A DNA stretch of 64,000 nucleotides from Armatimonadota bacterium (GCA_963677485.1 OY781964.1:1600001-1664000); one strand, 5' to 3'; positions 1 through 64,000 are shown, counted from the stretch's first letter. Numbers and translations: made by a program. The notes: generated from the letters alone by a model not told the origin.

Positions 1-1351
1 CTATGCTCAGCCCCTCTTTCATCATCTCCCACTTCAACTCCCTACCGTCACCAAGCATGGTGATGGAGGCGATTTCAGATGGATACAGACCGGGCCAGTT
101 CAATTGCGGTGCCAGGCTCTTGATCAGCAGCTTCTCGCCAGGCCAGTTGAGGGCTGAGGCATAGAGTATACTATCCTTCACCGTGAAGCGGATGTCCTCA
201 CCGGTGTAGCGCAGGTCGTTCTTCTCGTTGAAGCCGCCGCTGGTCTCCAGTTTGGTCGGACCCTCTCCTGCCACGCACCAGGGGGTGGTTCCGTAGATCG
301 CCTCGCCATTGACCTTCAGCCATTCGCCCATGCCCAGCAGCAGCCTTTTCGCCTCATCCGGGATGGTGCCGTCGGGTCTTGGGCCGACATTGAGCAGCAG
401 GTAGCCGTTCTTGCTGACGCGGTCCACGAGGTTGACGACGAGGTTCTCAACGGTCTTGAACCCGAGCCCCTTCACATATCCCCACCCCTGACCATCATCA
501 ATAGTGGTGTCGGTGATCCACTCGTAGTAGGTCAGGTTCGCTTCCTGTCCCAGCTCCAGATCAAGCAAGCCAGCACCAGGCGGTAGATGGTGGTCTTTAT
601 ACGAAACCACTACCTCCTTGTGCTGGGCGGCTGCTTGATTGTAGTAATACACCAGCATTTCTTGTTTGTAGCTGTCAGGAACCCCATTTAGCCCAAAGTC
701 GAACCAGATGTAGTCAGGCCCATATTTGTCGATGACTTCGAAGATTTTTCCCTTCCATTGGTCAAGAAAGGCCTGTGTGGGCACCGCGCCCTCGTCGTGG
801 ATGGGGCCATACAGGCCCGAATAACGCGGGTCGCTGCAGTCGTAGCGTTTATCCCATGTGGGGAAGTAGAACCAGTTTTCCGCATGGTGGAAGGCGGTGA
901 CGAATTTCATACCGTGATTCTTGATCGCGATGGCGAGTTCGCCCACCACATCCCGTTTTGGGCCCATTTTCGCGGCGTTCCAATCGGAGTACTTCGTATC
1001 CCACATGGCGAATCCGTCGTGATGCTCCGCCACCGGACCAGCAAACCGGGCTCCAGACTTTTGGAACAGCTCAGCCCACTCATCGGCGTCGTAATGCTCA
1101 CCAGTAAACATGGGAATGAAGTCTTTATAACCGAAGGTATCCAGTGGACCGTAGGTCGCTTCCTGGTATTTTCGCTCCGGCCCATCAGGATTCATGTAAA
1201 AGTTGTGGGCATACCAGGTGCAGTTCGGACCTTGTGCAGGGACAGAGTAAACCCCCCAGTGGGTGTAAATCCCGAACTTGCCATCCCGCAGCCACTGCGG
1301 TGTGGGCACACTCTTTAGCGAATTCCAGCTTGGTTGATAGGGTTGTTCCAT
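1..1351 (-). CDS. Alpha-L-fucosidase (GH29), 3' end runs off the window
   Basis: Not in ORF track (no stop inside window). Manual translation of both ends from ATG at 1351 (RBS GGAGG): MEQPYQPSWNSLKSVPTPQWLRDGKFGIYTHWGVYSVPA... and SKNGYLLLNVGPRPDGTIP...GEWLKVNGEAIYGTTPW, which are GH29 motifs; both ends are in the same frame. Confidence 0.93.
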   Translation of the reverse strand, partial: MEQPYQPSWNSLKSVPTPQWLRDGKFGIYTHWGVYSVPAQGPNCTWYAHNFYMNPDGPERKYQEATYGPLDTFGYKDFIPMFTGEHYDADEWAELFQKSGARFAGPVAEHHDGFAMWDTKYSDWNAAKMGPKRDVVGELAIAIKNHGMKFVTAFHHAENWFYFPTWDKRYDCSDPRYSGLYGPIHDEGAVPTQAFLDQWKGKIFEVIDKYGPDYIWFDFGLNGVPDSYKQEMLVYYYNQAAAQHKEVVVSYKDHHLPPGAGLLDLELGQEANLTYYEWITDTTIDDGQGWGYVKGLGFKTVENLVVNLVDRVSKNGYLLLNVGPRPDGTIPDEAKRLLLGMGEWLKVNGEAIYGTTPWCVAGEGPTKLETSGGFNEKNDLRYTGEDIRFTVKDSILYASALNWPGEKLLIKSLAPQLNWPGLYPSEIASITMLGDGRELKWEMMKEGLSI

Positions 1352-1828
1352 TGATATCCCTCCGTGTCAGAGCATCTGTCTAGAATACCGAATGATGCTT
1401 TTCTATCTACGAGCTCCGATGACTAGTGAATTGGTGCATCGTATGTAATGTACAGGTTCCACGTTGCTCAGTCCATTCCCTATCATTCTGTGCGTTTGTA
1501 CTATGTTTCTGTTTGTGGTCATAGAGTCCTCAGGCCGATAGGGGATGACTTGAACTGTGGATTGTGATTTCCCCTGCCGACCAAGTTCAACAAGGAACTA
1601 GACCGGCGCGGTATGGCGTTGGCTGCTGCCCCCACCGCCTTCCGGTAGGGCGAATTCAGTACGATATCTAGTCATATACAGATAAAAATGCTGCTTTAAA
1701 CACAAAAAACACAATATATACCTCGCAATGAGGTACATTTAGATATCTTTTGCTTCTGAACGAGATCAGGATCACCCCCTATATCGCCTATAGAACGTAA
1801 CTGAATGGCACGATGAGGTATTACGACG

Positions 1829-4687
1829 ATGGCTGATGCAGAAATCCGCTTCCTGTTGGTGTGTCTTTCAGACACGTTGAATGACGAAATACGTAGAGCG
1901 GCATCACACGTCGATAGCATCAGTTTGACTTGTGAAACAACAGATGATCAACAGCAGGCGTTGCTAGATGTGATCTCTGGTTCGTTTGACCTGTTCATCG
2001 TGGGAAATCGGCACGATGATGATCTGACCGTATCGTGGTTAAAGCAGGCCATTCAAGCAGACCCCACTGCCCAACTGGTCGTAATTTCCGAATCGTCTGA
2101 TCCTCAGTATGCCTCGGATGCATTCGCAGCGGGTGCATTCGACTGTTTGTCTGCTGCTGATATCACTCAAGATACTCTTCGCCGCATCTGTCGGTATGCG
2201 CGTGAACGCAAGGGGCTAATTCATAAGGTAGGAACCGCTGAGCTGCGGTATCAAAAAGTCTTTAACAATAGTCCATACTCAATCATCCTATCTAGTGCCG
2301 CTACCGGTCTTTTAGTGGAGGTGAACGACAGGTTCATCCGAGAGACAGGCTACCGCACGGATCAACTTATTGGCGTAGGGATAGAGGAGCTAGGTCTGTA
2401 TGTAGATTTCGCACAAAGACAGCGGTTGATTGATGATGTCAAGGCAAACGGATTTGTCAGCAATCGGCAAATTGAACTGCGGATGGCATCTGGAGAGATA
2501 AGGCAGTGCCTGGTCTCATCGTGCATGCTCAATGCGTCGAATGAAGACCAACTACTGAGTATGCTGGTAGACATCTCACAGAAGTCGATTACTGACAAAG
2601 ATTTGGCGCTCAAAGATGAGCTGCTGCATTCTACGGGACGCATGGGTAGAATCGGCGGATGGGAATTTGATACGGACACCATGACAGGAACGTGGACTGA
2701 GGAGGTATCGCGGATTCATGACCTGGATCCGTCAGACTCGACAAATGTGGAGTTGGGCATCAGCTTTTATGTGGGCCAGTCACGCGTTTTAGTGACCAAC
2801 GCCATCCAACAGGCCATCAGTTCTGGAACCCCCTACGACCTCGAGCTGGAGCTGGTGACGGCCAGAGGAGCTCATAAGTGGGTGCATACGATTGGACATC
2901 CAGTGGTGGAAAATGGCAAGGTGGTGAAGGTTCGAGGGATCTTCCAGGATATCACGGAACTGAAAGAAGCAGAGATGGCCAGGCTTGCCGTAGAGGATCG
3001 GTTCCGCAGGGCGATCGTGAATGCACCGATACCGATTATGATTCACGCTGATGATGGTGAGATACTGCAGATCAGCGATGTCTGGACGGAATTGACAGGT
3101 TATACCCATGCGGAAATCCCCACTATGCCGGATTGGGTCACAAGGGCATATGGTGCTAATCATCATAATGTATTAGCCAACATCAACGCCACATATGGTC
3201 TACGAGGCCGTGTTGATGAGGGTGAATATGAGGTCACGACCAAAGATGGCCGCAAACTAGCCTGGGCCTTTAGTTCATCAAGTCTGGGGCAGTTACCCGA
3301 TGGGCGTCACGCGGCGGTCAGTATGGCCATGGATATCACCAACCGAAAAGAGGCGGAAGAGGCACTGCGGCGTACCGAAGTTCGACTGCACAACATAATA
3401 GAGGTGCTGCAATACAATGAACCGTCCACACAGGCATTCCTCGATTTGGCACTTGACAAGCTGGTGCAGCTGACCAGCAGCAAGCTTGGATATATCTACA
3501 CCTATAGTGAACAAACGCGGCAGCTTGCGTTGAACGCATGGTCCAAGGATGTGATACAGGAGCGCGATGTGGCATCTCCGCTTTCATGTGACGATCTGGA
3601 CAAAGCCGGTATATGGGGTGAGGCCGTCAGGCAGGGCAAGCCTGTCATGCTGAACGACTTTCAAGCTCAGCATCCGCGAAAAATGGTGCAGTCTGAGGGG
3701 CATGTTGTACTGACGAAATTCCTAACCATTCCGGTATATGATGTCGGACAGATTGTCGCGGTGGTTGGTGTAGCCAATAAAGAGGCCGACTACGATGAAA
3801 TGGATGTAATCCAACTGACATTAATGATGGACGCGGTTTGGAAGGTAGTCGAACATAGGCGTTCTGAAGAGGCTTTAAAGCGCATTGAATGGATGCTATC
3901 TCAGAACAGATCCGATGACAGAAATTCCAAATCGAACCGTGTCATCACTCCCCAGGAAGCAAGGATCGGTATTCAGAATGTCTCACACGTGATTATGGAC
4001 GCGGTGGATGAGCATACACTGGATGACATCATGAGTGATTGCCTCGACATGTTGGGTACATCCGCCTTTGTCTATGAGACGAATGGCGACTGCGCTTGGG
4101 CGAAACTGAGCTCTTCCTGGTGCAAGTGTCTGTATCAAGCCTCCTTTAAGTTATGTGAAACAGACGATACCGCGACGGCTAAGTCATGTGATCTATGGCA
4201 CTGTCGGACCTCGAACTGGTGTGATTCGGCCATGAAGGCCATTGTTAATAAGACCCCCGTCGATATCAAATGTGCTGGGGGGATACGGGTATATGCGATT
4301 CCGATCATGTCAGGCGGCGAAGCGGTAGGTGCCATCTCCATAGGCTACGGCGACCCTCCGGCTGACCAGGCCGTTCAATTGCAGTTGGCCGAAAAGTACC
4401 AAGTGCCTGCCCACCAGATATCAGCCTACGCCTCAGCCTATGAGACACGCCCTCCGTTCATTGAAGCCATCGCCAGACGTCGCTTAGAATCGATAGCCCG
4501 CCTGATTGGCGAAATGGTGAACAGGAAACGAGCTGAGCGAGAGTTGGCGCTGCAGCTTGACGAACTTCAACGCTGGCATGAAGTGACCCTGAACCGCGAA
4601 ATGCGGGTAATAGAACTAAAGCGTGAGGTGAATGAGCTGTTGGAGCAGGCTCGGTTACCCATCAGATACGAGAGCGCAGACCGATAA
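1829..4687 (+). CDS. Multi-sensor protein: degenerate receiver, 3x PAS/PAC, GAF, PocR-like domain, C-terminal coiled coil; no kinase or cyclase output
   Basis: Receiver-like N-terminus (AFAAGAFDCL); PAS motifs (VNDRFIRETGY, GRIGGWEFD, WTELTGY, DITNRKEAEEALR); GAF (GIWGEAVRQGKPVMLNDF, GVANKEADY); PocR-like Cys pattern (SSWCKCL, WHCRTSNW, IKCAGG); ends NREMRVIELKREVNELL. Confidence 0.85.
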   Translation: MADAEIRFLLVCLSDTLNDEIRRAASHVDSISLTCETTDDQQQALLDVISGSFDLFIVGNRHDDDLTVSWLKQAIQADPTAQLVVISESSDPQYASDAFAAGAFDCLSAADITQDTLRRICRYARERKGLIHKVGTAELRYQKVFNNSPYSIILSSAATGLLVEVNDRFIRETGYRTDQLIGVGIEELGLYVDFAQRQRLIDDVKANGFVSNRQIELRMASGEIRQCLVSSCMLNASNEDQLLSMLVDISQKSITDKDLALKDELLHSTGRMGRIGGWEFDTDTMTGTWTEEVSRIHDLDPSDSTNVELGISFYVGQSRVLVTNAIQQAISSGTPYDLELELVTARGAHKWVHTIGHPVVENGKVVKVRGIFQDITELKEAEMARLAVEDRFRRAIVNAPIPIMIHADDGEILQISDVWTELTGYTHAEIPTMPDWVTRAYGANHHNVLANINATYGLRGRVDEGEYEVTTKDGRKLAWAFSSSSLGQLPDGRHAAVSMAMDITNRKEAEEALRRTEVRLHNIIEVLQYNEPSTQAFLDLALDKLVQLTSSKLGYIYTYSEQTRQLALNAWSKDVIQERDVASPLSCDDLDKAGIWGEAVRQGKPVMLNDFQAQHPRKMVQSEGHVVLTKFLTIPVYDVGQIVAVVGVANKEADYDEMDVIQLTLMMDAVWKVVEHRRSEEALKRIEWMLSQNRSDDRNSKSNRVITPQEARIGIQNVSHVIMDAVDEHTLDDIMSDCLDMLGTSAFVYETNGDCAWAKLSSSWCKCLYQASFKLCETDDTATAKSCDLWHCRTSNWCDSAMKAIVNKTPVDIKCAGGIRVYAIPIMSGGEAVGAISIGYGDPPADQAVQLQLAEKYQVPAHQISAYASAYETRPPFIEAIARRRLESIARLIGEMVNRKRAERELALQLDELQRWHEVTLNREMRVIELKREVNELLEQARLPIRYESADR

Positions 4688-4700
4688 TGGAGAATGACGA

Positions 4701-7700
4701 ATGCGGATGAATCAATCGTTGATTACAAAACGGGACAAGCTGGTCATATTCATTATTGCGGTCGCGTTTGGACTTCTGGCAATACTAGGTATCGTGCTCA
4801 ATAATCGGATACTCGCGGGAATCTACTCATATCGGTATGAAGAACTGAAGGCGATTGCAGACATAAAGTGTCGGCAAATCGTGCAGTGGCGGACTGATAC
4901 CATAGACCACATTCGGCTGATCACCCAGACTGAAAGTATGAAGGGTGATCTGACAAGGCTACTAACCAACCCCCATGATATCAACGGCCAACAGCACTTA
5001 CAGGCTGTTTTACAGGCGGTCGTCAAGTATGCTGACTACCAAAACGCCCTGATCGCCACTCCAAACGGACAGGTCATCGGCTCAGCCGATGGCAAGCTCA
5101 TCACTCTGCACCCACTCTCACTAAATTTGGTCATTGAAGTATGTCGCCAAAAACGGGCTATGATCAGTGGAGTGGCTGTGAACTCGGCATTCCAGCTAGA
5201 ATCGCTTGATGCGGCCGGACCGATAGTCGATGAGCACGGACAGGTCATGGCTGTTTTGTTGTTGCGGACAAACCCCGACAAAACTTTCTTGCCAGATATA
5301 GCCCGATGGACAGCACCCAGTAAGAGCCTTGAGATATTTTTGCTGGAGCGGTTTGGCAACGAGGTGGTCTACCTAAACCACTCACATATTCAAGGCAGTC
5401 TATCGCAGCGTCTCCATATACCCATATCGGGGGACGACATAAGCTCGTTGATGGTGGTCAATGGGCGTATAGGGATGTACAAAGGTTATGACTACCGTGG
5501 TGTGCCCATCTTGGCGGATCTGCGTCCCATCCCAGGCAGCCCATGGTATATGGTTGTCAAGGTCGATAAGCGGGAAATCACCGCGGAACACTGGTATATC
5601 AGCCGCTTGATCGGAGGGTTGGTGTTTCTAGGCCTGGCTGTGCTTGGAGCTGTCTTTTTCTTCGTCAATGCCCGAAAACAACAAGGAGTTTATGCTCAGT
5701 TATATCAGCTTGAGCGAGGCCACCGTGAGGCGATAGAACAGATTCGCACGATGTTTTACGCTATTGGTGACGGCGTGATCGCTACAGACGCGCGAGGTCT
5801 CGTGATCAGAATGAATCGAGTAGCGGAAAACCTGACGGGCTGGCAAGAGAAAGAGGCGATAGGCCAGCCGTTGGCTGACGTGTTTAAAGTCATCAGTGAA
5901 ATCACACGACATGCTCTGGAGACCCCGGTCATGCAAGTGGTGCGAACGATGCAGATCACTGGCATGGCAAATCATGCTCTGTTGGTCCATCGTGATGGGA
6001 CAGAACGCCCCGTTGCGGACAGCGGCTCACCTATATTTGGCGAAACAGGCCGGCTGATTGGGGTTGTGCTGGTTTTTCGTGATCAGAGCGCCGAAAGAGC
6101 GTCGCGGAATGCATTGGCCTTCCGTGAGGAATACATCCGCTCGATACTGGGTTCTCTGGATGCCAATATCTGTGTCATTGACCAAAACGGTGTCATCACC
6201 GCCGTGAATAGCATGTGGGAGCAGTTTGCACTCGATAATGGAGCCGTGGGAAATGTCGGCGTAGGGGCTAATTACCTGGATGTGCTGCAGGGATTGTATG
6301 GTCAGGGAGATGACGTCATCGACAACACCCTGACCGGAATCCGAAAAGTTCTGGCAGGGGAAATCAAGCGATTTCGCATCGAATACCCGTGCCACACCCC
6401 GTTTGAACGAAGGGATTTCATGCTACATGTCACGCCACTAGTTGGAGTGGCATCTGGTGCAGTACTGGCCCATGTGAATATCACCGAGCAAAAGCAGGCC
6501 GATGAACGACGCGAACTGGTGCTGCAGATACTAGCGGCCCTGAACAGCGACCTGGAAATCAAACAGCAGATCAGACAGATCCTGGAGCTCATACGAGCTT
6601 ACACAGGGATCGAAGGCCTTGGACTACGGATAAAGGAAGGCGACGACTACCCATATGTGGAATCACTGGGGCTGTCGGAGGATTTCATCAAGAATGACGG
6701 CAAGCTTTTGGCTCGAACCAGTACAGGAGAGATCGTCAGAGACAGTCACAACCAGCCTGTATTGGAGTGTATATGCGGTGCGCTGGTGTGCAATAAGCTG
6801 AATGTGAAAGGGCCGTTATTCACCGAATACGGCAGTTTCTGGACAAACCGACTCACCGTCGACTCGGAGTATATTGATTGGACCGGAGTACAAGGGCAGA
6901 AACGCAACGAATGCCAATTAGCCGGGTATCAATCAGTGGCAATTATCCCCTTGAAGTATAACCAGGCGGTGATCGGACTGATACATCTCAACGACCACCG
7001 TCCACACCGATATACCCTTGAAGACATCCATTTCCTTGAAGGAATCAGTGCCAGTATCGGCATCGCCATGGCTCGCAGGCGGTCGTCTGAACAGGTAGCT
7101 CAAGCGCGGGCCGAGGCGATGCAACTGCTCGACAATGCTGAGAAATCACGCCGGGCTCTGCTCAGTATGATGGAAGACCAAATGCGGGCCGAACAACAGA
7201 GAGAAGCACTGGAAGCTCAGATACGCCAGCAGCAACGTCTTGAGGTTGTGGGGCAGATGGCAGCCGGGGTGGCACATGATTTTAACAACCTGATGACCGG
7301 GATATATGGGTTTACCCAGTTTGCGATTGAAGCCGCAGAGGAAGGCTCCTCCCAGCGTGAAGACCTGGGCGAGGTTCTAGCTCTGGCTAAACGAGCGGCC
7401 GATCTCACCCGTCAGTTGCTGGCATTCAGCCGTAAACAAACGCTGCTTATCACATCGGTTGATATCAACGGTCTGATTGAAAACGAGCTAAAGATGCTAC
7501 AGCGTATCATCGGAGAGCAGATTGATATCAGCTTCACACCATCACCTGCAGCAGGCATCATTAAGGCGGACTCAGGCCAGATTGAGCAGGTGATTATGAA
7601 TCTGGCTGTGAATTCGCGTGATGCCATGCCTGACGGGGGTAGAATACATATTTCCACCTCGATTGAATATATCGAACCCGAGGATGTGCCGCGGTTGGAA

Positions 7701-8381
7701 GACGTGCTGCCGGGTGACTATGTGGTGATCACCGTTGAGGACAACGGAAGCGGTATGACCGCTGATGTTTGTGAACGCGTATTTGAGCCGTTCTTTACCA
7801 CCAAAGAGTTTGGCAGCGGTCTAGGCTTGCCAACCGTATACGGCATTATCAAGCAGCATGATGGGCATATCTGGGTTGAAAGCGAGTTGGGAAAAGGTAC
7901 CAAGATCACCATTCTTCTTGCGCTGGTTGAAGAACGGCCTGCTTCACAGACGGAGCAGCCTGATAACAGCTCACCATCAGGCCGTGAGACCGTGCTGATA
8001 GTTGAAGATGAAGAGGCTGTACGGGCCATCACCGCACGGATCCTTAGGCGGCAGGGATATCATGTGCTTACGGCAAATTCGCCGTCTCAAGCGAAGCAGA
8101 TACTGGCCGCAAGCGGCCAATCTGTGGCGATCATGGTGACCGATGTGGTGATGCCGGAATCCAGCGGAATACAGCTTTATGAATCTGTCAGTGAGCAGTA
8201 TACTCAGATGAAGGTGTTGTATATGTCTGGTTACCCAGAGGCATCTACAACCCAGCAGTACCGGATGCCTCATGGCAAGCCATACCTTCAGAAACCATTC
8301 ACCTTCAAGGCACTGGCCGCCAAAGTTCGTGAAGTGCTGGATGGTATAGTTGTTCCACCCGGTCATACTGAGGGGGATTAG
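4701..8381 (+). CDS. Membrane hybrid sensor histidine kinase (Cache, PAS, PAS, GAF, HisKA, HATPase, REC)
   Basis: Two TM helices flanking a Cache-like region (GYDYRGVPILA); H-box AGVAHDFNNLM; N-box QVIMNLAVNSRDAM; FEPFFTTK and GSGLGL; C-terminal receiver (IVEDE, TDVVMP, YMSGY, LQKPF). Confidence 0.95.
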   Translation: MRMNQSLITKRDKLVIFIIAVAFGLLAILGIVLNNRILAGIYSYRYEELKAIADIKCRQIVQWRTDTIDHIRLITQTESMKGDLTRLLTNPHDINGQQHLQAVLQAVVKYADYQNALIATPNGQVIGSADGKLITLHPLSLNLVIEVCRQKRAMISGVAVNSAFQLESLDAAGPIVDEHGQVMAVLLLRTNPDKTFLPDIARWTAPSKSLEIFLLERFGNEVVYLNHSHIQGSLSQRLHIPISGDDISSLMVVNGRIGMYKGYDYRGVPILADLRPIPGSPWYMVVKVDKREITAEHWYISRLIGGLVFLGLAVLGAVFFFVNARKQQGVYAQLYQLERGHREAIEQIRTMFYAIGDGVIATDARGLVIRMNRVAENLTGWQEKEAIGQPLADVFKVISEITRHALETPVMQVVRTMQITGMANHALLVHRDGTERPVADSGSPIFGETGRLIGVVLVFRDQSAERASRNALAFREEYIRSILGSLDANICVIDQNGVITAVNSMWEQFALDNGAVGNVGVGANYLDVLQGLYGQGDDVIDNTLTGIRKVLAGEIKRFRIEYPCHTPFERRDFMLHVTPLVGVASGAVLAHVNITEQKQADERRELVLQILAALNSDLEIKQQIRQILELIRAYTGIEGLGLRIKEGDDYPYVESLGLSEDFIKNDGKLLARTSTGEIVRDSHNQPVLECICGALVCNKLNVKGPLFTEYGSFWTNRLTVDSEYIDWTGVQGQKRNECQLAGYQSVAIIPLKYNQAVIGLIHLNDHRPHRYTLEDIHFLEGISASIGIAMARRRSSEQVAQARAEAMQLLDNAEKSRRALLSMMEDQMRAEQQREALEAQIRQQQRLEVVGQMAAGVAHDFNNLMTGIYGFTQFAIEAAEEGSSQREDLGEVLALAKRAADLTRQLLAFSRKQTLLITSVDINGLIENELKMLQRIIGEQIDISFTPSPAAGIIKADSGQIEQVIMNLAVNSRDAMPDGGRIHISTSIEYIEPEDVPRLEDVLPGDYVVITVEDNGSGMTADVCERVFEPFFTTKEFGSGLGLPTVYGIIKQHDGHIWVESELGKGTKITILLALVEERPASQTEQPDNSSPSGRETVLIVEDEEAVRAITARILRRQGYHVLTANSPSQAKQILAASGQSVAIMVTDVVMPESSGIQLYESVSEQYTQMKVLYMSGYPEASTTQQYRMPHGKPYLQKPFTFKALAAKVREVLDGIVVPPGHTEGD

Positions 8382-8515
8382 CAGTTGAATCAGTCAACGT
8401 GAGGATATGCTTCGAATCGATGAGCCTAGTTGATCATCGATTGCGGTAGATTCCGCGGGTTAGTAGCCCGATTCCGTTTCCCGTAATACAATATGCAGGA
8501 TAGATGCCTTCCGGG

Positions 8516-8723
8516 CACCCACGGAGTGGGTAAGATTCTTATAGCCACGGGTGAGCGCCAGCGTAACCCGTGGAGGGCAGTCAGAAACCATCTACCCACG
8601 AACGTGGGTCGGATGCCGTGACCATCAGGTGCGACCCACTTCGGGGTAGGATTATTTGCGGTTTACCAGGGGTTGCGCTTCGCTTACCCCTGGCTGTAAT
8701 GAATCTTACCCACTCCGTGGGTG
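8516..8723. repeat. MITE/REPIN-like element with 23-bp perfect terminal inverted repeats (CCCAC-N4-GTGGG family)
   Basis: cacccacggagtgggtaagattc (8516-8538) and its exact reverse complement (8701-8723); partial copies at about 31158-31260 and 33341-33442. Confidence 0.85.
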
Positions 8724-8822
8724 GCCGTAACGTATCTGTCGTGCGGTATATTAGCGGGTTATTGAATGGAACCCTCAGCCCGCGCACGCGGGCATAATCA
8801 ACTAACCTGAGCGGTATATCCC

Positions 8823-9398
8823 CTACTTCAGGCGTCGGCTGCCGCGCTCGGTGATGGGCTCACCGGCTTTGCATTGAGGGCACTCATCGGGAGCCCATGC
8901 CTGCACCACCATGCTCAGCAGACTCTCGGTGGGCACACCCAGATCCACATTGCCTCCGCTGCGGTCCACGAAGATGCCGACTCCCATCACGTTGGCGTGA
9001 TGGTCTTTCAGCATGTCAAGCACCTCGAAAACCGAGAGGCCGGTGGTCAGCACATCGTCTACCACCAGAACGCGTTCGCCGCGCTCGATCTCAAATCCAC
9101 GGCGCAGCACACGCTTGCCATCTTCGCGTTCGGCATACACCGCGCGGACGCCCAGTTGCCGGGCGACTTCATAGGCGATCAAGATTCCGCCGGTGGTTGG
9201 ACCGCATACGACCTCAATGTTTTTGTCACGGAACCGGTCAGCGATATTACGGCACAGCAGTTCCACTTGCTCAGGAAACTGTAGGACCTGGAATTTTTCG
9301 AAATATGTATCGCTGTGTTTCCCGGAGCTGAGTTGAAAGTGCCCCTCTAACACAGCCCCGCAATTGCGGAAGACCTGCAGTAAATCTGCGGACGTCAT
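8823..9398 (-). CDS. pyrE: Orotate phosphoribosyltransferase
   Basis: GHFQLSSGKHSDTYFEK, PRPP-binding VLVVDDVLTTGLS, C-terminal CPQC...GSR. Confidence 0.95.
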   Translation of the reverse strand: MTSADLLQVFRNCGAVLEGHFQLSSGKHSDTYFEKFQVLQFPEQVELLCRNIADRFRDKNIEVVCGPTTGGILIAYEVARQLGVRAVYAEREDGKRVLRRGFEIERGERVLVVDDVLTTGLSVFEVLDMLKDHHANVMGVGIFVDRSGGNVDLGVPTESLLSMVVQAWAPDECPQCKAGEPITERGSRRLK

Positions 9399-9468
9399 CA
9401 GTTACTACTCCTTGCATATGGCGCGGTTGAAGCTGCGCCTCCAAAACTATTGTATCAAGCTGTGCCAT

Positions 9469-9496
9469 TTGATACCCAAGTTGTTGTAGATATAAT
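9469..9496 (+). promoter_or_regulatory. Putative sigma70 promoter of HesB/IscA gene
   Basis: TTGATA (9469-9474), 16-nt spacer, TATAAT (9491-9496); RBS AAGGAG before ATG 9531. Confidence 0.55.
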
Positions 9497-9530
9497 GTAC
9501 ATAGGAAGTAACTCTAGCACTAAGGAGCTA

Positions 9531-9869
9531 ATGATGATATCTCTAACCGAACGCGCTGCCACTGAAATCAAGGCAGTCATGGAGCAAAATAACGCCACCG
9601 ATGCATACCTGCGCGTCGCGGTCGCCGGACACGGCTGCCACGGCATGAACTACCAGCTTGGTCTGGACCCGGAAGTGAGCGAGCCCGATTCCGTATACGA
9701 AAGCTTCGGCGTGAAGATCGCCATCGACGGCATCAGCCTTAGCATGATGGAAGGTTCGACCATCGCGTATATGGAGAGCGAAGATGGTGCTGGTTTCAGC
9801 ATCGAGAACCCGAATGACGTTCCCGAAGAGGGCTGCAGTGGCGGTTGCGCCGGCTGCGGCGGTCACTAA
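9531..9869 (+). CDS. HesB/IscA family Fe-S cluster assembly accessory protein
   Basis: MISLTERAATEIK...LRVAVAGHGCHGMNYQLGLD...GFSIENPN...CSGGCAGC; start moved to ATG 9531 behind RBS. Confidence 0.9.
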   Translation: MMISLTERAATEIKAVMEQNNATDAYLRVAVAGHGCHGMNYQLGLDPEVSEPDSVYESFGVKIAIDGISLSMMEGSTIAYMESEDGAGFSIENPNDVPEEGCSGGCAGCGGH

Positions 9870-9890
9870 CACCGCATCAGATTTCAGCGT

Positions 9891-9927
9891 AAGGAGCTAG
9901 AGCTTGACCGTTCTAGCTCCTTTTTTG
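9891..9927 (+). terminator. Intrinsic terminator
   Basis: aaggagctaga / tctagctcctt stem followed by T-run, just after the IscA stop. Confidence 0.85.
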
Positions 9928-9974
9928 TATACAAACGCAGTCCGAGTTCACAAATCTGGAGATAACCACATCAT

Positions 9975-10994
9975 ATGAGCACACAAATCTATCCTGTAGA
10001 GCCCAAACGCTACTTCGATGGCCGCCCGGACGCCAGTTACCGTCTGGATGTCACCGATGAGGGCGTGGTGTTTGAGCACGGCCACGGTCCTGACCAATGT
10101 GATTACCTTGGCGCCAGAGAGGCTTCCGCCTTCGAGTGGCAGGGGAAATACTACCTGCATTACGATGGTGCCGGACTGACCGGCTGGCTGGCCTGCCTTG
10201 CCAGCAGCACCGATCTACGCCACTGGCAACGTCACGGACCAGTTCTTCAGTTGGGGGAACAAGGCACCCTGGACAGCGGCAGTGCCTCCTCACCCTGGAT
10301 ATACAACGATGGTCACAAATGGCATATGTTCTATGTGGCCACACCGACCACCACCCCTGGACCGGAGTTTGTGCCGGCGTTACCCTATTACACCAATAAG
10401 GCCGAAGCTGATGTACCGACAGGCCCATGGAGAAAGCGCTACGACATCGTGCCGTTCCGCACGGTGCCAGGCACTTATTACAGTCTGGTTGCCTCTCCGG
10501 GACCGGTGGTTAAGTATGGCGACGAGTACCTGATCTTCTTCAGCAGCACCACTGCCACCGAGAAATCTCCCTGTGTACGCACCCTGGGCATCGCGCGCAC
10601 GAAAGACCTGGACGGTTCCTGGACGGTCGACGCGCAGCCGATGGTACCGATCGAGGAGCAGATTGAGAACGCTTCTATCTATTTTGAGAAGAGCAGCGAT
10701 ACCTGGTTCCTGTTCACCAACCACATCGGCATTGACGAGCAGGGAGCGGAGTATACCGACGCCATCTGGGTTTACTGGACGAAGAATCTGAACCACTGGG
10801 ATGCCGCCAACAAGGCGGTTGTGGTGGACGGCGCAAACAGCAGTTGGGCGTTTGAGTGCCTGGGAATGCCCTCTGTGCTGGTGGTAGGTGATAAGCTGGC
10901 GATACTGTATGATGCGGCACCTGGTCATAGCAAAAGCCACATGCAGCGTCACATCGGATTAGCCTGGGTGGATCTACCGCTGGTCACCCCGTAA
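9975..10994 (+). CDS. Five-bladed beta-propeller glycosidase-like protein (GH32/43/130 clan)
   Basis: Repeated propeller blades: YYLHYDG...LASSTDLRHW, SSPWIY...WHMFY, LGIARTKDL, IENASIY, IGLAW. Confidence 0.7.
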   Translation: MSTQIYPVEPKRYFDGRPDASYRLDVTDEGVVFEHGHGPDQCDYLGAREASAFEWQGKYYLHYDGAGLTGWLACLASSTDLRHWQRHGPVLQLGEQGTLDSGSASSPWIYNDGHKWHMFYVATPTTTPGPEFVPALPYYTNKAEADVPTGPWRKRYDIVPFRTVPGTYYSLVASPGPVVKYGDEYLIFFSSTTATEKSPCVRTLGIARTKDLDGSWTVDAQPMVPIEEQIENASIYFEKSSDTWFLFTNHIGIDEQGAEYTDAIWVYWTKNLNHWDAANKAVVVDGANSSWAFECLGMPSVLVVGDKLAILYDAAPGHSKSHMQRHIGLAWVDLPLVTP

Positions 10995-11196
10995 TTTGAG
11001 CGGAGTGATGCCCATGGGGGTGATCGGAAGCGAAGGAATGTCACGCGAAGACGCGAAGGCGCGAAGGGGAGGATCCACAGATGGTGCAGATTATGCGGGT
11101 TCTACCCGCCAACATATAACCAATTCCGCGACATAAATATTGCGGCACAGGACGGATACGACCCCAATCTGCATTTGTGGGTAATGGACTGAACAC

Positions 11197-11234
11197 AAAA
11201 CCGGCGGTCCACTTATGTTTGGACCACCGGCTTT
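11197..11234. terminator. Probable bidirectional terminator between convergent genes
   Basis: aaaa-ccggcggtcc...ggaccaccgg-cttt hairpin with A-run on the left and T-rich right side. Confidence 0.55.
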
Positions 11235-11332
11235 ATGTTTGCAGACTAGTTTGGTGTGGCCTGCTACAGTGTCGAACTGTCAGACCAGCCAGGCAGATCC
11301 GCCTGGCCCCACTACCGTCTGCTTGATGTCGA

Positions 11333-11989
11333 TTACTGACGAGCACCAGCTCTTTGCAGAAGTGTCGAGATCTTGGCATGTTGGCGCTGTTTTGCCCAGG
11401 TCAACGGGGTTTTACCCAGTCGATCTCTTACATTCAAGCTCGCGTGGGCTGCGATCAACACTTTGACCACGTCAGCACGGTCTGTGGAGACGGCATCAAA
11501 GATGGGGGTAATCCCCTTCTTGTCACGAACGTTCTTGTCCGCTCCAGCTCGTAAAAGAACTGTGGCACAACTGCCGTTCATAGCATTATGCAGTGCGGTA
11601 CGACCGTCCTGGTCCTGGATATTCACCCTGGCTCCACGGCGTATCAACATCTTGCATTCGGCGATCTGGCCTTGAAGAGATGCCATGTACAGTGGTGTCC
11701 GTCCGCAGTAGTCACGAGTGTTGACATCGGCACCCTTGGAAATCAGCCATTCGGCCAGCTCTATGCCTTTTTGTTTGGCTGCATAGTGTAGAGGCGTCAT
11801 GCCCATGTCATCTCTGGTGCGTGCCAACATGGGTTCGTCTTTGATGATATCCATCACTTGCTGATACTTGCCCAGCCGGATAAGGTCGCCTACTTCATCG
11901 ACTGTCGTGGCACATACAGGTGCGGATATAGCGATTACCGAGAGTCCGAAGGCCAGTAAGGCCATCTTGGTAAGTGTTACTGAACGCAT
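11333..11989 (-). CDS. Secreted ankyrin-repeat protein
   Basis: Signal peptide; repeats GMTPLHYAA, GRTPLYMAS, GRTALHNA, GITPIFDA, GKTPLTWA. Confidence 0.92.
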   Translation of the reverse strand: MRSVTLTKMALLAFGLSVIAISAPVCATTVDEVGDLIRLGKYQQVMDIIKDEPMLARTRDDMGMTPLHYAAKQKGIELAEWLISKGADVNTRDYCGRTPLYMASLQGQIAECKMLIRRGARVNIQDQDGRTALHNAMNGSCATVLLRAGADKNVRDKKGITPIFDAVSTDRADVVKVLIAAHASLNVRDRLGKTPLTWAKQRQHAKISTLLQRAGARQ

Positions 11990-12044
11990 GCGATTTCTCC
12001 TTAACGGAAGAAAACTACGTCATATATATCACAGGGTATCGGTT

Positions 12045-12551
12045 CTATGGGTTGCTTGTCTGCCTTAAGTCAAGGCGCTTTATGCCGCCCCGCCCACCCA
12101 CGGTGATATAAACGCGAATTGGTGTTGTTTGCTTCATCACTGTAATCTTATGCCTGTCGCAACTGAGTAGAACTGTATCATCAGAGCTGCCTGTAGCCAG
12201 TTGTTTATACTGGTAGCTGGGCTCTGCATGGTTCATATCTAGCGGACAGTACAGCGAATCCCTGTCCTTTTGCGTGAGAAATGGTGTTAGTTGCTTGAGA
12301 TTGGCAGGATACGATCCGTTATGGCGTATCTTGTATCGGTCTATAGCCGATTTTAGCGTGATGGTGTTGAAGCTGCATTGCTGCATTTTTTGATACTGAG
12401 GTAATTTATTGACCTGATAGATTATAAAGCCAAACCCAACCACGGTGATGAGCGCCACAACCATGATGCCCATGAGGCACCCTCGTATGGTGGCTTGAAA
12501 AGGGCTGCGTGTGGTCTTCGTAATCTGACCATTTTCTGGTAACTGTTGCAA
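12045..12551 (-). CDS. Membrane-anchored pilin/GspG-like hypothetical protein
   Basis: One TM helix, then C..N...LKSAIDRYKIRHNGSYPANLKQL...CP pattern resembling pseudopilin globular domains; no GF-TLxE prepilin site; start uncertain. Confidence 0.5.
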   Translation of the reverse strand: MQQLPENGQITKTTRSPFQATIRGCLMGIMVVALITVVGFGFIIYQVNKLPQYQKMQQCSFNTITLKSAIDRYKIRHNGSYPANLKQLTPFLTQKDRDSLYCPLDMNHAEPSYQYKQLATGSSDDTVLLSCDRHKITVMKQTTPIRVYITVGGRGGIKRLDLRQTSNP

Positions 12552-12679
12552 TGGCTCGGTTCTCCCTCAGCGTTTCAATATGCTGTAACTATACAAGTAT
12601 ACCCGCTGGCTGCATAGAAATGCGTCAGTATAGATTCGTATAGTAATATAAAATGAACACACAAAATAAGCAGGTATAG

Positions 12680-14092
12680 ATGTCCATTAACCGCAGTAGA
12701 ACGGAACTCCTGGATCACGAACCCATCCCACAGCTCCTGTTCAGCTTTTCGCTGCCCACCATCACAGGTATGCTGGTGATGGCTAGTTATAACATCATCG
12801 ATCGCATCTTCATCGGACGGGGGGTAGGATCCGTCGGTATCGCGGCTGTGACCGCGGGTTTCCCTATCATGCTGATCATGATGGCCTTTGGGCAGTTAGT
12901 GGGCATTGGCGGAGGCTCCCTCACCAGCATCCGGCTGGGACAGAAACGCATTGAAGAAGCCGAGTTGATCATGAGCAAGAGCTTTGGCACCATGATAGGC
13001 ATCTCGTTGATGATGATGACGCTCGGACAGATTCTTCTGGTGCCTGCGCTCAGGTTGTTTGGTGTGACGGACGACATCCTGCCATACAGTGTGCAGTTCA
13101 TGCGGATCATCCTCAGCGTCTCTCTGTTCAACACGATCACCATGGGCTGGAACAACTTCATCAGAGCCCAGGGTGATCCCAAAACGGCGATGGTCACCAT
13201 GATGCTTTCGGCTGCCACGAACCTGGTGCTGGCGCCCCTATTCATACTGGTGTTCCATTGGGGTATCACCGGTGCCGCGCTGGCTACAGCTTGCGCTATG
13301 GGCGTATCGACCTGCTGGGTTCTCAACTACTTCCTGAAGGGAAGAAGCGCGCTCAAGGTGCATTGGGATCTGCTGATCATCAAACGGGCCGACTTGCCTC
13401 TGGTGTTTGAAATCATGTCAGTGGGTATGGCCCCCTTCTTCATGCAGTTGGCCAGCGTGATGGTCATGTCTATCTACAACCATGGGGTCATCCATTACGC
13501 ACCACTGAGCGGATATCCTGCGAACCTTGGTCTGGCGGCGATAGGTATTGTGATGGCTACTGGAGCCATCGTGGTGATGCCCATGATCGGCCTGAACCAG
13601 GGCGCCCAGCCGATCATTGGATACAGCTTCGGAGCCAAAAAATACGACCGACTGAAAGAGACGGTGATGTTGGCCATGGGGGCTGCGTCGGTATATGCGA
13701 TTATCTGCTGGGCGGTGATTTGCCACGCTCCGCACGCTGTCGCCTCGGTGTTCAACAGCCAGGACACGCAACTGATCAGCCTGGCTTCGAAGGCACTGTT
13801 CTACTCATTTATCGCCTTGCCAGTGGTGGGCGTACAGGTGGTGTGCAGTAACTATTTTCAAGCCATGGGGAAGGCGAAGATCGCCACTTTCCTGACGCTG
13901 AGCCGTCAGTTGATATTTCTGATCCCCTGCATGTTAATACTGCCGAGGTATCTGGGCATAAACGGCATCTTCATGAGCCAGCCAATTGCGGATGTGCTCT
14001 CCGCACTGATCACCGTCATCGTATTCTTGATTGACTTTAAGCGGTTAGGTCGGCATGATGGCCGCCGAATCGTGGAAGAGGCGTCCGCATGA
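12680..14092 (+). CDS. MATE family efflux transporter (MepA-like)
   Basis: YNIIDRIFIG, IRAQGDPKTAM, GITGAALATA, QPIIGYSFGAK, LSRQLIFLIP; about 12 TM segments. Confidence 0.95.
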   Translation: MSINRSRTELLDHEPIPQLLFSFSLPTITGMLVMASYNIIDRIFIGRGVGSVGIAAVTAGFPIMLIMMAFGQLVGIGGGSLTSIRLGQKRIEEAELIMSKSFGTMIGISLMMMTLGQILLVPALRLFGVTDDILPYSVQFMRIILSVSLFNTITMGWNNFIRAQGDPKTAMVTMMLSAATNLVLAPLFILVFHWGITGAALATACAMGVSTCWVLNYFLKGRSALKVHWDLLIIKRADLPLVFEIMSVGMAPFFMQLASVMVMSIYNHGVIHYAPLSGYPANLGLAAIGIVMATGAIVVMPMIGLNQGAQPIIGYSFGAKKYDRLKETVMLAMGAASVYAIICWAVICHAPHAVASVFNSQDTQLISLASKALFYSFIALPVVGVQVVCSNYFQAMGKAKIATFLTLSRQLIFLIPCMLILPRYLGINGIFMSQPIADVLSALITVIVFLIDFKRLGRHDGRRIVEEASA

Positions 14093-14310
14093 CCACATAT
14101 GTGGTGACTCGAATAGACCCAGAGCCGATCGAAAAGCAGAATGTCTTTGCTGATGACTTTACCCAAGCCGCCGAACGGTCACGCCTGCGCCGTCCAGGCT
14201 ATCTGTTGAGTGTGGCGATTTACAAGCTCAAGAGCAGTGCGATCGTGCGGTTTTACGTCAACCCAGATGGCAGCCTGCAGGAGTTGGGCCGCTACGAAAC
14301 CAAACCGTAG
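14089..14310 (+). CDS. Small hypothetical protein
   Basis: ATGA overlap with the MATE stop and GAGG RBS suggest translational coupling; no recognised motif. Confidence 0.55.
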   Translation: MTTYVVTRIDPEPIEKQNVFADDFTQAAERSRLRRPGYLLSVAIYKLKSSAIVRFYVNPDGSLQELGRYETKP

Positions 14311-14466
14311 CGTGTACACCGCAAAGGGAATTCTAATCCACAGATTTCACAGATTACGCAGATTAGGTAATGACCACGCCGGTTTTTCGGTAATATAACA
14401 ATCGTTGAACAGCCCATCTCCGGCGCGGTCTGGCGTATAGGGGTTTTTCGCGATACTCCCTTCCCG

Positions 14467-15796
14467 CCGCGACATCAATGTCTCGGCTATTGATCAATAA
14501 GGCTGCTGAAGCAGTCTGGGTGAGTGCCGATGGAGCCCTATTGCCTATGTCCGGGGCGGTCTGTGCGTAGGCTAGCGGATGCAGAAGGCTCGAGACCGCG
14601 CCGGTCTGGCGGATAGCCATGAAAGATTGGTGTCGGGAACAAGACCGGCACGGTCTATAGCAAGTGGCCTCCGCAAGCGGTACTGACAGACCGCCCCGCA
14701 CATAGCCAATCTGGTTACGGTAGCCTCCCCCGCGCCCGCTTGCGGGCTGCCAACTCATTAGCGATGGGTGATGGAGCCCCGTTCACGGGGCGATGGAACC
14801 CGTCGGAACGAGGCTACTGTCTTTGATCGGAGGTGACCGACCAAGCGGCCGCGACATCAATGTCTCGGCTATTGATCAATAAGACTGCTGAAGCAGTCTG
14901 GGGGAGTGCCGATGGAGCCCTATTGCCTATGTCCGGGGCGGTCTGTGCGTAGGCTAGCGGATGAAGAAGGCTCGAGACCGCGCCGGTCTGGCGGATAGCC
15001 GTGAAAGAAATGTGTCGGGAACAAGACCGGCGCGGTCTGTAGCCAGTGGCCTCCGCAGGCGTACTGCCAGACCGCCCCGGACATAGCCAATCAGGCTGCG
15101 GTGGCCTCCCCCTCGCCCGCTTGCGGGCTGCCAACTCATTAGCGATGGGTGATGGAGCCCCGTTCACGGGGCGATGGAACCCGTCGAAGTAGGGCTACTG
15201 GATATAATCGGAGGTGACCGACCACGCTGCCGCGACATCAATGTCTCGGCTATTGATCAATAAGACTGCTGAAGCAGTCTGGGGGAGTGCCGATGGAGCC
15301 CTATTGCCTATGTCCGAGGCGGCCTGTGCGCAGGCTAGCGGATGAAGAAGGCTCGAGACCGCGCCGGTCTGGCGGATAGCCGTGAAAGATATGTGTCGGG
15401 AACAAGACCGGCGCGGTCTGTAGCCAGTGGCCTCCCCCGCGCCCGCTTGCGGGCTGCCAACTCATTAGCGATGGGTGATGGAGCTCCGTTCACGGGGCGA
15501 TGGAACCCGTCGGAACGGGGCTACTAGCTTTGATCGGAGGTGACCGACCACGCGGCCGCGACATCAATGTCTCGGCTATTGATCAATAAGGCTGCTGAAG
15601 CAGTCTGGGTGAGTGCCGATGGAGCCCTATTGCCTATGTCCGGGGCGGTCTGTGCGTAGGCTAATGGCTGCAGAAGGCTCGAGACCGCGCCGGTCTGGCG
15701 GATAGCCGTGAAAGATATGTGTCGGGAACAAGACCGGCGCGGTCTGTAGCCAGTTGGCATCGCAAGCCGTCTGCCAGACCGCCCGGACATTGCCAA
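14467..15796. repeat. Tandem array of about 3.6 copies of a ~380-bp composite palindromic unit
   Basis: Units start ccgcgacatcaatgtctcggctattgatc at 14467, 14849, 15230 and 15556; each holds g(a/g)ctgctgaagcagtc, cctatgtccg(g/a)ggcgg(t/c)ctg and agaccgcgccggtct modules. Confidence 0.95.
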
Positions 15797-15822
15797 TCTA
15801 GTTACGTACAGGCGTCCGCCGC

Positions 15823-16269
15823 CTACGGCTTGTTAACCGCCACACCCGCCTCACTCAAAACACGCATGGCCGCCAAAACGGCCTCCCGCTGCTCTTCAGA
15901 AAGCCTATCCAACGCCAGCACCATGCGATCAACCCGTCGGGTGCGGCGGGCACCAATATGCTGTATTCCGCTTTCGGTGAGATGCAGTAATTTCACACGA
16001 CGGTCTTGCTGACTCACCACACGCTCCACCAGCCCTGACCGCTGCAGCCGGTCGGCTAATTGGGTAGCCGCGCTGGTGGTGATACCAAGCTCCTTTGCCA
16101 GCTCGGTGATGGGTTTGGGTGCTTCATACAACGCATTACAGGCGCGCATATGAGCCACAGAAAGCTCATATGCGATATCCCCGCTCTCCAGGCTGTACAG
16201 GTTCCGCATCAGCCTGCTGATCAGCAGTACCATTTCACTTGCCTGCGTCTGTAGCTGTGGCTCAGTCAT
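15823..16269 (-). CDS. MarR family transcriptional regulator
   Basis: ITELAKELGITTSAATQLADRLQRSGLVER...DRRVKLLHLTESG; ATG 16269 overlaps the RND gene end. Confidence 0.92.
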   Translation of the reverse strand: MTEPQLQTQASEMVLLISRLMRNLYSLESGDIAYELSVAHMRACNALYEAPKPITELAKELGITTSAATQLADRLQRSGLVERVVSQQDRRVKLLHLTESGIQHIGARRTRRVDRMVLALDRLSEEQREAVLAAMRVLSEAGVAVNKP

Positions 16270-19200
16270 GAGCGATCTTTTTCCGGCTACGGGCACTCAC
16301 CAGTTGGTCCATTAAGGAATAGACTACCGGCACCACAAACAGCGTGAGCGCGGTGGATGTCAGCAAGCCGCCGATGACCGTGGTAGCCATTGGCGCCTGC
16401 ACTTCAGCACCTTCGCCAAGCGCCAGTGCCAGCGGGAACATACCCAATATTGCTGCGGACGCGGTCATCAAGATAGGCCGTAGGCGGGTGTGTCCTGCGG
16501 TGAGCAAGGCCTCTTCACGTTCAATCCCGCGGTGCCTGAGCTGGTTCGTGTAGTCCACCAGCAGGATACCGTTCTTCACCACGATGCCCACAAGCATCAG
16601 TACCCCAATGAACGCTGTCAAGCCAAACGCGCGGTTGGTGAGGAACAGGCCCAGCACCACCCCCGATCCCGCCAGCGGCACTGAGAGCAGAATGGTCAGC
16701 GGATGGATGAAAGACTCAAACTGAGCAGCCAGCAGCATGTAAATGAGTGCGATGGCTAAGAATACCGCCATCCCCATACCGCCGAACTCATCGGCGGCAC
16801 GCTTCTGGTTGGTGCCCCAGTCCCAGTAATACCCTGATGGCAGCTTCACATCCTTCATCACCTTCTGAACATCGGCCTGGATATCGCCAGAAGACCGCCC
16901 CTGCGGCACTCCGGTGACGGCCACATAGCGCTTGCGGTCCATCCGGCTGATTTCGCTGGGACCCATGCCATACTCAGGCGTGGCCACTTGGCTGAGCACC
17001 ACATCGGGTGCATTCACGCCATTTTTTACGATGATCCCGCCCATCTTCTCCACCGTCTTGCGTTCCGCCTCAGGCAGTTGCACAATGATGGGATACTGGT
17101 AGCCATTCTCCTGGTAATAACTTGCGATGTCGCCATTGGTTGCCGTGCTGATCGTATCGGCGATGTCGCTGAAGCTGACTCCCAGTTGTTGTGCCTTCTG
17201 CCGGTCTACATGCCACTGAACCTCCGGCATCGCTTCCTGCCAGTTTACGTCCAGGTTCTCCAGCCCGTTCACCGTGCGTAGTTGAGCGATGATCTGCTTC
17301 GAGACTGCAGACAGGGTGGTAAGATTATCGCCGAAGATATCGACCTCCACGTTTTGGGCGCCACCGGTCATGATCTGTGTGACAATATCATCCTGTGAGG
17401 GTCGTGCATTCACGCCTGGGATCTTTGCAAGATCTTTACGCAAACCCTTGATGATCTCCAGCGTCGAATGCTTGCGATCGGCCTTCAGCTTCACAGACAC
17501 TGAGCCCTGATAAGGCCGGAGCGTTCCACCTCTCGAACCGCCAGCCCCTGCAGAAGCCATGGCGGTGGCAACATCCGGGTTCTTCAGCACGATTGCCTCT
17601 ATCTTCTGCATCGCTTTGTTGGTTTGCTCCAGGGCCGAACCAATAGGCAGTTTTACGCTGACACTGAAGTTACCGTTGTCCGTCTGCGGCAAAAGTTCGG
17701 TAGGAATCTGGGTGGCCAACAGCATGCCGACCAGCGTGATTCCTACTGCCCCGCATATTGTGATCATCCTGTGATGAAGTGCCCAGCGCAGAGCGTTTTG
17801 GTAGTTGGTGTCCAGTGCATTCAACCATTCACCCGCGGTGTGGAAGGCTCGCATCAGTGGACTGGGGTGAGTGGCTCCGGATTTCAAGCTCTCAGAATGC
17901 GCCTCGCCCGATATCAGTTTTGTGGCCAGCATCGGCACCACCGTGGTGGCGTCAAGAAGAGAGACCGCCAGTGAGAATATCACTACCAGCGCGAACTGCG
18001 TATACATCTGCCCCGCCTGCCCCTTGATGAGCAGCAGCGGTAGAAAGACCACCATAACCGTCCAGGTAGAGGCGACCACCGCCGAGACGATCTCCTCTGT
18101 TCCGCTGATGGCGGCATCATGGGCGTTCTTCTTGTCGCGCTCGATATGCCGGAAGATATTCTCCAGCACCACCACCGCGTCATCCACAATCAAACCCGTA
18201 GCCAAAGCAAGTCCTCCCAACGACATGGTGTTGATGGTGAACCCGCACATATAGATCAGGCCGAAAGTGGAGATGATGGAGAATGGGATGGACAGTGCCA
18301 CCACGAGTGTGCTTCGCACGTTGCGCAGGAAGAAGAGCAGAATCAACACGGCCAGAATACCGCCGATGATAGCACTATCGCGCACATTGTTGACCGAGTT
18401 GCGGATGAATTGCGACTGATCGTAAGCCAGCCCGAGCTTCAGATCGGGAAACAGCGTCTGTATCCGCTTGATACGCTCAAACACCGCATCTGCGGTGCTG
18501 ATGGTATTGGCCGCGCTCTGTTTCGTGATCGAGATGCTGACGGAGGGTTTGCCGTTGAATCGCGTATAAAGGCGTGTTTCTGTGTGGGCATCGCGCACCT
18601 CAGCCACGTCCCTTACCGAAACCAGCCGGCCATTCACCGACCTGATGGGGATGTTCCTGATCTCTTCCGGGTCTTTGAACCAGCCTGTGCTTCGGATGGT
18701 ATACTCTGTGTTGCCCTGCTTGGCGATGCCGGCTGGTAGGTTGACATTCTCCTGAGCGAGCCGTTTGGATATCTCCGCCAGGGAGATGCCGTGAGCTCGC
18801 AGTTTATATGGGTCGACATCGATAATGATGGCCCGCTCTTGCCCGCCTCCAACTGACGATGAAGCCACACCATCTACGGAGTCAAGCATTGGGGTGATCT
18901 GATTATCGACCATCGCGCGAAGTTTGACGGGGTCATCTATGCCCGACACCGCGTAGGAGATGATAGGCATCTGGTTGGGGTCCATCTTCATGATGGTGGG
19001 GTTTTGGATGGTTGCATCCTTAGGAAATGAGCGTTGGGCCCTCTGCACCTGCTGCAGCACATCGACCGTCGCCTGGCCGATATCAACACCCCAGCGGAAC
19101 TGGATCCGAACCTGTGACGAGCCTGTGACGCTGCTCGATGTCACCTGATACATACCTGGCGTAGACGAGACAGCCCGCTCCATCGGGCGGGTGATCTGCG

Positions 19201-19381
19201 CCTCGATCTCCTCTGGAGCCACATTCGGCCATGTGGTGGAGACGCTGACCGTGGGCATGGTCACATTTGGCAGCAGGTCGACCGGCAGCCGGGTATAGCA
19301 GACCGCTCCCAGCAGCACCAGCGCGGCAACGCGCATGATCACCGCGACCGGACGGGTGACCGCATAATGACCGATGCTCAT
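16262..19381 (-). CDS. RND efflux permease (AcrB/AcrD/AcrF family)
   Basis: LPVDLLP, APEEIE, GLIVDDAVVVLENI, GIVVKNGILLVDY, RLRPILMT; 1039 aa. Confidence 0.97.
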   Translation of the reverse strand: MSIGHYAVTRPVAVIMRVAALVLLGAVCYTRLPVDLLPNVTMPTVSVSTTWPNVAPEEIEAQITRPMERAVSSTPGMYQVTSSSVTGSSQVRIQFRWGVDIGQATVDVLQQVQRAQRSFPKDATIQNPTIMKMDPNQMPIISYAVSGIDDPVKLRAMVDNQITPMLDSVDGVASSSVGGGQERAIIIDVDPYKLRAHGISLAEISKRLAQENVNLPAGIAKQGNTEYTIRSTGWFKDPEEIRNIPIRSVNGRLVSVRDVAEVRDAHTETRLYTRFNGKPSVSISITKQSAANTISTADAVFERIKRIQTLFPDLKLGLAYDQSQFIRNSVNNVRDSAIIGGILAVLILLFFLRNVRSTLVVALSIPFSIISTFGLIYMCGFTINTMSLGGLALATGLIVDDAVVVLENIFRHIERDKKNAHDAAISGTEEIVSAVVASTWTVMVVFLPLLLIKGQAGQMYTQFALVVIFSLAVSLLDATTVVPMLATKLISGEAHSESLKSGATHPSPLMRAFHTAGEWLNALDTNYQNALRWALHHRMITICGAVGITLVGMLLATQIPTELLPQTDNGNFSVSVKLPIGSALEQTNKAMQKIEAIVLKNPDVATAMASAGAGGSRGGTLRPYQGSVSVKLKADRKHSTLEIIKGLRKDLAKIPGVNARPSQDDIVTQIMTGGAQNVEVDIFGDNLTTLSAVSKQIIAQLRTVNGLENLDVNWQEAMPEVQWHVDRQKAQQLGVSFSDIADTISTATNGDIASYYQENGYQYPIIVQLPEAERKTVEKMGGIIVKNGVNAPDVVLSQVATPEYGMGPSEISRMDRKRYVAVTGVPQGRSSGDIQADVQKVMKDVKLPSGYYWDWGTNQKRAADEFGGMGMAVFLAIALIYMLLAAQFESFIHPLTILLSVPLAGSGVVLGLFLTNRAFGLTAFIGVLMLVGIVVKNGILLVDYTNQLRHRGIEREEALLTAGHTRLRPILMTASAAILGMFPLALALGEGAEVQAPMATTVIGGLLTSTALTLFVVPVVYSLMDQLVSARSRKKIAHD

Positions 19382-20955
19382 TTGGCGCCTGTCTTTCTGC
19401 CACGCCCTCCGGCTTTGCCATCACGTCCTGCGCCTGATCGAACCTGCTGACCATCTTTCAATGTGGAGGCGGACATGATCACCACGCTGCTGCCGGGTTT
19501 CAAGCTCGATCCGATGTTGATATAGCTGTCGTCACTGCCCTGAGGTATCACATCGATGCGCTTGGCCGTGTTGCCTTTATCGATCGTCATCACAAATGAT
19601 CCCTTCCGGTCGGTTTGCACCGCCTCGCGGGGTACCACCACGGCACTGCGAACTCTACCGATTTCGAAATTCACACGGGCAAACATGCCCGGTTTGATCA
19701 AGCCATTATCGTTGTTCAGCACCACCCGAATGGTGAACTGCCGACTGGCAGGGTCCGCTGCGGGATTGATCTGCAACACGCTGGCTTCGATCTTAAGGTT
19801 TGGGAAAGCATCTAGAATGACGGTGGCAGGCTGACCCACACGCAATTGGGCGCAGACCTGGTCTGGCACCGGCACATTGACCCATATCTGTTTGGTGAAT
19901 TGCACCGCAAGCAACGGCTGGGTGGGTGAGGCGATGGCACCCGGATCCGCATTACGCTCGGTAACGAATCCATCCAGCGGGGAGCGAAGCACCGTATCCT
20001 GGCGCTTCAATACGACACCTTCGAGCGTGGCCTGGGCTATGGAAACACTCGATTGCAGTGCCGCGAGACTCTGCCGATAAGCACCTTTTTGCGAGTTATT
20101 CGCCTTCGCATATTCCAGCGAAGCTTTCGCCTGTGTCAGTCTGGCGCTTGACGCGGCGGTGTCAGCCGTCACTTTAGCCTTGATCACATTGTATTGCTGA
20201 GCGACTGACTCCCGTTGTGAGATCGCCGACTGAAGCAGCCCTTCTGCAACCTCAAGGGTGGAGGTCTGCACTGTGAGGGCCGCTTTCGCATCATCGACAT
20301 CCTGCGCCGCGACAAAGCCTTTGTCTAGAAGACGGCTGGCACGGTTATATTTGGTCTGAGCGTTGTTCACGTTTGCTTGAGCACTTTTGATGGACGCTCG
20401 GGCGTTGGCAATCTTGGCGTCGGAGTCCTGCAGGTTGGCTTGGGCGGCGTTGAGTTGAGCTTCTGCTGACTTACGCGCCTGTTCATAGTCAGCGACGGCA
20501 CTGGCCACGGCAGCTTTTTGCAGCGTGATCTGGGTGTTTACCGAAACATCACCAGAATCACGTCCCATCTGCGCTTGTGCTAACCGATAGCGTGCCTCAG
20601 CCACCGCCCCTCTAGACTGTTGCACCTGCGACTCCACGTCGGAGGCGTCTATCCTGGCAACAATCTGGCCTTTCGTCACCCGATCCCCTTCGTGGACCGT
20701 GATGGCATCGATCCGTCCTGATAGTTTTGGGGCAATCTTGACGCTCATGGGTGCCTCTACCGAGCCCATAGCCTCATAGTGCTGAACAAGATCACGAACC
20801 TCCACCTTGCCTATGGCCACCGAGGCCGGCGTTTTTGCTCTGGCTCCAACCATCGCAGTCTGTGCGGATTTCACTGCAGATATCTGCACTAAACGCCATA
20901 CGACCAGCGAGACCAACAGGATCAGGGGTAGCAGGATACTCAGCCACTTTTTCAT
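19378..20955 (-). CDS. RND periplasmic adaptor (membrane fusion protein) with long alpha-hairpin
   Basis: N-terminal TM, SGRIDAITVHEGDRVTKGQ, extended coiled coil, LRSPLDGFV, IKPGMFARV, VVPREAV. Confidence 0.95.
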   Translation of the reverse strand: MKKWLSILLPLILLVSLVVWRLVQISAVKSAQTAMVGARAKTPASVAIGKVEVRDLVQHYEAMGSVEAPMSVKIAPKLSGRIDAITVHEGDRVTKGQIVARIDASDVESQVQQSRGAVAEARYRLAQAQMGRDSGDVSVNTQITLQKAAVASAVADYEQARKSAEAQLNAAQANLQDSDAKIANARASIKSAQANVNNAQTKYNRASRLLDKGFVAAQDVDDAKAALTVQTSTLEVAEGLLQSAISQRESVAQQYNVIKAKVTADTAASSARLTQAKASLEYAKANNSQKGAYRQSLAALQSSVSIAQATLEGVVLKRQDTVLRSPLDGFVTERNADPGAIASPTQPLLAVQFTKQIWVNVPVPDQVCAQLRVGQPATVILDAFPNLKIEASVLQINPAADPASRQFTIRVVLNNDNGLIKPGMFARVNFEIGRVRSAVVVPREAVQTDRKGSFVMTIDKGNTAKRIDVIPQGSDDSYINIGSSLKPGSSVVIMSASTLKDGQQVRSGAGRDGKAGGRGRKTGAK

Positions 20956-20980
20956 TTACCGCTCCACATAATGTGCATTC

Positions 20981-21016
20981 ATTAGTTAATATAGCTTAAC
21001 TAATTTATACTGTCAA
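20981..21016 (-). promoter_or_regulatory. Sigma70 promoter of efflux operon overlapped by a palindromic operator
   Basis: Minus strand TTGACA (21016-21011), 17 nt, TATATT (20993-20988); inverted repeat ATTAGTTAA-N6-TTAACTAAT (20981-21004). Confidence 0.85.
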
Positions 21017-21058
21017 GCGGGTAAATTGGTTGGTTCTCACGCGAAGGCATGCACCTCA

Positions 21059-21083
21059 AGGGCGGTTCGCGAACCGCTCCTAC
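21059..21083. repeat. GTAG-type REP overlapping a stop codon
   Basis: agggcggttcgcgaaccgctcctac; related copies at 33245-33269 and 60581-60603. Confidence 0.75.
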
Positions 21084-23635
21084 AAAATCCGGAACCCTTC
21101 GATGGCCTCAGCCACCTCGTTGCGCACCTTCTGGTAGACCGCCTCGTCCAGCTCGTAGCTGGTCAGGCTGGTCGTCAGCTTTCGGGCGTTTGCGATGGCC
21201 TTGATTGCCTTGGCAATGGCTTTCTTATTGCCATGATTCGCTTTGACTAGTTTCTCCAGCATGACCAAATACTCGTAGTCCTCTTCGCCGTCACGCATGA
21301 TCTCCAGCCGGATGCTGGGCAGCGGCTTGTCGGGTGTGGCTCCGGGGTAGATGCTGAAGCCATCGCCGGGCGCACTCTCAATCGGACTGAAGTCGATGGC
21401 GTTGATGTCCGGCATAGGATCCGTGCGCGGTTTCATCGTGCCCAGGATGGGGTCTTGATACCATTTGTAGAAATTCAGACCCCAATACAGTAGTCCATCC
21501 ACATGGTTGGTCCAGGTCTGCCACCACCAGGCACGGTGCTGTACGGCCCTTTGGTCGATGAACAGGTTCGCGTAACGCCGGTCAGAGGGGCCCACGCACA
21601 CATACCACCAGTATTCGCCGCCCTTCTTCACCACTTCATCCTGCCACTGTTTGTTGTAACTGGGTGTGAGCGGGGTGGGGATTCGCAAGCACTCCCTCGC
21701 CTCCTCGGACGGGGCCGTGAGCAGCACCTTCACGTCGGGCATATCCTTATAAACCGCCCGATAAACATTCAACGAGGCGGGCTCGCTGGTTTCGTCACGA
21801 AGCTGCATGTAATGCAGATCATACACGCCTTTTTCGATGTAGTGCTTGCGCGCGATCTCGATCGACTTGTCGACCTTTGCGATCTGTTCAGGACTGGACA
21901 CCGGATACTGCTTTGTGGCGAAATAAGCCCCCTGGTGATGGCTGACACCCAGATGAATGGTGCTAGCCCCGCCCTTCACCATGTGCTCCATGTAGGTGTC
22001 CCACTTGCTCCAGTCTGGGGTTTCATTCAGATCCGTCTCTTTGGTGACAGGATCGGTCTTCACGATGTCCAGATACTGGCTGCACCGCCCTTCATACACA
22101 TCGATGGGGTTCAGTCGATACTCCAGAGCCAAGTCGATCCACTTCATGTAGTCCTCGATCTTGACCTCGTCGAGGTTGTAGAACCTGTTGATCTGATCCC
22201 TGAACATCCAAAAGCTGGAGCGCAGAGATATCTTCTTGGGGATTTCGAAGCTGCGCACCTGCAGGCTGATGGGCAGACTCAACGTATGGCGACCGGAGGA
22301 AATAGTCACGTTGCCCTTGTATTCACCTGCCGGAGCATTATCCGGCACTTTCACGGATATCCAGTATGGCTGGTTGTATCCTGGCTTCAGCTCGGGTCTA
22401 TTACCTTCCGGCAGCAAGGGGTCGGGCTGATAGAGCTGGGTCGCCTTGCCCTCAAAAACCCTGGTATAGGCCACAGCTTGAATACGGATGTTAGCTTGAG
22501 GGATCACCGAACCCTTCGACTTCAACTCGGTGGCCGATATCGTCACATCCTTCACGCTGGTCGCGAGAGGGGTGAGAATCAACTGGAACCCCTCGTGCTC
22601 GCGCCTGGCAGCCGTGAGTTTGATGGTTTCTGGCCTCGCCTTCACCAGCTTTCCTGTCGACAAATCCTGCACACCAACCTTGACCAGATTACTGGCCTGA
22701 CGCACGATCACGCCGATCTGATTGCCAAACTCTCCGCTCTTATTCCAGCGCGACAGCAGCTCCCTCGCCGACCGCTGTTTCCCCTCGCCGTTTCGGGCGT
22801 CGATGGCGAACTGGCTCAGCACGATGCGGAGCTTCGCCTTAGCAGCATCATCCGCCTTCTCATAATCCTCGGCCGCTTTCCGGGCCTCTTGCTCGCTGAA
22901 CAGACTGAGGTAGGGTGCCAGTGCAGACGGCATCCCTTTGGCAGCTTGTTGGTAGGTCTCAGCTGCGAACTTGTAACCGTCGGAGGAAAAGGTGATGCCC
23001 CCAGTTTGGAGCCGTTTTACCGTATCGAAAATCGGAGGAATGACTGCCTTGGTTGACGGTCTAGCGTTGACGATACGCGCGATGACATACTGGTTCACCC
23101 CGGCGTTGTGGATGATCAGGCCGATCCAGAGCTTGCCGTTCCAGCCCTTCGGCGCGTATTTTTGTGGGTCGATGGTGACCCGCTGCGTGTTGCTGTTGGC
23201 CGTGAGCAGGTTGCCATGCATCACGTTGTTGCTCCCGCCGCTGCCCCAGGTGGGCGGATGGGCACCTCGGCTGGCCGGTATGACGCCCACGCCAAAGTGA
23301 TGCCGCACCGAGTAGGCGGAACCCACACCATAGTCAAGGGTGATCGCCGCACAGGAGAAGAGGTCGTATGATGAGTAATCGCCCGAACCGATGATCTCGA
23401 AAGTCAGCGGCTCACTCCACTTGGTCTCGATGGCCGCGAACCCGTAACCCCACTGTGCTGGCCCCATGTTCACCGCCAGCTCCAGCGCGAGGGGGTTGTT
23501 GATCACCGTGTTTTCGGGGCAATAAAGCTCTTGCGCCATGTCGTTGACCTTCATCACGGGCAATTCCGCGCAAAAGCCGTGGCATGAGATGAGCATGAAC
23601 AGACCGATGAGCGTGATTCTGCAACTGACTTTCAC
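21080..23635 (-). CDS. Secreted DUF4091/GH123-like glycoside hydrolase domain protein
   Basis: Signal peptide; AARREHEGFQL, PDPL, WISVKVPDNAPAGEYKG, WWYVC, GLLYWG, PGDG..YPG, PSIRLEIMRDGEEDYEYL. Confidence 0.8.
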   Translation of the reverse strand: MKVSCRITLIGLFMLISCHGFCAELPVMKVNDMAQELYCPENTVINNPLALELAVNMGPAQWGYGFAAIETKWSEPLTFEIIGSGDYSSYDLFSCAAITLDYGVGSAYSVRHHFGVGVIPASRGAHPPTWGSGGSNNVMHGNLLTANSNTQRVTIDPQKYAPKGWNGKLWIGLIIHNAGVNQYVIARIVNARPSTKAVIPPIFDTVKRLQTGGITFSSDGYKFAAETYQQAAKGMPSALAPYLSLFSEQEARKAAEDYEKADDAAKAKLRIVLSQFAIDARNGEGKQRSARELLSRWNKSGEFGNQIGVIVRQASNLVKVGVQDLSTGKLVKARPETIKLTAARREHEGFQLILTPLATSVKDVTISATELKSKGSVIPQANIRIQAVAYTRVFEGKATQLYQPDPLLPEGNRPELKPGYNQPYWISVKVPDNAPAGEYKGNVTISSGRHTLSLPISLQVRSFEIPKKISLRSSFWMFRDQINRFYNLDEVKIEDYMKWIDLALEYRLNPIDVYEGRCSQYLDIVKTDPVTKETDLNETPDWSKWDTYMEHMVKGGASTIHLGVSHHQGAYFATKQYPVSSPEQIAKVDKSIEIARKHYIEKGVYDLHYMQLRDETSEPASLNVYRAVYKDMPDVKVLLTAPSEEARECLRIPTPLTPSYNKQWQDEVVKKGGEYWWYVCVGPSDRRYANLFIDQRAVQHRAWWWQTWTNHVDGLLYWGLNFYKWYQDPILGTMKPRTDPMPDINAIDFSPIESAPGDGFSIYPGATPDKPLPSIRLEIMRDGEEDYEYLVMLEKLVKANHGNKKAIAKAIKAIANARKLTTSLTSYELDEAVYQKVRNEVAEAIEGFRIL

Positions 23636-23744
23636 GTGGTGTTCCCTCCGAATGGTTCTGACGACCTTTGGCTAGCGGGCGGTGAGATACCCGCCATCTC
23701 CAGCTTACCGATAACCGGTGACATCCGCCAGATGGGCTGGACGC

Positions 23745-24052
23745 GCCAATGTCCGGGGCGGTTTTCTCCTAACCGCGCCGGTCTTTAGGTCTTCAGGGAC
23801 AAGAGACTACCGGCTAACCGCCAGACCGGCGCGGTCAACAGCCCCCTGTAGCAGCTAACCATCTGTCAGACCGCCCGGACATAGGCATGTCATTTCTCAT
23901 ATATCAGTTGCCAATGTCCGGGCGGTTTTCCCCTAACCGCGCCGGTCTTTAGGTCTTCAGGGACAAGAGACTACCGGCTAACCGCCAGACCAGCGCGGTC
24001 AACAGCCCCCTGTAGCCGCTAACCATCTGTCAGACCGCCCCGGACATAGGCA
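23745..24052. repeat. Two tandem copies (165-bp period) of a cruciform REPIN-like unit
   Basis: Units start gccaatgtccggg at 23745 and 23910, end cagaccgccc(c)ggacataggc, and contain inner accgcgccggtct/agacc(g/a)gcgcggt inverted repeats. Confidence 0.9.
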
Positions 24053-24207
24053 ATGCATGTCAGATGAATCGGACGAGTAAAGCACACTGTTCGCTTCTTC
24101 TCCTCCTCTCCTTTTCTCCTCCTCTCCTTCCCCGCCCCTCACAAGGAAAATGCCCTCCCCATGGCGAATACTACGACAATATCAACCCATTATCGAGGTG
24201 AATCACC

Positions 24208-25629
24208 ATGAACATCGGCCTTATGGCGGCCATCGGCAGCCTTCTCTTGGCAGCAGCAACACTACAGGCTGCCCCGCAGGTTCCAGCGAAACTGAAGCAG
24301 ATCGTCGAAACCACTGCCTCGTTCGGCCTGAAACGCTACCCCGTCAGCTTCTGGAACTACACCGGCCTGGGCAGAGATGCGGCCCACATGGGCAAGGAGG
24401 CCGTGCAGGACTGGGCGGATGTGGGATTCACCGTGCCCATGAGCCCGGAGTTTAACCCCGCCGACCCCAAGCAAAAGGCCCATATCGCCAAGATGCTGAA
24501 GTGGTGCGAAGAAAAGAAGCTGAAGATGATTGTGTGTGACCCGCGCGGGCAAGGAGTCACCCCCGACGGCAAACTCGACGCCGCGGCTTATGAGAAGAAC
24601 GTCACGGCCGCCTACAAAGACTTCGGGAAGTCGCCCGCTTTGTTTGGGTTCCATGTGGGTGATGAGCCGAACTTCACCCAGTTGCCCGCCTTCTGCGAGG
24701 CGATGCGCCTCCAGAAGAAGGTCGCCCCAAAGCTGCACCCCTTCGGAAACCTGGTGGGCGTGCCTACGGTCGACTGGTTCCGCGGCGGCAAAACATCCGA
24801 CCAGTATCTTAACGACTACGTCAAAGATTCACAGTGCGAACTCATGAGTTACGATGTGTATTCCCAGATGCTCACCCCCACCCGCGGCACGAATATGCAG
24901 TTCGGTGAGGGCGGCATCGACAACTACTACGCCAACCTCAACGGCTTCCGGGCCGCATCCCAACGCAGCGGCGTGCCCTTCTGGAACACTGTGTTGGCGG
25001 TCGGCCACCTGATGTATCGATGTCCCGACTACAACGACATCCGATGGCAGTTCAACACCTCGGTGTGCAGCGGCGCGAACGGCATATTGTGGTTCTTCTA
25101 TTACATGCGCGAGCCCAACGCCAACTACCGGCAGGCACCCATCGATGAGCTCTGGCAGCCCACGCAGGGGCGGTATAACCTCAGTCTGGTGCAGAACAGC
25201 TTCCACAAAATATATGGTGACCTGTTCAATAAGCTGGTCTGCACTAAAGTGATGTATGCCGGCAAGGTCTACGGCGGTGGGAAGCCCTTCGCGCCGGATG
25301 CGATGATCTCCAACGTGACCACCGACCTGCCCAACCACCCGGTGCTGATCGGCGAGTTCGCGGATGCGCAGGGCACCCGATATGTGATGATCGTGAACAA
25401 CAGCCAGACGGTTGATGCCGCGGTGAATGTCACCTTCGTGGGCACCGATGTGCGGGTCACCGGTTGGGACTGGAGCGGAAACCCGCGCCCAGGCAGCTCC
25501 TCGGCCACCACCGGCGGTGCGATGGTGGAGGGCGGTTACCGGCTGGAGCACTGGCTGGCCCCCGGCCAGGAGGCGGTGTACAAGGTGGAGTCCGCCGCAC
25601 TGGCAAAAGAGCCGATTGTGCTGGAGTAG
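24208..25629 (+). CDS. Secreted hypothetical protein, probable TIM-barrel glycoside hydrolase fold
   Basis: Signal peptide; FHVGDEP, MSYDVY, PFWNTVL, IRWQFNTSVCSGANGILWFYY patterns resembling GH-A-clan hypotheticals. Confidence 0.6.
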   Translation: MNIGLMAAIGSLLLAAATLQAAPQVPAKLKQIVETTASFGLKRYPVSFWNYTGLGRDAAHMGKEAVQDWADVGFTVPMSPEFNPADPKQKAHIAKMLKWCEEKKLKMIVCDPRGQGVTPDGKLDAAAYEKNVTAAYKDFGKSPALFGFHVGDEPNFTQLPAFCEAMRLQKKVAPKLHPFGNLVGVPTVDWFRGGKTSDQYLNDYVKDSQCELMSYDVYSQMLTPTRGTNMQFGEGGIDNYYANLNGFRAASQRSGVPFWNTVLAVGHLMYRCPDYNDIRWQFNTSVCSGANGILWFFYYMREPNANYRQAPIDELWQPTQGRYNLSLVQNSFHKIYGDLFNKLVCTKVMYAGKVYGGGKPFAPDAMISNVTTDLPNHPVLIGEFADAQGTRYVMIVNNSQTVDAAVNVTFVGTDVRVTGWDWSGNPRPGSSSATTGGAMVEGGYRLEHWLAPGQEAVYKVESAALAKEPIVLE

Positions 25630-25770
25630 GGAGTTCCGTCACGCGGAGACGCGGAGAACGCGGAGGGGATGGTGCATGATCACCGTCCCCTGCGTCCGAC
25701 TCGTCGTACTCATCAGACAGGTCGTAATGTTGGTATCAGGGCAGTCACAACGCAACAGGGGCATTAACCT

Positions 25771-26829
25771 ATGAGTCGGGTGTTGGAAGTAGGCCGGGGT
25801 AAAGTCTTCGAGCTACCGAGCCAGGCCGCTGAGGCCGCCAAAGACGGCGACACGATTGAGATCGCCGCGGGCAGGTATGTCGGCGATGTGGCGGTGTGGC
25901 GGGCCAGTCACCTGACCATCCGCGGGGTGAAAGGGCGTGCCCACCTCGAAGCTGCGGGAAAAGGTGCCCAGGGCAAGGCGATCTGGGTCATGACTGGTCA
26001 CAACACCACCGTGGAGAACATCGAGTTCTCCGGCTGTCATGTGCCCGACCGCAACGGTGCAGGCATACGGCAGGAGGGGGCGGGTCTGACCGTTCGAAAC
26101 TGCCACTTCCACCACAACGATGATGGCATTCTGGCTGGTGCCAACCCGAACAGTGACACACTGATCGAAACCAGCGAGTTCGAGTTTAACGGAGCAGGAG
26201 ACGGACTGTCGCACAATATCTACATCGGTCACATCCGCCGTTTCACGCTTCGTGGCTGTTACTCGCACCATTCAACCATTGGGCATCTGGTTAAAAGCCG
26301 CGCTGAAGAGAACCACATCCTGTATAACCGGCTGACCGATGAAACCGATGGCCGTTCTAGCTACAACCTCGATCTGCCTAACGGCGGGTATTCCTTCGTC
26401 ATCGGCAATATCATTCAACATGGCAGACACTCGGCGAACTCCACCAACATCTCCTACGCGCGTGAGGGTGGCACGAACCGCGTTCAGAAGCTGCTGCTCA
26501 TCCACAACACCATCGTCAACGAGCACCCGAGTGGCGTGTATCTGAAGGTGGGTGGCACCCCATTAGTGCAGATGACCAACAACCTCTGCAGCGGAACTCA
26601 GACTGAGCTGCCGAAACTCGGTGAAATGCGGGGAAACCTCGTCACTCAATCGCCAGGGTTTGTGAATGCGGTAGCGTTTGACTACCGCCTGACCGCAGGA
26701 TCTCCGGCGCGGAAAGCTGGGGTCGACCCAGGGAAAGCGCTCTACCCGGAATACCAGTACCGGCACCCCGCGGGCTTGGTCCGCCGCCCATACTCGAAGA
26801 CACCGGATGTCGGCGCGTTTCAGATGTGA
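25771..26829 (+). CDS. Right-handed parallel beta-helix protein
   Basis: AKDGDTIEIAAGRY, NGAGIRQEG, HNIYIG, GHLVKSRA, DYRLTAGSPA, PDVGAFQ. Confidence 0.8.
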   Translation: MSRVLEVGRGKVFELPSQAAEAAKDGDTIEIAAGRYVGDVAVWRASHLTIRGVKGRAHLEAAGKGAQGKAIWVMTGHNTTVENIEFSGCHVPDRNGAGIRQEGAGLTVRNCHFHHNDDGILAGANPNSDTLIETSEFEFNGAGDGLSHNIYIGHIRRFTLRGCYSHHSTIGHLVKSRAEENHILYNRLTDETDGRSSYNLDLPNGGYSFVIGNIIQHGRHSANSTNISYAREGGTNRVQKLLLIHNTIVNEHPSGVYLKVGGTPLVQMTNNLCSGTQTELPKLGEMRGNLVTQSPGFVNAVAFDYRLTAGSPARKAGVDPGKALYPEYQYRHPAGLVRRPYSKTPDVGAFQM

Positions 26830-26975
26830 GGGGAAGTGGAAATAAGACTGTATGAACTATTGCCCCAGGCGTCATACTCGTCGGACTGGTCATATGCACC
26901 CCTTCAACCCGCCCCATCTGTGGTAACATGTGCATAAATGCTCTCTCAACACCCAACGCAGGAGGCTCATTCTTG

Positions 26976-29900
26976 ATGCGCATTTCATCCCTATTGGCGA
27001 TCGGCGGCCTATGCTGCTTCGCAGCCCTCAGCGGCCAAGCCGCGGAAGTGGCCCCATGGCTGAAGCAGGCACCGGAAAATCTGCCCAAAGTGACCGTCCG
27101 CTGGGAAGACGCCGCCCAGCAGAACATCTTCATCGTCGAAGGTGAGCAGTATCAATGCCGGGTCGGCACCCAGCCCGCTAAGATACTCTCACTGACAGTC
27201 AACGGGAAGCAGACACTGCCACAAGGCGGCAGCCAGATCAGCTTCACCGATGCCAAAGGCCAGAAATTCCTGCCGGCACCTGCCGAGTATGCCCCAAGCT
27301 GGAATGTTTTCCGAGGACAGCATTGGGTTCCTGCCGACAGCAGTCGGGCCCGGATGAATGTCTGGAGCGCCACGCCCTACTATTGGGACGCCCATCTGCT
27401 GGACATCCCGATGGTGCGCGAGGACATCCTGAAAAGTGCGGCTGATGTGGCTGAAAAGCCGCTGAAAGAGTGGAATTTCAAAAACGGCCTGCAGGGCTGG
27501 AAAAACTCAAACAACACCAAAGTGGGTATGGGAAACGGGACACTCTCGGTCACTTCAACCGGCTTTGACCCCAACTTTGCATCGCCCGCATGCAGCATCA
27601 AAGGCCCAGTCGATGTGGTCATACGGATGCGCACTTTAGATGGCGGCGGGATGTCCATGTACTGGAGCACCGTTTCAAAAGGCCTACTGGGCACCAATGT
27701 GCAGACAGTCGGCTCAAACGGTGATGGCGAGTGGCACAACTACCGCTTCCAGATCGCCGATAAAGAGACAATCAACATGCTTCGGTTCGATCCGCCGAGT
27801 GAGTCAGGTAAGGTCGAAGTGCAGTCGGTGAAGCTCTATCCTTCATTGTCACTCGCCAAACAAGACAAAATCATCAGGGGAGAGATCATCTTCCATGCCT
27901 ATCCCGACCAACTGCGCATAGAATTCCGCGCTGAACCGGTCGACGGCATCCCAGCACCCAATACGGTTTTGCTTGCCCCCTTCACCGGTAAAACGACCGA
28001 CAGCAACTGGGTGGAAGAGTCCAAATACGACATGAACCGCCCGCTGATCACCGTGAATGACAGTGCCGCCATCCTCGGCGATGCCCAAAGCAAGCTAACA
28101 CCGGCTGGCTGGGAGAGCCCCATGACCGGCAAACGCCCAGGTGCGCTCTGGGTGGTGAAACCCTACCAGGGCGAGCTGAAACGCGATCTGCTGTTCGTCA
28201 ACGACCTGCACCCTCTGACGGACTCCGCGGCCAAGATCACCAACGGCGAATGGCTGGGTTACGAACCCAACTCCGGGCTTTATGTGATGCATGCCGCGAA
28301 TGCCATCGGGCAATACAGCTTCGAAAACGCCTACGCCAACCCCATGCGCCGCGTGCAGGCCGGTGTCTCGCTGAGCAACGACAACCTGCCCCGCCAGATC
28401 GTGATGAAAGCCATGACGGGCATTGGATGCCTCGAGGCTACAGTCATCACGGACAACAACGGCTTCCCGCTGCCCACCGCCGCCTTCGTGGCCAAGAACT
28501 TCGCAGGCGAGATGGAAGAACCAGACGACAGCGCATTTGGCGATGCCTACTTCCCCATGACCCTCAGCGCACAGGACAGCCGTGAGTTCATGGTGCAGCC
28601 GCTGATGCAGAGCTGGGGCGATCATATGCTGAAACAGATCAGCTCTATCCGCTTCTTCCAAATCTACTGGCACCTCAGTACGGGTATCAGCGAGACCACA
28701 TGCTTCACACACAACTGGATGCAGATCGGCAAGAGCGAGGTGCTACACATCCCCGACTTCCGCCCGCTGAGCGGTCCGTTTTGGGCGGGACAGCCGCAGC
28801 ACGCCTGCGAGCAGTGGCCTGGCTTCCTGCAGTACAACAGCGGGAAAGGCCGGCTGGTGTTCGAGCGCACCATCTTCAACAGCATCAGCCCGAACTTCTC
28901 GCACTACACGAACCTCTACCACACCAGCGATGACGCGGCTAAAGGCAGTCTCACGATCTGGGAAATCCCCCAGCGTGACGAGATGCGCACCTTCGTGAAG
29001 ATGCGCTTTGACTGGACCAAGCCTGTGGCTATTACGGGCGATGCCCGCCAGAACTTCCGCTGGATGAACGTCTACGAGTTCAGCACACCGAAGATGCTGA
29101 TGATCACGGCCCCATCTGGCAAGACCGTGCAGTATGCGCCCGATCTCACCAGTAAAATCAGTCCATTAGGCGCGCTGATGAGCACACAGACGCCATTCGC
29201 GGCCTCCAGCCCTAAGGTTAACGACTACGGCTGCGTGCTGCTGGTCCGCAGCTTCAAGGCCAAACTCGGCGGTAAAGTCTACACCCAGGCAGCTTACAGT
29301 GCGCTGTTCGACAAAAGCAACGGCAACTGGTGGCTATCTGTGCCTGAAGCGAAGCTGAACCTGAAACCCGGCGATTACCTTGAGGCCGAAGTGATGCTGA
29401 TGCCTCACGCCGAGCCCACTACCCTCACAATGAAGCCCGAACGTGAGCGCAAAGAACGCTTCGGCATGGGCTGGCCCAAAGTTTCATCGTCCATCGGCAC
29501 ACTGACGAATAGCTTCCCAACCCGAGTGACCGCTAAAGGTGGCGTGGCCTGCGTCAATCTCGAGGGCGGCTTCGACATGATGCCCATTATCGTAGAGGGG
29601 CTGACCCCCGGCGGGTATCCCATGATCTGGCGCGATGGCTCCTGGCAGAACCCGCAAGCCTGGGGCGGTGATGGCGTTCAGATTGACCCCGATGGCAAAG
29701 GCGGCGTGCGTGCTACCGTGCTGGTACCTATCCGACAGGGGCAAAAGTTTGACACGTATGTCACCGATGCCGTCTGCAGCACAGGTGTCAGCGCGGTTCA
29801 GGAAGTGAACGGCCGCGCGGTTCTACGTTCGGCAGGCTCAGGTGACTGGACCATCACCAGCCCGGCTTGGTATGGCCCAGGCAAGAACGTGCGGGACAGC

Positions 29901-30173
29901 AAAAGCCCACTCACTCAGTACTCAGGATCGGGGAGCCAGATCAAAATGCTGCCCGTCTCTGTAGAGGCCACAGGAATCACCACACTGATGGCTGATGCCG
30001 ATGGTCGCGTGTTGAAAATCGACGGACCTAAGTGCGTGGTGAACATCAGCGACCTGTCATCATTCAAAGACTATCGGTTGAAGATTGACGGTCAGGAGAA
30101 GATACTCACCACCGCAGGCGGTGTGCTACGGATTGAGCTGCCCGAAGGCAGCCACACCGTGGAGCGTCTGTAG
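26976..30173 (+). CDS. Large secreted hypothetical protein with a CBM-like module
   Basis: RBS GGAGG at 26961, signal peptide from ATG 26976; CBM-like segment (WNFKNGLQGW...DP...DGEWHNY...LRFDP); remainder unrecognised. Confidence 0.7.
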   Translation: MRISSLLAIGGLCCFAALSGQAAEVAPWLKQAPENLPKVTVRWEDAAQQNIFIVEGEQYQCRVGTQPAKILSLTVNGKQTLPQGGSQISFTDAKGQKFLPAPAEYAPSWNVFRGQHWVPADSSRARMNVWSATPYYWDAHLLDIPMVREDILKSAADVAEKPLKEWNFKNGLQGWKNSNNTKVGMGNGTLSVTSTGFDPNFASPACSIKGPVDVVIRMRTLDGGGMSMYWSTVSKGLLGTNVQTVGSNGDGEWHNYRFQIADKETINMLRFDPPSESGKVEVQSVKLYPSLSLAKQDKIIRGEIIFHAYPDQLRIEFRAEPVDGIPAPNTVLLAPFTGKTTDSNWVEESKYDMNRPLITVNDSAAILGDAQSKLTPAGWESPMTGKRPGALWVVKPYQGELKRDLLFVNDLHPLTDSAAKITNGEWLGYEPNSGLYVMHAANAIGQYSFENAYANPMRRVQAGVSLSNDNLPRQIVMKAMTGIGCLEATVITDNNGFPLPTAAFVAKNFAGEMEEPDDSAFGDAYFPMTLSAQDSREFMVQPLMQSWGDHMLKQISSIRFFQIYWHLSTGISETTCFTHNWMQIGKSEVLHIPDFRPLSGPFWAGQPQHACEQWPGFLQYNSGKGRLVFERTIFNSISPNFSHYTNLYHTSDDAAKGSLTIWEIPQRDEMRTFVKMRFDWTKPVAITGDARQNFRWMNVYEFSTPKMLMITAPSGKTVQYAPDLTSKISPLGALMSTQTPFAASSPKVNDYGCVLLVRSFKAKLGGKVYTQAAYSALFDKSNGNWWLSVPEAKLNLKPGDYLEAEVMLMPHAEPTTLTMKPERERKERFGMGWPKVSSSIGTLTNSFPTRVTAKGGVACVNLEGGFDMMPIIVEGLTPGGYPMIWRDGSWQNPQAWGGDGVQIDPDGKGGVRATVLVPIRQGQKFDTYVTDAVCSTGVSAVQEVNGRAVLRSAGSGDWTITSPAWYGPGKNVRDSKSPLTQYSGSGSQIKMLPVSVEATGITTLMADADGRVLKIDGPKCVVNISDLSSFKDYRLKIDGQEKILTTAGGVLRIELPEGSHTVERL

Positions 30174-30370
30174 CCTCACAAATATTCCCTCGGCGCGGCA
30201 GCCTCGCTGCGCCGGGGGATATGCCTCGTTTGACACCCAAATCCCGCATAATCGACACCATACCATACACTTTTTCTATATCCACAGAGGTACATTAAGA
30301 GCATAACCATGAAGCGGTGCTTGATGGTGTCCCATTTTGATCTATACAAACGCTAGAGGAGGGTGCAGTT

Positions 30371-30646
30371 ATGGCAGTCAAAGAGGCCATCGCAAAGCTG
30401 CATGAGATGTGTCAGCGGGGTTCCGTGGTGTTGAGTGATGATGTGCTGGACGAGTTCGTCGACGCATATGGGCTGACCCAGCATCAGTTGTGTGAGGCGA
30501 TTGATGCCGATGAGGGTTTGGAGATTGAAGCCAACATTGCGTTTGAGGATGATGAACCCGAATATGATGAAGACGGTCCGCCGCCAGTGTGGAAGGCCTG
30601 GACACCAGGTCTGAAGCATACCGGCATCACCGTCCGCAAACGGTAA
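30371..30646 (+). CDS. Small acidic hypothetical protein
   Basis: Strong RBS (GAGGAGG), 91 aa, D/E-rich. Confidence 0.65.
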   Translation: MAVKEAIAKLHEMCQRGSVVLSDDVLDEFVDAYGLTQHQLCEAIDADEGLEIEANIAFEDDEPEYDEDGPPPVWKAWTPGLKHTGITVRKR

Positions 30647-30702
30647 ACCGCCGCCTTCGGCATCGCAGCCACGGCGAAACAAGAACAAATCTTATATGCC
30701 AG

Positions 30703-31260
30703 TGATGCGTCACGCTGAGGCAACCGAGTGATATGCGAGTTGGCTGTTCGCCTCTATTACAGTCAAGCGTTGGCTGTGTCCGGGGCGGTCTGACCGTAGG
30801 CTAGCGGATGCAGAAGGCTCAAGACCGCGCCGGTCTGGCGGATAACCCTAAAAGATATGTGTCGGAAACAAGCACCCGCCCGTGCTGGTACGGCAGCCCA
30901 TACTGTAACTGATGCGTCACGCTGAGGCGACAGATCGATATGCGAGTGGCTGTTCGCCGCTATTGCAGTCAAGCGTTGCCTATGTCCGGGGCGGTCTGTG
31001 CGTAGGCTAGCGGATGCACAAGGCTCAAGACCGCGCCGGTCTGGCGGATAGCCCTAAAAGATATGTGTCGGGAACAAGACCGGCGCGGTCTATAGACTGT
31101 GGCCTCCACAGGCGTACTGACAGACCGCCCCGGACATAGCCAACCAAGTCAGTTACAAGCGAAGCGCAACCCGTGGAGGGTAGTCCTCCACCATCTACCC
31201 ACGATCGTGGGTCGGATGCTGTGACCATCAGGTGCGACCCACTTCGTGGGTGCCCGGAAG
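30703..31260. repeat. Composite repeat cluster: two 207-bp-period units plus a CCCAC/GTGGG-family fragment
   Basis: tgatgcgtcacgctgaggc at 30703 and 30910, each followed by tgtccggggcggtctg and agaccgcgccggtctggcgg; 31158-31260 matches the middle of the 8.5-kb element. Confidence 0.9.
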
Positions 31261-31348
31261 GGCTATATGCATGGAAGGGCATTGGATCGTGGTTTTCAGC
31301 CTATAGCATCACATATGCGGGCGACTACCAGCTGCAAAACCGCATGAA

Positions 31349-33127
31349 CTAAGCTGGTAGCGGGAGCCCCATGGCCTGAAGCCACACACGCTGTTTCGCC
31401 ACCCGCTCTTCACCGCTGACCGGCAGGCGTAACGGACGGCCGCGGCCATCGATCAACAGGCCGACCACGCCGCCCTCAACCTCGCAGGTCAGCGGTTTCC
31501 CCTTGCCCGCTCCCACATCGTAACCTCTGGTGGGTTGAATGGTCACACTGCGTTTGACGCCCTCCGCCAGAGGGATCAACTTCAGCTCACCGGATGAAAC
31601 GGCGTAGCTCTGCCCATCCATCTGTAGGATGAGCACGGCTTCGCCATCCTTGCCTGTGCCCACAGGCGAGATGCAACTGCCCAGTTTCACCAGACAGTCG
31701 CGGTGGAACACCTCGGTGGCAGCCTCCGGCGCCACTGTGGCCAGCACACCAAGCTGCGGCATCATGAAGATGCTGTCTACGGCCAGCATGGTCACGCCTT
31801 CAGGCTGGAAGGCATCCACCATCATCAGTGCGGCCTGAGCACGCAGGGGCGCGTGGCTGAGCACACCACCTGAGCCGATGATCATATCCAGCTCCATCAA
31901 GTTGACCAGCGTCGCCCCGGTGTTGCTCTGGCTCATCGCATCGCCGATGGTGCGCTGCTGCTGCACGCCTTTCAAGCCGCGCGCCAGCGATTTATGGTGG
32001 TCAAACGCCAACCGCAGTGCCTCACGGCAGACCGATTGCTCCACATACAAATCTTCAAGCGTATGAGGGATCGTGGTGGGCCGCACCATCTTGTTGCGCA
32101 TCCGGTTGCGAAGCACTGTTTCATCCATGTTGAAGGGGTTCCAGCGCATGATGTTGGGCAAGCCCGCCTCCACCATCACGTTGCAGATGCTGTAGCTCAT
32201 GCCCAGGTTGGCGGAAACCGTGCGGTTGTAGTGACCCGCAAATACGCTGAACACGTCCGTCGTGGCCCCGCCGATGTCCACCCCCAGGATGTTGATGTTC
32301 TCCTGCTGCGCGATAGTCTGCATGATGGCGCCCACCGCGTTGGGCGTCGACATGATGTCGGCACTCGTCCAGCCCATCAGCTTGCCGTAACCCGGCGCCT
32401 GCCGCATCACATGCTCCAGGAACAACTCATGGATCGCCTCGCGGGCTGGTCCAAGGTTCTCTTCGTCCAGAGTGGGACGCAGGTTGTCTACGAAGCGCAG
32501 GTCGACCCGGTTCTCCAGCAACTGCTGGACAGGCTCGCGTGCCTCCTTGTTACCGGCATAGATGACCGGCAGGTCCATGCCGCCCAGCCTGGGTTTTGGA
32601 TCGGCGGAAAGCAAGATTTCCGCCATCTCCACCAGGTGGTTCACCGTGCCGCCGTCGGTGCCGCCGGACATCAAGATCATGTCCGGTCGTAACTGCCGGA
32701 TGCGCTGCACCTTTTGGTACTCCTTCCGGCCATCGTCCACGGCGATTACATCCATGATGATTGCGCCGGCACCCAGAGCCGCGCGTTGGGCCGACTCAGC
32801 GGACATCTGCTTCACCACGCCACTGACCGTCATCTGCAGTCCGCCGCCCGCCGATGAGGTGCTGAGGTAAGCATCGACGCCCTCTCCCTGATCGTTCTGA
32901 GGGGTGATGATGGTGTCGTCCTTGATGAACCTTCGGCCAGTTAACTCCTCCACCTCGCGCACCGCGTTGAGCACGCCGATGGTCACATCATCAAACGGGG
33001 CTTCAACAGTGGTGGGGGCTTCGCCGCGAGCCACCAGGCGGTAGCCCTGTTCACTCAACTCAATCAATATGCATTTCGTGGTCGTGCTTCCGCAGTCTGT
33101 GGCCAGGATCGATCGCAGTTGGCTCAT
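31349..33127 (-). CDS. GlmL/MutL-like (glutamate mutase L family) ASKHA ATPase
   Basis: TDCGSTTTK, SSAGGGL, SGGTDGG, IYAGN, GVDIGGATTDVFS, GSGGVLSHAP, IDGRGRP. Confidence 0.85.
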   Translation of the reverse strand: MSQLRSILATDCGSTTTKCILIELSEQGYRLVARGEAPTTVEAPFDDVTIGVLNAVREVEELTGRRFIKDDTIITPQNDQGEGVDAYLSTSSAGGGLQMTVSGVVKQMSAESAQRAALGAGAIIMDVIAVDDGRKEYQKVQRIRQLRPDMILMSGGTDGGTVNHLVEMAEILLSADPKPRLGGMDLPVIYAGNKEAREPVQQLLENRVDLRFVDNLRPTLDEENLGPAREAIHELFLEHVMRQAPGYGKLMGWTSADIMSTPNAVGAIMQTIAQQENINILGVDIGGATTDVFSVFAGHYNRTVSANLGMSYSICNVMVEAGLPNIMRWNPFNMDETVLRNRMRNKMVRPTTIPHTLEDLYVEQSVCREALRLAFDHHKSLARGLKGVQQQRTIGDAMSQSNTGATLVNLMELDMIIGSGGVLSHAPLRAQAALMMVDAFQPEGVTMLAVDSIFMMPQLGVLATVAPEAATEVFHRDCLVKLGSCISPVGTGKDGEAVLILQMDGQSYAVSSGELKLIPLAEGVKRSVTIQPTRGYDVGAGKGKPLTCEVEGGVVGLLIDGRGRPLRLPVSGEERVAKQRVWLQAMGLPLPA

Positions 33128-33244
33128 GTTGAAGTTCCCCTAGTTGATTGTAGTGAATAGTGCATGGATCGGCATTTTCTGTTAATAACGGCTCACCCAT
33201 CGGCGACAGGTTCCATCAACCTGCTAAATCAGGCCTCTTCACCC

Positions 33245-33592
33245 AGGGCGATTCGCGAATCGCCCCTACATGACCCGTTGAAGCGGACGCATCCCGGACG
33301 CGAGTAATCGGCCAAATCTGCATACCGACGGGGGCATCCCTTCGGGCACCCACGAAGTGGGTATGATTCTTATAGCCAGGGGTGAGCGAAGCGATACCCC
33401 TGGAAAGCGGAACATTATTCTACCCCGAAGTGGGTCGCACCTATGCGTGGCAGTCGCATTATAAATCTTATGTCCGGGGCGGTCTTGTTCCTGGCACAAA
33501 TCTTTCATGGCTGACCGCCAGACCGGCGCGGTCTCGAGCCTTCTGCATCCGCTAGCTTACGCACAGACCGCCCGGACATAGGCAACGCTTGG
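33245..33592. repeat. Cluster of three repeat families (REP, CCCAC/GTGGG half element, inverted cruciform core)
   Basis: agggcgattcgcgaatcgcccctac at 33245; 33341-33442 similar to the 8.5-kb element; 33469-33592 reverse complement of the array core. Confidence 0.85.
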
Positions 33593-33606
33593 CTGCATAG
33601 CAACTA

Positions 33607-34212
33607 TTACTTTAACGCGCTTCGGAGGCCGGTGATGATCATCTGTGCGGCCAGACTGGCCAGGATCAGGCCGGAGAGCTTGCTCAGCACGTTGATGGTG
33701 AGGTGACCCAGCTTCTTCTCCATCCAGGAACCCGCCAGCAACAGGCAGCCCACGAGGATGGTGGCCATGGTCAGCGAAAGTGCGATGCTCAGGCTATGCA
33801 GCGTGCCCGCATTCTCAATGCCCATCACCATGATGGTACCAATGGTGGCAGGACCTAACAGCACAGGGATCGCCAGCGGCACCACCGCGATGTCCTCATT
33901 GGGGTCACGCCCTTCCGCCATCTGCGAGGGCTGTTGTAACGCCACACCGTTCAGGAAGAGCAGAGCACCCGCGCCGATTCGGAAAGCGTCCAGTGTGATC
34001 CCCAGCACTCCGAAAATCCATTGGCCGGCAAACAGCAGGATCAGGCTCGCGATCCAGACCGCCACCGTCGCCCGGGTGGCAAGCCGCCGCTTTTGCCGGA
34101 TGTCATGCTGCTTGGTAAGTGCCAGATAGGTAGCCAGGCCGGCGAACGGGGTCAACAGGAAGAAAAACTTAATGCAGTCGGCCATCAACAGATGCCAGTT
34201 TAGTTCGTTCAT
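33607..34212 (-). CDS. MarC family membrane protein
   Basis: GITLDAFRIGAGALLF, DIAVVPLAIPVLLGPATI, SKLSGLILASLAAQMI. Confidence 0.92.
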   Translation of the reverse strand: MNELNWHLLMADCIKFFFLLTPFAGLATYLALTKQHDIRQKRRLATRATVAVWIASLILLFAGQWIFGVLGITLDAFRIGAGALLFLNGVALQQPSQMAEGRDPNEDIAVVPLAIPVLLGPATIGTIMVMGIENAGTLHSLSIALSLTMATILVGCLLLAGSWMEKKLGHLTINVLSKLSGLILASLAAQMIITGLRSALK

Positions 34213-34346
34213 GCCGCCTCGCTTCAGGATTTAGTGATTCCAGCACTTTTAGTATAACGCCAGGGGCTGTGATTGTTGGGTATAACTACTCAGCCGCCGA
34301 CGACGGGTTCCATCAACCTTATTAAGCAGGCCAGTAAGTAGCTGGT

Positions 34347-34428
34347 CGGGGTGTCCCTTGTGGGCGCCCTAATCGTTGTTCATTCGATAGTTTTTGTTTT
34401 TGGGACGCCCACAAGGGACGCCCCTACG
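34347..34428. repeat. REP doublet (REPIN)
   Basis: ggggtgtcccttgtgggcgccc...gggacgcccacaagggacgcccctac; close copy at 40895-40975. Confidence 0.85.
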
Positions 34429-34545
34429 ACAGTATCAGTTACAGGCTGGGCAGCAGTGCATGCCCGGGCGATTGTTGTACAATAGCCAAGACATTAATAT
34501 CAGTCTATTAACCACAAATCCAGTTGGGATCGTATCGACCATGTG

Positions 34546-34682
34546 CCGCGACATGAATGTCTCGGCTATTGATCAGCAAGCCCGCAAAACCGGGCTGCGG
34601 AGCTCCTTGCCGACAAAGATAACGTTAATGAAGACTGCTTCAGCAGTCTTAGTGTTCAATAGCCGAGACATTTATGTCGCGG
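34546..34682. repeat. REPIN/MITE-like element bounded by ccgcgacat-N-aatgtctcggctattga inverted repeats
   Basis: Near-identical reverse-complement copy at 50317-50453; single arms at about 36922-36950 and a degenerate one at 11126. Confidence 0.88.
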
Positions 34683-34813
34683 AATCGGTGACCTACTGGC
34701 CATGTAAAATTTGTGGGTAATAGCCAAGACATTAATATCGCTGCACGGAGGCGATTGGGCTGTGTGAGGGCCACAAACGCCTCATTTTATCGATAAATAT
34801 CCCTGAATTACTA

Positions 34814-36166
34814 TTACAAATCCTCACCATTCGCTGCGATGCGGTCACGATACCACCAGTAGCTGTCCTTCGGGATGCGCAGCTTGGTGTCGTAATCCAC
34901 ATGCACAATGCCGAACCGCTGCTTATACCCCTCGGCCCACTCGAAGTTGTCCATCAGCGACCACAGGAAATAGCCTGCCACATCAACACCGTCGTCCGCC
35001 GCGCGCTTGAGCTCGCGCAGGTAGCGGTGCAGGAAGTCGATGCGCTGGCTGTCATGAACCTGCCCGTCCAGATGCACCACATCGAAGTTGCCCATGCCGT
35101 TCTCCGTGACCACCACCGGCTTGCCGTATCGCTCATTCAGCCACTTGGAGGTGTAGTAAAGAACCTCAGGGGTGATGGGCCACTGCATGGATGTGATCGG
35201 GTTGCCCATCGGCTGCGGCACCTCAACGGGCCGACCGTCTTCACCTGCCTTGATACACACACCGTTGTAACAGTTGTAGGCGCACAGGTCGATTGGCTGG
35301 GCGATGGTCTCCATATCGCCTTGTTTGATCTGCGGCGCGTTGGCTCCCAGAGCGTTGATGATGGCCTCGGGATAGCCTTTGCCGAACACGGGGTCTGTCC
35401 AGAACATCGTGGGGGCCATGCTTTCACCCTGAGGGTTCAGGAACCAGTGTCTGGCGGCCTCGATGTCTTGCGGGCTGCTGGTGTGTGGGTAACTGGCGGT
35501 GCCGATGGGCACTATGCCCACCTTACCAGGACGCAGGGCATGACCTCGTATGGCCTGCACCGCTTTACCGTGCGCCAACAGCGCGTTGTGTGCAGCCGTA
35601 GCCACCTGCCCGGTCTGAAGCCTGTCCCCAGGGGCGTGAACACCCGCCTGCATCCCCGCCAGAATGAAGCACTGGGGCTCATTGAGTGTCAGCCAGTTGA
35701 AAACACGGTCAGACAGGCGATAGGTGACGATGGCGGCGTAATAGGCAAACCAATCGGCGATCTCACGGTTCAGCCACCCGCCGCGGCGATAGAGCTCCAG
35801 CGGGAGATCCCAGTGGAACAGCGTCACCCAAGGCGCGATGCCGGCATCTTCCAGCTCATCTACCAGGCGGTCGTAGAAATCCAGCGCGACCTCATTCGGC
35901 TGGCCTGTGCCATCGGGCAGCACCCAGGGCCATGAGATGCTGAAGCGGTAGGCGTTGATACCCAGTTGCTTCATCAGCTCCACATCCTGCTTCATGTTGG
36001 CGATGTGCTCCGGCCCGCTGCTTCCGTCGTGCCCCAGATAGGTGGCACCAGGCTTCTGGCAGAACATATCCCAGACACACGGCTTGCGTCCCTCGGCCAG
36101 GCGTGTTCCTTCTATTTGGTATGATGCGGTGGCGGCTCCCCAGGCGAAATCGTCTCGAAAAGACAT
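34814..36166 (-). CDS. GH1 beta-glucosidase
   Basis: FAWGAATASYQIEG, YRFSISW, TLFHWDLP, TLNEP (acid/base), VTENG (nucleophile), WSLMDNFEWAEGY. Confidence 0.97.
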   Translation of the reverse strand: MSFRDDFAWGAATASYQIEGTRLAEGRKPCVWDMFCQKPGATYLGHDGSSGPEHIANMKQDVELMKQLGINAYRFSISWPWVLPDGTGQPNEVALDFYDRLVDELEDAGIAPWVTLFHWDLPLELYRRGGWLNREIADWFAYYAAIVTYRLSDRVFNWLTLNEPQCFILAGMQAGVHAPGDRLQTGQVATAAHNALLAHGKAVQAIRGHALRPGKVGIVPIGTASYPHTSSPQDIEAARHWFLNPQGESMAPTMFWTDPVFGKGYPEAIINALGANAPQIKQGDMETIAQPIDLCAYNCYNGVCIKAGEDGRPVEVPQPMGNPITSMQWPITPEVLYYTSKWLNERYGKPVVVTENGMGNFDVVHLDGQVHDSQRIDFLHRYLRELKRAADDGVDVAGYFLWSLMDNFEWAEGYKQRFGIVHVDYDTKLRIPKDSYWWYRDRIAANGEDL

Positions 36167-36276
36167 GGCAATTCTCCTTACCGAATTGGTGGCATGTATC
36201 TATATTACACAAGCACGGCCCGATTAGGTATAATCTGGTGTACAGTGCGACGATATGCACAAAAGAGGTGGGTTCG

Positions 36277-36645
36277 ATGGATAACACATGTCCGCTATGC
36301 CAAACCGGGTTAATGGTGGCGGAAACCGACTGCTGGATGTTGATGTGGGACGAATACCCCGTGAGCGAAGGCCATATGTTGATAGTGATGAAACGGCACG
36401 ACGCCGAACATTGGGATATGAGCCAGGATGAATGGCAAGACCTGTATGTGGCTATCGGCGAGGCGAAGAAGTTGATTGACGACCAGTTCTCACCCGAGGG
36501 CTACAATATCGGCTCAAACATCGGCGAGGCTGCCGGCCAATCCGTGCCGCACGTACATATTCACGTGATCCCGCGATACAAAGGCGACAACGCCAAACCT
36601 CGCGGTGGGATTCGCAACGTGCGCAATCCGCTGGTGGAGTATTAG
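36277..36645 (+). CDS. HIT family hydrolase
   Basis: CPLC, YPVSEGH, GEAAGQSVPHVHIHVIPRY; start moved to ATG 36277 behind GAGG. Confidence 0.93.
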   Translation: MDNTCPLCQTGLMVAETDCWMLMWDEYPVSEGHMLIVMKRHDAEHWDMSQDEWQDLYVAIGEAKKLIDDQFSPEGYNIGSNIGEAAGQSVPHVHIHVIPRYKGDNAKPRGGIRNVRNPLVEY

Positions 36646-36659
36646 CGGCGTTTTAGGTT

Positions 36660-37235
36660 AGTGGGACGGATCGGGCAGATCTTTCTATTGGTCTGATCCG
36701 TCCAATCCGTCCTATGACAGCACCGCCGCTGCATGAATGCCATTCATTTGACCAAAAACACCTGGGTCGTGCGGTGAAAATCAATGCATTCCGCCATACC
36801 ACGCGCTAAAGCACATGGCTATTGACATTCCAAGCCTGCTGAAGCAGGCTGCAGGGCTTCGCCCTTTGAGGGTGCTGCTGTTGTATGGTAGCTGCACCCA
36901 GACTGCTTCAGCAGGCTTTTTGATCAATAGCCGAGACATTTATGTCGCGGCACGGTGGCCATATACCTGTTTTTCATTTGTGGGTAATAAACTGGGGCTT
37001 TCAGCCCGCGGCCGAAATCGCAATCGATTAGCATCCACTGGATTGACCCACAGCCCATCCCCTACCAGCACCGCCGCGGCATGAATGCCACGTCTAATTC
37101 AATGAAAGCCCGTTGAAACGGGCTCGGATGTGCCTTTCGCCAAATCTGGTGGGACGACCACAGCCCAAACGTCGCATGCGAATCCCCGCAGTCGGCTTTT
37201 CGGTTAAGAAGCCGCGTCCTTCAGGGCGCGGGGAC
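36660..37235. repeat. Mosaic of short palindromic repeat modules
   Basis: ccgccgc(t/g)gcatgaatgcca twice, gcctgctgaagcaggc, gactgcttcagcaggc, tcaatagccgagacatttatgtcgcgg, gcccgttgaaacgggc, ccgcgtccttcagggcgcgg. Confidence 0.7.
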
Positions 37236-37239
37236 CCCC

Positions 37240-38499
37240 CTACCAGCGGGCGGCTTCCTCTTTGGCGATGGCGACCCAGCGGATCACCCGCTCAGGCTGG
37301 TTGCGTATGGTGTGGTTATCCTTCATGATCGCCTCTGCGCGGCAGTTGTGCTGCTTGGCCAGATCAAAAGCGTGGCGGAGCGTCTTGCGCACCAAATCCT
37401 CATCCCACCGGTCCATGGCCAGATGCGAGGGATTGGGTTTGAAGGACATGACGTAGTTCGGCCCCAGCGCCTCGGTGATGATGGGCAGGTCGCACCAGGG
37501 TGACACGGACACACGCCTCAGGTTGGGATGTTGCCTCACCACAGCCCACCGGTCGTGGATGGGCTCGCAGCAGCCGTAGCAGGTCAGCGCGAACAGCTCC
37601 ATGATGCGGCGTTCATACGGAAACACGTATTCCGCATACATCTTCGGAGAAACATTCACCGTCTCCTGGCTTTCGGTAAAACCCCACATATCTTTGGCGG
37701 TGATCTTCTGCCCCTCAGGTACAGTGGGAATCTGATCACTCCACCCCCAACCCCCAGAGCCTATGTAAGAGCCATCGTTGTTTTGGTAGAGCAATCCGGC
37801 GGCCTCCAACTGCTTGACCTTGCCGATGTGCCCCTCGCTAATGAAGCTCATCAGCGCATGCAGCCCCTCTGGCTCGTCGTACATATCCACCAGCATCTGT
37901 TCGATGCCGCGCAGCTTCACCGCGTCGAAAGTCACACCCAGCGACCACCACCAGCTCTGCTTTTGCCTCACTGTGAGGATGCCGTCAAACAGCCCCTTCA
38001 CGAACTCCAGGTTTTGGGCTGAAGCGTCCGCGTCAAACACCAGTTTGGGATATTCGAGTTTTGGCAGGTCGCGCTCGTAGTTTTCGATAGGCGCCTTCCA
38101 GGTGTAGGCGTGCCCGCCACTCGCATCGCCAATCTGCTGCGGGTCCAGCCCCCAGCCGGTAAAATAAGCCGTATGCCCCACGTTGACGATGTCCTCCACC
38201 ACCACATCGTCCTTCATCTTCTCCCCGCGGAAGATGCGCATACGCAGATCCATCTCGTAACCGCGCAGCCTGGGGTCCTGGCACACCAGATCGGCCTGGG
38301 TGATGATCTCGTTCCAGCCGTTCTCTGGGTCACACATAATGAGGGGCTGGGTTTCGTCAAGCCGGTTATGCGCGGTCCAGAGCGCCCTGTTATGCTGCTG
38401 CACAGGCTCCGCCGCGATCTCCGCCACGCGTTTGGCTAACTCACGGATGACCGTCAGCTCTTTGGGGTCCACTTTCGGGTTATCGACTAGACTGGACAT
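37240..38499 (-). CDS. Hypothetical protein, uroporphyrinogen decarboxylase/MtaA-like TIM-barrel superfamily
   Basis: LRGIEQMLVDMYDEPE, SQETVNVSPKMYAEYVFPY, YGCCEP, NLRRVSVSPW, SFKPNP. Confidence 0.65.
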   Translation of the reverse strand: MSSLVDNPKVDPKELTVIRELAKRVAEIAAEPVQQHNRALWTAHNRLDETQPLIMCDPENGWNEIITQADLVCQDPRLRGYEMDLRMRIFRGEKMKDDVVVEDIVNVGHTAYFTGWGLDPQQIGDASGGHAYTWKAPIENYERDLPKLEYPKLVFDADASAQNLEFVKGLFDGILTVRQKQSWWWSLGVTFDAVKLRGIEQMLVDMYDEPEGLHALMSFISEGHIGKVKQLEAAGLLYQNNDGSYIGSGGWGWSDQIPTVPEGQKITAKDMWGFTESQETVNVSPKMYAEYVFPYERRIMELFALTCYGCCEPIHDRWAVVRQHPNLRRVSVSPWCDLPIITEALGPNYVMSFKPNPSHLAMDRWDEDLVRKTLRHAFDLAKQHNCRAEAIMKDNHTIRNQPERVIRWVAIAKEEAARW

Positions 38500-38688
38500 T
38501 AACGCCATACCTCGCAAGGATGTAGATTGAGAGACTTTACCAATAAGAGCATCCGGCAACGGCCATAGATTCGCACCCACCTGAAACAGGGCCACCACAA
38601 GGGATGGCCCCTACGATTGCAATCGTTGCCGTGATATGGCTGCACCGCGCGAGCAGATGCCTTCGCGGTGCGGCCGGTCAACCAGGCG

Positions 38689-40374
38689 CTAGCTGCGGGC
38701 GGCGGTGCGGATTTCGATGAGCTTCTTCATGACCGCATACAGGTTGCCCTGCAAGTCCTTGGTGCCGAAGGCGTCATGCATCTCTTTGTAGAGCTTATAT
38801 AGCTCTGCGTAGACGGCGGCGTTCTCAGGAATGGGCTCGTAGCGCACTTCCTTCAAGCCGCACATCGCATCCATCGCGGTTTCGAAGTTGTCGAATCCGC
38901 CAGCCTTGCTTCCGGCGACCACAGCCCCCACGATGGCACTGCCCAGAGCACAGGTCTGGCTGCTTCGCGAGACCAGCATGGTGCGGTTTATGATGTCAGC
39001 ATATATCTGCATCACCACAGGGTTCTTCTCGGCGATGCCACCGCAGTTCACCACCTCGTTGATCTTCACGCCATACTCCTCGAAGCGGTTGATGATCGCC
39101 AGCGCACCGAAGGCGGTGGCTTCAATCAACGCGCGGTAGATCTCCGCAGGGGTGCTGTGCAGCGTCTGACCCACCATCAGGCCGGTCAACCGCTGGTCGC
39201 CCAGGATGGTGCGGTTGCCGTTGTTCCAGTCGAGTGAAAGCAACCCGCTTTCGCCGGGTTTCAGCTTGCCGGCACCCTTTGTGAGGGCGGCGTGACCGCC
39301 TTTATCGCCCATCGGCTGCACGACATTCACGAACCAGTTGAAGATATCGCCCACCGCGCTCTGTCCGGCTTCAAATCCCCAGTAACCGGGCAGGATCGAG
39401 CCATCCACGATGCCGCACAGTCCGGGGATATCGGCGATCTGCTCGGAGTTGGGCAGCACCATCAGGTCGCAGGTTGAGGTGCCCAGCGTCTTCACCAGCC
39501 GTCCAGCCTTGATCCCGGCACCAATACCGCCGAAGTGCGCATCAAACGCCCCCACGGCCACGGGAATGCCCACAGGCAGACCGAGCTTGGCCGCCCATTC
39601 TGGGCAGAGGGTTCCTGCCGCCTCATCTGCGGTGTAGGCCACATCGAACAGCTTCGCACGCACCGCACCCAGCTCCGGCGAGAGCGCACTCAAGAATTCG
39701 GCATCGGGCAGACCGCCCCACTTGGCGTTATACATCGCTTTATGGCCAGCCGCGCAAACCCCGCGTTTGATCTTGGCCGGGTGGGTGGTGTCGCACAAAA
39801 CCGCCGGGATGTAGTCGGCGATCTCAACCCAGCTTGCGGCCGCGTTCCACACCTTCGGGTCCACTTTAGCGCAGTGCCAGAGCTTACTGAAGAACCACTC
39901 GCTGGAGTAGCTGTTGCCGCACTTGGCCATATACTGGGGCCGCATCTTCAGACCCAATTCGGTGATCGCCACCGCCTCTTCAGTGCCGGTATGGTCCTTC
40001 CAAAGCCAGGCCATGGCGTTTAGATTATCGGCATACTCGGTTTGGAAGGCCAGCGGAGTGCCCTCTGCGTCCACAGGAAGCGGGGTTGATCCGGTGGTGT
40101 CGACGCCGATGCCAATCACGTTGGCGGGATCAAATCCGGGCACCGATTTGGCGATCTCCATCGCCGCCATCGTCGCCTCTTCAGCCCCTTCAAGATAGTC
40201 CATCGGGTGCTGTCGGGCGAGATTAGGATCGCGAGGGTCCAGCAGGATACCCTCCTCACCCTGGGTATATCCAAACACCGCGCTGCCTGCTTCAAAACCG
40301 TCGGTCACGCGCACCAAAATGGCGCGCACCGAGTTCGTGCCGTAATCCAAACCAAGCGTATACTTATCAGCCAT
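38689..40374 (-). CDS. araB: Ribulokinase (FGGY family)
   Basis: LGLDYGTNSVRA, ARQHPMDY, GVDTTGSTP, WKDHT, YSSEWF, EAGQSAVGD, LDWNNGNRT. Confidence 0.93.
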   Translation of the reverse strand: MADKYTLGLDYGTNSVRAILVRVTDGFEAGSAVFGYTQGEEGILLDPRDPNLARQHPMDYLEGAEEATMAAMEIAKSVPGFDPANVIGIGVDTTGSTPLPVDAEGTPLAFQTEYADNLNAMAWLWKDHTGTEEAVAITELGLKMRPQYMAKCGNSYSSEWFFSKLWHCAKVDPKVWNAAASWVEIADYIPAVLCDTTHPAKIKRGVCAAGHKAMYNAKWGGLPDAEFLSALSPELGAVRAKLFDVAYTADEAAGTLCPEWAAKLGLPVGIPVAVGAFDAHFGGIGAGIKAGRLVKTLGTSTCDLMVLPNSEQIADIPGLCGIVDGSILPGYWGFEAGQSAVGDIFNWFVNVVQPMGDKGGHAALTKGAGKLKPGESGLLSLDWNNGNRTILGDQRLTGLMVGQTLHSTPAEIYRALIEATAFGALAIINRFEEYGVKINEVVNCGGIAEKNPVVMQIYADIINRTMLVSRSSQTCALGSAIVGAVVAGSKAGGFDNFETAMDAMCGLKEVRYEPIPENAAVYAELYKLYKEMHDAFGTKDLQGNLYAVMKKLIEIRTAARS

Positions 40375-40518
40375 TCATCGATTCCTCCAGTAAGATTTCT
40401 GATCACTGTTACTATTATGCAACCTAATGTCGGCTTTTGTACCGTGCCGAACGGCTCGCAAACAAGTAGAATGAAAATAGTAATGAAATTGCACGTCAAG
40501 TTTCAGGAGTAGCACACA

Positions 40519-40848
40519 ATGAGCCAGTTTCAAGCACGAGCCGCAGTGGCCAAAGCACTTGCCCATCCCAGCCGATTGATCATGTTAGACGCGTTGGAAC
40601 CGGGGGAAAAATGCGTGTGTGACCTTCAAAAACTGGTCGGAGCAGATATCTCCACCGTGTCCAAGCACCTCTCGGTGTTGAAAGCCGCAGGGCTGGTGAT
40701 TGACCGTAAAGAAGGACTGTGGGTATATTACCGCCTGACCTGCCCTTGCCTGGGTGAATTCATGCGGTGCATTGACGGCGTGATCGACCGCCAGAAGCGC
40801 GCCGAAGATTTGAAGGACCGCCCCACCACCGGCTGTTTCTGCGGATAG
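40519..40848 (+). CDS. ArsR/SmtB family regulator
   Basis: KALAHPSRL, EKCVCDL, STVSKHLSVLKAAGLV, RKEGLWVYYRL, CPC. Confidence 0.93.
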   Translation: MSQFQARAAVAKALAHPSRLIMLDALEPGEKCVCDLQKLVGADISTVSKHLSVLKAAGLVIDRKEGLWVYYRLTCPCLGEFMRCIDGVIDRQKRAEDLKDRPTTGCFCG

Positions 40849-40894
40849 TCACCTGCCGCGGGCGGGAAGCCCATCGAAGAGGACCCGCTAGTCA

Positions 40895-40975
40895 TAGGGG
40901 CGTCCCTTGTGGGCGCCCTAACCGTTGTTCAGTCGATAGTTCGTGTTTTAGGGCGCCCACAAGGGACGCCCCTAC
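40895..40975. repeat. REP doublet (REPIN)
   Basis: taggggcgtcccttgtgggcgcccta...tagggcgcccacaagggacgccccta perfect inverted arms. Confidence 0.88.
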
Positions 40976-41101
40976 GACCAGTTAAATACAAATATGTATT
41001 GGCACTACCCACAAATTACAAATCGATTGTCGGCCTACCGCAGGTGCCATCGAATAATCCCGCCAGGTTATCTTCCCCATCAAACAGGTGACCACGCGGT
41101 A

Positions 41102-41482
41102 CTATCGCTGTTTTAGGTATGCCGCGTATGCTGCGGCATCCATCAATTCGCTGAGTTGAGACTTATCTGACAACTTCACCTTGACCAGCCAGCTATCGTA
41201 AGGTGCCGCATTGATGGCCTCCGCGGCCTTCTCAAGCGGCTTGTTGGATTCCAGCACTTCACCCGTAACCGGGGTAATGAGATCACTGGATGCTTTAATG
41301 GATTCAACTGTACCAAACATCTCATCGTGTATAATCTGTGTGCCTGCGTCACGCAGCTCTAGAAATGAGATATCGCCCAGTTCCCCTTGCGCAAAATCGG
41401 TGATGCCGATAGTGGCTATATCGCCCTCTACCAGTATCCATTCATCAGTTTTTGTGTATAACAGGTTGCTTGGGATATTCAT
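41102..41482 (-). CDS. gcvH: Glycine cleavage system H protein
   Basis: YTKTDEW, IGITDFAQGELGDI, lipoyl site VESIKASSD, PVTGEV. Confidence 0.95.
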   Translation of the reverse strand: MNIPSNLLYTKTDEWILVEGDIATIGITDFAQGELGDISFLELRDAGTQIIHDEMFGTVESIKASSDLITPVTGEVLESNKPLEKAAEAINAAPYDSWLVKVKLSDKSQLSELMDAAAYAAYLKQR

Positions 41483-41544
41483 TCATTCTCTCCTGACGTT
41501 TCGTTGTGATGGCACTCTTATCTATATTACCCGGTCGCCCCGTT

Positions 41545-41578
41545 AAAAGAGAACCCCCCGGTTCGTGGCCGAGGGGTA
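41545..41578 (-). terminator. Intrinsic terminator of SLH gene 1
   Basis: acccctcggccacgaaccggggggt hairpin then tctctttt on the minus strand; sister copy at 43955-43988. Confidence 0.75.
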
Positions 41579-41599
41579 TGAGGCGGTCAAAGAACTGTG

Positions 41600-43525
41600 C
41601 TAGAACTTTACGCTCAACTGAGCTAAAGCAACACCGGCCTTTTGATCACGGCCCAGAATCGTGCCGTCCGTCAGACCTGGCTCAAAGTAAGTGTTGCCCT
41701 TCGTATTCACGTCAATCAGCTGGTACATCAGTTTGAGGCTGGTGTTCTCAGCCACTGCCATATTGCCATACACAGTGATGTAGTTCTCATACGGGCGGGT
41801 ACGGGTTCCAACTACGGTGGTGTAGTTCTTCAGATCCCATAGCACCGCTTCGTATTCTACACCAAGGGTGGTGGTGTCAGTCATCTTCCACGCCAGGTTA
41901 GCATCAATATGACCAAGCTTGTCCTGTGGTGTGAATGGACTGGTGACACCCTTCTCGGTGCTACGGATCCCTTCAAAATACCCACCGTTGATGAGAAGGT
42001 CAAGCTTGCTTGTCTTCCAGTTGAGTTCACCGATCACCCCCTTGATACCAGTGGGGTTGATCCACGATCCTAAGCTAACCCAATAACCCGGGCTAATGAA
42101 GTAAGGTGCGAACTCCCGGTAGCCGATGCCGAGGTATCCGCTTTCGCCAATGCCGTAACGGAAACCAGCCATGATGGCATAGTTCTTTGAGGACAGCTTC
42201 GTTGAGTCGCCCTTCATCAGGTCACTCTGAGCGTAGTTAGCATAGACGTTGGTGCGCGGAAGCAGATCATTCCAAAGTAAGTCTGCACCATAAAGCCCCA
42301 GTCGGTTAGTAGGGCCAGTCTGCAGACCAAGGATTTCACCATTCGCCATCGTATCGTAGCCCATCTGTGCGTAGTTCAGTTTTAGGCTGATGTTTTCATT
42401 CGCTTGTATGCCGACCTTGACACCTGCGGATTGTGTGATATCGATGTTGTTCCAGGCGATTCGGACGCTTTGGCCATTGACCGGTAGGGTACTGATGGCC
42501 GTCATCATCATATTATCGGTATACAAGTTGGATCCGACTGTGTTATTCTTGCCAGCCCACAATCCTAACGAGATTGCACCCCAGTTTGTGTCGAGCTTTG
42601 CGCCATCCATGCTGTACAGACCGTTGGAATAACGGTCGATGCTGTTATACCAGTCGACGACTGGCTTTCGCATCAGCAGCGGATTGATGGAGTTTTCGTA
42701 GCGCCCGACAGTCAAGTCAGACTGCTTGCCAAATATGCTGACAGGGGTATTCACCGTCGCTTTCCAAATCACGACGTCTGTAGCTGGCTTGTCGTTGAAT
42801 GAAGCCGAGAACATGGAGGGGCTGCCCAGATAGTTCAGGTAGTTGCCGACAACGATCGTCGCTTCAGTCCTGGTGGTCTCGGAGAGCTGTCCCGTGATAT
42901 TCAGACCGAGTTCGTGAAGCACATTCATGTCGCTCATCAGACTCTTCTTCTGAGTAGGGATGCCGTTCTTGTCGATGGCACTCTTGTTGTCGATCATCTG
43001 GGTTCCGCGTGCGATGAAGTCTATGGTTCCACCGATTTGGATGCGGGCCATTGCATTTTCAATCGCATCAACACGCTTCTGCAGATCGGAGGTCTCCTTC
43101 TTCAGAGCTTCGACATCCACACCTAACGCTGCCAGCTCATCTTGAAATTCTATGGTCAGCTTCTGCGTTTTGGCATAGTCGTCTTTCAGCTTCGCCAAGT
43201 CTTCGGCAACCTTGGGGTCGAGTTTAGTCTCCACTTTGGTGATGGTTTCACCGGGTTTAACCACGCCGCTTTTGGCCTCAAGAGCACCCATGCGGATTTT
43301 CAGGAGGGCCAACGCATCGCGCAGGGCTATGGCGAACTCGTAACGGGTCAGATTGCGGTTTCCCTTGAATGTGCCATCAGGATATCCGTTGATGATGCCA
43401 TCATTGGCCAATTCCTGTACGGCGTCGTAGGCCCAGTGACCGGTGGGCACGTCAGGAAAGGTCTGGGCAAAAGCCGATGAGCTGATGAGCAGTACAACAC
43501 TCAAACTAACGATAATGCGGTTCAT
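41600..43525 (-). CDS. SLH domain-coiled coil-outer membrane beta-barrel protein (OmpM/SlpA-like), paralog 1
   Basis: Signal peptide, FPDVPTGHWAYDAV...GYPDGTFKGNRNLTRYEFA, EFQDELAALG, C-terminal beta-signal QLSVKF; start 43525 behind AGGAGG. Confidence 0.9.
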   Translation of the reverse strand: MNRIIVSLSVVLLISSSAFAQTFPDVPTGHWAYDAVQELANDGIINGYPDGTFKGNRNLTRYEFAIALRDALALLKIRMGALEAKSGVVKPGETITKVETKLDPKVAEDLAKLKDDYAKTQKLTIEFQDELAALGVDVEALKKETSDLQKRVDAIENAMARIQIGGTIDFIARGTQMIDNKSAIDKNGIPTQKKSLMSDMNVLHELGLNITGQLSETTRTEATIVVGNYLNYLGSPSMFSASFNDKPATDVVIWKATVNTPVSIFGKQSDLTVGRYENSINPLLMRKPVVDWYNSIDRYSNGLYSMDGAKLDTNWGAISLGLWAGKNNTVGSNLYTDNMMMTAISTLPVNGQSVRIAWNNIDITQSAGVKVGIQANENISLKLNYAQMGYDTMANGEILGLQTGPTNRLGLYGADLLWNDLLPRTNVYANYAQSDLMKGDSTKLSSKNYAIMAGFRYGIGESGYLGIGYREFAPYFISPGYWVSLGSWINPTGIKGVIGELNWKTSKLDLLINGGYFEGIRSTEKGVTSPFTPQDKLGHIDANLAWKMTDTTTLGVEYEAVLWDLKNYTTVVGTRTRPYENYITVYGNMAVAENTSLKLMYQLIDVNTKGNTYFEPGLTDGTILGRDQKAGVALAQLSVKF

Positions 43526-43625
43526 GTAGTTCCTCCTGCAGATTAATGGCTGGAAGGTCGACGATGGATTTGCTGTATGCCAGCCGCAAGACGCCACCTA
43601 ACTGAAACCCCAATCATCACATGAA

Positions 43626-43659
43626 CATGATAGAGCCGTCCCAGGTTTCCTCTATCATG
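43626..43659 (-). ncRNA. Conserved leader hairpin, copy 1
   Basis: Sense strand catgatagag-gaaa-cc-tgggac-gg-ctctatcatg. Confidence 0.65.
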
Positions 43660-43954
43660 GTGCATGCCTGTTGTTCTTCAGCATTGGCTGACGGCCGGCG
43701 ATGATTCGTGTGTCCGATCACAAAGATGCTTTGCCTTAGCAAGCATCAAGTGCTGTTTTTCAACAGTGAGATAGTCGGGTATTTCTTTTACGGAACACAC
43801 TGCCATGATGGTACCATGCTGACCACAACGAAATCTATAGATATCGAAGCTATTATGCAAATTATTGATATTCGTCTCTCATGGTATTAAGGCACATCAC
43901 GGCTGCGTCCATAGTCACAAAACATGTCGCGTGACTACGAAAGGTCAGGCAACC

Positions 43955-43988
43955 AAAAAAAGAACCCCCCGGTTTATGGCCGGGGGGT
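43955..43988 (-). terminator. Intrinsic terminator of SLH gene 2
   Basis: ccccccggccataaaccgggggg hairpin followed by ttcttttttt on the minus strand. Confidence 0.85.
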
Positions 43989-44010
43989 ATGAGGCGGTTA
44001 CGGAGTCGAG

Positions 44011-45939
44011 CTAGAACTTAACGCTCAACTGTGCAATCGCGACGCCAGCCTTCTGATAGCGGCCCAAGATTGAGCCATCAGACAGACCTGGTTCGAAGTA
44101 GTTATTGCCCTTGGAGTTCACGTCAATCATCTGATACATCAGTTTCAAGCTCGTGTTCTCTGCAAGTGCCATATTACCATACACAGTTACGTAGTTCTCA
44201 TATGGGCGAGTGCGTACACCAGCAACGTTGGTGTAGTTCTTCAGGTCCCATAATACGGCTTCGTACTCTACACCAAGGGTGGTGGTGTCATTCGTCTTCC
44301 ACGCCAGGTTAGCGTCGACATGGCCGACCTTGTCCTGAGGTGTGAATGGGCTGGTAACACCCTTCTCTGTGGTGCGGATTCCTTCGTAGTAGCCACCATT
44401 GACGGTGAGGTCAATTTTGTTCATGTTCCAGGTCAGCTTGCCATCAACACCCTTGATACCGCTGGGGTTGATCCAAGAGCCGATACGGCCCCAGTAACCA
44501 GGAGTCACGAAGTAAGGAGCTACTTCACGGTAACCTGCGCCGATGGAGATGTTCTCACCGATGCTGTAGTTAAGGCCAGCCAATACGGCATAGTTCTTAG
44601 CGGACAGCTTCGATTTGTCATTCAGCATCAGGTCGCTCTGTGCGTAGTTGGCATACATGTTCAATGCAGGGATCAGGTTGTCCCATGCCATATCTGCGCC
44701 GTATACGCCTAGTCGGTTGGTGGCGCCAGTCTGTAGGCCAAGGATAGAACCATTAGCCATGGTGTCGTAGCCCATCTGAGCATAGTTCAACTTAACCTTG
44801 ATATTCTCGTTCACTTGCATGCCGAGGTTTACACCTGCGGACTGGGTGACGAAGATATAAGGGGTGTTGGCAGTGCGGATGCTCTGGCCAGCCACTGGTA
44901 ATGAGCTGCTAGCAGCCATCAGCAGGTTGTTGCTGGAAAGGTTAGAACCGACGGTGCCGTTCTTACCTGCCCATGCGCCAAGGGTGACGGGGCCCCAGTT
45001 GGTACTGAGTTTTGCGCCGTCCATGCTGTACATGCCGTTGGAATAACGGTCGATGCTGGTGTACCAGTCAACGACGGGCTTGCTCATCAGCAGCGGGTTG
45101 ATTGAGTTCTCGTAGCGACCGACGGTCATGTCAACTTGCTTGCCAAATACGCTAACAGGGGTGTTAACGGTGGCTTTCCAGATGACGATGTCGGTTGCAG
45201 GAGCGTTGTTGTAAGATGCCGGGAAGACGGATGGGCTACCCAAGTAATCCAGCCAGTTGCCAATCACGATGGTTGCATCAGCAGTGGTGGTCTCGGAGAG
45301 CTGGCCTTTGATGTTCAGGCCGAGTTCATGAAGAACATTCATGTCACCCAACAGGCTCTTCTTCTGGGTAGGAATACCGTTCTTGTCGATGGCGCTCTTG
45401 TTGTCGATCAACTGGGTGCCGCGCACTACGAAGTCCACGGTTCCACTGATCTGGAGGCGAGCCATTGCTTTTTCAATAGCATCAACGCGCTTCTGCAGAT
45501 CGGAGGTGTCCTTCTTCAATGCTTCGACATCCACACCTAATGCGGCCAGCTCGTCCTGGAATTCCATAGCAAGCTTCTGCATTTTGGCATAGTCGGCGTT
45601 CAGTTTGGCCACTTCTTCAGCAACCTTGGGGTCGGTTACTGTTTGGACTTTGGTGATGGTTTCGCCAGGTGTGACCACACCGCTTTTGGCTTCGAGAGCA
45701 GCCATGCGGGATTTCAGGGTGGCCAGCGCGTCGCGCAGTGCAAGAGCGAACTCGTAACGGGTTAGGTTACGGTTACCCTTGAATGTGCCATCAGGATATC
45801 CCTTGATAATACCATCATTGGACAATTCCTGGATGGCGTCGTAGGCCCAGTGCCCGGTGGGCACGTCAGGATAGGTCTGGGCAAAGGCTGCGGAGCTGAT
45901 AAGCAGTGCAGCACCCAAGCTAACGATAATGCGGTTCAT
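44011..45939 (-). CDS. SLH-coiled coil-beta-barrel protein, paralog 2
   Basis: Same architecture, visibly closest to paralog 1; ends AQLSVKF. Confidence 0.9.
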   Translation of the reverse strand: MNRIIVSLGAALLISSAAFAQTYPDVPTGHWAYDAIQELSNDGIIKGYPDGTFKGNRNLTRYEFALALRDALATLKSRMAALEAKSGVVTPGETITKVQTVTDPKVAEEVAKLNADYAKMQKLAMEFQDELAALGVDVEALKKDTSDLQKRVDAIEKAMARLQISGTVDFVVRGTQLIDNKSAIDKNGIPTQKKSLLGDMNVLHELGLNIKGQLSETTTADATIVIGNWLDYLGSPSVFPASYNNAPATDIVIWKATVNTPVSVFGKQVDMTVGRYENSINPLLMSKPVVDWYTSIDRYSNGMYSMDGAKLSTNWGPVTLGAWAGKNGTVGSNLSSNNLLMAASSSLPVAGQSIRTANTPYIFVTQSAGVNLGMQVNENIKVKLNYAQMGYDTMANGSILGLQTGATNRLGVYGADMAWDNLIPALNMYANYAQSDLMLNDKSKLSAKNYAVLAGLNYSIGENISIGAGYREVAPYFVTPGYWGRIGSWINPSGIKGVDGKLTWNMNKIDLTVNGGYYEGIRTTEKGVTSPFTPQDKVGHVDANLAWKTNDTTTLGVEYEAVLWDLKNYTNVAGVRTRPYENYVTVYGNMALAENTSLKLMYQMIDVNSKGNNYFEPGLSDGSILGRYQKAGVAIAQLSVKF

Positions 45940-46042
45940 GTGGTTCCTCCTTCAGATAATTAACTGAAAGGTAGACGGTGTTTTTTAGGTATACCAGCCG
46001 CAAGCCTCCGTCTAACTGAAACCACAAACATCACATCAACAT

Positions 46043-46070
46043 CATAGAGCCTTCCCAGGTTACCTCTATG
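46043..46070 (-). ncRNA. Conserved leader hairpin, copy 2
   Basis: Sense strand catagag-gtaa-cc-tgggaa-gg-ctctatg. Confidence 0.65.
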
Positions 46071-46281
46071 TATGATGGACGCCTGCCGTAGGTCATCATT
46101 AGCTGACGGCTGGTTACCAATCGTGTGCCCAATAAGCGGAGATGCGCCGCTTCGGTTAGCATCTACCTCTGTTCCACAACAGAGCAAATATCGGGAAGTG
46201 CCCATTACGCACTACACACTGCCATGATGGTACCATGCTGTTGACACGGAATGCAATAGATTTCTAGAGTTTTCGGTAAAT

Positions 46282-47358
46282 TTACTGTGAATATCGAAAA
46301 TTTCTCCAAAACTGGTCAAAATCGTCTCTAGAAGGCGGTAGTCGCCAACCCGAAACGGGCGGCATATTGGGGTTGGGCACTACCCATTCGGGGATGACCA
46401 TGGTTGACTGTGCTGTTTTTGGGTTTTGGGCGGTATACCGGGCACTGTTCATAGCCCTCTCCGCTTTATTTAAATGGATCTGAATGTCCATCGCAGTTTT
46501 CTTGATAGAGCCGGGATCAAAACCGAGTGCTTGGAGTTCTCCTGAGAATTCGTAGCACAGGGCGACCTGCGTGACATTGTGTTGACTCAGAATAACACCC
46601 TCAGACAACAGCTTGGTTTCAGTTTCAACATCTTGATGATTATGTGACATTTCGTCGCACCAGCGGTTGACCGCAGCTTCATGCTTTGCTACCATAATCT
46701 CCAAGATGGCGGGTACAGTCATGACCATGCGGGCAAACTCATGTGGTGTGGTTTGCTGATAACTCTCTTTGGTCGGAACCCGAAATCCGGTCAGCACGCC
46801 ATCCGCAATCATCTTCCGGACAGCATCGTACGCCCAATGGTCGGAGTTAACCCCTGGCCCGTCTTGCCTAAACGAAAATAGCGACAATGCTCTTCTGATG
46901 GTGGATATAGCATTTTCTAAATCAGTGCTGAGTTTAGGAGGCTCGGTTACGTCTACAGATCGTGCGGCCAATTCGTCCTGAAATTCAATTGATAGTTTCA
47001 ATACTACCCTTACTTGTTTAGATAGATCAGTGGCAGTTTCAAGTAGCTTCTGGTAACGCTCACGTTCTGTGCGAGACGCCATGGCTATATCCGAGAAGCG
47101 CAGTTTTGGTAGAGCGGGCAGTGCATCCATGTTCTTACGAACCGAATTTACAGCCTCAATGAGGATCGTGGTAGCCTGGTCACGGGTGTATGCGGTATTG
47201 GCATCCACACCGCTCGGTCTTTTGACTACCCCGACTTCCTCCAACTCCTTAAACGCATCATAGGTCCAATGGCCAAGGGGAACAGTGGGACTTATTTGAG
47301 CCATCAGCACGGAACTCATCAGTGCAATCGCGACGATCAGTGAACACACACGGTTCAT
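46282..47358 (-). CDS. Secreted protein with two SLH-coiled-coil modules and no beta-barrel
   Basis: Signal peptide from ATG 47358 (RBS GGAGG); VPLGHWTYDAFKELEEVGVV...EFQDELAA and VNSDHWAYDAVRKMIADGVLTG...EFSGELQALG; Pro-rich tail. Confidence 0.75.
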   Translation of the reverse strand: MNRVCSLIVAIALMSSVLMAQISPTVPLGHWTYDAFKELEEVGVVKRPSGVDANTAYTRDQATTILIEAVNSVRKNMDALPALPKLRFSDIAMASRTERERYQKLLETATDLSKQVRVVLKLSIEFQDELAARSVDVTEPPKLSTDLENAISTIRRALSLFSFRQDGPGVNSDHWAYDAVRKMIADGVLTGFRVPTKESYQQTTPHEFARMVMTVPAILEIMVAKHEAAVNRWCDEMSHNHQDVETETKLLSEGVILSQHNVTQVALCYEFSGELQALGFDPGSIKKTAMDIQIHLNKAERAMNSARYTAQNPKTAQSTMVIPEWVVPNPNMPPVSGWRLPPSRDDFDQFWRNFRYSQ

Positions 47359-47549
47359 AGTTACCCTCCGTTGTGGCCTGCTCTCAGCAGACCAGTTATG
47401 ATCGAAACGGCACGTGTGAAGATGATATGCATGGTCATGATCACAACGCAACCGATTCATGGACGAACGGTGGAACCCATTTGTTACCACCGATCCGACA
47501 TAAATACGGGGTAAACAGCCTGTTGATCGGTCCGGTTGATACATATAAC

Positions 47550-47580
47550 AAAATGGCTCCCGGACCGAAGTCCGGGAGCC
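47550..47580 (-). terminator. Intrinsic terminator of SLH gene at 47602
   Basis: ggctcccggacttcggtccgggagcc (UUCG loop) then atttt; identical hairpin at 50653-50678. Confidence 0.88.
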
Positions 47581-47601
47581 CGAGTTGGTGGCAGGATGCT
47601 G

Positions 47602-49440
47602 CTAGAACTTCACGCTCAACTGAGCCACGCCCACGCCGCTGGTACCGGCATCACCGAAGATGCTCGCGGTGTTCGAAGAGGCAGAGCGTACGTCTGCTAC
47701 TTGATAAAGCAGCCGAAGTGCTGTGTTCTCCGCCAACGTCAGGGTGCTGTTCAAGGTGATGAAGCTTTGCGTCGGGTGGTAACCGGTGTTCCGCTGGTTC
47801 CACACCACAGTTTCATAATCGACGCCAAGGTTCAGATTTGAGTTGACAGAGTAGCTGAGCTTCAGCAAACCATGGGCCAGGTTATCTATCTTGGACACCG
47901 GGGCACCATTTAGTCGGATGGTTTCATACCAGCCGCCATTCAGTCCTACCCCTAATTTTCCTGTCGTCCAGTTGATGCCGCCATATGGCCCCTTCACTCC
48001 AGTAGGGTTGGTGATACTGCCCACGCGTCCCCAGTTTCCTGGAGCCGAGAACTTCGGTTGGACCTCCAGGTAGCCAGCACTGAACTTCAGGCTTTCGTTC
48101 GCGGCATATCCCACGCCTGTATTGATCGCGTAGTTCTGGGAGTTCTCCTTCTGCACATCGTTCTTGTTCAGGTTGCTCTGTGCATAGTCTGCGAATAGGC
48201 TCACTCCGCCGATCAGGTTCTTCACCTTCAGCCCGCCGCCAAACGCCTCAAGCCGGTTGGTCTCAACTACGCGGGGACCAACTACCGCTGGCTGGTATCC
48301 AAAAGCGGCATACGCTGCATTCAACGAGATATTGTCGTTGATGGCATATCCCAGAGTGACACCAGCACTCTGCTCTATGTCCAGGTTGTTGCTGTTGTTG
48401 ACAGCCTGGAACTGACCGTTAACGAAATTCGCGACATCATTGGATTTGACGGTGTTGTTCTTGCCAGCAAACAGGCCAACCGAAAGTCCGCCAAAGGAGG
48501 TGCTCAGTTTTGCCCCATCAAGACTGTAGTTGCCGTTGTCATAGGCTGCGATGTTCACATAACGGTCGTTGTCTGGCCTGCTGAAAATGAAGTAGTTGAC
48601 TTGGTGCTCATAGCGGCCTACCGTAAGGTCCACTGCCTTTCCGAACAGTGTTACCGGTAGGTTGGCTTCAGCCTTCCAGATGGCGATATCTGTATTCGGG
48701 CTTTCATTCACACCCTTGAATTGCGATGCGCTACCGTTCAGATAGGACAGGTAGTTGCTGACCAGTATAGTGGCTGAACCTGTTGCGGTGTCACTGAGTT
48801 TTGCGTCCAGGTTCAGTGCCAGGTCGTGAAGCACAGACACATTCGAAAGCAAACTGCCAGGTTTGGTGGTGTTAGTGTTCAAGTCAGGAATCCCGTTGCC
48901 GCTGAAACTCTGGCTTGACCTGGCGATCAAGTTTAGATCGGCTCCGATTTTCAGTCTGGCTTGAGCGGATTCAATGGCAGCCACCCGCTTCTGTAGATCC
49001 GCATCATCCTTCTTCAGAGCTTCCACATCTACGCCGAGAGCCGCGAGTTCATCCTGGAATTCGGTGGCAAGTTTCTGAAGCTTCACACTGTCAGTCGCCA
49101 ACCTGGTGATCTCTTCACTCACCTTCGGATCTGTTCCAGTATCGGTCTTGTTGATCACGGTGGGGCCAGCAGCCGGCTTGTTAGCGGATGCTTCCAGTGC
49201 AGACAGGCGGGTTCGGACCGTGGTCAGTGCATCGCGAATGGCAAGTGCGAACTCGTAACGGGTGAGGTTGCGGTTGCCCTTGAATGTACCGTCTGGATAT
49301 CCCTTGATGATGCCGTCCTGGGTGAGTTCCGTGATGGCATCGTAGGCCCAGTGACCGGTCGGAACGTCGGGGTAGGTCTGTGCGTGAACCGCCGTGGCAA
49401 CCAGCAGCAAGGCACTGAAACCAGATAGAGTGCGTTTCAT
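47602..49440 (-). CDS. SLH-coiled coil-beta-barrel protein, paralog 3
   Basis: Signal peptide from ATG 49440, YPDVPTGHWAYDAI...TRYEFA, EFQDELAALG, ends AQLSVKF. Confidence 0.9.
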   Translation of the reverse strand: MKRTLSGFSALLLVATAVHAQTYPDVPTGHWAYDAITELTQDGIIKGYPDGTFKGNRNLTRYEFALAIRDALTTVRTRLSALEASANKPAAGPTVINKTDTGTDPKVSEEITRLATDSVKLQKLATEFQDELAALGVDVEALKKDDADLQKRVAAIESAQARLKIGADLNLIARSSQSFSGNGIPDLNTNTTKPGSLLSNVSVLHDLALNLDAKLSDTATGSATILVSNYLSYLNGSASQFKGVNESPNTDIAIWKAEANLPVTLFGKAVDLTVGRYEHQVNYFIFSRPDNDRYVNIAAYDNGNYSLDGAKLSTSFGGLSVGLFAGKNNTVKSNDVANFVNGQFQAVNNSNNLDIEQSAGVTLGYAINDNISLNAAYAAFGYQPAVVGPRVVETNRLEAFGGGLKVKNLIGGVSLFADYAQSNLNKNDVQKENSQNYAINTGVGYAANESLKFSAGYLEVQPKFSAPGNWGRVGSITNPTGVKGPYGGINWTTGKLGVGLNGGWYETIRLNGAPVSKIDNLAHGLLKLSYSVNSNLNLGVDYETVVWNQRNTGYHPTQSFITLNSTLTLAENTALRLLYQVADVRSASSNTASIFGDAGTSGVGVAQLSVKF

Positions 49441-49522
49441 GTTCGTATTCCTCCATGTAGTGTGTGTGTCTGGTGATAGGAGCTGCACCAAACCCTCAAC
49501 ACCCACAATGCGCTATCTGAGT

Positions 49523-49548
49523 CAAGAGCCTTCCCAGGTTTCCTCTTG
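49523..49548 (-). ncRNA. Conserved leader hairpin, copy 3
   Basis: Sense strand caagag-gaaa-cc-tgggaa-gg-ctcttg. Confidence 0.65.
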
Positions 49549-49764
49549 CCACACGGACTCGCTCGTGTCATGACTGAAGGGTCATAGCATCTCTTTAATT
49601 CACCGCAGGCAGATCGGAATGATCATTTTATTCCGTTGTTGACTATTCCGCTCTGCTTTATATGTTTTATCATACCATGCCAAATCCTGGATGTCAAATC
49701 TTGGATGCAAACCGTCTTTTCATCATGAGGTGGATATGAAACGAGGTTGTTTGTATATGGAGGA

Positions 49765-50500
49765 GCACCCGCCCATGCTGACACGGCGGCCTATGAAGTA
49801 GCTGATGATGTCACACTGAGGCGACACAGTGATAATCGGGTGGCTGTACGCCTCTGTTGCAGCCCAGCGTTGCCTATGTCCGGGGCGGTCTGTGCGCAGG
49901 CTAGCGGATGCAGAAGGCTCAAGACCGCGCCGGTCTGGCGGACAGCCACCAAAGATTCGTGTCAGGAACAAGCACCCGCCCGTGCATGCACGGCAGTCCT
50001 GGGTATAGCTGATGATGTCACACTGAGGCGACAGAGTGATATTCGAATGGCTGTATGCCTCTGTGGCAGCCGAGCGTGGCCTATGTCCGGGGCGGTCTGT
50101 ACGCAGGCTAACGGATGCAGAAGGCTCAAGACCGCGCCGGTCTGGCGGACAGCCACGAAAGATTTGTGTCAGGAATAAGACCGGCCCGTGCATGCACGGC
50201 AGCCCAAGGAGTAGCTGATGATGTCCGCTTCAAGAGTTACGAGATACAAGGGGGTTCCGAGAATAATAAGTCAGTCTATTGCCCATAAATATTGCGTGGC
50301 CAGCAGGTCACCGGTTCCGCGACATAAATGTCTCGGCTATTGAACACCAAGACTGCTGAAGCAGTCTTCATTAACGTTATCTTTGTCGGCAAGGAGCTCC
50401 GCAGCACGGTTTAGCGGGCTTGCTGATCAATAGCCGAGACATTTATGTCGCGGCACATGGTCGATACGATCCCAATCTGGATATGCGGGTAATAGACCGT
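49765..50500. repeat. Two 207-bp-period units plus a ccgcgacat-family REPIN
   Basis: gctgatgatgtc at 49801, 50008 and 50214; core tgtccggggcggtctg...agaccgcgccggtctggcgg; 50317-50453 is an inverse copy of 34546-34682. Confidence 0.9.
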
Positions 50501-50642
50501 CCTTTAAGGCGAGGGGGGGGTATATGAATTTTGGGTATTGGACTGCGCTTTAGCGCGTGGTGCGGTAGTTATGTTTAACTACGACAAAACCCCACTCCGA
50601 CCTTTGGGTAACCTACTGGGTGCAAAGAAGAATCCGTGACTA

Positions 50643-50678
50643 AAACAAAAAAGGCTCCCGGACCGAAGTCCGGGAGCC
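50643..50678 (-). terminator. Intrinsic terminator of SLH gene at 50700
   Basis: ggctcccggacttcggtccgggagcc followed by tttttt on the minus strand. Confidence 0.9.
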
Positions 50679-50699
50679 AGAGTTGGATACGGGAAGCTA

Positions 50700-52529
50700 C
50701 TAGAACTTCACGCTCAACTGGGCAACGGCAACGCCGCTCGTGCTGTTCGCAGCGCCAACATAGCTGGCGGTGGAGGTGCGCACGTCAATCACTTGATACA
50801 TCAAGCGAAGGGCGGTGTTCTCGGCCAGGTTCAGGTTGCTGCTCAGGGTGATAAGAGCCTCAGATGGCTTCTTGTCGGAGTCAGCAAGCTTCCAAACTAC
50901 GGTGTCGTAGTCCAGGCCAAGGTTCAGGTTCTCGTTAACAGCATAGCTAAGCTTTGCGTCGACGTGGGTAAGGTTGGTGCTGGGGGTAAGCATAGGTCGA
51001 ATACCCTCATACCAGCCGCCGTTCACATTGAGGCCGAGCTTGCCGGCATTCCAATTGATCGCAGCGTCTACACCCTTAAGACCGGTGGGGTTAATCCAGC
51101 GGCCCATGCGGCCCCAGTCACCAGCGGCCACGAAGTCCGGCTGAACTTCACGGTAGCCGGCCTTCAGGCCCAGGCTGTCGTTGATTGCATAGCTAGCACC
51201 AGCCAAAATGGCATAGTTCTTGCTGTTCATTTTCTGAACGTCGTTCTTGTTCAGGTTGCTCTGTGCGAAGTCAGCATAAACATCAACTGCTCCGAAGAGG
51301 TTGTTAGCCTTGAGGCTTCCACCGAATGTTTCCAGTCGGTTGTCCACACCACCACCGAGAACGGGGGTGCTGTAGCCAGAAGCGACATAAGCGGCACTCA
51401 GGCTGATGTTTTCGCCGAAGTTCAGGCCCATGGTCACGCCAGCGGTCTGATCGAGTTCCACAACAGGTGCAGGAGTGGAGCCGATGATGCTTGTGTTCAA
51501 CATCATGGACATGAAGTTGTCGCCATTGTTGCTCGTGACGGTGTTGTTCTTACCAGCGAACATGCCGAGGGACACTGGGCCAAAGCTGGTGGCGAGTTTA
51601 GCGCCGTCCATGCTGTAGTTGCCATTGTCAAATGCGGCGATGTTTACATAAGCGTCGTTGTCAACACGCTTCAGGATGAGCGGGCTCACCTGATTCTCAT
51701 AACGGCCAACGGTTACGTCAATTGCCTTGCCGAATACGGAGATGGGCAGGTTGGCTGCAGCCTTCCAAATCACGATGTCGGTGTTGGGGCTGCTGTTGTA
51801 ACCACCAAACTGAGAAGCACTGCCTTCTAGGTAAGGAAGGTAGTTGCTGATCAGCAGAGTAGCGCTACCTGTGGCGGTGTCGCTCAACTTAGCGTCGAGG
51901 TTCAGGGCCAGGTTATGCAGCACGTCTACGTTGGAAAGCAGGCCACCGGCGTAGGTTTCTACACCATTCAGGTCAGCAGTTGTGCGGTTGCTGAAGCTCT
52001 GGGTGCCGCGGACGATGAAATCCAGGTCAGCACTGATCTTCAGCTTAGCCATAGCGGCCTCGATGGCAGCTACGCGCTTCTGTAGGTCAGAGTTGTCCTT
52101 CTTCAGGGCTTCCACGTCTACACCAAGAGCGGCCAACTCGTCCTGGAACTCCGTGGCAAGCTTCTGCAGCTTGGCACTGTCAGCGGCGAGCTTTGTGAGC
52201 TCAGCGGTGACTTTGGGGTCCGTAACCGTCTCAACTTTGTTGATGACGGTGGGGGCGACTGCCGGCTTGTTAGCTGCAGCTTCGAGTGCAGCAATCCGGG
52301 TCTTCACGGTGCTCAGAGCATCGCGAATGGCCAGTGCAAACTCGTAGCGTGTCAGGTTGCGATTGCCCTTGTAGGTCCCATCCGGATAGCCCTTCACAAT
52401 TCCATCATTCGTTAGTTCGGTGATGGCGTCGTAGGCCCAATGTCCGGTCGGAACGTCAGGGTAGGTCTGGGAAAATGCTGCTGTGCTTAAAAGAACAACT
52501 GCTCCCAGGCTAATCAGGATTCGGTTCAT
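50700..52529 (-). CDS. SLH-coiled coil-beta-barrel protein, paralog 4
   Basis: Same architecture, visibly closest to paralog 3; ends AQLSVKF. Confidence 0.9.
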   Translation of the reverse strand: MNRILISLGAVVLLSTAAFSQTYPDVPTGHWAYDAITELTNDGIVKGYPDGTYKGNRNLTRYEFALAIRDALSTVKTRIAALEAAANKPAVAPTVINKVETVTDPKVTAELTKLAADSAKLQKLATEFQDELAALGVDVEALKKDNSDLQKRVAAIEAAMAKLKISADLDFIVRGTQSFSNRTTADLNGVETYAGGLLSNVDVLHNLALNLDAKLSDTATGSATLLISNYLPYLEGSASQFGGYNSSPNTDIVIWKAAANLPISVFGKAIDVTVGRYENQVSPLILKRVDNDAYVNIAAFDNGNYSMDGAKLATSFGPVSLGMFAGKNNTVTSNNGDNFMSMMLNTSIIGSTPAPVVELDQTAGVTMGLNFGENISLSAAYVASGYSTPVLGGGVDNRLETFGGSLKANNLFGAVDVYADFAQSNLNKNDVQKMNSKNYAILAGASYAINDSLGLKAGYREVQPDFVAAGDWGRMGRWINPTGLKGVDAAINWNAGKLGLNVNGGWYEGIRPMLTPSTNLTHVDAKLSYAVNENLNLGLDYDTVVWKLADSDKKPSEALITLSSNLNLAENTALRLMYQVIDVRTSTASYVGAANSTSGVAVAQLSVKF

Positions 52530-52645
52530 GATTGTTGGTTCCTCCGTTTCAGGTGTACTGAAAGCTGAGTAGATTTGGGTGTTGTGCCCAAATATGAGTT
52601 AGAACCAGCCGATGTCTCTTCACCGGAACCGGAACCACAATTTTA

Positions 52646-52671
52646 CAAGAGCCTGCCAGGGTTACCTCTTG
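52646..52671 (-). ncRNA. Conserved leader hairpin, copy 4
   Basis: Sense strand caagag-gtaa-cc-ctggca-gg-ctcttg. Confidence 0.6.
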
Positions 52672-53069
52672 CCATTGTGTTTCTTAATCCGGATCAGATG
52701 CTTAGGCTGGCTCTAATCTCCTGAGTGTGCTCCCCGTCCGCTGATCTCGAAGATCGACCCTACTCCACAGAAGGGGCGGATGGCGACTGCCCATTACACA
52801 AGACACACCAAAGGAATCTTACCACCTATTATTGGGGTAAGCAAGCTAAAATAACAGCAGAATCAAACATATTGGCATATATTTGTGAATATTTCATAAA
52901 TTCACCCTAAAATAGCTCTAAACACGACTGCAATATGGCACAGATGCGCCTGAATACTAGGTACAATCACTATTTCTATAGGAAGCGGGGGTGGTGATAT
53001 CCGCGAGCCGTATACAAATTGTCGCATGTCTTCCGCGGATCATCGGTGTGCTAAAATGAGCTCAGAGGT

Positions 53070-54011
53070 GTGATGCAGATGGGCCAACAACTAGTAGAAT
53101 GTGTGCCGAATGTCAGTGAAGGCCGGAATCAATCGGTCATCGCACAAATGGCGGATGTCGTTCAAAACACATCAGGTGTCACATTGGCCAACATACACTC
53201 TGACCCAGATCACAACCGCACAGTATTTACCTTCTACGGTACCCCAGACAGCGTGAAGCAAGCTGTCATCGCCCTGGCGCACCAATGTGTAAGGCTGATC
53301 GATATGACCAAACACGATGGCATGCACCCATGCCTCGGTGCCCTGGATGTGTGCCCGTTTGTGCCCATGCAGAATTGCCCAATGGCGAGTTGCATTGAGT
53401 TGGCGCGGTCAACCGCCGAAGCCATTTCGGAAGCCGTGGGCGTTCCATGTTACCTTTATGAGCATGCCGCCCTCAAGACAGACCGAAAGGCGCTGCCTGT
53501 GATTCGCAAAGGCGGATTCTCAGGGCGTGTAGGCCAACCACAGCAGGATGCATTAGCACCAGACTATGGGCCATCTCTCTTGCACCCCACCGCAGGGGCA
53601 TCAATAGTTGGGGCGCGATGGCCACTCGTGGCATATAACATTAATCTGGCAGGCCCCTACCTCAACGAAGCACGGCAGATCGCCCGGCAGGTGAGGCAAG
53701 AGCGAAACACCAATCCGGCGTTAACAGGGGTACGAGCCCTGGGTCTTCTGCTGCCATCCAAAAACCAGGCACAGGTCAGCATGAACCTCACGCAGCCCAA
53801 CAAGACGCCCATAGAGGGCGTCTATAAATATATATGCGGGCTGGCCCACTCATTGGGTGTAGCGACCGCCGATGCCGAACTGGTCGGATGCCTGCCAATT
53901 TCGATGCTGCAAGATGCCCTGAAGCAGGCCTTCGGCTGGCCATGCATTGACATCGGTCAGATACTGCCCATCGAACTGGGTGGCGCAGGAACGGAAACAG
54001 ATCTCTCATGA
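53070..54011 (+). CDS. ftcd: Glutamate formimidoyltransferase
   Basis: LVECVPNVSEGR, DPDHNRTV, IDMTKHDGMHPCLGALDVCPFVP, HPTAGA, LVAYNINL, QVSMNLT. Confidence 0.92.
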   Translation: MMQMGQQLVECVPNVSEGRNQSVIAQMADVVQNTSGVTLANIHSDPDHNRTVFTFYGTPDSVKQAVIALAHQCVRLIDMTKHDGMHPCLGALDVCPFVPMQNCPMASCIELARSTAEAISEAVGVPCYLYEHAALKTDRKALPVIRKGGFSGRVGQPQQDALAPDYGPSLLHPTAGASIVGARWPLVAYNINLAGPYLNEARQIARQVRQERNTNPALTGVRALGLLLPSKNQAQVSMNLTQPNKTPIEGVYKYICGLAHSLGVATADAELVGCLPISMLQDALKQAFGWPCIDIGQILPIELGGAGTETDLS

Positions 54012-55252
54012 GCCATATCGCCGATCTCTGGAAAAACTACACAGCGAGTATCCCAGCAGATCAAATGCATCTTCTCGTGTTGCTGGCGATCATCGGAACT
54101 GCGCTGCTGGTGGCCAAACTACTGGGCGAACTCTGCGAACGCATCGGCCAGCCAGCCGTACTGGGGGAGCTTCTCGCCGGGCTGATTTTGGGTCCATCGG
54201 TCATCGGCATGATTCGAACCGGCGGAAGCATGGGGCATGAGCTGATGCTTTTTGCCGAAATCGGCGCCATTTTTCTGCTGTTCGAGATCGGCATGGAGAC
54301 CGACCTGCGTGACATGGCTAAAGTGGGTAAACAGGCCATGCTTGTGGCCATGGTAGGTGTGGCGGTGCCCATGGTATTGGGGTATGGTGTGGCTTTATGG
54401 CTGCTGCCTGAGGGAGCCAACGCCAATATCCGGGCACTGTTCATCGGGGCGACATTAGCGGCCACAAGTGTGGGAATCACGGCACGTGTTTTAGCGGACA
54501 TGGGCATATTGAAGCGAGCCGAAAGCCAGGTGATTCTGGGTGCTGCGGTGATAGATGATGTGATTGGGCTGGTGATACTGGCCGTGGTCAGCGGGTTGGC
54601 CACCGATGGAGGGGTGAGTGCATTCGCCATCACCCGGACTATTGTCATCGCCGCGTTGTTCCTGGGAGGGTCGATCTGGCTGGGATTATGGCTGGGGCCC
54701 AAAATAGGCAAGCGTGTCCGCGGCATGAAAGTCCGGGCGGCTTACACCACTTTTGTTGTTGTCTGCCTGTTGTTCATGGCTTCTGCGGCGCAGTTTGCAG
54801 GGCTGGCGGTCATCATTGGGGCTTTTGCTGCGGGTCTGATTGTCAATAGATCATCACACAACCATGTGGTTCACGAAAGGCTGTCCGCGGTAGGCGATAT
54901 TTTCACTCCGCTCTTTTTTGTGATGATGGGTGCGCAAATGGATTTAAGAAGCCTGACATCGGCTGGTAATGTGCTAGGTTTGACCATTGCTTTAATATTC
55001 GTGGCTGTGTTGGGCAAATTGGCAAGCTGTTTACCACTGATTCGCAGTAAAATGCAGATACTACTGGTTGGTGTGGGCATGATACCCCGCGGAGAAGTGG
55101 GAATTATCTTTGCAACTATCGGTATGAAGGCTGGGGCTTTCGATCACACGCTATATACTGTCATACTAATACTGGTGATGTTTACCACGCTGATTACACC
55201 AGTATGGTTAAAAAAGCTGGTAGCGGCGCCTTCAAACGCGCTTGACGCTTGA
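54008..55252 (+). CDS. Cation:proton antiporter (CPA2/NapA-like)
   Basis: QPAVLGELLAGLILGPS, ATSVGIT, LGAAVIDDV, GMIPRGEVG. Confidence 0.93.
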   Translation: MSHIADLWKNYTASIPADQMHLLVLLAIIGTALLVAKLLGELCERIGQPAVLGELLAGLILGPSVIGMIRTGGSMGHELMLFAEIGAIFLLFEIGMETDLRDMAKVGKQAMLVAMVGVAVPMVLGYGVALWLLPEGANANIRALFIGATLAATSVGITARVLADMGILKRAESQVILGAAVIDDVIGLVILAVVSGLATDGGVSAFAITRTIVIAALFLGGSIWLGLWLGPKIGKRVRGMKVRAAYTTFVVVCLLFMASAAQFAGLAVIIGAFAAGLIVNRSSHNHVVHERLSAVGDIFTPLFFVMMGAQMDLRSLTSAGNVLGLTIALIFVAVLGKLASCLPLIRSKMQILLVGVGMIPRGEVGIIFATIGMKAGAFDHTLYTVILILVMFTTLITPVWLKKLVAAPSNALDA

Positions 55253-55343
55253 CGTAAAGAAAAAGGCTATGATACCATTCGACTGGTAATATGGTATTAT
55301 CGCCGAATCGGCATCAGCTCCTCGGGAGGACTGTGTACGTAAC

Positions 55344-56903
55344 ATGAGAGCATATTGGACCGCACCGATCTCCGCTGCCACTGTGGTGGCCCTTTCGCTG
55401 GGGCTTGCCTCTGCGAGTTTCGCACAGCGGGTTCCGTTCAGTATTCTGCGACCGCGTGACGGCGCGATGGTGAGAGGTGACGTCACAGTCACTATACCCA
55501 AAGCTAGCGTTCCGGACGGATCCTACCTTACCCTATCAATCAATGGTAAGTTTCTCCAGGCGTTTTACCCGGAAGGCGGAAGCAAATCCGACACCGTGCA
55601 ATACACCTGGGACACCAAACAGCCACTCTCTGGCAAGCCGGTAGCAGATGGAGACTATACAATTAGTTTCAAACTGTTCAGCAAAGATCAGCCTAAACCT
55701 GTTGACAGCACGGAAGTTCGTGTGCGCGTAGCCAACAAAAGCGGCATCTTTGTTGATAGCGGACTTAATAGCGGGTATCGCCGTAATGCAGATGGCACGA
55801 TATCTGTGGCCTCACAAGGAGTAATGTTAAAATACTACTTCACGCCTGGCAACACCATGAAATTCAACATGGATAACGGGCTGTTAGGCATACCCCAAGG
55901 TACCCAGACAGATAACCCTTCGCTGGATACCACAGGCAAGCGCAAACTTTACAGCTCCAAGCTGCAGCATATGTTTCTGCCAATTGGCAAAGGCATGCTG
56001 CCAAACAGGGGCGACAACCTGGCCGTAGTCAGGCAGCAGAGGATTACCACTAAAGAGACGGTAGGCGATTCCGCTCCTGTCACATCAAGCACGAATGCTT
56101 ACCTGCCGTTGACCCAGTTCATGGCTTACAGTGGCGATGCTGTGTATACATTAACGCAGAAATCCGCTGACCCCAGCCGATACCCTGTCGTCAATCTACC
56201 CTTGATGCCTGAGCGGATTGTTGCTCCTGGGGCTAAATGGAACATGAGCTTGATGCTCAGTCGACCAGACAAGACCGACGCCACCATCACTCGCATTCCA
56301 GCGACTGCCTCGGCGGTTGGTTACGAATGGGAAAACAACCTGCCCTGTATGCGCATTGAAGTGACCGCTGATCGACCACAGCCTACCGCAAAACCGGGCT
56401 TTGGTGAAGAGTTGGTCAAGCGTATGCAGTTTGAAGGCACAATCTGGTACGGCATTACTGTAGGCAAAGTGGTCCGCTTTGACGGCGCACTCACTGTCAC
56501 TAAGGACAAGAAAGACGATACCGCGGAAGATGACCCTAACATACGCGGTTTCAACACCGGCGGTACTGGCGGAGGCATGACCATGCCTAGCGGCGGCGGC
56601 GGTATGTCAATGCCCAGTATGCCCAGCGGTATGTCGATGCCCGGAATGACCGGCGGGAGCGTGATGTCTCCAAGGTCACCATCCGGCGGTGGGACAACCG
56701 GCCCAAGTATGCCAGGCAGCATGTCAATGCCCGGTAGGGGTGGCGGCGCGATGTCTATGCCTGGAATGGGCGGCGGTGCGATGTCGATGCCCGGTATGGG
56801 CGGCGGCATGTCAATGCCCGGTAGGGGTGGCGCATCTGCTATGGGCACCAGCTACTCCGAAATCGGCATACTCATCTATCAGTTCAGTATGAAACTTCAG
56901 TAA
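55344..56903 (+). CDS. Secreted hypothetical protein, N-terminal Ig-like domain and Met/Gly/Pro-rich repeat tract
   Basis: Signal peptide; ILRPRDGAMVRGDV...YTWDT...VADGDYTI; many M(S/T)MP(G/S) repeats near the C-terminus. Confidence 0.75.
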   Translation: MRAYWTAPISAATVVALSLGLASASFAQRVPFSILRPRDGAMVRGDVTVTIPKASVPDGSYLTLSINGKFLQAFYPEGGSKSDTVQYTWDTKQPLSGKPVADGDYTISFKLFSKDQPKPVDSTEVRVRVANKSGIFVDSGLNSGYRRNADGTISVASQGVMLKYYFTPGNTMKFNMDNGLLGIPQGTQTDNPSLDTTGKRKLYSSKLQHMFLPIGKGMLPNRGDNLAVVRQQRITTKETVGDSAPVTSSTNAYLPLTQFMAYSGDAVYTLTQKSADPSRYPVVNLPLMPERIVAPGAKWNMSLMLSRPDKTDATITRIPATASAVGYEWENNLPCMRIEVTADRPQPTAKPGFGEELVKRMQFEGTIWYGITVGKVVRFDGALTVTKDKKDDTAEDDPNIRGFNTGGTGGGMTMPSGGGGMSMPSMPSGMSMPGMTGGSVMSPRSPSGGGTTGPSMPGSMSMPGRGGGAMSMPGMGGGAMSMPGMGGGMSMPGRGGASAMGTSYSEIGILIYQFSMKLQ

Positions 56904-56957
56904 AATCACATCAGGGGAGCGTGAACCCACGCTCCCCACAGAAAGCTACACACACTT

Positions 56958-57740
56958 TTGGCAAGTCACACACCCCGGGAACATGAGCTGATCGACCATC
57001 TCACCGAACTACGCAACCGGATACTGCGTATCCTCATCGCAGTGATTATCGGATGGATCATCGGATGGCTGCAGTTCACGCCCGCATACGAAATTCTGTA
57101 CCGCCCCCTGGAAGAACCGCTTAAACAAGTAGCCGGAAAGCTAGTGTTTATGCATCTTTCCGATGGGTTTTTCTTAAAGGTACAGCTCTCGTTTGTACTG
57201 GGGCTGCTATTGGTCATGCCCTATATTTTGTACGAAATATGGGCTTTTGTGGCTCCTGCTCTCACTGCCCAAGAGCGTAAAGAGGCGAGTTGGTTCCTGC
57301 CCTTTTCCGCATCCTTGTTCTTCCTGGGCGTTGGTTTGGGTTACTGGATGCTGCCAGCCGCATTCAACTGGTTCATCAGCTACATTAAAGATTTCGGCGC
57401 AGGCAGCGCTCAGTTGTTCCAGAACCCGCTGCAGTTTGTGCTGCTTACCGTTAAAATACTTCTGGCATTCGGCGTGTCTTTTGAACTTCCGGTCGTCATC
57501 ATACTGGCGGCAAAACTGGGCCTGGTCACATCGGCCAAGCTGAATACCTACTGGCGCCACGCCATTGTTGTCATCGCCACATTCGCGGCGATCATCACGC
57601 CCACCTCTGATCCGCTATCTATGACAATCCTAACCGTGCCGATGGTGGTGCTCTACTTCCTTACGATCACCATCGTCAAGGGCATTGAGACGCAAAAAGC
57701 CAAGGCACAAGCCAAGGCTGCCAAACTGCAGCAATTCTGA
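56958..57740 (+). CDS. tatC: Twin-arginine translocase subunit TatC
   Basis: LIDHLTELRNR, YEIWAFVAPAL, AFGVSFELP, AAIITPTSDP. Confidence 0.95.
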   Translation: MASHTPREHELIDHLTELRNRILRILIAVIIGWIIGWLQFTPAYEILYRPLEEPLKQVAGKLVFMHLSDGFFLKVQLSFVLGLLLVMPYILYEIWAFVAPALTAQERKEASWFLPFSASLFFLGVGLGYWMLPAAFNWFISYIKDFGAGSAQLFQNPLQFVLLTVKILLAFGVSFELPVVIILAAKLGLVTSAKLNTYWRHAIVVIATFAAIITPTSDPLSMTILTVPMVVLYFLTITIVKGIETQKAKAQAKAAKLQQF

Positions 57741-57806
57741 TATCTGTTATCATGATGGTGTATACGAAACGACACCCAATCAATGTACAAATGAAGGATA
57801 TCACTT

Positions 57807-58088
57807 ATGGAAGCGCCGACCTACCACATTCTCATTGACCAGGAGCCTACTGGCGGATTTTGCACCATCGCACCCGCTTTTCCTGGTCTTGAAGGGCATG
57901 GCGATACAGAAGATGATGCCGTGCAATCATTAGGTGAGCTCATATACACCGAACTCGAATTATGCATCTCCAATGGCAAACCGCTGCCTGAGGACGTTGA
58001 CGACTCTTGCCTGGACGATGAAGAAGAAGAAGATGGTGCCGAATGGGCTACCATCACCATTGACGGCCTCCCTGAAGGGGACCTTTAG
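57807..58088 (+). CDS. HicB-like (RNase H-like fold) small protein with acidic tail
   Basis: YHILIDQEPTGGF...PAFPGLEGHGDTEDDAV...GKPLP. Confidence 0.75.
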   Translation: MEAPTYHILIDQEPTGGFCTIAPAFPGLEGHGDTEDDAVQSLGELIYTELELCISNGKPLPEDVDDSCLDDEEEEDGAEWATITIDGLPEGDL

Positions 58089-58165
58089 CACGCCCTGACG
58101 CCACATGACCGCGAAACACCCTGCCAAAGATGAACCAAGGTTTACGCACATCACAAGGGGACCAA

Positions 58166-60388
58166 ATGAGAGATAATTCATCACAAAACCTCACATGGAA
58201 GCATTGGCTGCTGGCGGCGGTTTGCTTTAAGTTATTAGGGCTGGTTATCCTCTTCAGTTGCTTGTTTCAAGGCCGAATATGGCTGCCCACAGGTTTGCTC
58301 CATCACGTGATACCCGGCGTGCATGGGCCCACCCTCCCATGGAATGTACTGGGATGGGATGGGATGGCGCAGTTCGGCTCCTGGCGGATATGGTCTGGTC
58401 AGTGGATTTCCCATGGTGTGCTGCCGCTATGGAACCCCCACCAATTCGGCGGATATCCCTTGTATGCCAACTCTCAGTCCGCTCTTTTCTATCCGTTTAA
58501 CTCGGTTTTTGCCTTAGTTGGAGCGGGTGGCTTCGCGGTCACCGCTTTGATTCACATGATCATCGCCGGGTTGGGCGTATGGGCACTAGTTTGTTCCGCG
58601 GCCCGGTGCCGGTGGAGTGCAGGTATCGTGGCGGGAGCCATATTCATCCTGTCTCAGTGGTATATATCCTGGCAGTTTTTGCCTACCCTGCCCCAGAGCG
58701 CCAGTTGGATACCATGGATGCTGTATGCCGTGTGGATGCTCTGTCAGAAGCCAACCCCCGGTGCCGTCGCACTGCTAGGTGTCTCTGGAGCGATGTGCAT
58801 GTTGGCGGGTCACCTTCAGATTGCGTTTTGCGGTGTGATCGGCTCCCTCGTGATGGCACTGTGGCACCTCAATTGGAATGATCTGCGACGAGCTGGCGCA
58901 TCGATAGGCGCCTGTATCGGGGCCGGAGTATTGGCCTTCAGTCTGGCTGCCCCGCAATTGATACCGGCGGCAACCCTGGGCGGTCAGTCTAGCCGGAACA
59001 GTGCCGCCACCGAGGCAGGCTATCAAGCCTATGTTCAGGGTGGCGTCGCTCATGATATGTGGGGTATGCTGGCCTCACCCATGCTTTACGGCGATCCCAA
59101 CACAGGGTCGACAACCCAGCCTCACGCCAGCAGTTATGTTGGCACCATGCCTGCACCCGAGGCTGCGAGCTTCGTGGGAATCTGCGGACTGTTTATGGGA
59201 CTTGCGGGTCTATTTTTAAGAAAGCAACCCGGCCGAGGAGCCATGTTAAGCATCGCCGCACTTGCGATGTTACTGGCCAGTGGTTCTATCGTAAACAAGC
59301 TATTCTACTTTGGTATACCGGGTTTTGCCAGCAGCGGCTCACCTGGCAGGTCGTTGGTGTTGTGGGCACTAGGGCTGGCCGTGCTGGCCGGTTACGGCTT
59401 TGACGAATTGTGGCGTGTGGAGCGGAAAAGCGCCCTGTTGACCATCGGATTGGCACTGGCAGCCACAGCAGGAGCCATGGTATGCGGATCGTCCAGTATC
59501 CTTTCTATCACAACCCTTAGCGCGGCTCAAATGTGGCCCTACATCATGACCACTATGAGCACCAGCATACTGCTTGTGCTTATGCTCGCACTATGCAGTT
59601 CGCTGCCGATCATTGGCCGATCACTGGCGATACCGCTCTGTTGCCTCATTGTGATCGGTGAGCTGCTGTACTCCAGTGCGTCACTTAACCAGTCTGGCAG
59701 CCGCGAGCAGCTATATCCTGCGAACTCGGTAGTGAAGCAGCTTCAGCAACTGACACGTCAAGGTGAGCGAATCTATGTGGAGCAAGGCAGTTGGAGTTTA
59801 TCGACCTCACCAAAAGCGGTACTGCCCCCCAACCTCGCCACCATCTATGGGCTGTATGACCTGCAAGGCTACGACAGCCTGGCACCATCAAGTGCAAAGA
59901 GAATGCTTGACCGCATCGCTCGTCGTGACAGTGCCCCGCCAGAGAACGGCAACATGCAGCTTGGGTGGCCTGGAGCCGATAGAGAGCGTTTGCGCGAGAT
60001 GGGGGTCGGAGCCATCGTGCGATGGACGTCTAGCGGGCCAGTAGTCGAACGGCTTGCACATCCACGCTCCATCATTCAACAAGGTGACGTTGATCTACCG
60101 TATGAATGGAAAAGCCCCAACCAGATCAATTTCAAACGGCCGGCAGACAAAGGGCAGTTGCTGTTCGCGGCCCCCTTCTATCCCGGCTGGCAGGCTCAGT
60201 TGGCGTCCGGCAAGCTAGTGGCACTCAGGGGGTTTTCAAATGACCTGGTGGGACTGCCAGACGGTGAAGGCGTGGTGAGGCTACTGTTTCGCCCTGCAGA
60301 CCTTCGGGTTGGGTATGTTCTAGCGGGATTCGGTTTGGTCGTTTTGGTCACATTGCTGCTGCTGCAGCAAGTGAAGCTGCGAGCGTAG
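58166..60388 (+). CDS. YfhO-like polytopic membrane protein (GT-C type)
   Basis: PLWNPHQFGGYP...FYP, WIPW, LAGHLQ, LAAPQLIP, QGYDSL, FYPGWQA. Confidence 0.8.
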   Translation: MRDNSSQNLTWKHWLLAAVCFKLLGLVILFSCLFQGRIWLPTGLLHHVIPGVHGPTLPWNVLGWDGMAQFGSWRIWSGQWISHGVLPLWNPHQFGGYPLYANSQSALFYPFNSVFALVGAGGFAVTALIHMIIAGLGVWALVCSAARCRWSAGIVAGAIFILSQWYISWQFLPTLPQSASWIPWMLYAVWMLCQKPTPGAVALLGVSGAMCMLAGHLQIAFCGVIGSLVMALWHLNWNDLRRAGASIGACIGAGVLAFSLAAPQLIPAATLGGQSSRNSAATEAGYQAYVQGGVAHDMWGMLASPMLYGDPNTGSTTQPHASSYVGTMPAPEAASFVGICGLFMGLAGLFLRKQPGRGAMLSIAALAMLLASGSIVNKLFYFGIPGFASSGSPGRSLVLWALGLAVLAGYGFDELWRVERKSALLTIGLALAATAGAMVCGSSSILSITTLSAAQMWPYIMTTMSTSILLVLMLALCSSLPIIGRSLAIPLCCLIVIGELLYSSASLNQSGSREQLYPANSVVKQLQQLTRQGERIYVEQGSWSLSTSPKAVLPPNLATIYGLYDLQGYDSLAPSSAKRMLDRIARRDSAPPENGNMQLGWPGADRERLREMGVGAIVRWTSSGPVVERLAHPRSIIQQGDVDLPYEWKSPNQINFKRPADKGQLLFAAPFYPGWQAQLASGKLVALRGFSNDLVGLPDGEGVVRLLFRPADLRVGYVLAGFGLVVLVTLLLLQQVKLRA

Positions 60389-60489
60389 GGATTATCGGGC
60401 CTGGCGCGTAGCACGCATACGGAGCAGAATCCGGCGGATGGGACGGGTGCGACAGATAGTAATGGCGGGCAAACACGGCAGATCGTGGC

Positions 60490-60603
60490 GTGGGCGGGGA
60501 GACCCCGCCCCTACGGTGGCCACATCAGATCGTAGGGGCGGGGTCTCCCCGCCCTCACGTTCGTCCCGGCGATTACGAGAAGGGCGGTTCGCGAACCGCC
60601 CCT
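60490..60603. repeat. GTAG-type REP cluster flanking IS110
   Basis: gggcggggagaccccgcccctac...gtaggggcggggtctccccgccc doublet, then agggcggttcgcgaaccgcccct interrupted by the IS. Confidence 0.85.
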
Positions 60604-60616
60604 AGTACGCTATATA

Positions 60617-60817
60617 TGGTGAGCTCCCCGGACACCAAAAGCAGTCGGGGAGCTAATCTCACCCCTTAGCTGGGGGTGAAGGAGAAGGATTGGATGCCGG
60701 AACCGCCCCTGGTGGAAAACACCGTGACGTAGATAGGCATCCTTCTCCCAATCAACCCATATCGAACAGTATCTTGGGAGAAAACCCCGTGTTCGCTAGG
60801 CTGATTTGGTTGATTGC
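60617..60817 (+). ncRNA. Predicted IS110 bridge RNA
   Basis: Two 5' hairpins; target loop (stem ggagaagga..tgcc/ggcatccttctcc) containing gaaccgcccct and cgtag; donor loop (stem caatcaacc/ggttgattg) containing acagtatct and gctag. Confidence 0.85.
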
Positions 60818-60849
60818 ACCATCAATCACTACCAACTGGAGATTACCAC

Positions 60850-62142
60850 ATGCACGAAGTTGAAGACAAAATCTACATCCATTATGTCGGGATCGACATC
60901 TCGAAATTGACGTTTGACGCGTCTGTATTAGGTTCATCGCACAAGCCGATAGACCATAAGGAGTTCAAGAACAACAAGGCCGGATACAAGGAGTTGTTGT
61001 CATGGGTGAAGAAGCTTACCCGAACTCCCGCCTTGTATGCGGCTGAAGCCACCGGGCCTTACAGCCGACCGCTGCTTGATTACCTCTACGAGCACCAGCA
61101 CGATGCTGTCCAACTGGAGCCAAAACGGGTTCTCTATCACCGCAAAGCCAAAGGCTGGGAACAAAAGACGGACTGCTCTGACAGCGTGCTAATCGCTGAC
61201 TATGTGAAAAGTCACAATGTCTCACTCTATGTCCCTCGTCTAGCATGCTATGATGCGCTTATTGGTTACACCAATGACCGCCGTATGCTGGTGCAACACA
61301 GACAGGCGATCGCCCAGCGCCAAAGCTGTCGGCTTACGCGGAGCACAGTGCTGGACGAGATGATCGCTTTTCATGACATGGGCATCAAAAAGCTTGATGT
61401 TCAGATCAAAGAGCTTGTGATGAGTTCACCGCAGATGACCGAAGATATGGCTCTGCTGAAGAGCATTCCGGGTATCGGCGACGTCACAGCAAGCTATTTC
61501 CTTGCGAAAATCGGTGATGCTAAACGATTTGAAACATCGAAAGCGGTCGCGCGCTATTTCGGAATGAACCCCTGCCCGCAACGGTCAGGAAGCTGCAAGA
61601 CATACGACGGCTCCATATCCAAGATGGGTGACCGATATATGCGGACATTACTCTACTGTGGATCGAGCACTGTGGTGAAGATGGTCAACGGTAAGTCGAA
61701 AAAGCTTGGCCAGAGCATGCACGACTTCGTGAAGGAACTGCAGCATCCGAATTTGGTAAAGAATCCCAATAAGAAACCGAAGTCCAAGCGAGTTGTCCGG
61801 TGCGCAATCATGCGCAAGCAGCTGGTGCTCATGTGGTCGGTATTAATCAGCCGTCAGCCATATGATCCAAACTTCGGCATCGAACAAGCTTCAAATGCGG
61901 CCAACCAGCAACCGCTGACCGACGCGAACGGACATGTCCAGGATCGTGCCGGAGCGGCCCATGATATAGCCGGTGTAGGCAATGATCCTGGGCTGGACGT
62001 GAGCGTTCCAAGACGGGGATGCGTGGATGGAAATCCCACCAATGAGCCCACTCCTGCCGGCGGTGGTCGGCCCGCATCCCGAAACCGGCCATCGCGCAGT
62101 CGGGTGGGCAACAAACCGAGGGTTCTGACACCAGTATCCTAG
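60850..62142 (+). CDS. IS110 family DEDD recombinase/transposase
   Basis: VGIDISK, AEATG, KTDCSDS, SIPGIG, RFETSKAVARYFGMNP...SGS, SKMGDRYMR; start ATG 60850 behind GGAG. Confidence 0.95.
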   Translation: MHEVEDKIYIHYVGIDISKLTFDASVLGSSHKPIDHKEFKNNKAGYKELLSWVKKLTRTPALYAAEATGPYSRPLLDYLYEHQHDAVQLEPKRVLYHRKAKGWEQKTDCSDSVLIADYVKSHNVSLYVPRLACYDALIGYTNDRRMLVQHRQAIAQRQSCRLTRSTVLDEMIAFHDMGIKKLDVQIKELVMSSPQMTEDMALLKSIPGIGDVTASYFLAKIGDAKRFETSKAVARYFGMNPCPQRSGSCKTYDGSISKMGDRYMRTLLYCGSSTVVKMVNGKSKKLGQSMHDFVKELQHPNLVKNPNKKPKSKRVVRCAIMRKQLVLMWSVLISRQPYDPNFGIEQASNAANQQPLTDANGHVQDRAGAAHDIAGVGNDPGLDVSVPRRGCVDGNPTNEPTPAGGGRPASRNRPSRSRVGNKPRVLTPVS

Positions 62143-62413
62143 CTGCGGCAGTCTGCCGATAGCACGCATCGAAGCATAACGATATCTTTCGAAGCCACGA
62201 AGATGTCGCACGTTCGTTCGCGACTCCGAGCGTCATGTGAGGTGCTACGGACCAACTGATGCCATCTGAGCCTGTTTCTGTCGCGGATCCAGGTTTGGTC
62301 TATATGCCACAAACATCACATTAACGTTATTCTACGTGGTCTAGAGCCAGTGTCTGATATTCAGGTCCAAGTCCCCAGATTTGCCCCTGGGGACTTGACA
62401 AAAGCCACAGTAT

Positions 62414-64000
62414 CTACATTATCGTTATAGTATGCCTGCCCCTGCCCACCGGAATCAACAAAATGCCTGTATCGCCCTCGTAGCTGTTGGGCTGTTGGTA
62501 GGTATCGCCCACGGGTTTGCCGTCTACCGTGACGGACAGTGCCGACTTCACACCGGTGACCAGCACGGTGCCCTCATGCCAGAGCTCTACCGAAATCATG
62601 ACGCGGTTTGGGACCACGACTGGTCTGCCGATACGGCCTGGTGCGAACACGCTCCAGCCCCGCTCACGGATGTAGCTGTTATCGCCAATCGGGATGCCGG
62701 TATACAGCGGCGCGGCCTGACTCTGCACGGTGGCAGGGTTGATCGCCGGGGCGTTCGGTTTCTGTGGGATCAGCTCGATGGAGTCGGGCAGAAGTCCTTG
62801 CCAGTTGGGATTCACCTCGCGCTTTACTCCCTGTTGGATCGCGCTGATGGTGATTCCTCGCCAAATCTGATCCCAGGGCCCTTTGGTGTCTACCTGGGCC
62901 AGCTTGCGTACGGCATCGGCATACATCATGCCGCACCACTGCACCGGACGGCCCATCCAGTCCACCGACGTCCACTGCGTGGCTCCCCACACCGCGTTGC
63001 TGGCATACAGCCCAATCGGCCCATCCGTGGGTGGCACCAGGTAGAGGAACGGCACCCCGCTCCAGGCCCAGCGGATCGCCCGCTGCAGATACTTCTTATT
63101 GCCCGTCACCTGGTAGGCTTTCAGGTAGCACTCCACCAGTTGCCCGCTCGCCATGATATCTGGGCAATGGAGGGGCATCTCCCAGCCTGAGGCTCCGCGG
63201 GGGGCCGAGTTGTCGTAGCGGTCTAGAGCATCCGTGAGGCGAATGGCCTCGGCAAACAGCTTCGGATCACCCGTATACATCGCCTCCGTGTAGAGGTACT
63301 GCAGGGGTCGGCTTGCCAGACCGTTTGCGTGCCGCTCCCAGTGCGTGCTCGCAAGATCACGGCCTTCTGCAGGCTTGCCAAACAGACGGGTGCCGTCGGG
63401 CTCGAATGAGCGGATGTCAGCCAGCGCGGTTTCATGGGCGAGGCTGCGATTTTGGGCGATACCGCCAAAAACCAGCGTTTCGGCATAGGTGCGGATATGC
63501 CCCACAGAAGCCGCGTAGTATTCGCCCGGGTTTACTAGTTTCAGTGAACCCTCAGCGTTGTTGCGAAGCCGGCTGGCCAGACCAGCGTCCTGCACCTTGT
63601 CTGCCAGCCAGAGCTGCATCATGGTAGCATCCGCGGCGGGCTTGGTCGGCCACGGAGTTCCCGGTCCGGTGGCGTGCCGGTATTCACCCGCCTCCTGGAT
63701 GTCGGTGTCCAGCCAGCCGTGGGCCGTCAGGCGGGCATAGGACTTCAAGTCATATCCGCTGTCAGGCAACTTCGGCAGTCCGAAAAGCTGCACCCATCGC
63801 TGCATCGCGGTCAACACGTCGGGTGATTCGCCAGCCATGATCCACGCGGTGATGGTGATGGGCGTGTTCGCCTTGATCTCATCGGGCATGCGGCTGAGCA
63901 GCTCACCCGGAGGTAGTGCCTGCGGGTTGCGCTCGGTTTTGTAGAAATCGCTGACCAGCAAGCCCATCACGTGGCTTTTCGAGTTGAACTGCCGATCGGG
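62414..64000 (-). CDS. Hypothetical protein (alpha/alpha-toroid glycan-active-like), 5' end outside the window
   Basis: Frame stays open to 64000; PRGASGWEMPLHCPDIMASG, AYQVTGNKKYLQRAIRWA, PVQWCG. Confidence 0.7.
   Translation of the reverse strand, partial: PDRQFNSKSHVMGLLVSDFYKTERNPQALPPGELLSRMPDEIKANTPITITAWIMAGESPDVLTAMQRWVQLFGLPKLPDSGYDLKSYARLTAHGWLDTDIQEAGEYRHATGPGTPWPTKPAADATMMQLWLADKVQDAGLASRLRNNAEGSLKLVNPGEYYAASVGHIRTYAETLVFGGIAQNRSLAHETALADIRSFEPDGTRLFGKPAEGRDLASTHWERHANGLASRPLQYLYTEAMYTGDPKLFAEAIRLTDALDRYDNSAPRGASGWEMPLHCPDIMASGQLVECYLKAYQVTGNKKYLQRAIRWAWSGVPFLYLVPPTDGPIGLYASNAVWGATQWTSVDWMGRPVQWCGMMYADAVRKLAQVDTKGPWDQIWRGITISAIQQGVKREVNPNWQGLLPDSIELIPQKPNAPAINPATVQSQAAPLYTGIPIGDNSYIRERGWSVFAPGRIGRPVVVPNRVMISVELWHEGTVLVTGVKSALSVTVDGKPVGDTYQQPNSYEGDTGILLIPVGRGRHTITIM

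Follow-up and report, generated by a model that had tools for sequence, protein, structure and literature searches.

Do the four SLH-barrel genes of this locus carry a common RNA element in their leaders, and, if so, what could such an element do? The window, by which we mean the whole 64,000-nucleotide stretch of Armatimonadota DNA analysed here, encodes four such genes, slh1 to slh4, and a sequence-only reading had proposed that the same bulged hairpin precedes each of them as a new cis-regulatory RNA. Sequence comparison indicates that this hairpin is the family-specific form of an uncatalogued, wider RNA motif that stands before outer-membrane protein genes, and it is very probably a real, selected RNA element.

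Genes, transcription units and RNA cover

All four genes lie on the minus strand and encode an N-terminal Pfam SLH domain (Table 1). Their likeness to OmpM/SlpA-type tethers is clear for the SLH domain and extends to the stalk, the slh1 profile matching OmpM (8BYS, 8BYM) and SlpA (7ZGX) over these two parts only, while the C-terminal barrel is a prediction for which all Pfam matches are sub-threshold. A terminator-like hairpin follows every slh gene, and each gene therefore looks like its own transcription unit; metatranscriptome contigs of single-gene size were recovered for slh2 and slh4. The slh3 promoter was the top site of its region in the promoter scan (score 11/12). Folding also predicts hairpins like the one adjacent to the slh2 ribosome-binding site in the other slh leaders and in genus g3; because this helix is invariant in genus g2, covariation is uninformative on it.

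RNA evidence was drawn from four metatranscriptome runs of four studies, whose contigs come from a ~96% relative and not from this genome. Single contigs join slh2 to its leader (44003-46204) and slh4 to its leader (50690/50723 to 52793/52803), running from the coding region through the hairpin, so that the element is part of a transcribed leader, as its proposal as an RNA had implied. Depth was 30-173 for slh2 and slh4 versus 0-2 for the promoter regions, the middle gene and the neighbouring FTCD gene. No RNA cover was found in these runs for slh1, slh3 or the middle gene, paralogs that the relative may lack or in which it may differ. Contigs end 6-16 nt short of the predicted start sites and cannot prove a 5' end; those of slh2 end at 46204 in two runs, with adapter next in one, and those of slh4 at 52803 (adapter next), 52793, 52789 and 52753.

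Table 1. Genes, predicted leaders and RNA structures of the SLH locus (positions counted from the first letter of the window).
Feature	Position	Strand	Description	Basis
slh1	41600-43525	-	641 aa; SLH domain, stalk, putative beta-barrel	Pfam SLH; profile matches
slh2	44011-45939	-	642 aa; 78% identity to slh1	Pfam SLH
Barrel-less middle gene	46282-47544		between slh2 and slh3	
slh3	47602-49440	-	612 aa	Pfam SLH
slh4	50700-52529	-	609 aa; weak OMP_b-brl match below Pfam cut-off	Pfam SLH
Predicted 5' UTR, slh1	43526-43801	-	~276 nt; start predicted from extended -10-like TGGTACCAT at 43808-43816	sequence, alignment
Predicted 5' UTR, slh2	45940-46220	-	~281 nt; -10-like TACCAT at 46227-46232	sequence, RNA contig ends
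Predicted 5' UTR, slh3	49441-49662	-	~222 nt; promoter TTGACA-17-TG-TATGAT at 49669-49697	promoter scan
Predicted 5' UTR, slh4	52530-52809	-	~280 nt; -10-like TAAGAT at 52816-52821	sequence, RNA contig ends
Predicted unbranched stem (domain 2), slh1 leader	43579-43699	-	121 nt, 38 pairs, hairpin at tip	minimum-free-energy fold
Predicted unbranched stem, slh2 leader	45988-46118	-	131 nt, 45 pairs; outer helix ACCAGCCG/CGGCUGGU	fold
Predicted unbranched stem, slh3 leader	49472-49604	-	133 nt, 40 pairs	fold
Predicted unbranched stem, slh4 leader	52596-52720	-	125 nt, 35 pairs; outer helix UUAGAGCCAGCC/GGCUGGUUCUAA	fold
Apical hairpin, slh1 leader	43626-43659	-	core 43632-43653; 0 mismatches; R1 34.6 bits; folds as hairpin	pattern, model R1, fold
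Apical hairpin, slh2 leader	46043-46070	-	core 46046-46067; 0 mismatches; R1 38.9 bits; within RNA contigs spanning 44003-46204	pattern, model R1, RNA contigs
Apical hairpin, slh3 leader	49523-49548	-	core 49525-49546; 0 mismatches; R1 32.7 bits	pattern, model R1
Apical hairpin, slh4 leader	52646-52671	-	core 52648-52669; 0 mismatches; R1 38.5 bits; RNA contigs reach 52753-52803	pattern, model R1, RNA contigs
Predicted ribosome-binding-site hairpin, slh2	45945-45975	-	CCUUUCAG...CUGAAGG; pairs part of Shine-Dalgarno region	folds only
Terminator-like hairpin, slh1	41553-41577	-	3' of gene	
Terminator-like hairpin, slh2	43964-43988	-	3' of gene	
Terminator-like hairpin, slh3	47555-47580	-	3' of gene	
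Terminator-like hairpin, slh4	50653-50678	-	3' of gene	

The leader hairpin and its enclosing stem

The pattern AGAGGWAACCNNGGNNGGCTCT has exactly four matches in the window, all on the minus strand (0.02 expected from window shuffles), and these are the hairpins before the four SLH-barrel genes. Allowing up to two mismatches over the whole 5,220,040-base genome added one match, which was read as chance because it has two mismatches and its position falls, on the opposite strand, within a large adhesin-like ORF. With the covariance model R1, the slh1-slh4 leader hairpins were the sole four matches in the genome; by pattern and model alike the element is here confined to SLH-barrel genes, and the barrel-less middle gene has no covariance-model match, both in line with the sequence-only reading. 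On their 3' side the hairpins end 100, 104, 83 and 117 nt upstream of the start codons, near the 84-118 nt given there, and the compensatory changes that it described in the closing stems are seen among the four copies in alignment and folds. A UUG(U/G)GG box does follow the hairpin in all four leaders; it belongs to the 3' strand of the stem that encloses the hairpin, recurs in genus g3 and is absent in g2. Minimum-free-energy folding gave an outer helix of the CCAGCC/GGCUGG type in leaders 1, 2 and 4, the number originally suggested. The description as a bulged hairpin with an inner CC:GG helix suits the element less well than that of a covarying stem carrying a conserved loop of 12-14 nt. 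The inner CC:GG pairs show no covariation in the family alignment.

Isolated 46-nt hairpins fold only modestly better than shuffles and are not unusually stable (z -0.13 to -1.93), and folding of whole leaders gave z = -5.07 for slh2 and z = -2.93 for slh4. In the folding models, the hairpin occupies the tip of an unbranched stem of 121-133 nt in all four window leaders, and the same tip position in each of the 11 leaders folded from genera g1 and g3; in genus g2, it is enclosed by a long-range helix that shows compensatory changes. From lineage to lineage the sequences of the enclosing stems are unrelated, and in Veillonella the enclosing structure is much shorter. The hairpin lies ~115-190 nt downstream of the predicted start sites, with other hairpins nearer the 5' end. 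As had been supposed, no known Rfam family matched at the element: Rfam 15 covariance models returned, for positions 41000-54000 of the window at E <= 10, two chance snoRNA-type matches only, both elsewhere, and gave no match at the motif in 12 loci of other lineages at E <= 1.

Conservation and covariation

Within the family of the window's genome, the hairpin occurs in 18/18 genomes and before 29 of the 38 SLH-barrel gene starts detected by script. In the four leaders of the window, the nearly invariant loop has the form GAG / G-U/A-A-A-C-C-(N)UGG-N1-2-GG / CUC. The element is dispensable for some paralogs, since one paralog in G001 lacks the whole stem and one in G002 has a short leader without the element; in genus g2, it was found before none of the eight detected downstream tandem genes. 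Pattern matches GGAGGGAACCGCAGATGGCTCT in genus g2 were rejected as chance, being the ribosome-binding site and start codon of a ribosomal-protein-like gene. Outside the family, R1 gave three matches (L143-L145, E 0.001-0.009), in ORF-like sequence.

Covariation was tested in the family with 27 distinct sequences, 500 shuffles and slid controls, and in the wider motif with 88 distinct sequences. In the family stem, 81.1% of cells were paired versus 70.9% in shuffles, a value reached by 0/500. The covariation score exceeded that of shuffles in both sets, at 0.215 versus 0.083 in the family (0/500; 0.05-0.11 in slid controls) and 0.433 versus 0.161 in the wider motif (0/500), although the shuffle controls overstate this support, given the relatedness among the sequences and the fitting of alignment A10 to the model. 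Two of five measures failed to exceed shuffles, namely pairs with a change on both sides (reached by 453/500 in the family and 499/500 in the 88-sequence set) and further pair types (283/500 and 129/500). Individual pairs exchange freely in composition: pair 9:30 of the family is AU in nine, GC in five and UA in four sequences, and pair 10:32 of the wider set is GC in 62, AU in 16 and CG in three. A covarying stem had been claimed at the outset, and the scores agree.

A wider motif across phyla

The idea of a local, four-copy element holds for this genome and proved too narrow beyond it, where the window's hairpin appears as one lineage variant of a cross-phylum motif. In its general form, this motif is a covarying stem closed by (G/A)AG:CU(C/U) that carries the 12-nt loop G-N-A-A-C-R-N-G-G-A-N-A, and it precedes genes for OmpM/SLH and other outer-membrane proteins in Armatimonadota, Veillonella, Acidaminococcus, Halanaerobiales, Synergistaceae and Riflebacteria. 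Six loop positions and two positions of the closing stem, eight in all, are invariant in all 88 sequences; conservation does not reach beyond the loop and three closing pairs, with no conserved junctions or flank. MAFFT could not align the two length variants, so no single combined model was built and two were used, R1 for the family form and R2 for the general form; R1 on the general form and R2 on the family form score only ~13-15 bits.

Applied to the SLH-gene loci of named genomes, R2 gave 39 matches in 28 of 75 loci, 29 of them outside the training set; all 39 lie on the gene strand, nearly all 60-170 nt before the gene start, and a separate match set shows the same orientation in 25/25 cases. 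Across five whole genomes (~18.5 Mb, E <= 0.1), R2 returned only eight matches, all in SLH-gene clusters. Among 151 genomes of the window's phylum, 29 have one R2 match each, 21 of these at 36-231 nt upstream of an SLH-protein gene; among 151 genomes of the Veillonella phylum, the motif matched in 22. The sequence-only reading had expected hits in SLH-barrel leaders only, which is so in this genome, but elsewhere the motif also precedes genes for non-SLH outer-membrane proteins: among 30 listed matches from the Veillonella phylum, 11 stand before SLH genes and most others before genes for signal-peptide proteins, including a Porin_4 porin and a TonB-receptor plug protein. Copies number two to four in Veillonella-phylum genomes and four in the window's genome. 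Some whole-genome matches look like chance, one lying inside a hemC-like gene (L246), one being poor (L268) and three having no suitable downstream gene (L301-L303). In whole-genome searches R2 found no motif in a Nostoc (8.1 Mb) or in a Thermotogaceae MAG, nor was one found in the searched loci of Vulcanimicrobiota/Eremiobacterota, Dormibacterota, several Synergistales and Megamonas.

Proposed function and alternative explanations

A protein-binding or stability role that coordinates envelope-protein synthesis, as first suggested, is the most plausible candidate. Specifically, each SLH-barrel (OmpM/SlpA-type) gene would form its own transcription unit with an untranslated leader of 220-280 nt, the middle of which would fold into an unbranched stem of ~125 nt whose tip shows a short, nearly invariant loop. 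The job of the stem would be to present this loop, which may serve as a sequence-specific docking site for a putative factor acting in trans. This factor, probably a protein, would determine how stable outer-membrane protein mRNAs are or how they are translated, so that paralogous genes would respond in concert. We put the probability of this overall explanation, a long stem presenting a loop to a trans-acting factor that controls outer-membrane protein mRNAs, at roughly 0.5; that the loop is the docking site of a dedicated factor has, taken by itself, close to an even chance.

Among candidate readers, CsrA/RsmA binds GGA in a hairpin loop, and the suggestion of a CsrA-type site had rested on the GGA in three of the four window loops. 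GGA is indeed exposed in the leader hairpin loop and occurs in 86/88 general-motif loops (the slh4 loop reads GGC), but a CsrA site does not include the invariant AAC and A26, and a CsrA profile (PF02599) found no gene in the window's genome (97% complete, one contig), where control profiles matched, nor in three of five other motif-bearing genomes tested (V. parvula, V. seminalis, Acidaminococcus). CsrA was therefore rejected as reader for the window's genome and for the Veillonella and Acidaminococcus genomes tested. Hfq is present in the window's genome and in a Halanaerobiales genome and was not found in three of five genomes tested, two of Veillonella and one Synergistaceae MAG that may be incomplete. 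As CsrA and Hfq are missing from several carriers, neither can be the common reader. Two further candidates were rejected. The loop triplet reads AUG, GUG, CUG or UUG and also AAG, ACG or GGG, the non-start triplets occurring in ~20/88 loops, and frames opened from a loop NUG run for 3 to 63 codons, with two longer read-throughs, and differ between close orthologs (e.g. 36 versus 12), so that no leader peptide is conserved. As for rRNA mimicry, a regex scan of this genome's 16S gene and 5.5 kb downstream found no motif-like hairpin.

The same loop could instead act on the ribosome, the hairpin showing a Shine-Dalgarno-like GAGG 4-6 nt before a start-like NUG and thus serving as a decoy or standby site; a 30S subunit bound there unproductively would shield the long leader from 5'-to-3' decay or feed the real start. 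The invariance of GAGG fits, as do the U at A10 column 21 in 68/88 sequences, with which the loop triplet is mostly AUG or GUG, and the NUG in 27 of 28 loops of the window's family, mostly CUG. The 16S rRNA of this genome ends in the canonical CACCUCCUUU, and a second strong Shine-Dalgarno-like box of the GAAAGGAGGUG type occurs in 27/89 other-lineage leaders versus 1/89 antisense, 32-125 nt (in most cases 64-125) upstream of the hairpin. The window's own leaders, however, lack this companion box, and within GAGG the GAG is base-paired in the covarying stem. The non-start triplets noted above stand at the place of the presumed start in ~20/88 loops, the frames opened from the NUG are uneven, and neither the invariant AAC nor A26 has a role in the model. 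We regard the decoy or standby site as unlikely. A purely cis-acting role, in which stem and tip form a nuclease barrier, a processing site (e.g. for a double-strand-specific RNase) or a Rho shield and need no reader, would suit the very stable whole-leader folds, the unbranched stem of 35-45 pairs and the class of gene, 5' UTR stabilisers being known, according to PMC7509114, for abundant envelope proteins; at 46055 and 46030, within the hairpin or directly past it, two slh2 RNA contigs come to an end. Yet these ends are not matched in the two other runs or in slh4, the enclosing structure of Veillonella is much shorter, and structure alone leaves unexplained why eight positions, mostly in the loop, stay invariant in 88/88 sequences while the stems change freely, which makes this reading improbable.

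Sequence-specific reading by a trans-encoded small RNA would account for the loop, which is single-stranded, invariant and common to several outer-membrane protein genes per genome, and could be an address for repressing or activating all their mRNAs, much as the envelope-stress small RNAs of enterobacteria target the mRNAs of ompA and other porins; the small-RNA control of ompA described in PMC7509114 offers a precedent. We nevertheless consider it improbable, given that the 13-nt loop complement, with at most one mismatch, matches in V. parvula (G155) only the two hairpin sites themselves, and in five Veillonella-phylum genomes mainly hairpin sites, a search that short seeds would escape. 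Moreover, neither the two Veillonella genomes nor the Synergistaceae genome yielded an Hfq match, and a loop invariant over five or more phyla would need an equally conserved small RNA, which is unusual. A small-molecule riboswitch, to which the long structured leader with a Shine-Dalgarno-occluding hairpin downstream might point, is very improbable when conservation is confined to the 12-14-nt loop, without conserved junctions or flank, and the surrounding stem differs completely between lineages. Equally remote is an operator bound as DNA by a dimeric transcription factor, for which the inverted-repeat form of the element would speak. Its half-sites covary instead of being conserved, the element always lies on the gene strand (39/39; 25/25) and ~115-190 nt inside the transcribed region, and its G:U pairs and asymmetry argue for an RNA rather than a DNA site.

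Comparison with known systems and significance

Docking of a trans-acting factor at the loop would have a parallel in the feedback hairpin hp2 of the E. coli rne 5' UTR, which is said to be read by RNase E (work attributed to Diwa et al. 2000). Both are short conserved stem-loops in long untranslated leaders that display sequence-specific nucleotides on a stem, and the present one, like hp2, may be read in trans to adjust what becomes of its own mRNA. The two are not similar in sequence or by model, however, and no rne-type Rfam family matched; the reader of hp2 is RNase E and its target one gene, whereas the present motif marks a class of outer-membrane protein genes in many phyla. The STAB-SD or polypurine 5' stabilisers of Bacillus place a Shine-Dalgarno-like purine tract far upstream in the long leader of a highly expressed gene, and here, too, such a tract lies far upstream of the real start, with the strong box in 27/89 other-lineage leaders; in contrast, the present GAG is paired, GAGG(U) matches just 4-5 nt of the CACCUCCUUU 16S tail, and the window leaders have no strong box. 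E. coli ompA, described in PMC7509114 as having a 5' UTR stabiliser and, with other porin mRNAs, small-RNA control, shares the long 5' UTR on an abundant outer-membrane protein mRNA and sets a precedent for post-transcriptional control of stability or translation. The ompA stabiliser is a 5'-terminal stem-loop, whereas the present hairpin lies well inside the leader; the present loop is invariant across phyla, and Hfq is absent from several motif carriers.

Literature searches found no description of the motif and nothing on control of OmpM synthesis, the term UTR occurring 0 times in PMC10628300 and the preprint 10.1101/2023.08.14.552755. For Veillonella, Brewer et al. 2021 (PMC8632094) describe motifs that precede gltD, ilvD and potE; S-layer, SLH, outer membrane and porin do not occur as terms in their main text, and the supplements could list weaker candidates. 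What is new here, as judged by sequence comparison, is the membership of the window's hairpin in a wider, uncatalogued cross-phylum motif, which would add a new, widely distributed cis-regulatory RNA to the catalogue.

A motif with eight invariant positions that stands before genes for OmpM-type and other outer-membrane proteins in five or more phylum-level lineages provides a concrete handle. It predicts a common regulator that should be retrievable with the RNA and defines a candidate regulon from sequence alone; V. parvula, in which OmpM has already been studied, carries it. In most two-membraned Terrabacteria, it is mainly OmpM-type proteins that are described as connecting the outer membrane to the cell wall, and this mode of tethering has been discussed as ancestral (PMC10628300; bioRxiv 10.1101/2021.05.31.446380). 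Tentatively, and with the odds somewhat against it, the motif may be an ancient RNA address label on the outer-membrane protein mRNAs of these bacteria (Negativicutes, Halanaerobiales, Synergistota, Armatimonadota, Riflebacteria) which, together with a conserved putative reader, would constitute a post-transcriptional regulon. If so, this regulon would correspond, in Terrabacteria, to the control that sigma-E and small RNAs exert on porins in Proteobacteria, and it would accompany the ancestral system of OmpM tethering.

The SLH-barrel gene cluster and its neighbourhood

The 41.6–52.6 kb interval of the window holds four paralogous SLH-barrel genes, slh1–slh4, and the 5.22-Mb genome contains no other full-length paralog. 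Their profile matches Veillonella OmpM (8BYS, 8BYM) and Deinococcus SlpA (7ZGX) in the SLH and stalk parts; since the C-terminal barrel yields only sub-threshold Pfam matches, it is treated here as predicted. The middle gene, between slh2 and slh3, encodes two segments in succession, each sharing ~30–34% identity with the barrel-protein N-terminus, and Pfam returned no family for it. Leaders and terminators were evidently duplicated along with the slh genes, and a strong terminator-like hairpin lies downstream of each one. The terminator hairpins after slh3 (47555–47580, minus strand) and slh4 (50653–50678, minus strand) are identical in sequence, and the slh1 and slh2 ones differ only slightly from one another.

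Coding features of the SLH-barrel cluster and its surroundings, in window coordinates
Feature	Position	Strand	Description
slh1	41600–43525	−	Pfam SLH domain, N-terminal
slh2	44011–45939	−	Pfam SLH domain, N-terminal
Middle gene	46282–47544	−	Two SLH-like, stalk-like repeats, no barrel
slh3	47602–49440	−	Pfam SLH domain, N-terminal
slh4	50700–52529	−	Pfam SLH domain, N-terminal
FTCD (formiminotransferase gene)	53070–54011	+	Divergent from the first SLH-barrel gene
IS110-family transposase gene	60814–62142	+	

The same divergent placement of the formiminotransferase gene is found in two related family genomes, G010 and G006 (loci L133 and L151), so the neighbourhood is conserved across the family. 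By tblastn, the translation of a minus-strand ORF between slh3 and slh4 (49723–50193, 156 aa) hits well over a hundred sites across the genome, often as tandem pieces; the ORF was rejected as a gene, and the stretch therefore belongs to a dispersed short repeat family.

Occurrence and transcription of the leader hairpin

The hairpin core AGAGGWAACCNNGGNNGGCTCT occurs four times in the window without mismatch, always on the gene strand, against a chance expectation of 0.02 matches in shuffles. With two mismatches allowed, the whole genome yields one extra match, within a large adhesin-like ORF on the other strand, which we read as chance. Pattern matching placed the hairpins in the four slh leaders at the coordinates of the sequence-only reading, and the compensatory differences that it had described in their closing stems were borne out by alignment and folding. 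The UUGUGG-type box is likewise present in the slh leaders, folds recovered the outer CCAGCC/GGCUGG helix in three of them, and the middle gene proved to lack the element upstream when searched with R1, a covariance model of the hairpin form in the window's family.

A promoter scan ranked a sigma-70-type site preceding slh3, TTGACA-17-TG-TATGAT, as the best of the region. An extended −10-like word, TGGTAnnAT, stands 220–290 nt before the start codon in all four slh leaders, and −10 elements are predicted at 46227–46232 for slh2 and at 52816–52821 for slh4. Transcription was assessed in public metatranscriptome runs containing a ~96% identical relative (four runs, four studies). Single RNA contigs in two runs span the slh2 coding region and its whole leader (44003–46204) and two shorter slh2 contigs end at 46055 and 46030, while those covering slh4 and its leader extend from 50690 or 50723 to 52753, 52789, 52793 or 52803. 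Illumina adapter sequence directly follows 46204 and 52803, and, given the positions of the −10 elements, the contigs halt 6–16 nt short of the predicted start sites, contig ends being no proof of a 5′ end. Across the four runs the RNA contigs stay clear of the promoter, of the middle gene and of the FTCD gene on the divergent side; these three regions have a depth of 0–2 versus 30–173 over slh2 and slh4, with DNA in an RNA library possible in principle. Single-gene-sized, sharp-ended contigs are what monocistronic mRNAs with 280-nt leaders would give, and, as they end at the predicted starts, they speak against an untranscribed hairpin, an outcome that the sequence-only reading had named as fatal to the element. 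Separately, an RNA contig in runs X10 and X16 joins window position 52354 (slh4-like) to 43367 (slh1-like) with 16 other letters between; the relative sampled there may have a hybrid paralog or one in a different arrangement.

Leader architecture

Isolated 46-nt hairpins exceed shuffles in stability by only a modest margin (z −0.13 to −1.93), whereas the whole slh2 and slh4 leaders do so clearly (z −5.07 and −2.93). Minimum-free-energy folding of the four window leaders puts the hairpin in every case at the tip of an unbranched stem of 121–133 nt with 35–45 pairs, an architecture that recurs in 11/11 folded leaders from the family genera g1 and g3. The leader folds also contain a 5′ domain, ~100 nt in length, upstream of the long stem and, downstream of that stem, a small hairpin that pairs part of the Shine–Dalgarno region. 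For genus g2 of the same family, an alignment fold of 13 leaders gave a long-range helix around the hairpin (columns 20–28 with 159–167), inner helices with some compensatory changes and an invariant helix covering the Shine–Dalgarno sequence.

Conservation within the window's family

The family sample comprised all SLH-barrel genes and clusters of 17 other genomes. The hairpin lies 105–140 nt ahead of 29 of the 38 gene starts detected by a script, a count that includes one divergent copy found by eye and later scored at 21 bits with R1. The nine starts without a hairpin belong to eight downstream tandem genes of g2, all located behind a terminator, and to one paralog of genome G002, which has a short leader. 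R1, built from 28 family hairpin sequences, found further copies at contig ends of G010 and G006 and upstream of a second gene of G004, so that script and model combined place the element in 18/18 family genomes. A fifth paralog of genome G001, missed by the script, has lost the whole stem and kept the flanking leader parts. In the leader (L109, positions ~4845–5243) of this recent paralog (G001:C1:2471921-2473843), promoter, 5′ domain and RBS-adjoining hairpin are kept, and a short hairpin replaces the entire stem and conserved hairpin. The leader is a natural deletion variant.

Among 27 distinct family sequences, the proportion of paired cells is 81.1% compared with 70.9% in shuffles (0/500 reach it) and covariation scores 0.215, whereas shuffles give 0.083 (0/500) and slid partners 0.05–0.11. 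Because the sequences are related, the shuffle control overstates the support. The pair adjoining the invariant GAG:CUC is A:U in nine sequences, G:C in five and U:A in four. Double-change pairs and further pair types did not exceed shuffles in this family set, their counts being reached by 453/500 and 283/500 shuffles, respectively, and the inner CC:GG pairs showed no variation.

A general form of the motif across lineages

Outside the family, R1 found nothing convincing: three weak matches across the other 137 genomes of the phylum sample, and no match among 73 SLH loci from other lineages. Metagenome relatives gave 20 strong and five weak (13–15 bits) matches, all 25 on the gene strand and upstream of a gene. 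The weak matches, one of which (L182) has an otherwise invariant G:C changed to C:G, revealed a shorter form of the motif. A regular expression for it, written post hoc from these weak matches, produced 45 matches in the upstream sense sequence of all SLH loci covered (55,942 nt) and seven in the remainder of the same loci (765,894 nt). R2, a covariance model of this general form built from 21 sequences, gave 39 matches in 28/75 named genome loci, 29 of them outside the training set and 39/39 on the gene strand. Nearly all of these 39 lie 60–170 nt before the first gene or a second or third tandem gene. Carriers include Veillonella parvula, V. seminalis (three copies, one ahead of each tandem paralog), V. 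infantium, V. caviae, Acidaminococcus, Halanaerobiales, a Synergistaceae MAG, Riflebacteria, ‘Zipacnadia’, Armatimonadia and Abditibacteriales; two carrier contigs assigned to one-membraned taxa, Agathobacter and Acholeplasmataceae, may be mis-binned.

Five whole genomes (~18.5 Mb) contained only eight R2 matches at E ≤ 0.1, all in SLH-gene clusters, and the Acidaminococcus whole genome had none at this threshold; no match was found in one Nostoc and one Thermotogaceae genome. In the 151-genome sample of the window's phylum, 29 genomes have one R2 match each, none of them belonging to the window's family, where the R1 form is found instead. Twenty-one of these matches stand 36–231 nt ahead of genes with products that match the window SLH proteins (E ≤ 1e-18), and two look like chance. 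The remaining six precede two other families of signal-peptide proteins (L253, L258, L263 and L265; L257 and L259) that have no Pfam match and may be uncharacterised outer-membrane proteins. In the Veillonella phylum, 22 of 151 genomes have R2 matches, often two to four in tandem; among the 30 matches listed, 11 precede SLH genes and most others precede signal-peptide proteins. Pfam analysis of 15 non-SLH downstream products (10 from the Veillonella phylum) identified one Porin_4 porin, one TonB-receptor plug and one weak OMP_b-brl match. Because R2 matches also precede non-SLH signal-peptide genes, the general motif marks outer-membrane protein genes beyond the SLH genes alone.

An alignment of 88 distinct sequences to R2, which leans towards the model, gives the loop G-N-A-A-C-R-N-G-G-A-N-A, with six loop positions and the two innermost stem pairs invariant in 88/88. 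The third stem pair is G:C in 62 sequences, A:U in 16 and C:G in three, and the fourth U:A in 24, A:U in 14, G:C in 11 and C:G in 10. The covariation score reaches 0.433 against 0.161 in shuffles (0/500) and 0.07–0.23 for slid partners; two count-type measures were not above shuffles for these sequences. In the window's family, GG replaces the last A of the general loop, so that two further pairs can form with the CC ahead of it, and L257, from the same phylum, has an intermediate loop form.

Candidate function of the hairpin

Where a stem varies freely while the dozen nucleotides it presents stay constant, the pattern is the signature of a recognition site, and we infer that the hairpin is read by another factor. 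The GGA in its loop had left a CsrA-type site open in the sequence-only reading, but no CsrA is encoded in the window genome, nor in two Veillonella genomes or Acidaminococcus. Hfq is encoded in the window genome, yet was not found in Veillonella, which argues against Hfq dependence. Rival possibilities are that the hairpin serves as a ribosome decoy or standby site, as a small-RNA target, for which V. parvula has no long loop complement at other sites, or, together with its stem, as a purely structural barrier.

Other readings were set aside on the features of the motif itself. A riboswitch-type aptamer was rejected on conservation restricted to the loop, and a DNA operator on arms that covary, contain G:U pairs and are strand-specific. 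A leader peptide would have to begin at the start-like triplet 4–6 nt past GAGG. Most sequences have AUG or GUG there and the window's family has CUG, but ~20/88 have AAG, ACG or GGG; the frames that follow run to 3–63 codons, with two read-throughs, and are unequal between close orthologs.

For a factor-read site, the occurrence of the motif at several outer-membrane protein genes in one genome suggests that these share a reader. Such a putative reader would couple the mRNA stability or translation of these genes, with control acting at the levels of decay and initiation; this would fit the long structured leaders, the Shine–Dalgarno-covering hairpins and the strong upstream Shine–Dalgarno-like box seen in other lineages. 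That second box, of the GAAAGGAGGUG type, shows complete complementarity to the 16S 3′ tail and looks similar in type to a STAB-SD stabiliser. It occurs in 27/89 motif-bearing leaders from other lineages versus 1/89 antisense (carriers include L038, L040, L042, L048, L057, L075, L272 and L273), 32–125 nt and mostly 64–125 nt upstream of the hairpin, and is not present in the window's own slh leaders.

Neither the family nor the general form matches any Rfam family, the comparison proposed by the sequence-only reading, and no description of the motif was found in the literature searched. We file the hairpin as a new RNA motif family within a known kind, the cis-regulatory leader hairpins; an unusually wide range of carriers and the connection with the OmpM system add to its interest.

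Follow-up and report, generated by a model that had tools for sequence, protein, structure and literature searches.

An IS110-family element of 1,812 bp occupies positions 60604-62415 of the window, the whole stretch of 64,000 nucleotides of Armatimonadota DNA that was analyzed. This copy is intact, and its parts are listed in Table 1. The genome carries 12 near-identical copies (99-100% identity; 1812 or 1796 bp), 10 of which are intact with the full 430-aa frame and two of which share an identical frameshifting 16-bp deletion. Besides that one deletion, variation between copies over 1812 bp amounts to six single positions, with an invariant left end, a level of identity that indicates recent spread. 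Both ends are identical in all 12 copies (...CT/AGTAC...GTATCT/A..., slashes at the element boundaries), and in each of them a short CT core is common to both junctions without a longer target duplication. At the right junction, the CTA at 62414-62416 doubles as the TAG stop codon of a minus-strand gene (62414-63970); the empty site would carry this CTA too, made up of 60602-60603 and 62416. An earlier note on this DNA had claimed an intact IS110 bridge-recombinase system at 60602-62415. The claim was borne out by the ends, the Pfam domains, the fold, and the guide/DNA covariation, and it withstood comparison with the other genomic copies, whose ends are identical (12/12) and whose targets are related.

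Table 1. Features of the IS110-family element and its insertion site (window coordinates)
Feature	Position	Strand	Remarks
Target palindrome GGGCGGTTCG/CGAACCGCCC, REP-like unit	60582-60601	.	Perfect 10+10 inverted repeat; left target in 3′ arm
Left target ACCGCCC (60595-60601) plus core CT (60602-60603)	60595-60603	+	Identical to left target guide 60702-60710
Left noncoding end	60604-60849	+	246 nt; encodes the predicted bridge RNA; begins AGTAC, the right donor; same start in 12/12 copies
Predicted −10 of circle-junction promoter, TACGCT	60606-60611	+	3/6 match; putative
5′ stem-loop 1	60622-60654	+	MFE and centroid fold; arms 60622-60630/60646-60654
5′ stem-loop 2	60659-60679	+	MFE and centroid fold; weaker support in consensus fold
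Target-binding loop module	60681-60748	+	Outer stem 60681-60689/60740-60748; inner stem 60695-60698/60736-60739
Left target guide (LTG) ACCGCCCCU	60702-60710	+	9/9 identity to 60595-60603
Target-loop apical stem-loop GGUG GAAAA CACC	60711-60723	+	Pairs kept in B-type elements, two compensatory changes (helix 3)
Right target guide GUAG (60729-60732) plus handshake AU (60733-60734)	60729-60734	+	GUAG complementary to CT-AC (4/4)
Donor-binding loop module	60749-60816	+	Outer stem 60749-60757/60808-60816
Left donor guide (LDG) ACAGUAUCU	60766-60774	+	9/9 identity to right end 62407-62415
Putative split right donor guide GU (60791-60792)...CUAG (60796-60799), then handshake G60800	60791-60801	+	C60801 unpaired
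Recombinase gene	60850-62142	+	430 aa; GGAG at 60838-60841 upstream of ATG
Conserved long hairpin in 3′ tail of recombinase ORF	61901-62030	+	Core helix 61921-62007; ~130 nt
Right noncoding end	62143-62415	+	273 nt; identical terminus in 12/12 copies
Right-end parts: hairpin; TTGACA (−35); left donor ACAGTAT; core CT	62368-62397; 62395-62400; 62407-62413; 62414-62415	+	
Right target AC	62416-62417	+	

Both Pfam matches of the encoded protein, PF01548 at residues 13-158 (E = 1.8e-21) and PF02371 at residues 201-285 (E = 4.4e-22), were above curated cutoffs, and the protein aligned to the recombinases of IS621 (8wt6; E = 2.5e-28, residues 10-274) and ISCro4 (9t56; E = 5e-26, residues 10-277). 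The motifs GIDxxK, EATG, KTDxxD, and SGS match 8wt6 letter for letter, which places the DEDD residues and the SG serine, and D16, E66, D108, D111, S246, and G247 were invariant in an alignment of eight relatives. Identity exceeded 40% only in seven proteins from a protein search (P0001 to P0007, of which P0001 to P0005 are the closest, at 95-61% identity), in the copies of IS-B and IS-C in G000 and G001, and in four loci from metagenomes; the next relatives lie at ~32% identity or below. A single-protein scan of the genome contigs found no relative, and in an alignment-based scan of genome contigs only the G001 copies exceeded 40% identity. We regard this recombinase as a further natural orthologue of the bridge recombinases, on a branch that is distant and sparsely sampled.

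The left noncoding end contains words matching both DNA partners of the proposed recombination. GAACCGCCCCT at 60700-60710 repeats all 11 letters of the left flank plus core (60593-60603), and ACAGTATCT at 60766-60774 repeats the right end (62407-62415) without a mismatch. To gauge chance, the 246-nt left end was shuffled 200,000 times with its composition preserved: 231 shuffles contained the 9-nt target word, 12 contained the 11-nt word, 165 contained the 9-nt donor word, and none contained both words together. By analogy with the IS621 layout described in PMC11208158, the right donor guide is probably split: GU faces AC and CUAG faces CTAG of CT-AGTAC. The same source gives the rule that handshake bases pair with noncognate rather than cognate DNA; here, AU (60733-60734) is complementary to donor T7/A6 and not to the cognate target C7/C6, and G60800 is complementary to the noncognate target C7.

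Every motif that the earlier note had listed was found in its place, including GTAG (60729-60732), the GGTG/CACC hairpin (60711-60723), the GGG/CCC hairpin (60776-60788), the donor ACAGTAT-CT-AGTAC, and the 9/9 donor match at 60766-60774. Two of its readings had to be narrowed. The 11/11 match is present, but its first two letters, GA (60700-60701), are probably not guide, since the IS621 LTG has 9 nt and since a contig of a close relative in run X17 has T at 60700 with no flank difference listed. GCTAG (60795-60799) is present as well, but only CUAG (60796-60799) is complementary to the right donor CTAG. The GU part of the split right donor guide and the handshake bases had been missed.

The two-loop layout of the IS621 type, as proposed earlier, agrees with the folding of the left end, which takes this form with a z score of −3.8 and with none of 200 shuffles as stable. 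Across five related elements, which amount to effectively two lineages, 96% of cells in the named two-loop structure were paired and 7 of 30 pairs were compensatory; no shuffle of 500 reached this level, and slid controls were 35-47% paired. Helices 1 to 3, which make up the target loop, were 100% paired in five sequences with four compensatory pairs, and a stem equivalent to 5′ stem-loop 1 was predicted in B-type elements by the five-sequence consensus fold. When 100 distant IS110 loci were searched with a covariance model of the two loops, six gave matches at E < 0.001, each on the same strand as the recombinase. Four of these matches (L052, L053, L065, and L090) were compared with the ORF for position, and all four lie just upstream of it. 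An Rfam 15 search of the region returned no bridge-RNA family at E ≤ 1, and its only matches, three in number and below threshold, fell on the neighboring palindrome doublet at 60474-60566.

Guides and DNA also change together. Four related elements, found in this genome, in that of a sister, and on two contigs from metagenomes, carry different target guides, and each guide matches the element's own flank (9/9 in two, 8/9 in two). IS-B (this genome, 44% aa identity) has the guide CGCGCCCCU and the flank CGCGCCC-CT, IS-C (nine copies in the sister genome, G001) has the guide GGUCAUCCCU and the flank GGTCATCC-CT-AC, and the guides of L043 and L044 each match their own flank at 8/9 positions. In the donor loop, the B-type right donor guide AU..CAAG faces CT-TGTAT and the A-type guide GU..CUAG faces CT-AGTAC, and the shift from GU..CUAG to AU..CAAG matches the left-end shift from AGTAC to TGTAT exactly.

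All 12 copies have ...CGCCC-CT upstream, followed downstream of the element by AC in 11 and AT in one. Ten lie at the foot of the 20-bp palindrome GGGCGnTTCGCGAAnCGCCC, and the remaining two are also preceded by short GC-rich inverted repeats. The target reconstructed earlier, GAACCGCCC-CT-ACAT, is correct as read from the sequence. Its description as a host REP holds in part. The palindrome has 42 strict copies in the genome, of which 14 lie inside open frames of at least 150 codons, compared with 269 of 300 random sites; the target repeat is thus short, palindromic, present in many copies, and mostly between genes, as REPs are. However, the three PF01797 genes in the genome (Y1 transposase, RAYT-type) all lack the palindrome and its foot in the 1.5 kb to each side. 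Since this comparison linked no RAYT-type gene to the palindrome, the repeat deserves the REP label only in part. The accompanying statement that IS621 targets REPs is made in Durrant et al. 2024 (PMC11208160). IS-free sites with the foot followed by CT-AGTACG were considered as candidate excision scars, and a comparison of them showed no common downstream sequence. A 32-nt word of these sites is also present in G001, where a protein search found no A-type copy.

Occupancy follows guide complementarity. Exact 11-nt target sites were occupied in six cases and free in three; where the 7-nt left target had one mismatch, 5 sites were occupied and 144 were free, with two mismatches none were occupied and 584 were free, and with three mismatches 1 was occupied and 1985 were free. 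At the variable position of the palindrome, sites with the guide-matching C were occupied six times and free once, and sites with T or A were occupied 4 times and free 19 times (Fisher P = 0.002). Two of the 12 insertions fall outside the main palindrome, at sites with one (L003) and three (L002) left-target mismatches; therefore, either guide pairing is tolerant or something else contributes. Because occupancy of exact sites is far above that of near-exact sites, the copies make a clean natural record of how far mismatches are tolerated.

We weighed the possibility that the recombinase or a host factor mainly reads the palindromic hairpin as a DNA structure, with the identity between left end and target being secondary or accessory. 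All targets lie at the foot of a hairpin-forming palindrome, the same 20-bp unit in 10 of 12 insertions and GC-rich inverted repeats in the other two, so that DNA structure and base pairing are confounded in these data; yet within the palindrome family, occupancy tracks the guide-match position (6/7 versus 4/23). The target stem-loop is described as an added specificity determinant for ISPpu10, and here one left-target mismatch was tolerated in 5 of 12 insertions and three in 1, but relatives with other guides occupy other palindromes that match their own guides. A reading of structure would, in addition, leave the match of the donor loop to the element's own junction unexplained, and we consider it improbable. 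That the copies are a dead relic of past spread, now immobile and with loop matches that are frozen history, is scarcely credible: a circle junction, an empty site, and strain polymorphism were unseen in run contigs, which cannot show absence, and 2 of 12 copies carry the frameshifting 16-bp deletion, but the other 10 keep the 430-aa frame, with only the six single-position differences over 1812 bp and an invariant left end.

The data here establish the element's anatomy and copy number, the target consensus, the covariation of guides with DNA, and the conservation of the fold and of the catalytic residues. With them in hand, we conclude with high confidence that 60604-62415 is an intact, recently active IS110-group copy whose movement, like that of IS621, is by bridge-RNA-guided recombination. 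Production of the RNA, its binding to the recombinase, and its direction of the chemistry are carried over by analogy from IS621.

By that analogy, circularization would join the right end, ...ACAGTAT-CT, to the left end, AGTAC..., and the junction would bring the right-end TTGACA −35 box 17 bp upstream of a weak left-end −10. The sequence at the joined ends reads TTGACA (62395-62400), a 17-bp spacer across the RE-LE junction, and TACGCT, and B-type elements share this geometry (TTGACA-17-TATGCT); in the linear locus, a promoter scan found 2 sites where 1.8 were expected. Transcription from the junction would yield an RNA of ~200 nt (roughly 60618-60817), with two 5′ hairpins and two internal-loop modules, and then the recombinase mRNA. 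In the first loop, ACCGCCCCU would pair with ACCGCCC-CT on the bottom strand and GUAG would pair with CT-AC on the top strand; the second loop would pair with the circle junction via ACAGUAUCU and GU...CUAG. A tetramer of the DEDD/serine recombinase would then swap strands at the CT core, and insertion would therefore occur at the foot of the 20-bp palindromic repeat without target duplication.

Contigs from sequencing runs, which may themselves be the source of the assembly, were examined for traces of this cycle. Runs X1 and X3 each have the element as a separate 1820-nt contig (60597-62416), whose word depth is about tenfold that of the flanking contigs. The run contigs contained no joint across the element, no RE-to-LE joint, and no empty-site joint, and contigs cannot show absence. 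Metatranscriptome runs X15 and X17 contain short contigs of close relatives, including one over 60579-60778; DNA carry-over is possible, so these contigs are not evidence of transcription.

The 3′ tail of the recombinase ORF holds a further conserved structure, the only part of the element that might be new biology. As RNA, the hairpin folded with a z score of −3.97 on the plus strand and −1.23 on the minus strand. Its 44 pairs were formed in 89% of cells, 7 pairs were compensatory, and none of 500 shuffles reached this level. Substitutions in the hairpin region are equal at the three codon positions, unlike protein-coding evolution. A minus-strand ORF at 61847-62236 (129 aa), which overlaps the hairpin, was considered as the cause of this codon pattern and set aside: its frame is open in four of five relatives and has a stop in L044, and A-versus-B substitutions have no phase preference. 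The hairpin is present only inside IS copies, and its covariance model found no convincing match in 100 distant IS110 loci (best E = 0.25). These data suggest that what extends these recombinases at the C terminus is not a protein domain but the read-through product of a structured RNA or DNA element. It is a tentative and rather unlikely proposal that the hairpin is a third conserved nucleic-acid module of this small clade, cis-acting in the transposition cycle. It could act on the junction transcript by setting the dosage of recombinase or bridge RNA, or it could act on the excised top strand as a signal for converting a single-stranded into a double-stranded circle, a step that a 2026 preprint ascribes to unspecified "host repair."

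The main finding leaves the known mechanism unchanged. The mechanism, REP targeting, and loop layout are already published, and thousands of orthologues have been analyzed computationally, with 5,511 ncRNA-target pairs in the work of Durrant et al. (PMC11208160). IS621 of E. coli combines a bridge recombinase with a 177-nt bridge RNA (Durrant et al. 2024; Hiraizumi et al. 2024). The present element resembles it in both Pfam domains, the DEDD and SG residues, and the CT core, and in a left-end RNA whose 5′ hairpin region is followed by the target loop and then the donor loop. As described in PMC11208158, IS621 likewise has a 9-nt LTG that includes the core, a 4-nt right target guide, GUAG, against CT-AC, a right donor guide split into 2+4 nt (A157-U158/C162-G165, then G166), and handshake bases A, U, and G of the same kind (A81/U82 in IS621). 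Its target, ATCAGGCCTAC, also falls within the 3′ arm of a palindromic repeat and has CTAC after it (PMC11208160, PMC11208158), and its right end supplies a −35 box across the circle junction (PMC11208160), a feature that is predicted here. The present element, known from sequence alone, differs from IS621 in its distant protein of 430 aa rather than 326 aa, with an extra tail of ~85 aa, in two predicted 5′ hairpins instead of one, in a right end as long as the left end, and in its left target, ACCGCCC, and right donor, AGTAC.

Members of the IS1111 group, which are guided by seekRNA, belong to the same recombinase family and are likewise RNA-guided, but in them the guide RNA belongs to the right end, and the subterminal inverted repeats are long (PMC11208160); the two-loop fold at 60681-60816, upstream of the ORF, is a left-end RNA of the IS110-group and not the IS1111 kind. 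In the IS110 group, the left end is usually clearly longer than the right, a pattern that PMC11208160 presents as statistical and not absolute; the present element departs from it (LE, 246 nt; RE, 273 nt). Judged from the alignment, the right noncoding ends of B-type elements look longer still.

ISPpu10 of Pseudomonas putida and ISPpu9 are IS110-family elements that are described as inserting into copies of conserved intergenic or REP sequences. For ISPpu10, a GC-rich stem-loop lies 5′ of the site, the same geometry as here, where the site is at the palindrome foot; there, the stem-loop is reported to have been shown to be a second layer of specificity. ISPpu9 is described with a small-RNA gene downstream of the transposase, whereas the downstream conserved feature here is the hairpin inside the ORF tail. 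ISCro4/IS622 (PDB 9t56), compared by protein only, belongs to the same protein family and, as the preprint of Perry et al. describes, has been engineered for use in human cells. Since the target, donor, handshake bases, and junction promoter of the present element can be read from its sequence, it is a convenient candidate for widening the set of programmable recombinases.

The motifs that the earlier note had named for the IS110-family element in the window (ISA) were all present where it had placed them, as read directly from the sequence. ISA sits between two convergent genes, one encoding a YfhO-like membrane protein (end at 60388) and the other, on the minus strand, a 518-amino-acid protein. 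The TAG stop codon of the latter (plus-strand CTA, 62414 to 62416) overlaps the core and the first right-target base; the insertion therefore preserves this stop codon, yet displaces a 20-bp palindrome (60582 to 60601) by 1.8 kb. Judging from the sequence, without the insertion the palindrome would directly adjoin the stop codon of the minus-strand gene.

Features of ISA and related sites (window positions unless a contig is named; LTG and RTG, left and right target guides; LDG and RDG, left and right donor guides)
Feature	Position	Details
ISA element	60604-62415	1812 bp, one CT core copy counted
Recombinase ORF	60850-62142	430 aa
Module 1 LTG	60702-60710	ACCGCCCCU
Module 1 apical hairpin		GGUG/CACC
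Module 1 RTG	60729-60732	GUAG, then handshake bases AU
Module 2 LDG	60766-60774	ACAGUAUCU
Module 2 hairpin		GGG/CCC
Module 2 split RDG	60791-92 and 60796-99	GU and CUAG, plus handshake G
ORF-tail hairpin	61901-62030 (core helix 61921-62007)	sense strand; predicted fold
Right-end hairpin	62368-62397	equivalent place in loci L014, L018, L043, and L044; sequences differ between A and B types
ISA-free CT-AGTACG sites (six)	G000:C1 264920(+), 3436711(-), 1990838(+), 2010707(+), 2851068(-), 2382963(-)	

The recombinase contains both IS110 Pfam domains and aligns with the solved recombinases of IS621 (E value of 2.5e-28) and ISCro4 (E value of 5e-26). In these alignments, the SG serine and DEDD residues are in register, and they do not vary across the eight closest relatives of the protein. 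The relatives found at >40% identity were limited to proteins P0001 to P0007, the IS-B and IS-C copies of this genome (G000) and its sister genome (G001), and metagenome loci L043 to L046; the remainder were about 32% identical or lower. By these sequence comparisons, ISA is part of a small, distant branch.

The genome (5.22 Mb, single contig) carries 12 ISA copies. Ten are 1812 bp long with a complete reading frame, and two have a common 16-bp deletion, equivalent to 61288 to 61303, that breaks the frame. Apart from this deletion, the copies vary at six single positions, none within the left end. The earlier note had held that copies with different ends or unrelated targets would speak against its reading; ends and junctions are uniform across the 12, reading ...CGCCC-CT | AGTAC...ACAGTAT-CT | AC, except for AT instead of AC in one. 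In the right end, the window copy departs from the others at 62214 and 62371, with T62214 recurring in one other copy.

The earlier note had also proposed a bridge RNA of the IS621 type, and the left end fits that layout in its two-loop fold, guides, and handshake bases. The predicted fold, two 5′ hairpins followed by two internal-loop modules, lies far below shuffled controls in energy (z of -3.8). Guides were assigned by comparing the left end with the IS621 layout (PMC11208160 and PMC11208158). Handshake AU lies opposite donor T7/A6 and handshake G opposite target C7; such noncognate pairing is said to favor strand exchange (PMC11208158).

We read the loops as guides because site occupancy drops steeply with mismatches to the left target, because the guides of related elements change in step with the DNA of those elements, because the two-loop structure is conserved with compensatory change, and because a covariance model matches distant IS110 loci on the recombinase strand. 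Occupied versus free sites numbered 6 versus 3 with no mismatch to the 7-nt left target, 5 versus 144 with one, 0 versus 584 with two, and 1 versus 1985 with three. At the variable palindrome position, the guide-matching C was found at 6 occupied sites versus 1 free site, and T or A at 4 versus 19 (P = 0.002). None of 200,000 shuffled left ends contained the target and donor words together. Among the B-type elements, which start with TGTAT, not AGTAC, and whose RDG is AU..CAAG, not GU..CUAG, IS-B (same genome, 44% amino acid identity) has guide CGCGCCCCU and flank CGCGCCC-CT, while IS-C (9 copies, sister genome) has guide GGUCAUCCCU and flank GGTCATCC-CT-AC; on two metagenome contigs, guide and own flank match at 8/9 positions each. 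IS-B is present at G000:C1 1296598-1298388 (intact) and at about 2667678-2672040 (interrupted), where an insert of ~2.5 kb splits the recombinase gene between 2668328 and 2670868. Across five sequences from two lineages, 96% of cells in the two-loop structure were paired, with compensatory change in 7 of 30 pairs, a level reached by 0/500 shuffles (slid controls, 35 to 47% paired). The covariance model built from these five matched 6 of 100 distant IS110 loci with an E value of <0.001. Every match was on the recombinase strand, and for four of them a comparison with the ORF placed the match just upstream of it.

Ten of the 12 ISA copies lie at one foot of the palindrome GGGCGnTTCGCGAAnCGCCC, which in its strict form is found at 42 places in the genome: ISA occupies 10, another 19 are free and have CTAC at a single side, and the other 13 are without a CTAC foot. 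Only 14 of the 42 lie inside long open frames, compared with 269 of 300 random sites, indicating avoidance. The description of this target as a host REP holds for its form, in copy number and in avoidance of open frames. None of the three Y1-transposase genes in the genome is flanked by the palindrome, which is therefore only REP-like in form, with no RAYT link found at these genes.

A second palindrome type, with a loose pattern occurring 70 times in the genome, forms a doublet at 60490 to 60556 (GGGCGGGGAGACCCCGCCC-CTACG and its inverse; arms of 24 nt, 100% complementary). Its foot, CCCGCCC-CT-AC, differs from the ISA target by one mismatch and is unoccupied; Rfam gave only subthreshold matches at the doublet. 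Three more CCCTAGTAC matches, at G000:C1 197330, 2015241, and 3003230, lie in a thrice-repeated sequence that we take to be the 23S rRNA sarcin-ricin loop region and were rejected as targets, the match being coincidental.

Six ISA-free sites read ...CGCCC-CT-AGTACG(C)(T) and then continue into unrelated sequence; they consist of the target foot plus the first 6 to 8 nt of the ISA left end. Two are among the 13 palindromes without a CTAC foot. The 32-nt word of one site is 100% identical in the sister genome, where a protein search found no A-type copy, and a similar word occurs in one metatranscriptome contig. These sites may be either scars or a natural variant of the foot.

At the right end, TTGACA (62395 to 62400) lies 15 nt from the element boundary. 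Circularization would bring it together with left-end TACGCT (60606 to 60611, 3/6) across a 17-bp spacer as a putative promoter; B-type elements have TTGACA-17-TATGCT. In every element of the clade, a strong hairpin lies directly upstream of or overlaps this -35 sequence and could protect the junction promoter against read-through. The hairpin is perfect in the window copy, which has G at 62371; the 11 other copies have A and thus an A-C mismatch.

Unlike the IS621 recombinase (326 amino acids), those of the ISA clade have an extra C-terminal tail of about 85 amino acids. ISA and IS-B DNA is 71% conserved under residues about 317 to 394 and 70% in the bridge RNA, the sole stretches matching at an E value of ≤0.001. 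Substitution rates by codon position are equal in 61880 to 62040 (0.31, 0.35, and 0.35) and are 0.30, 0.20, and 0.47 immediately upstream; the tail does not show the codon-position pattern of protein selection. In the closest diverged relatives (P0002 and P0003), protein conservation is 72 to 76% for the tail versus 87% for the core; in distant relatives, the tail is not above the core. The ORF-tail hairpin is long and specific to the sense strand, with an RNA z of -3.97 there versus -1.23 on the other strand (-2.0 versus -0.7 with DNA parameters), and has compensatory change in 7 of 44 pairs, equaled by 0/500 shuffles. It is restricted to IS copies (14 in G000 and 9 in G001) and absent from the 100 distant IS110 loci searched; no description of it turned up in literature searches limited to bridge RNA combined with an IS110 C-terminal extension and to single-strand origins. 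We interpret most of the tail as read-through of a structured RNA element, single-stranded DNA being less likely.

Every testable feature of family membership was found except a left end longer than the right (246 versus 273 nt), a rule that is statistical in the IS110 group. Earlier publications already describe REP targeting as well as the CTAC foot, the loop layout, and the handshake logic, and ISA may be among the thousands of orthologues surveyed computationally by Durrant et al. From its sequence, ISA would work like IS621. The likeness extends to the putative junction promoter, which mirrors the one reconstituted by excision in IS621 (PMC11208160).
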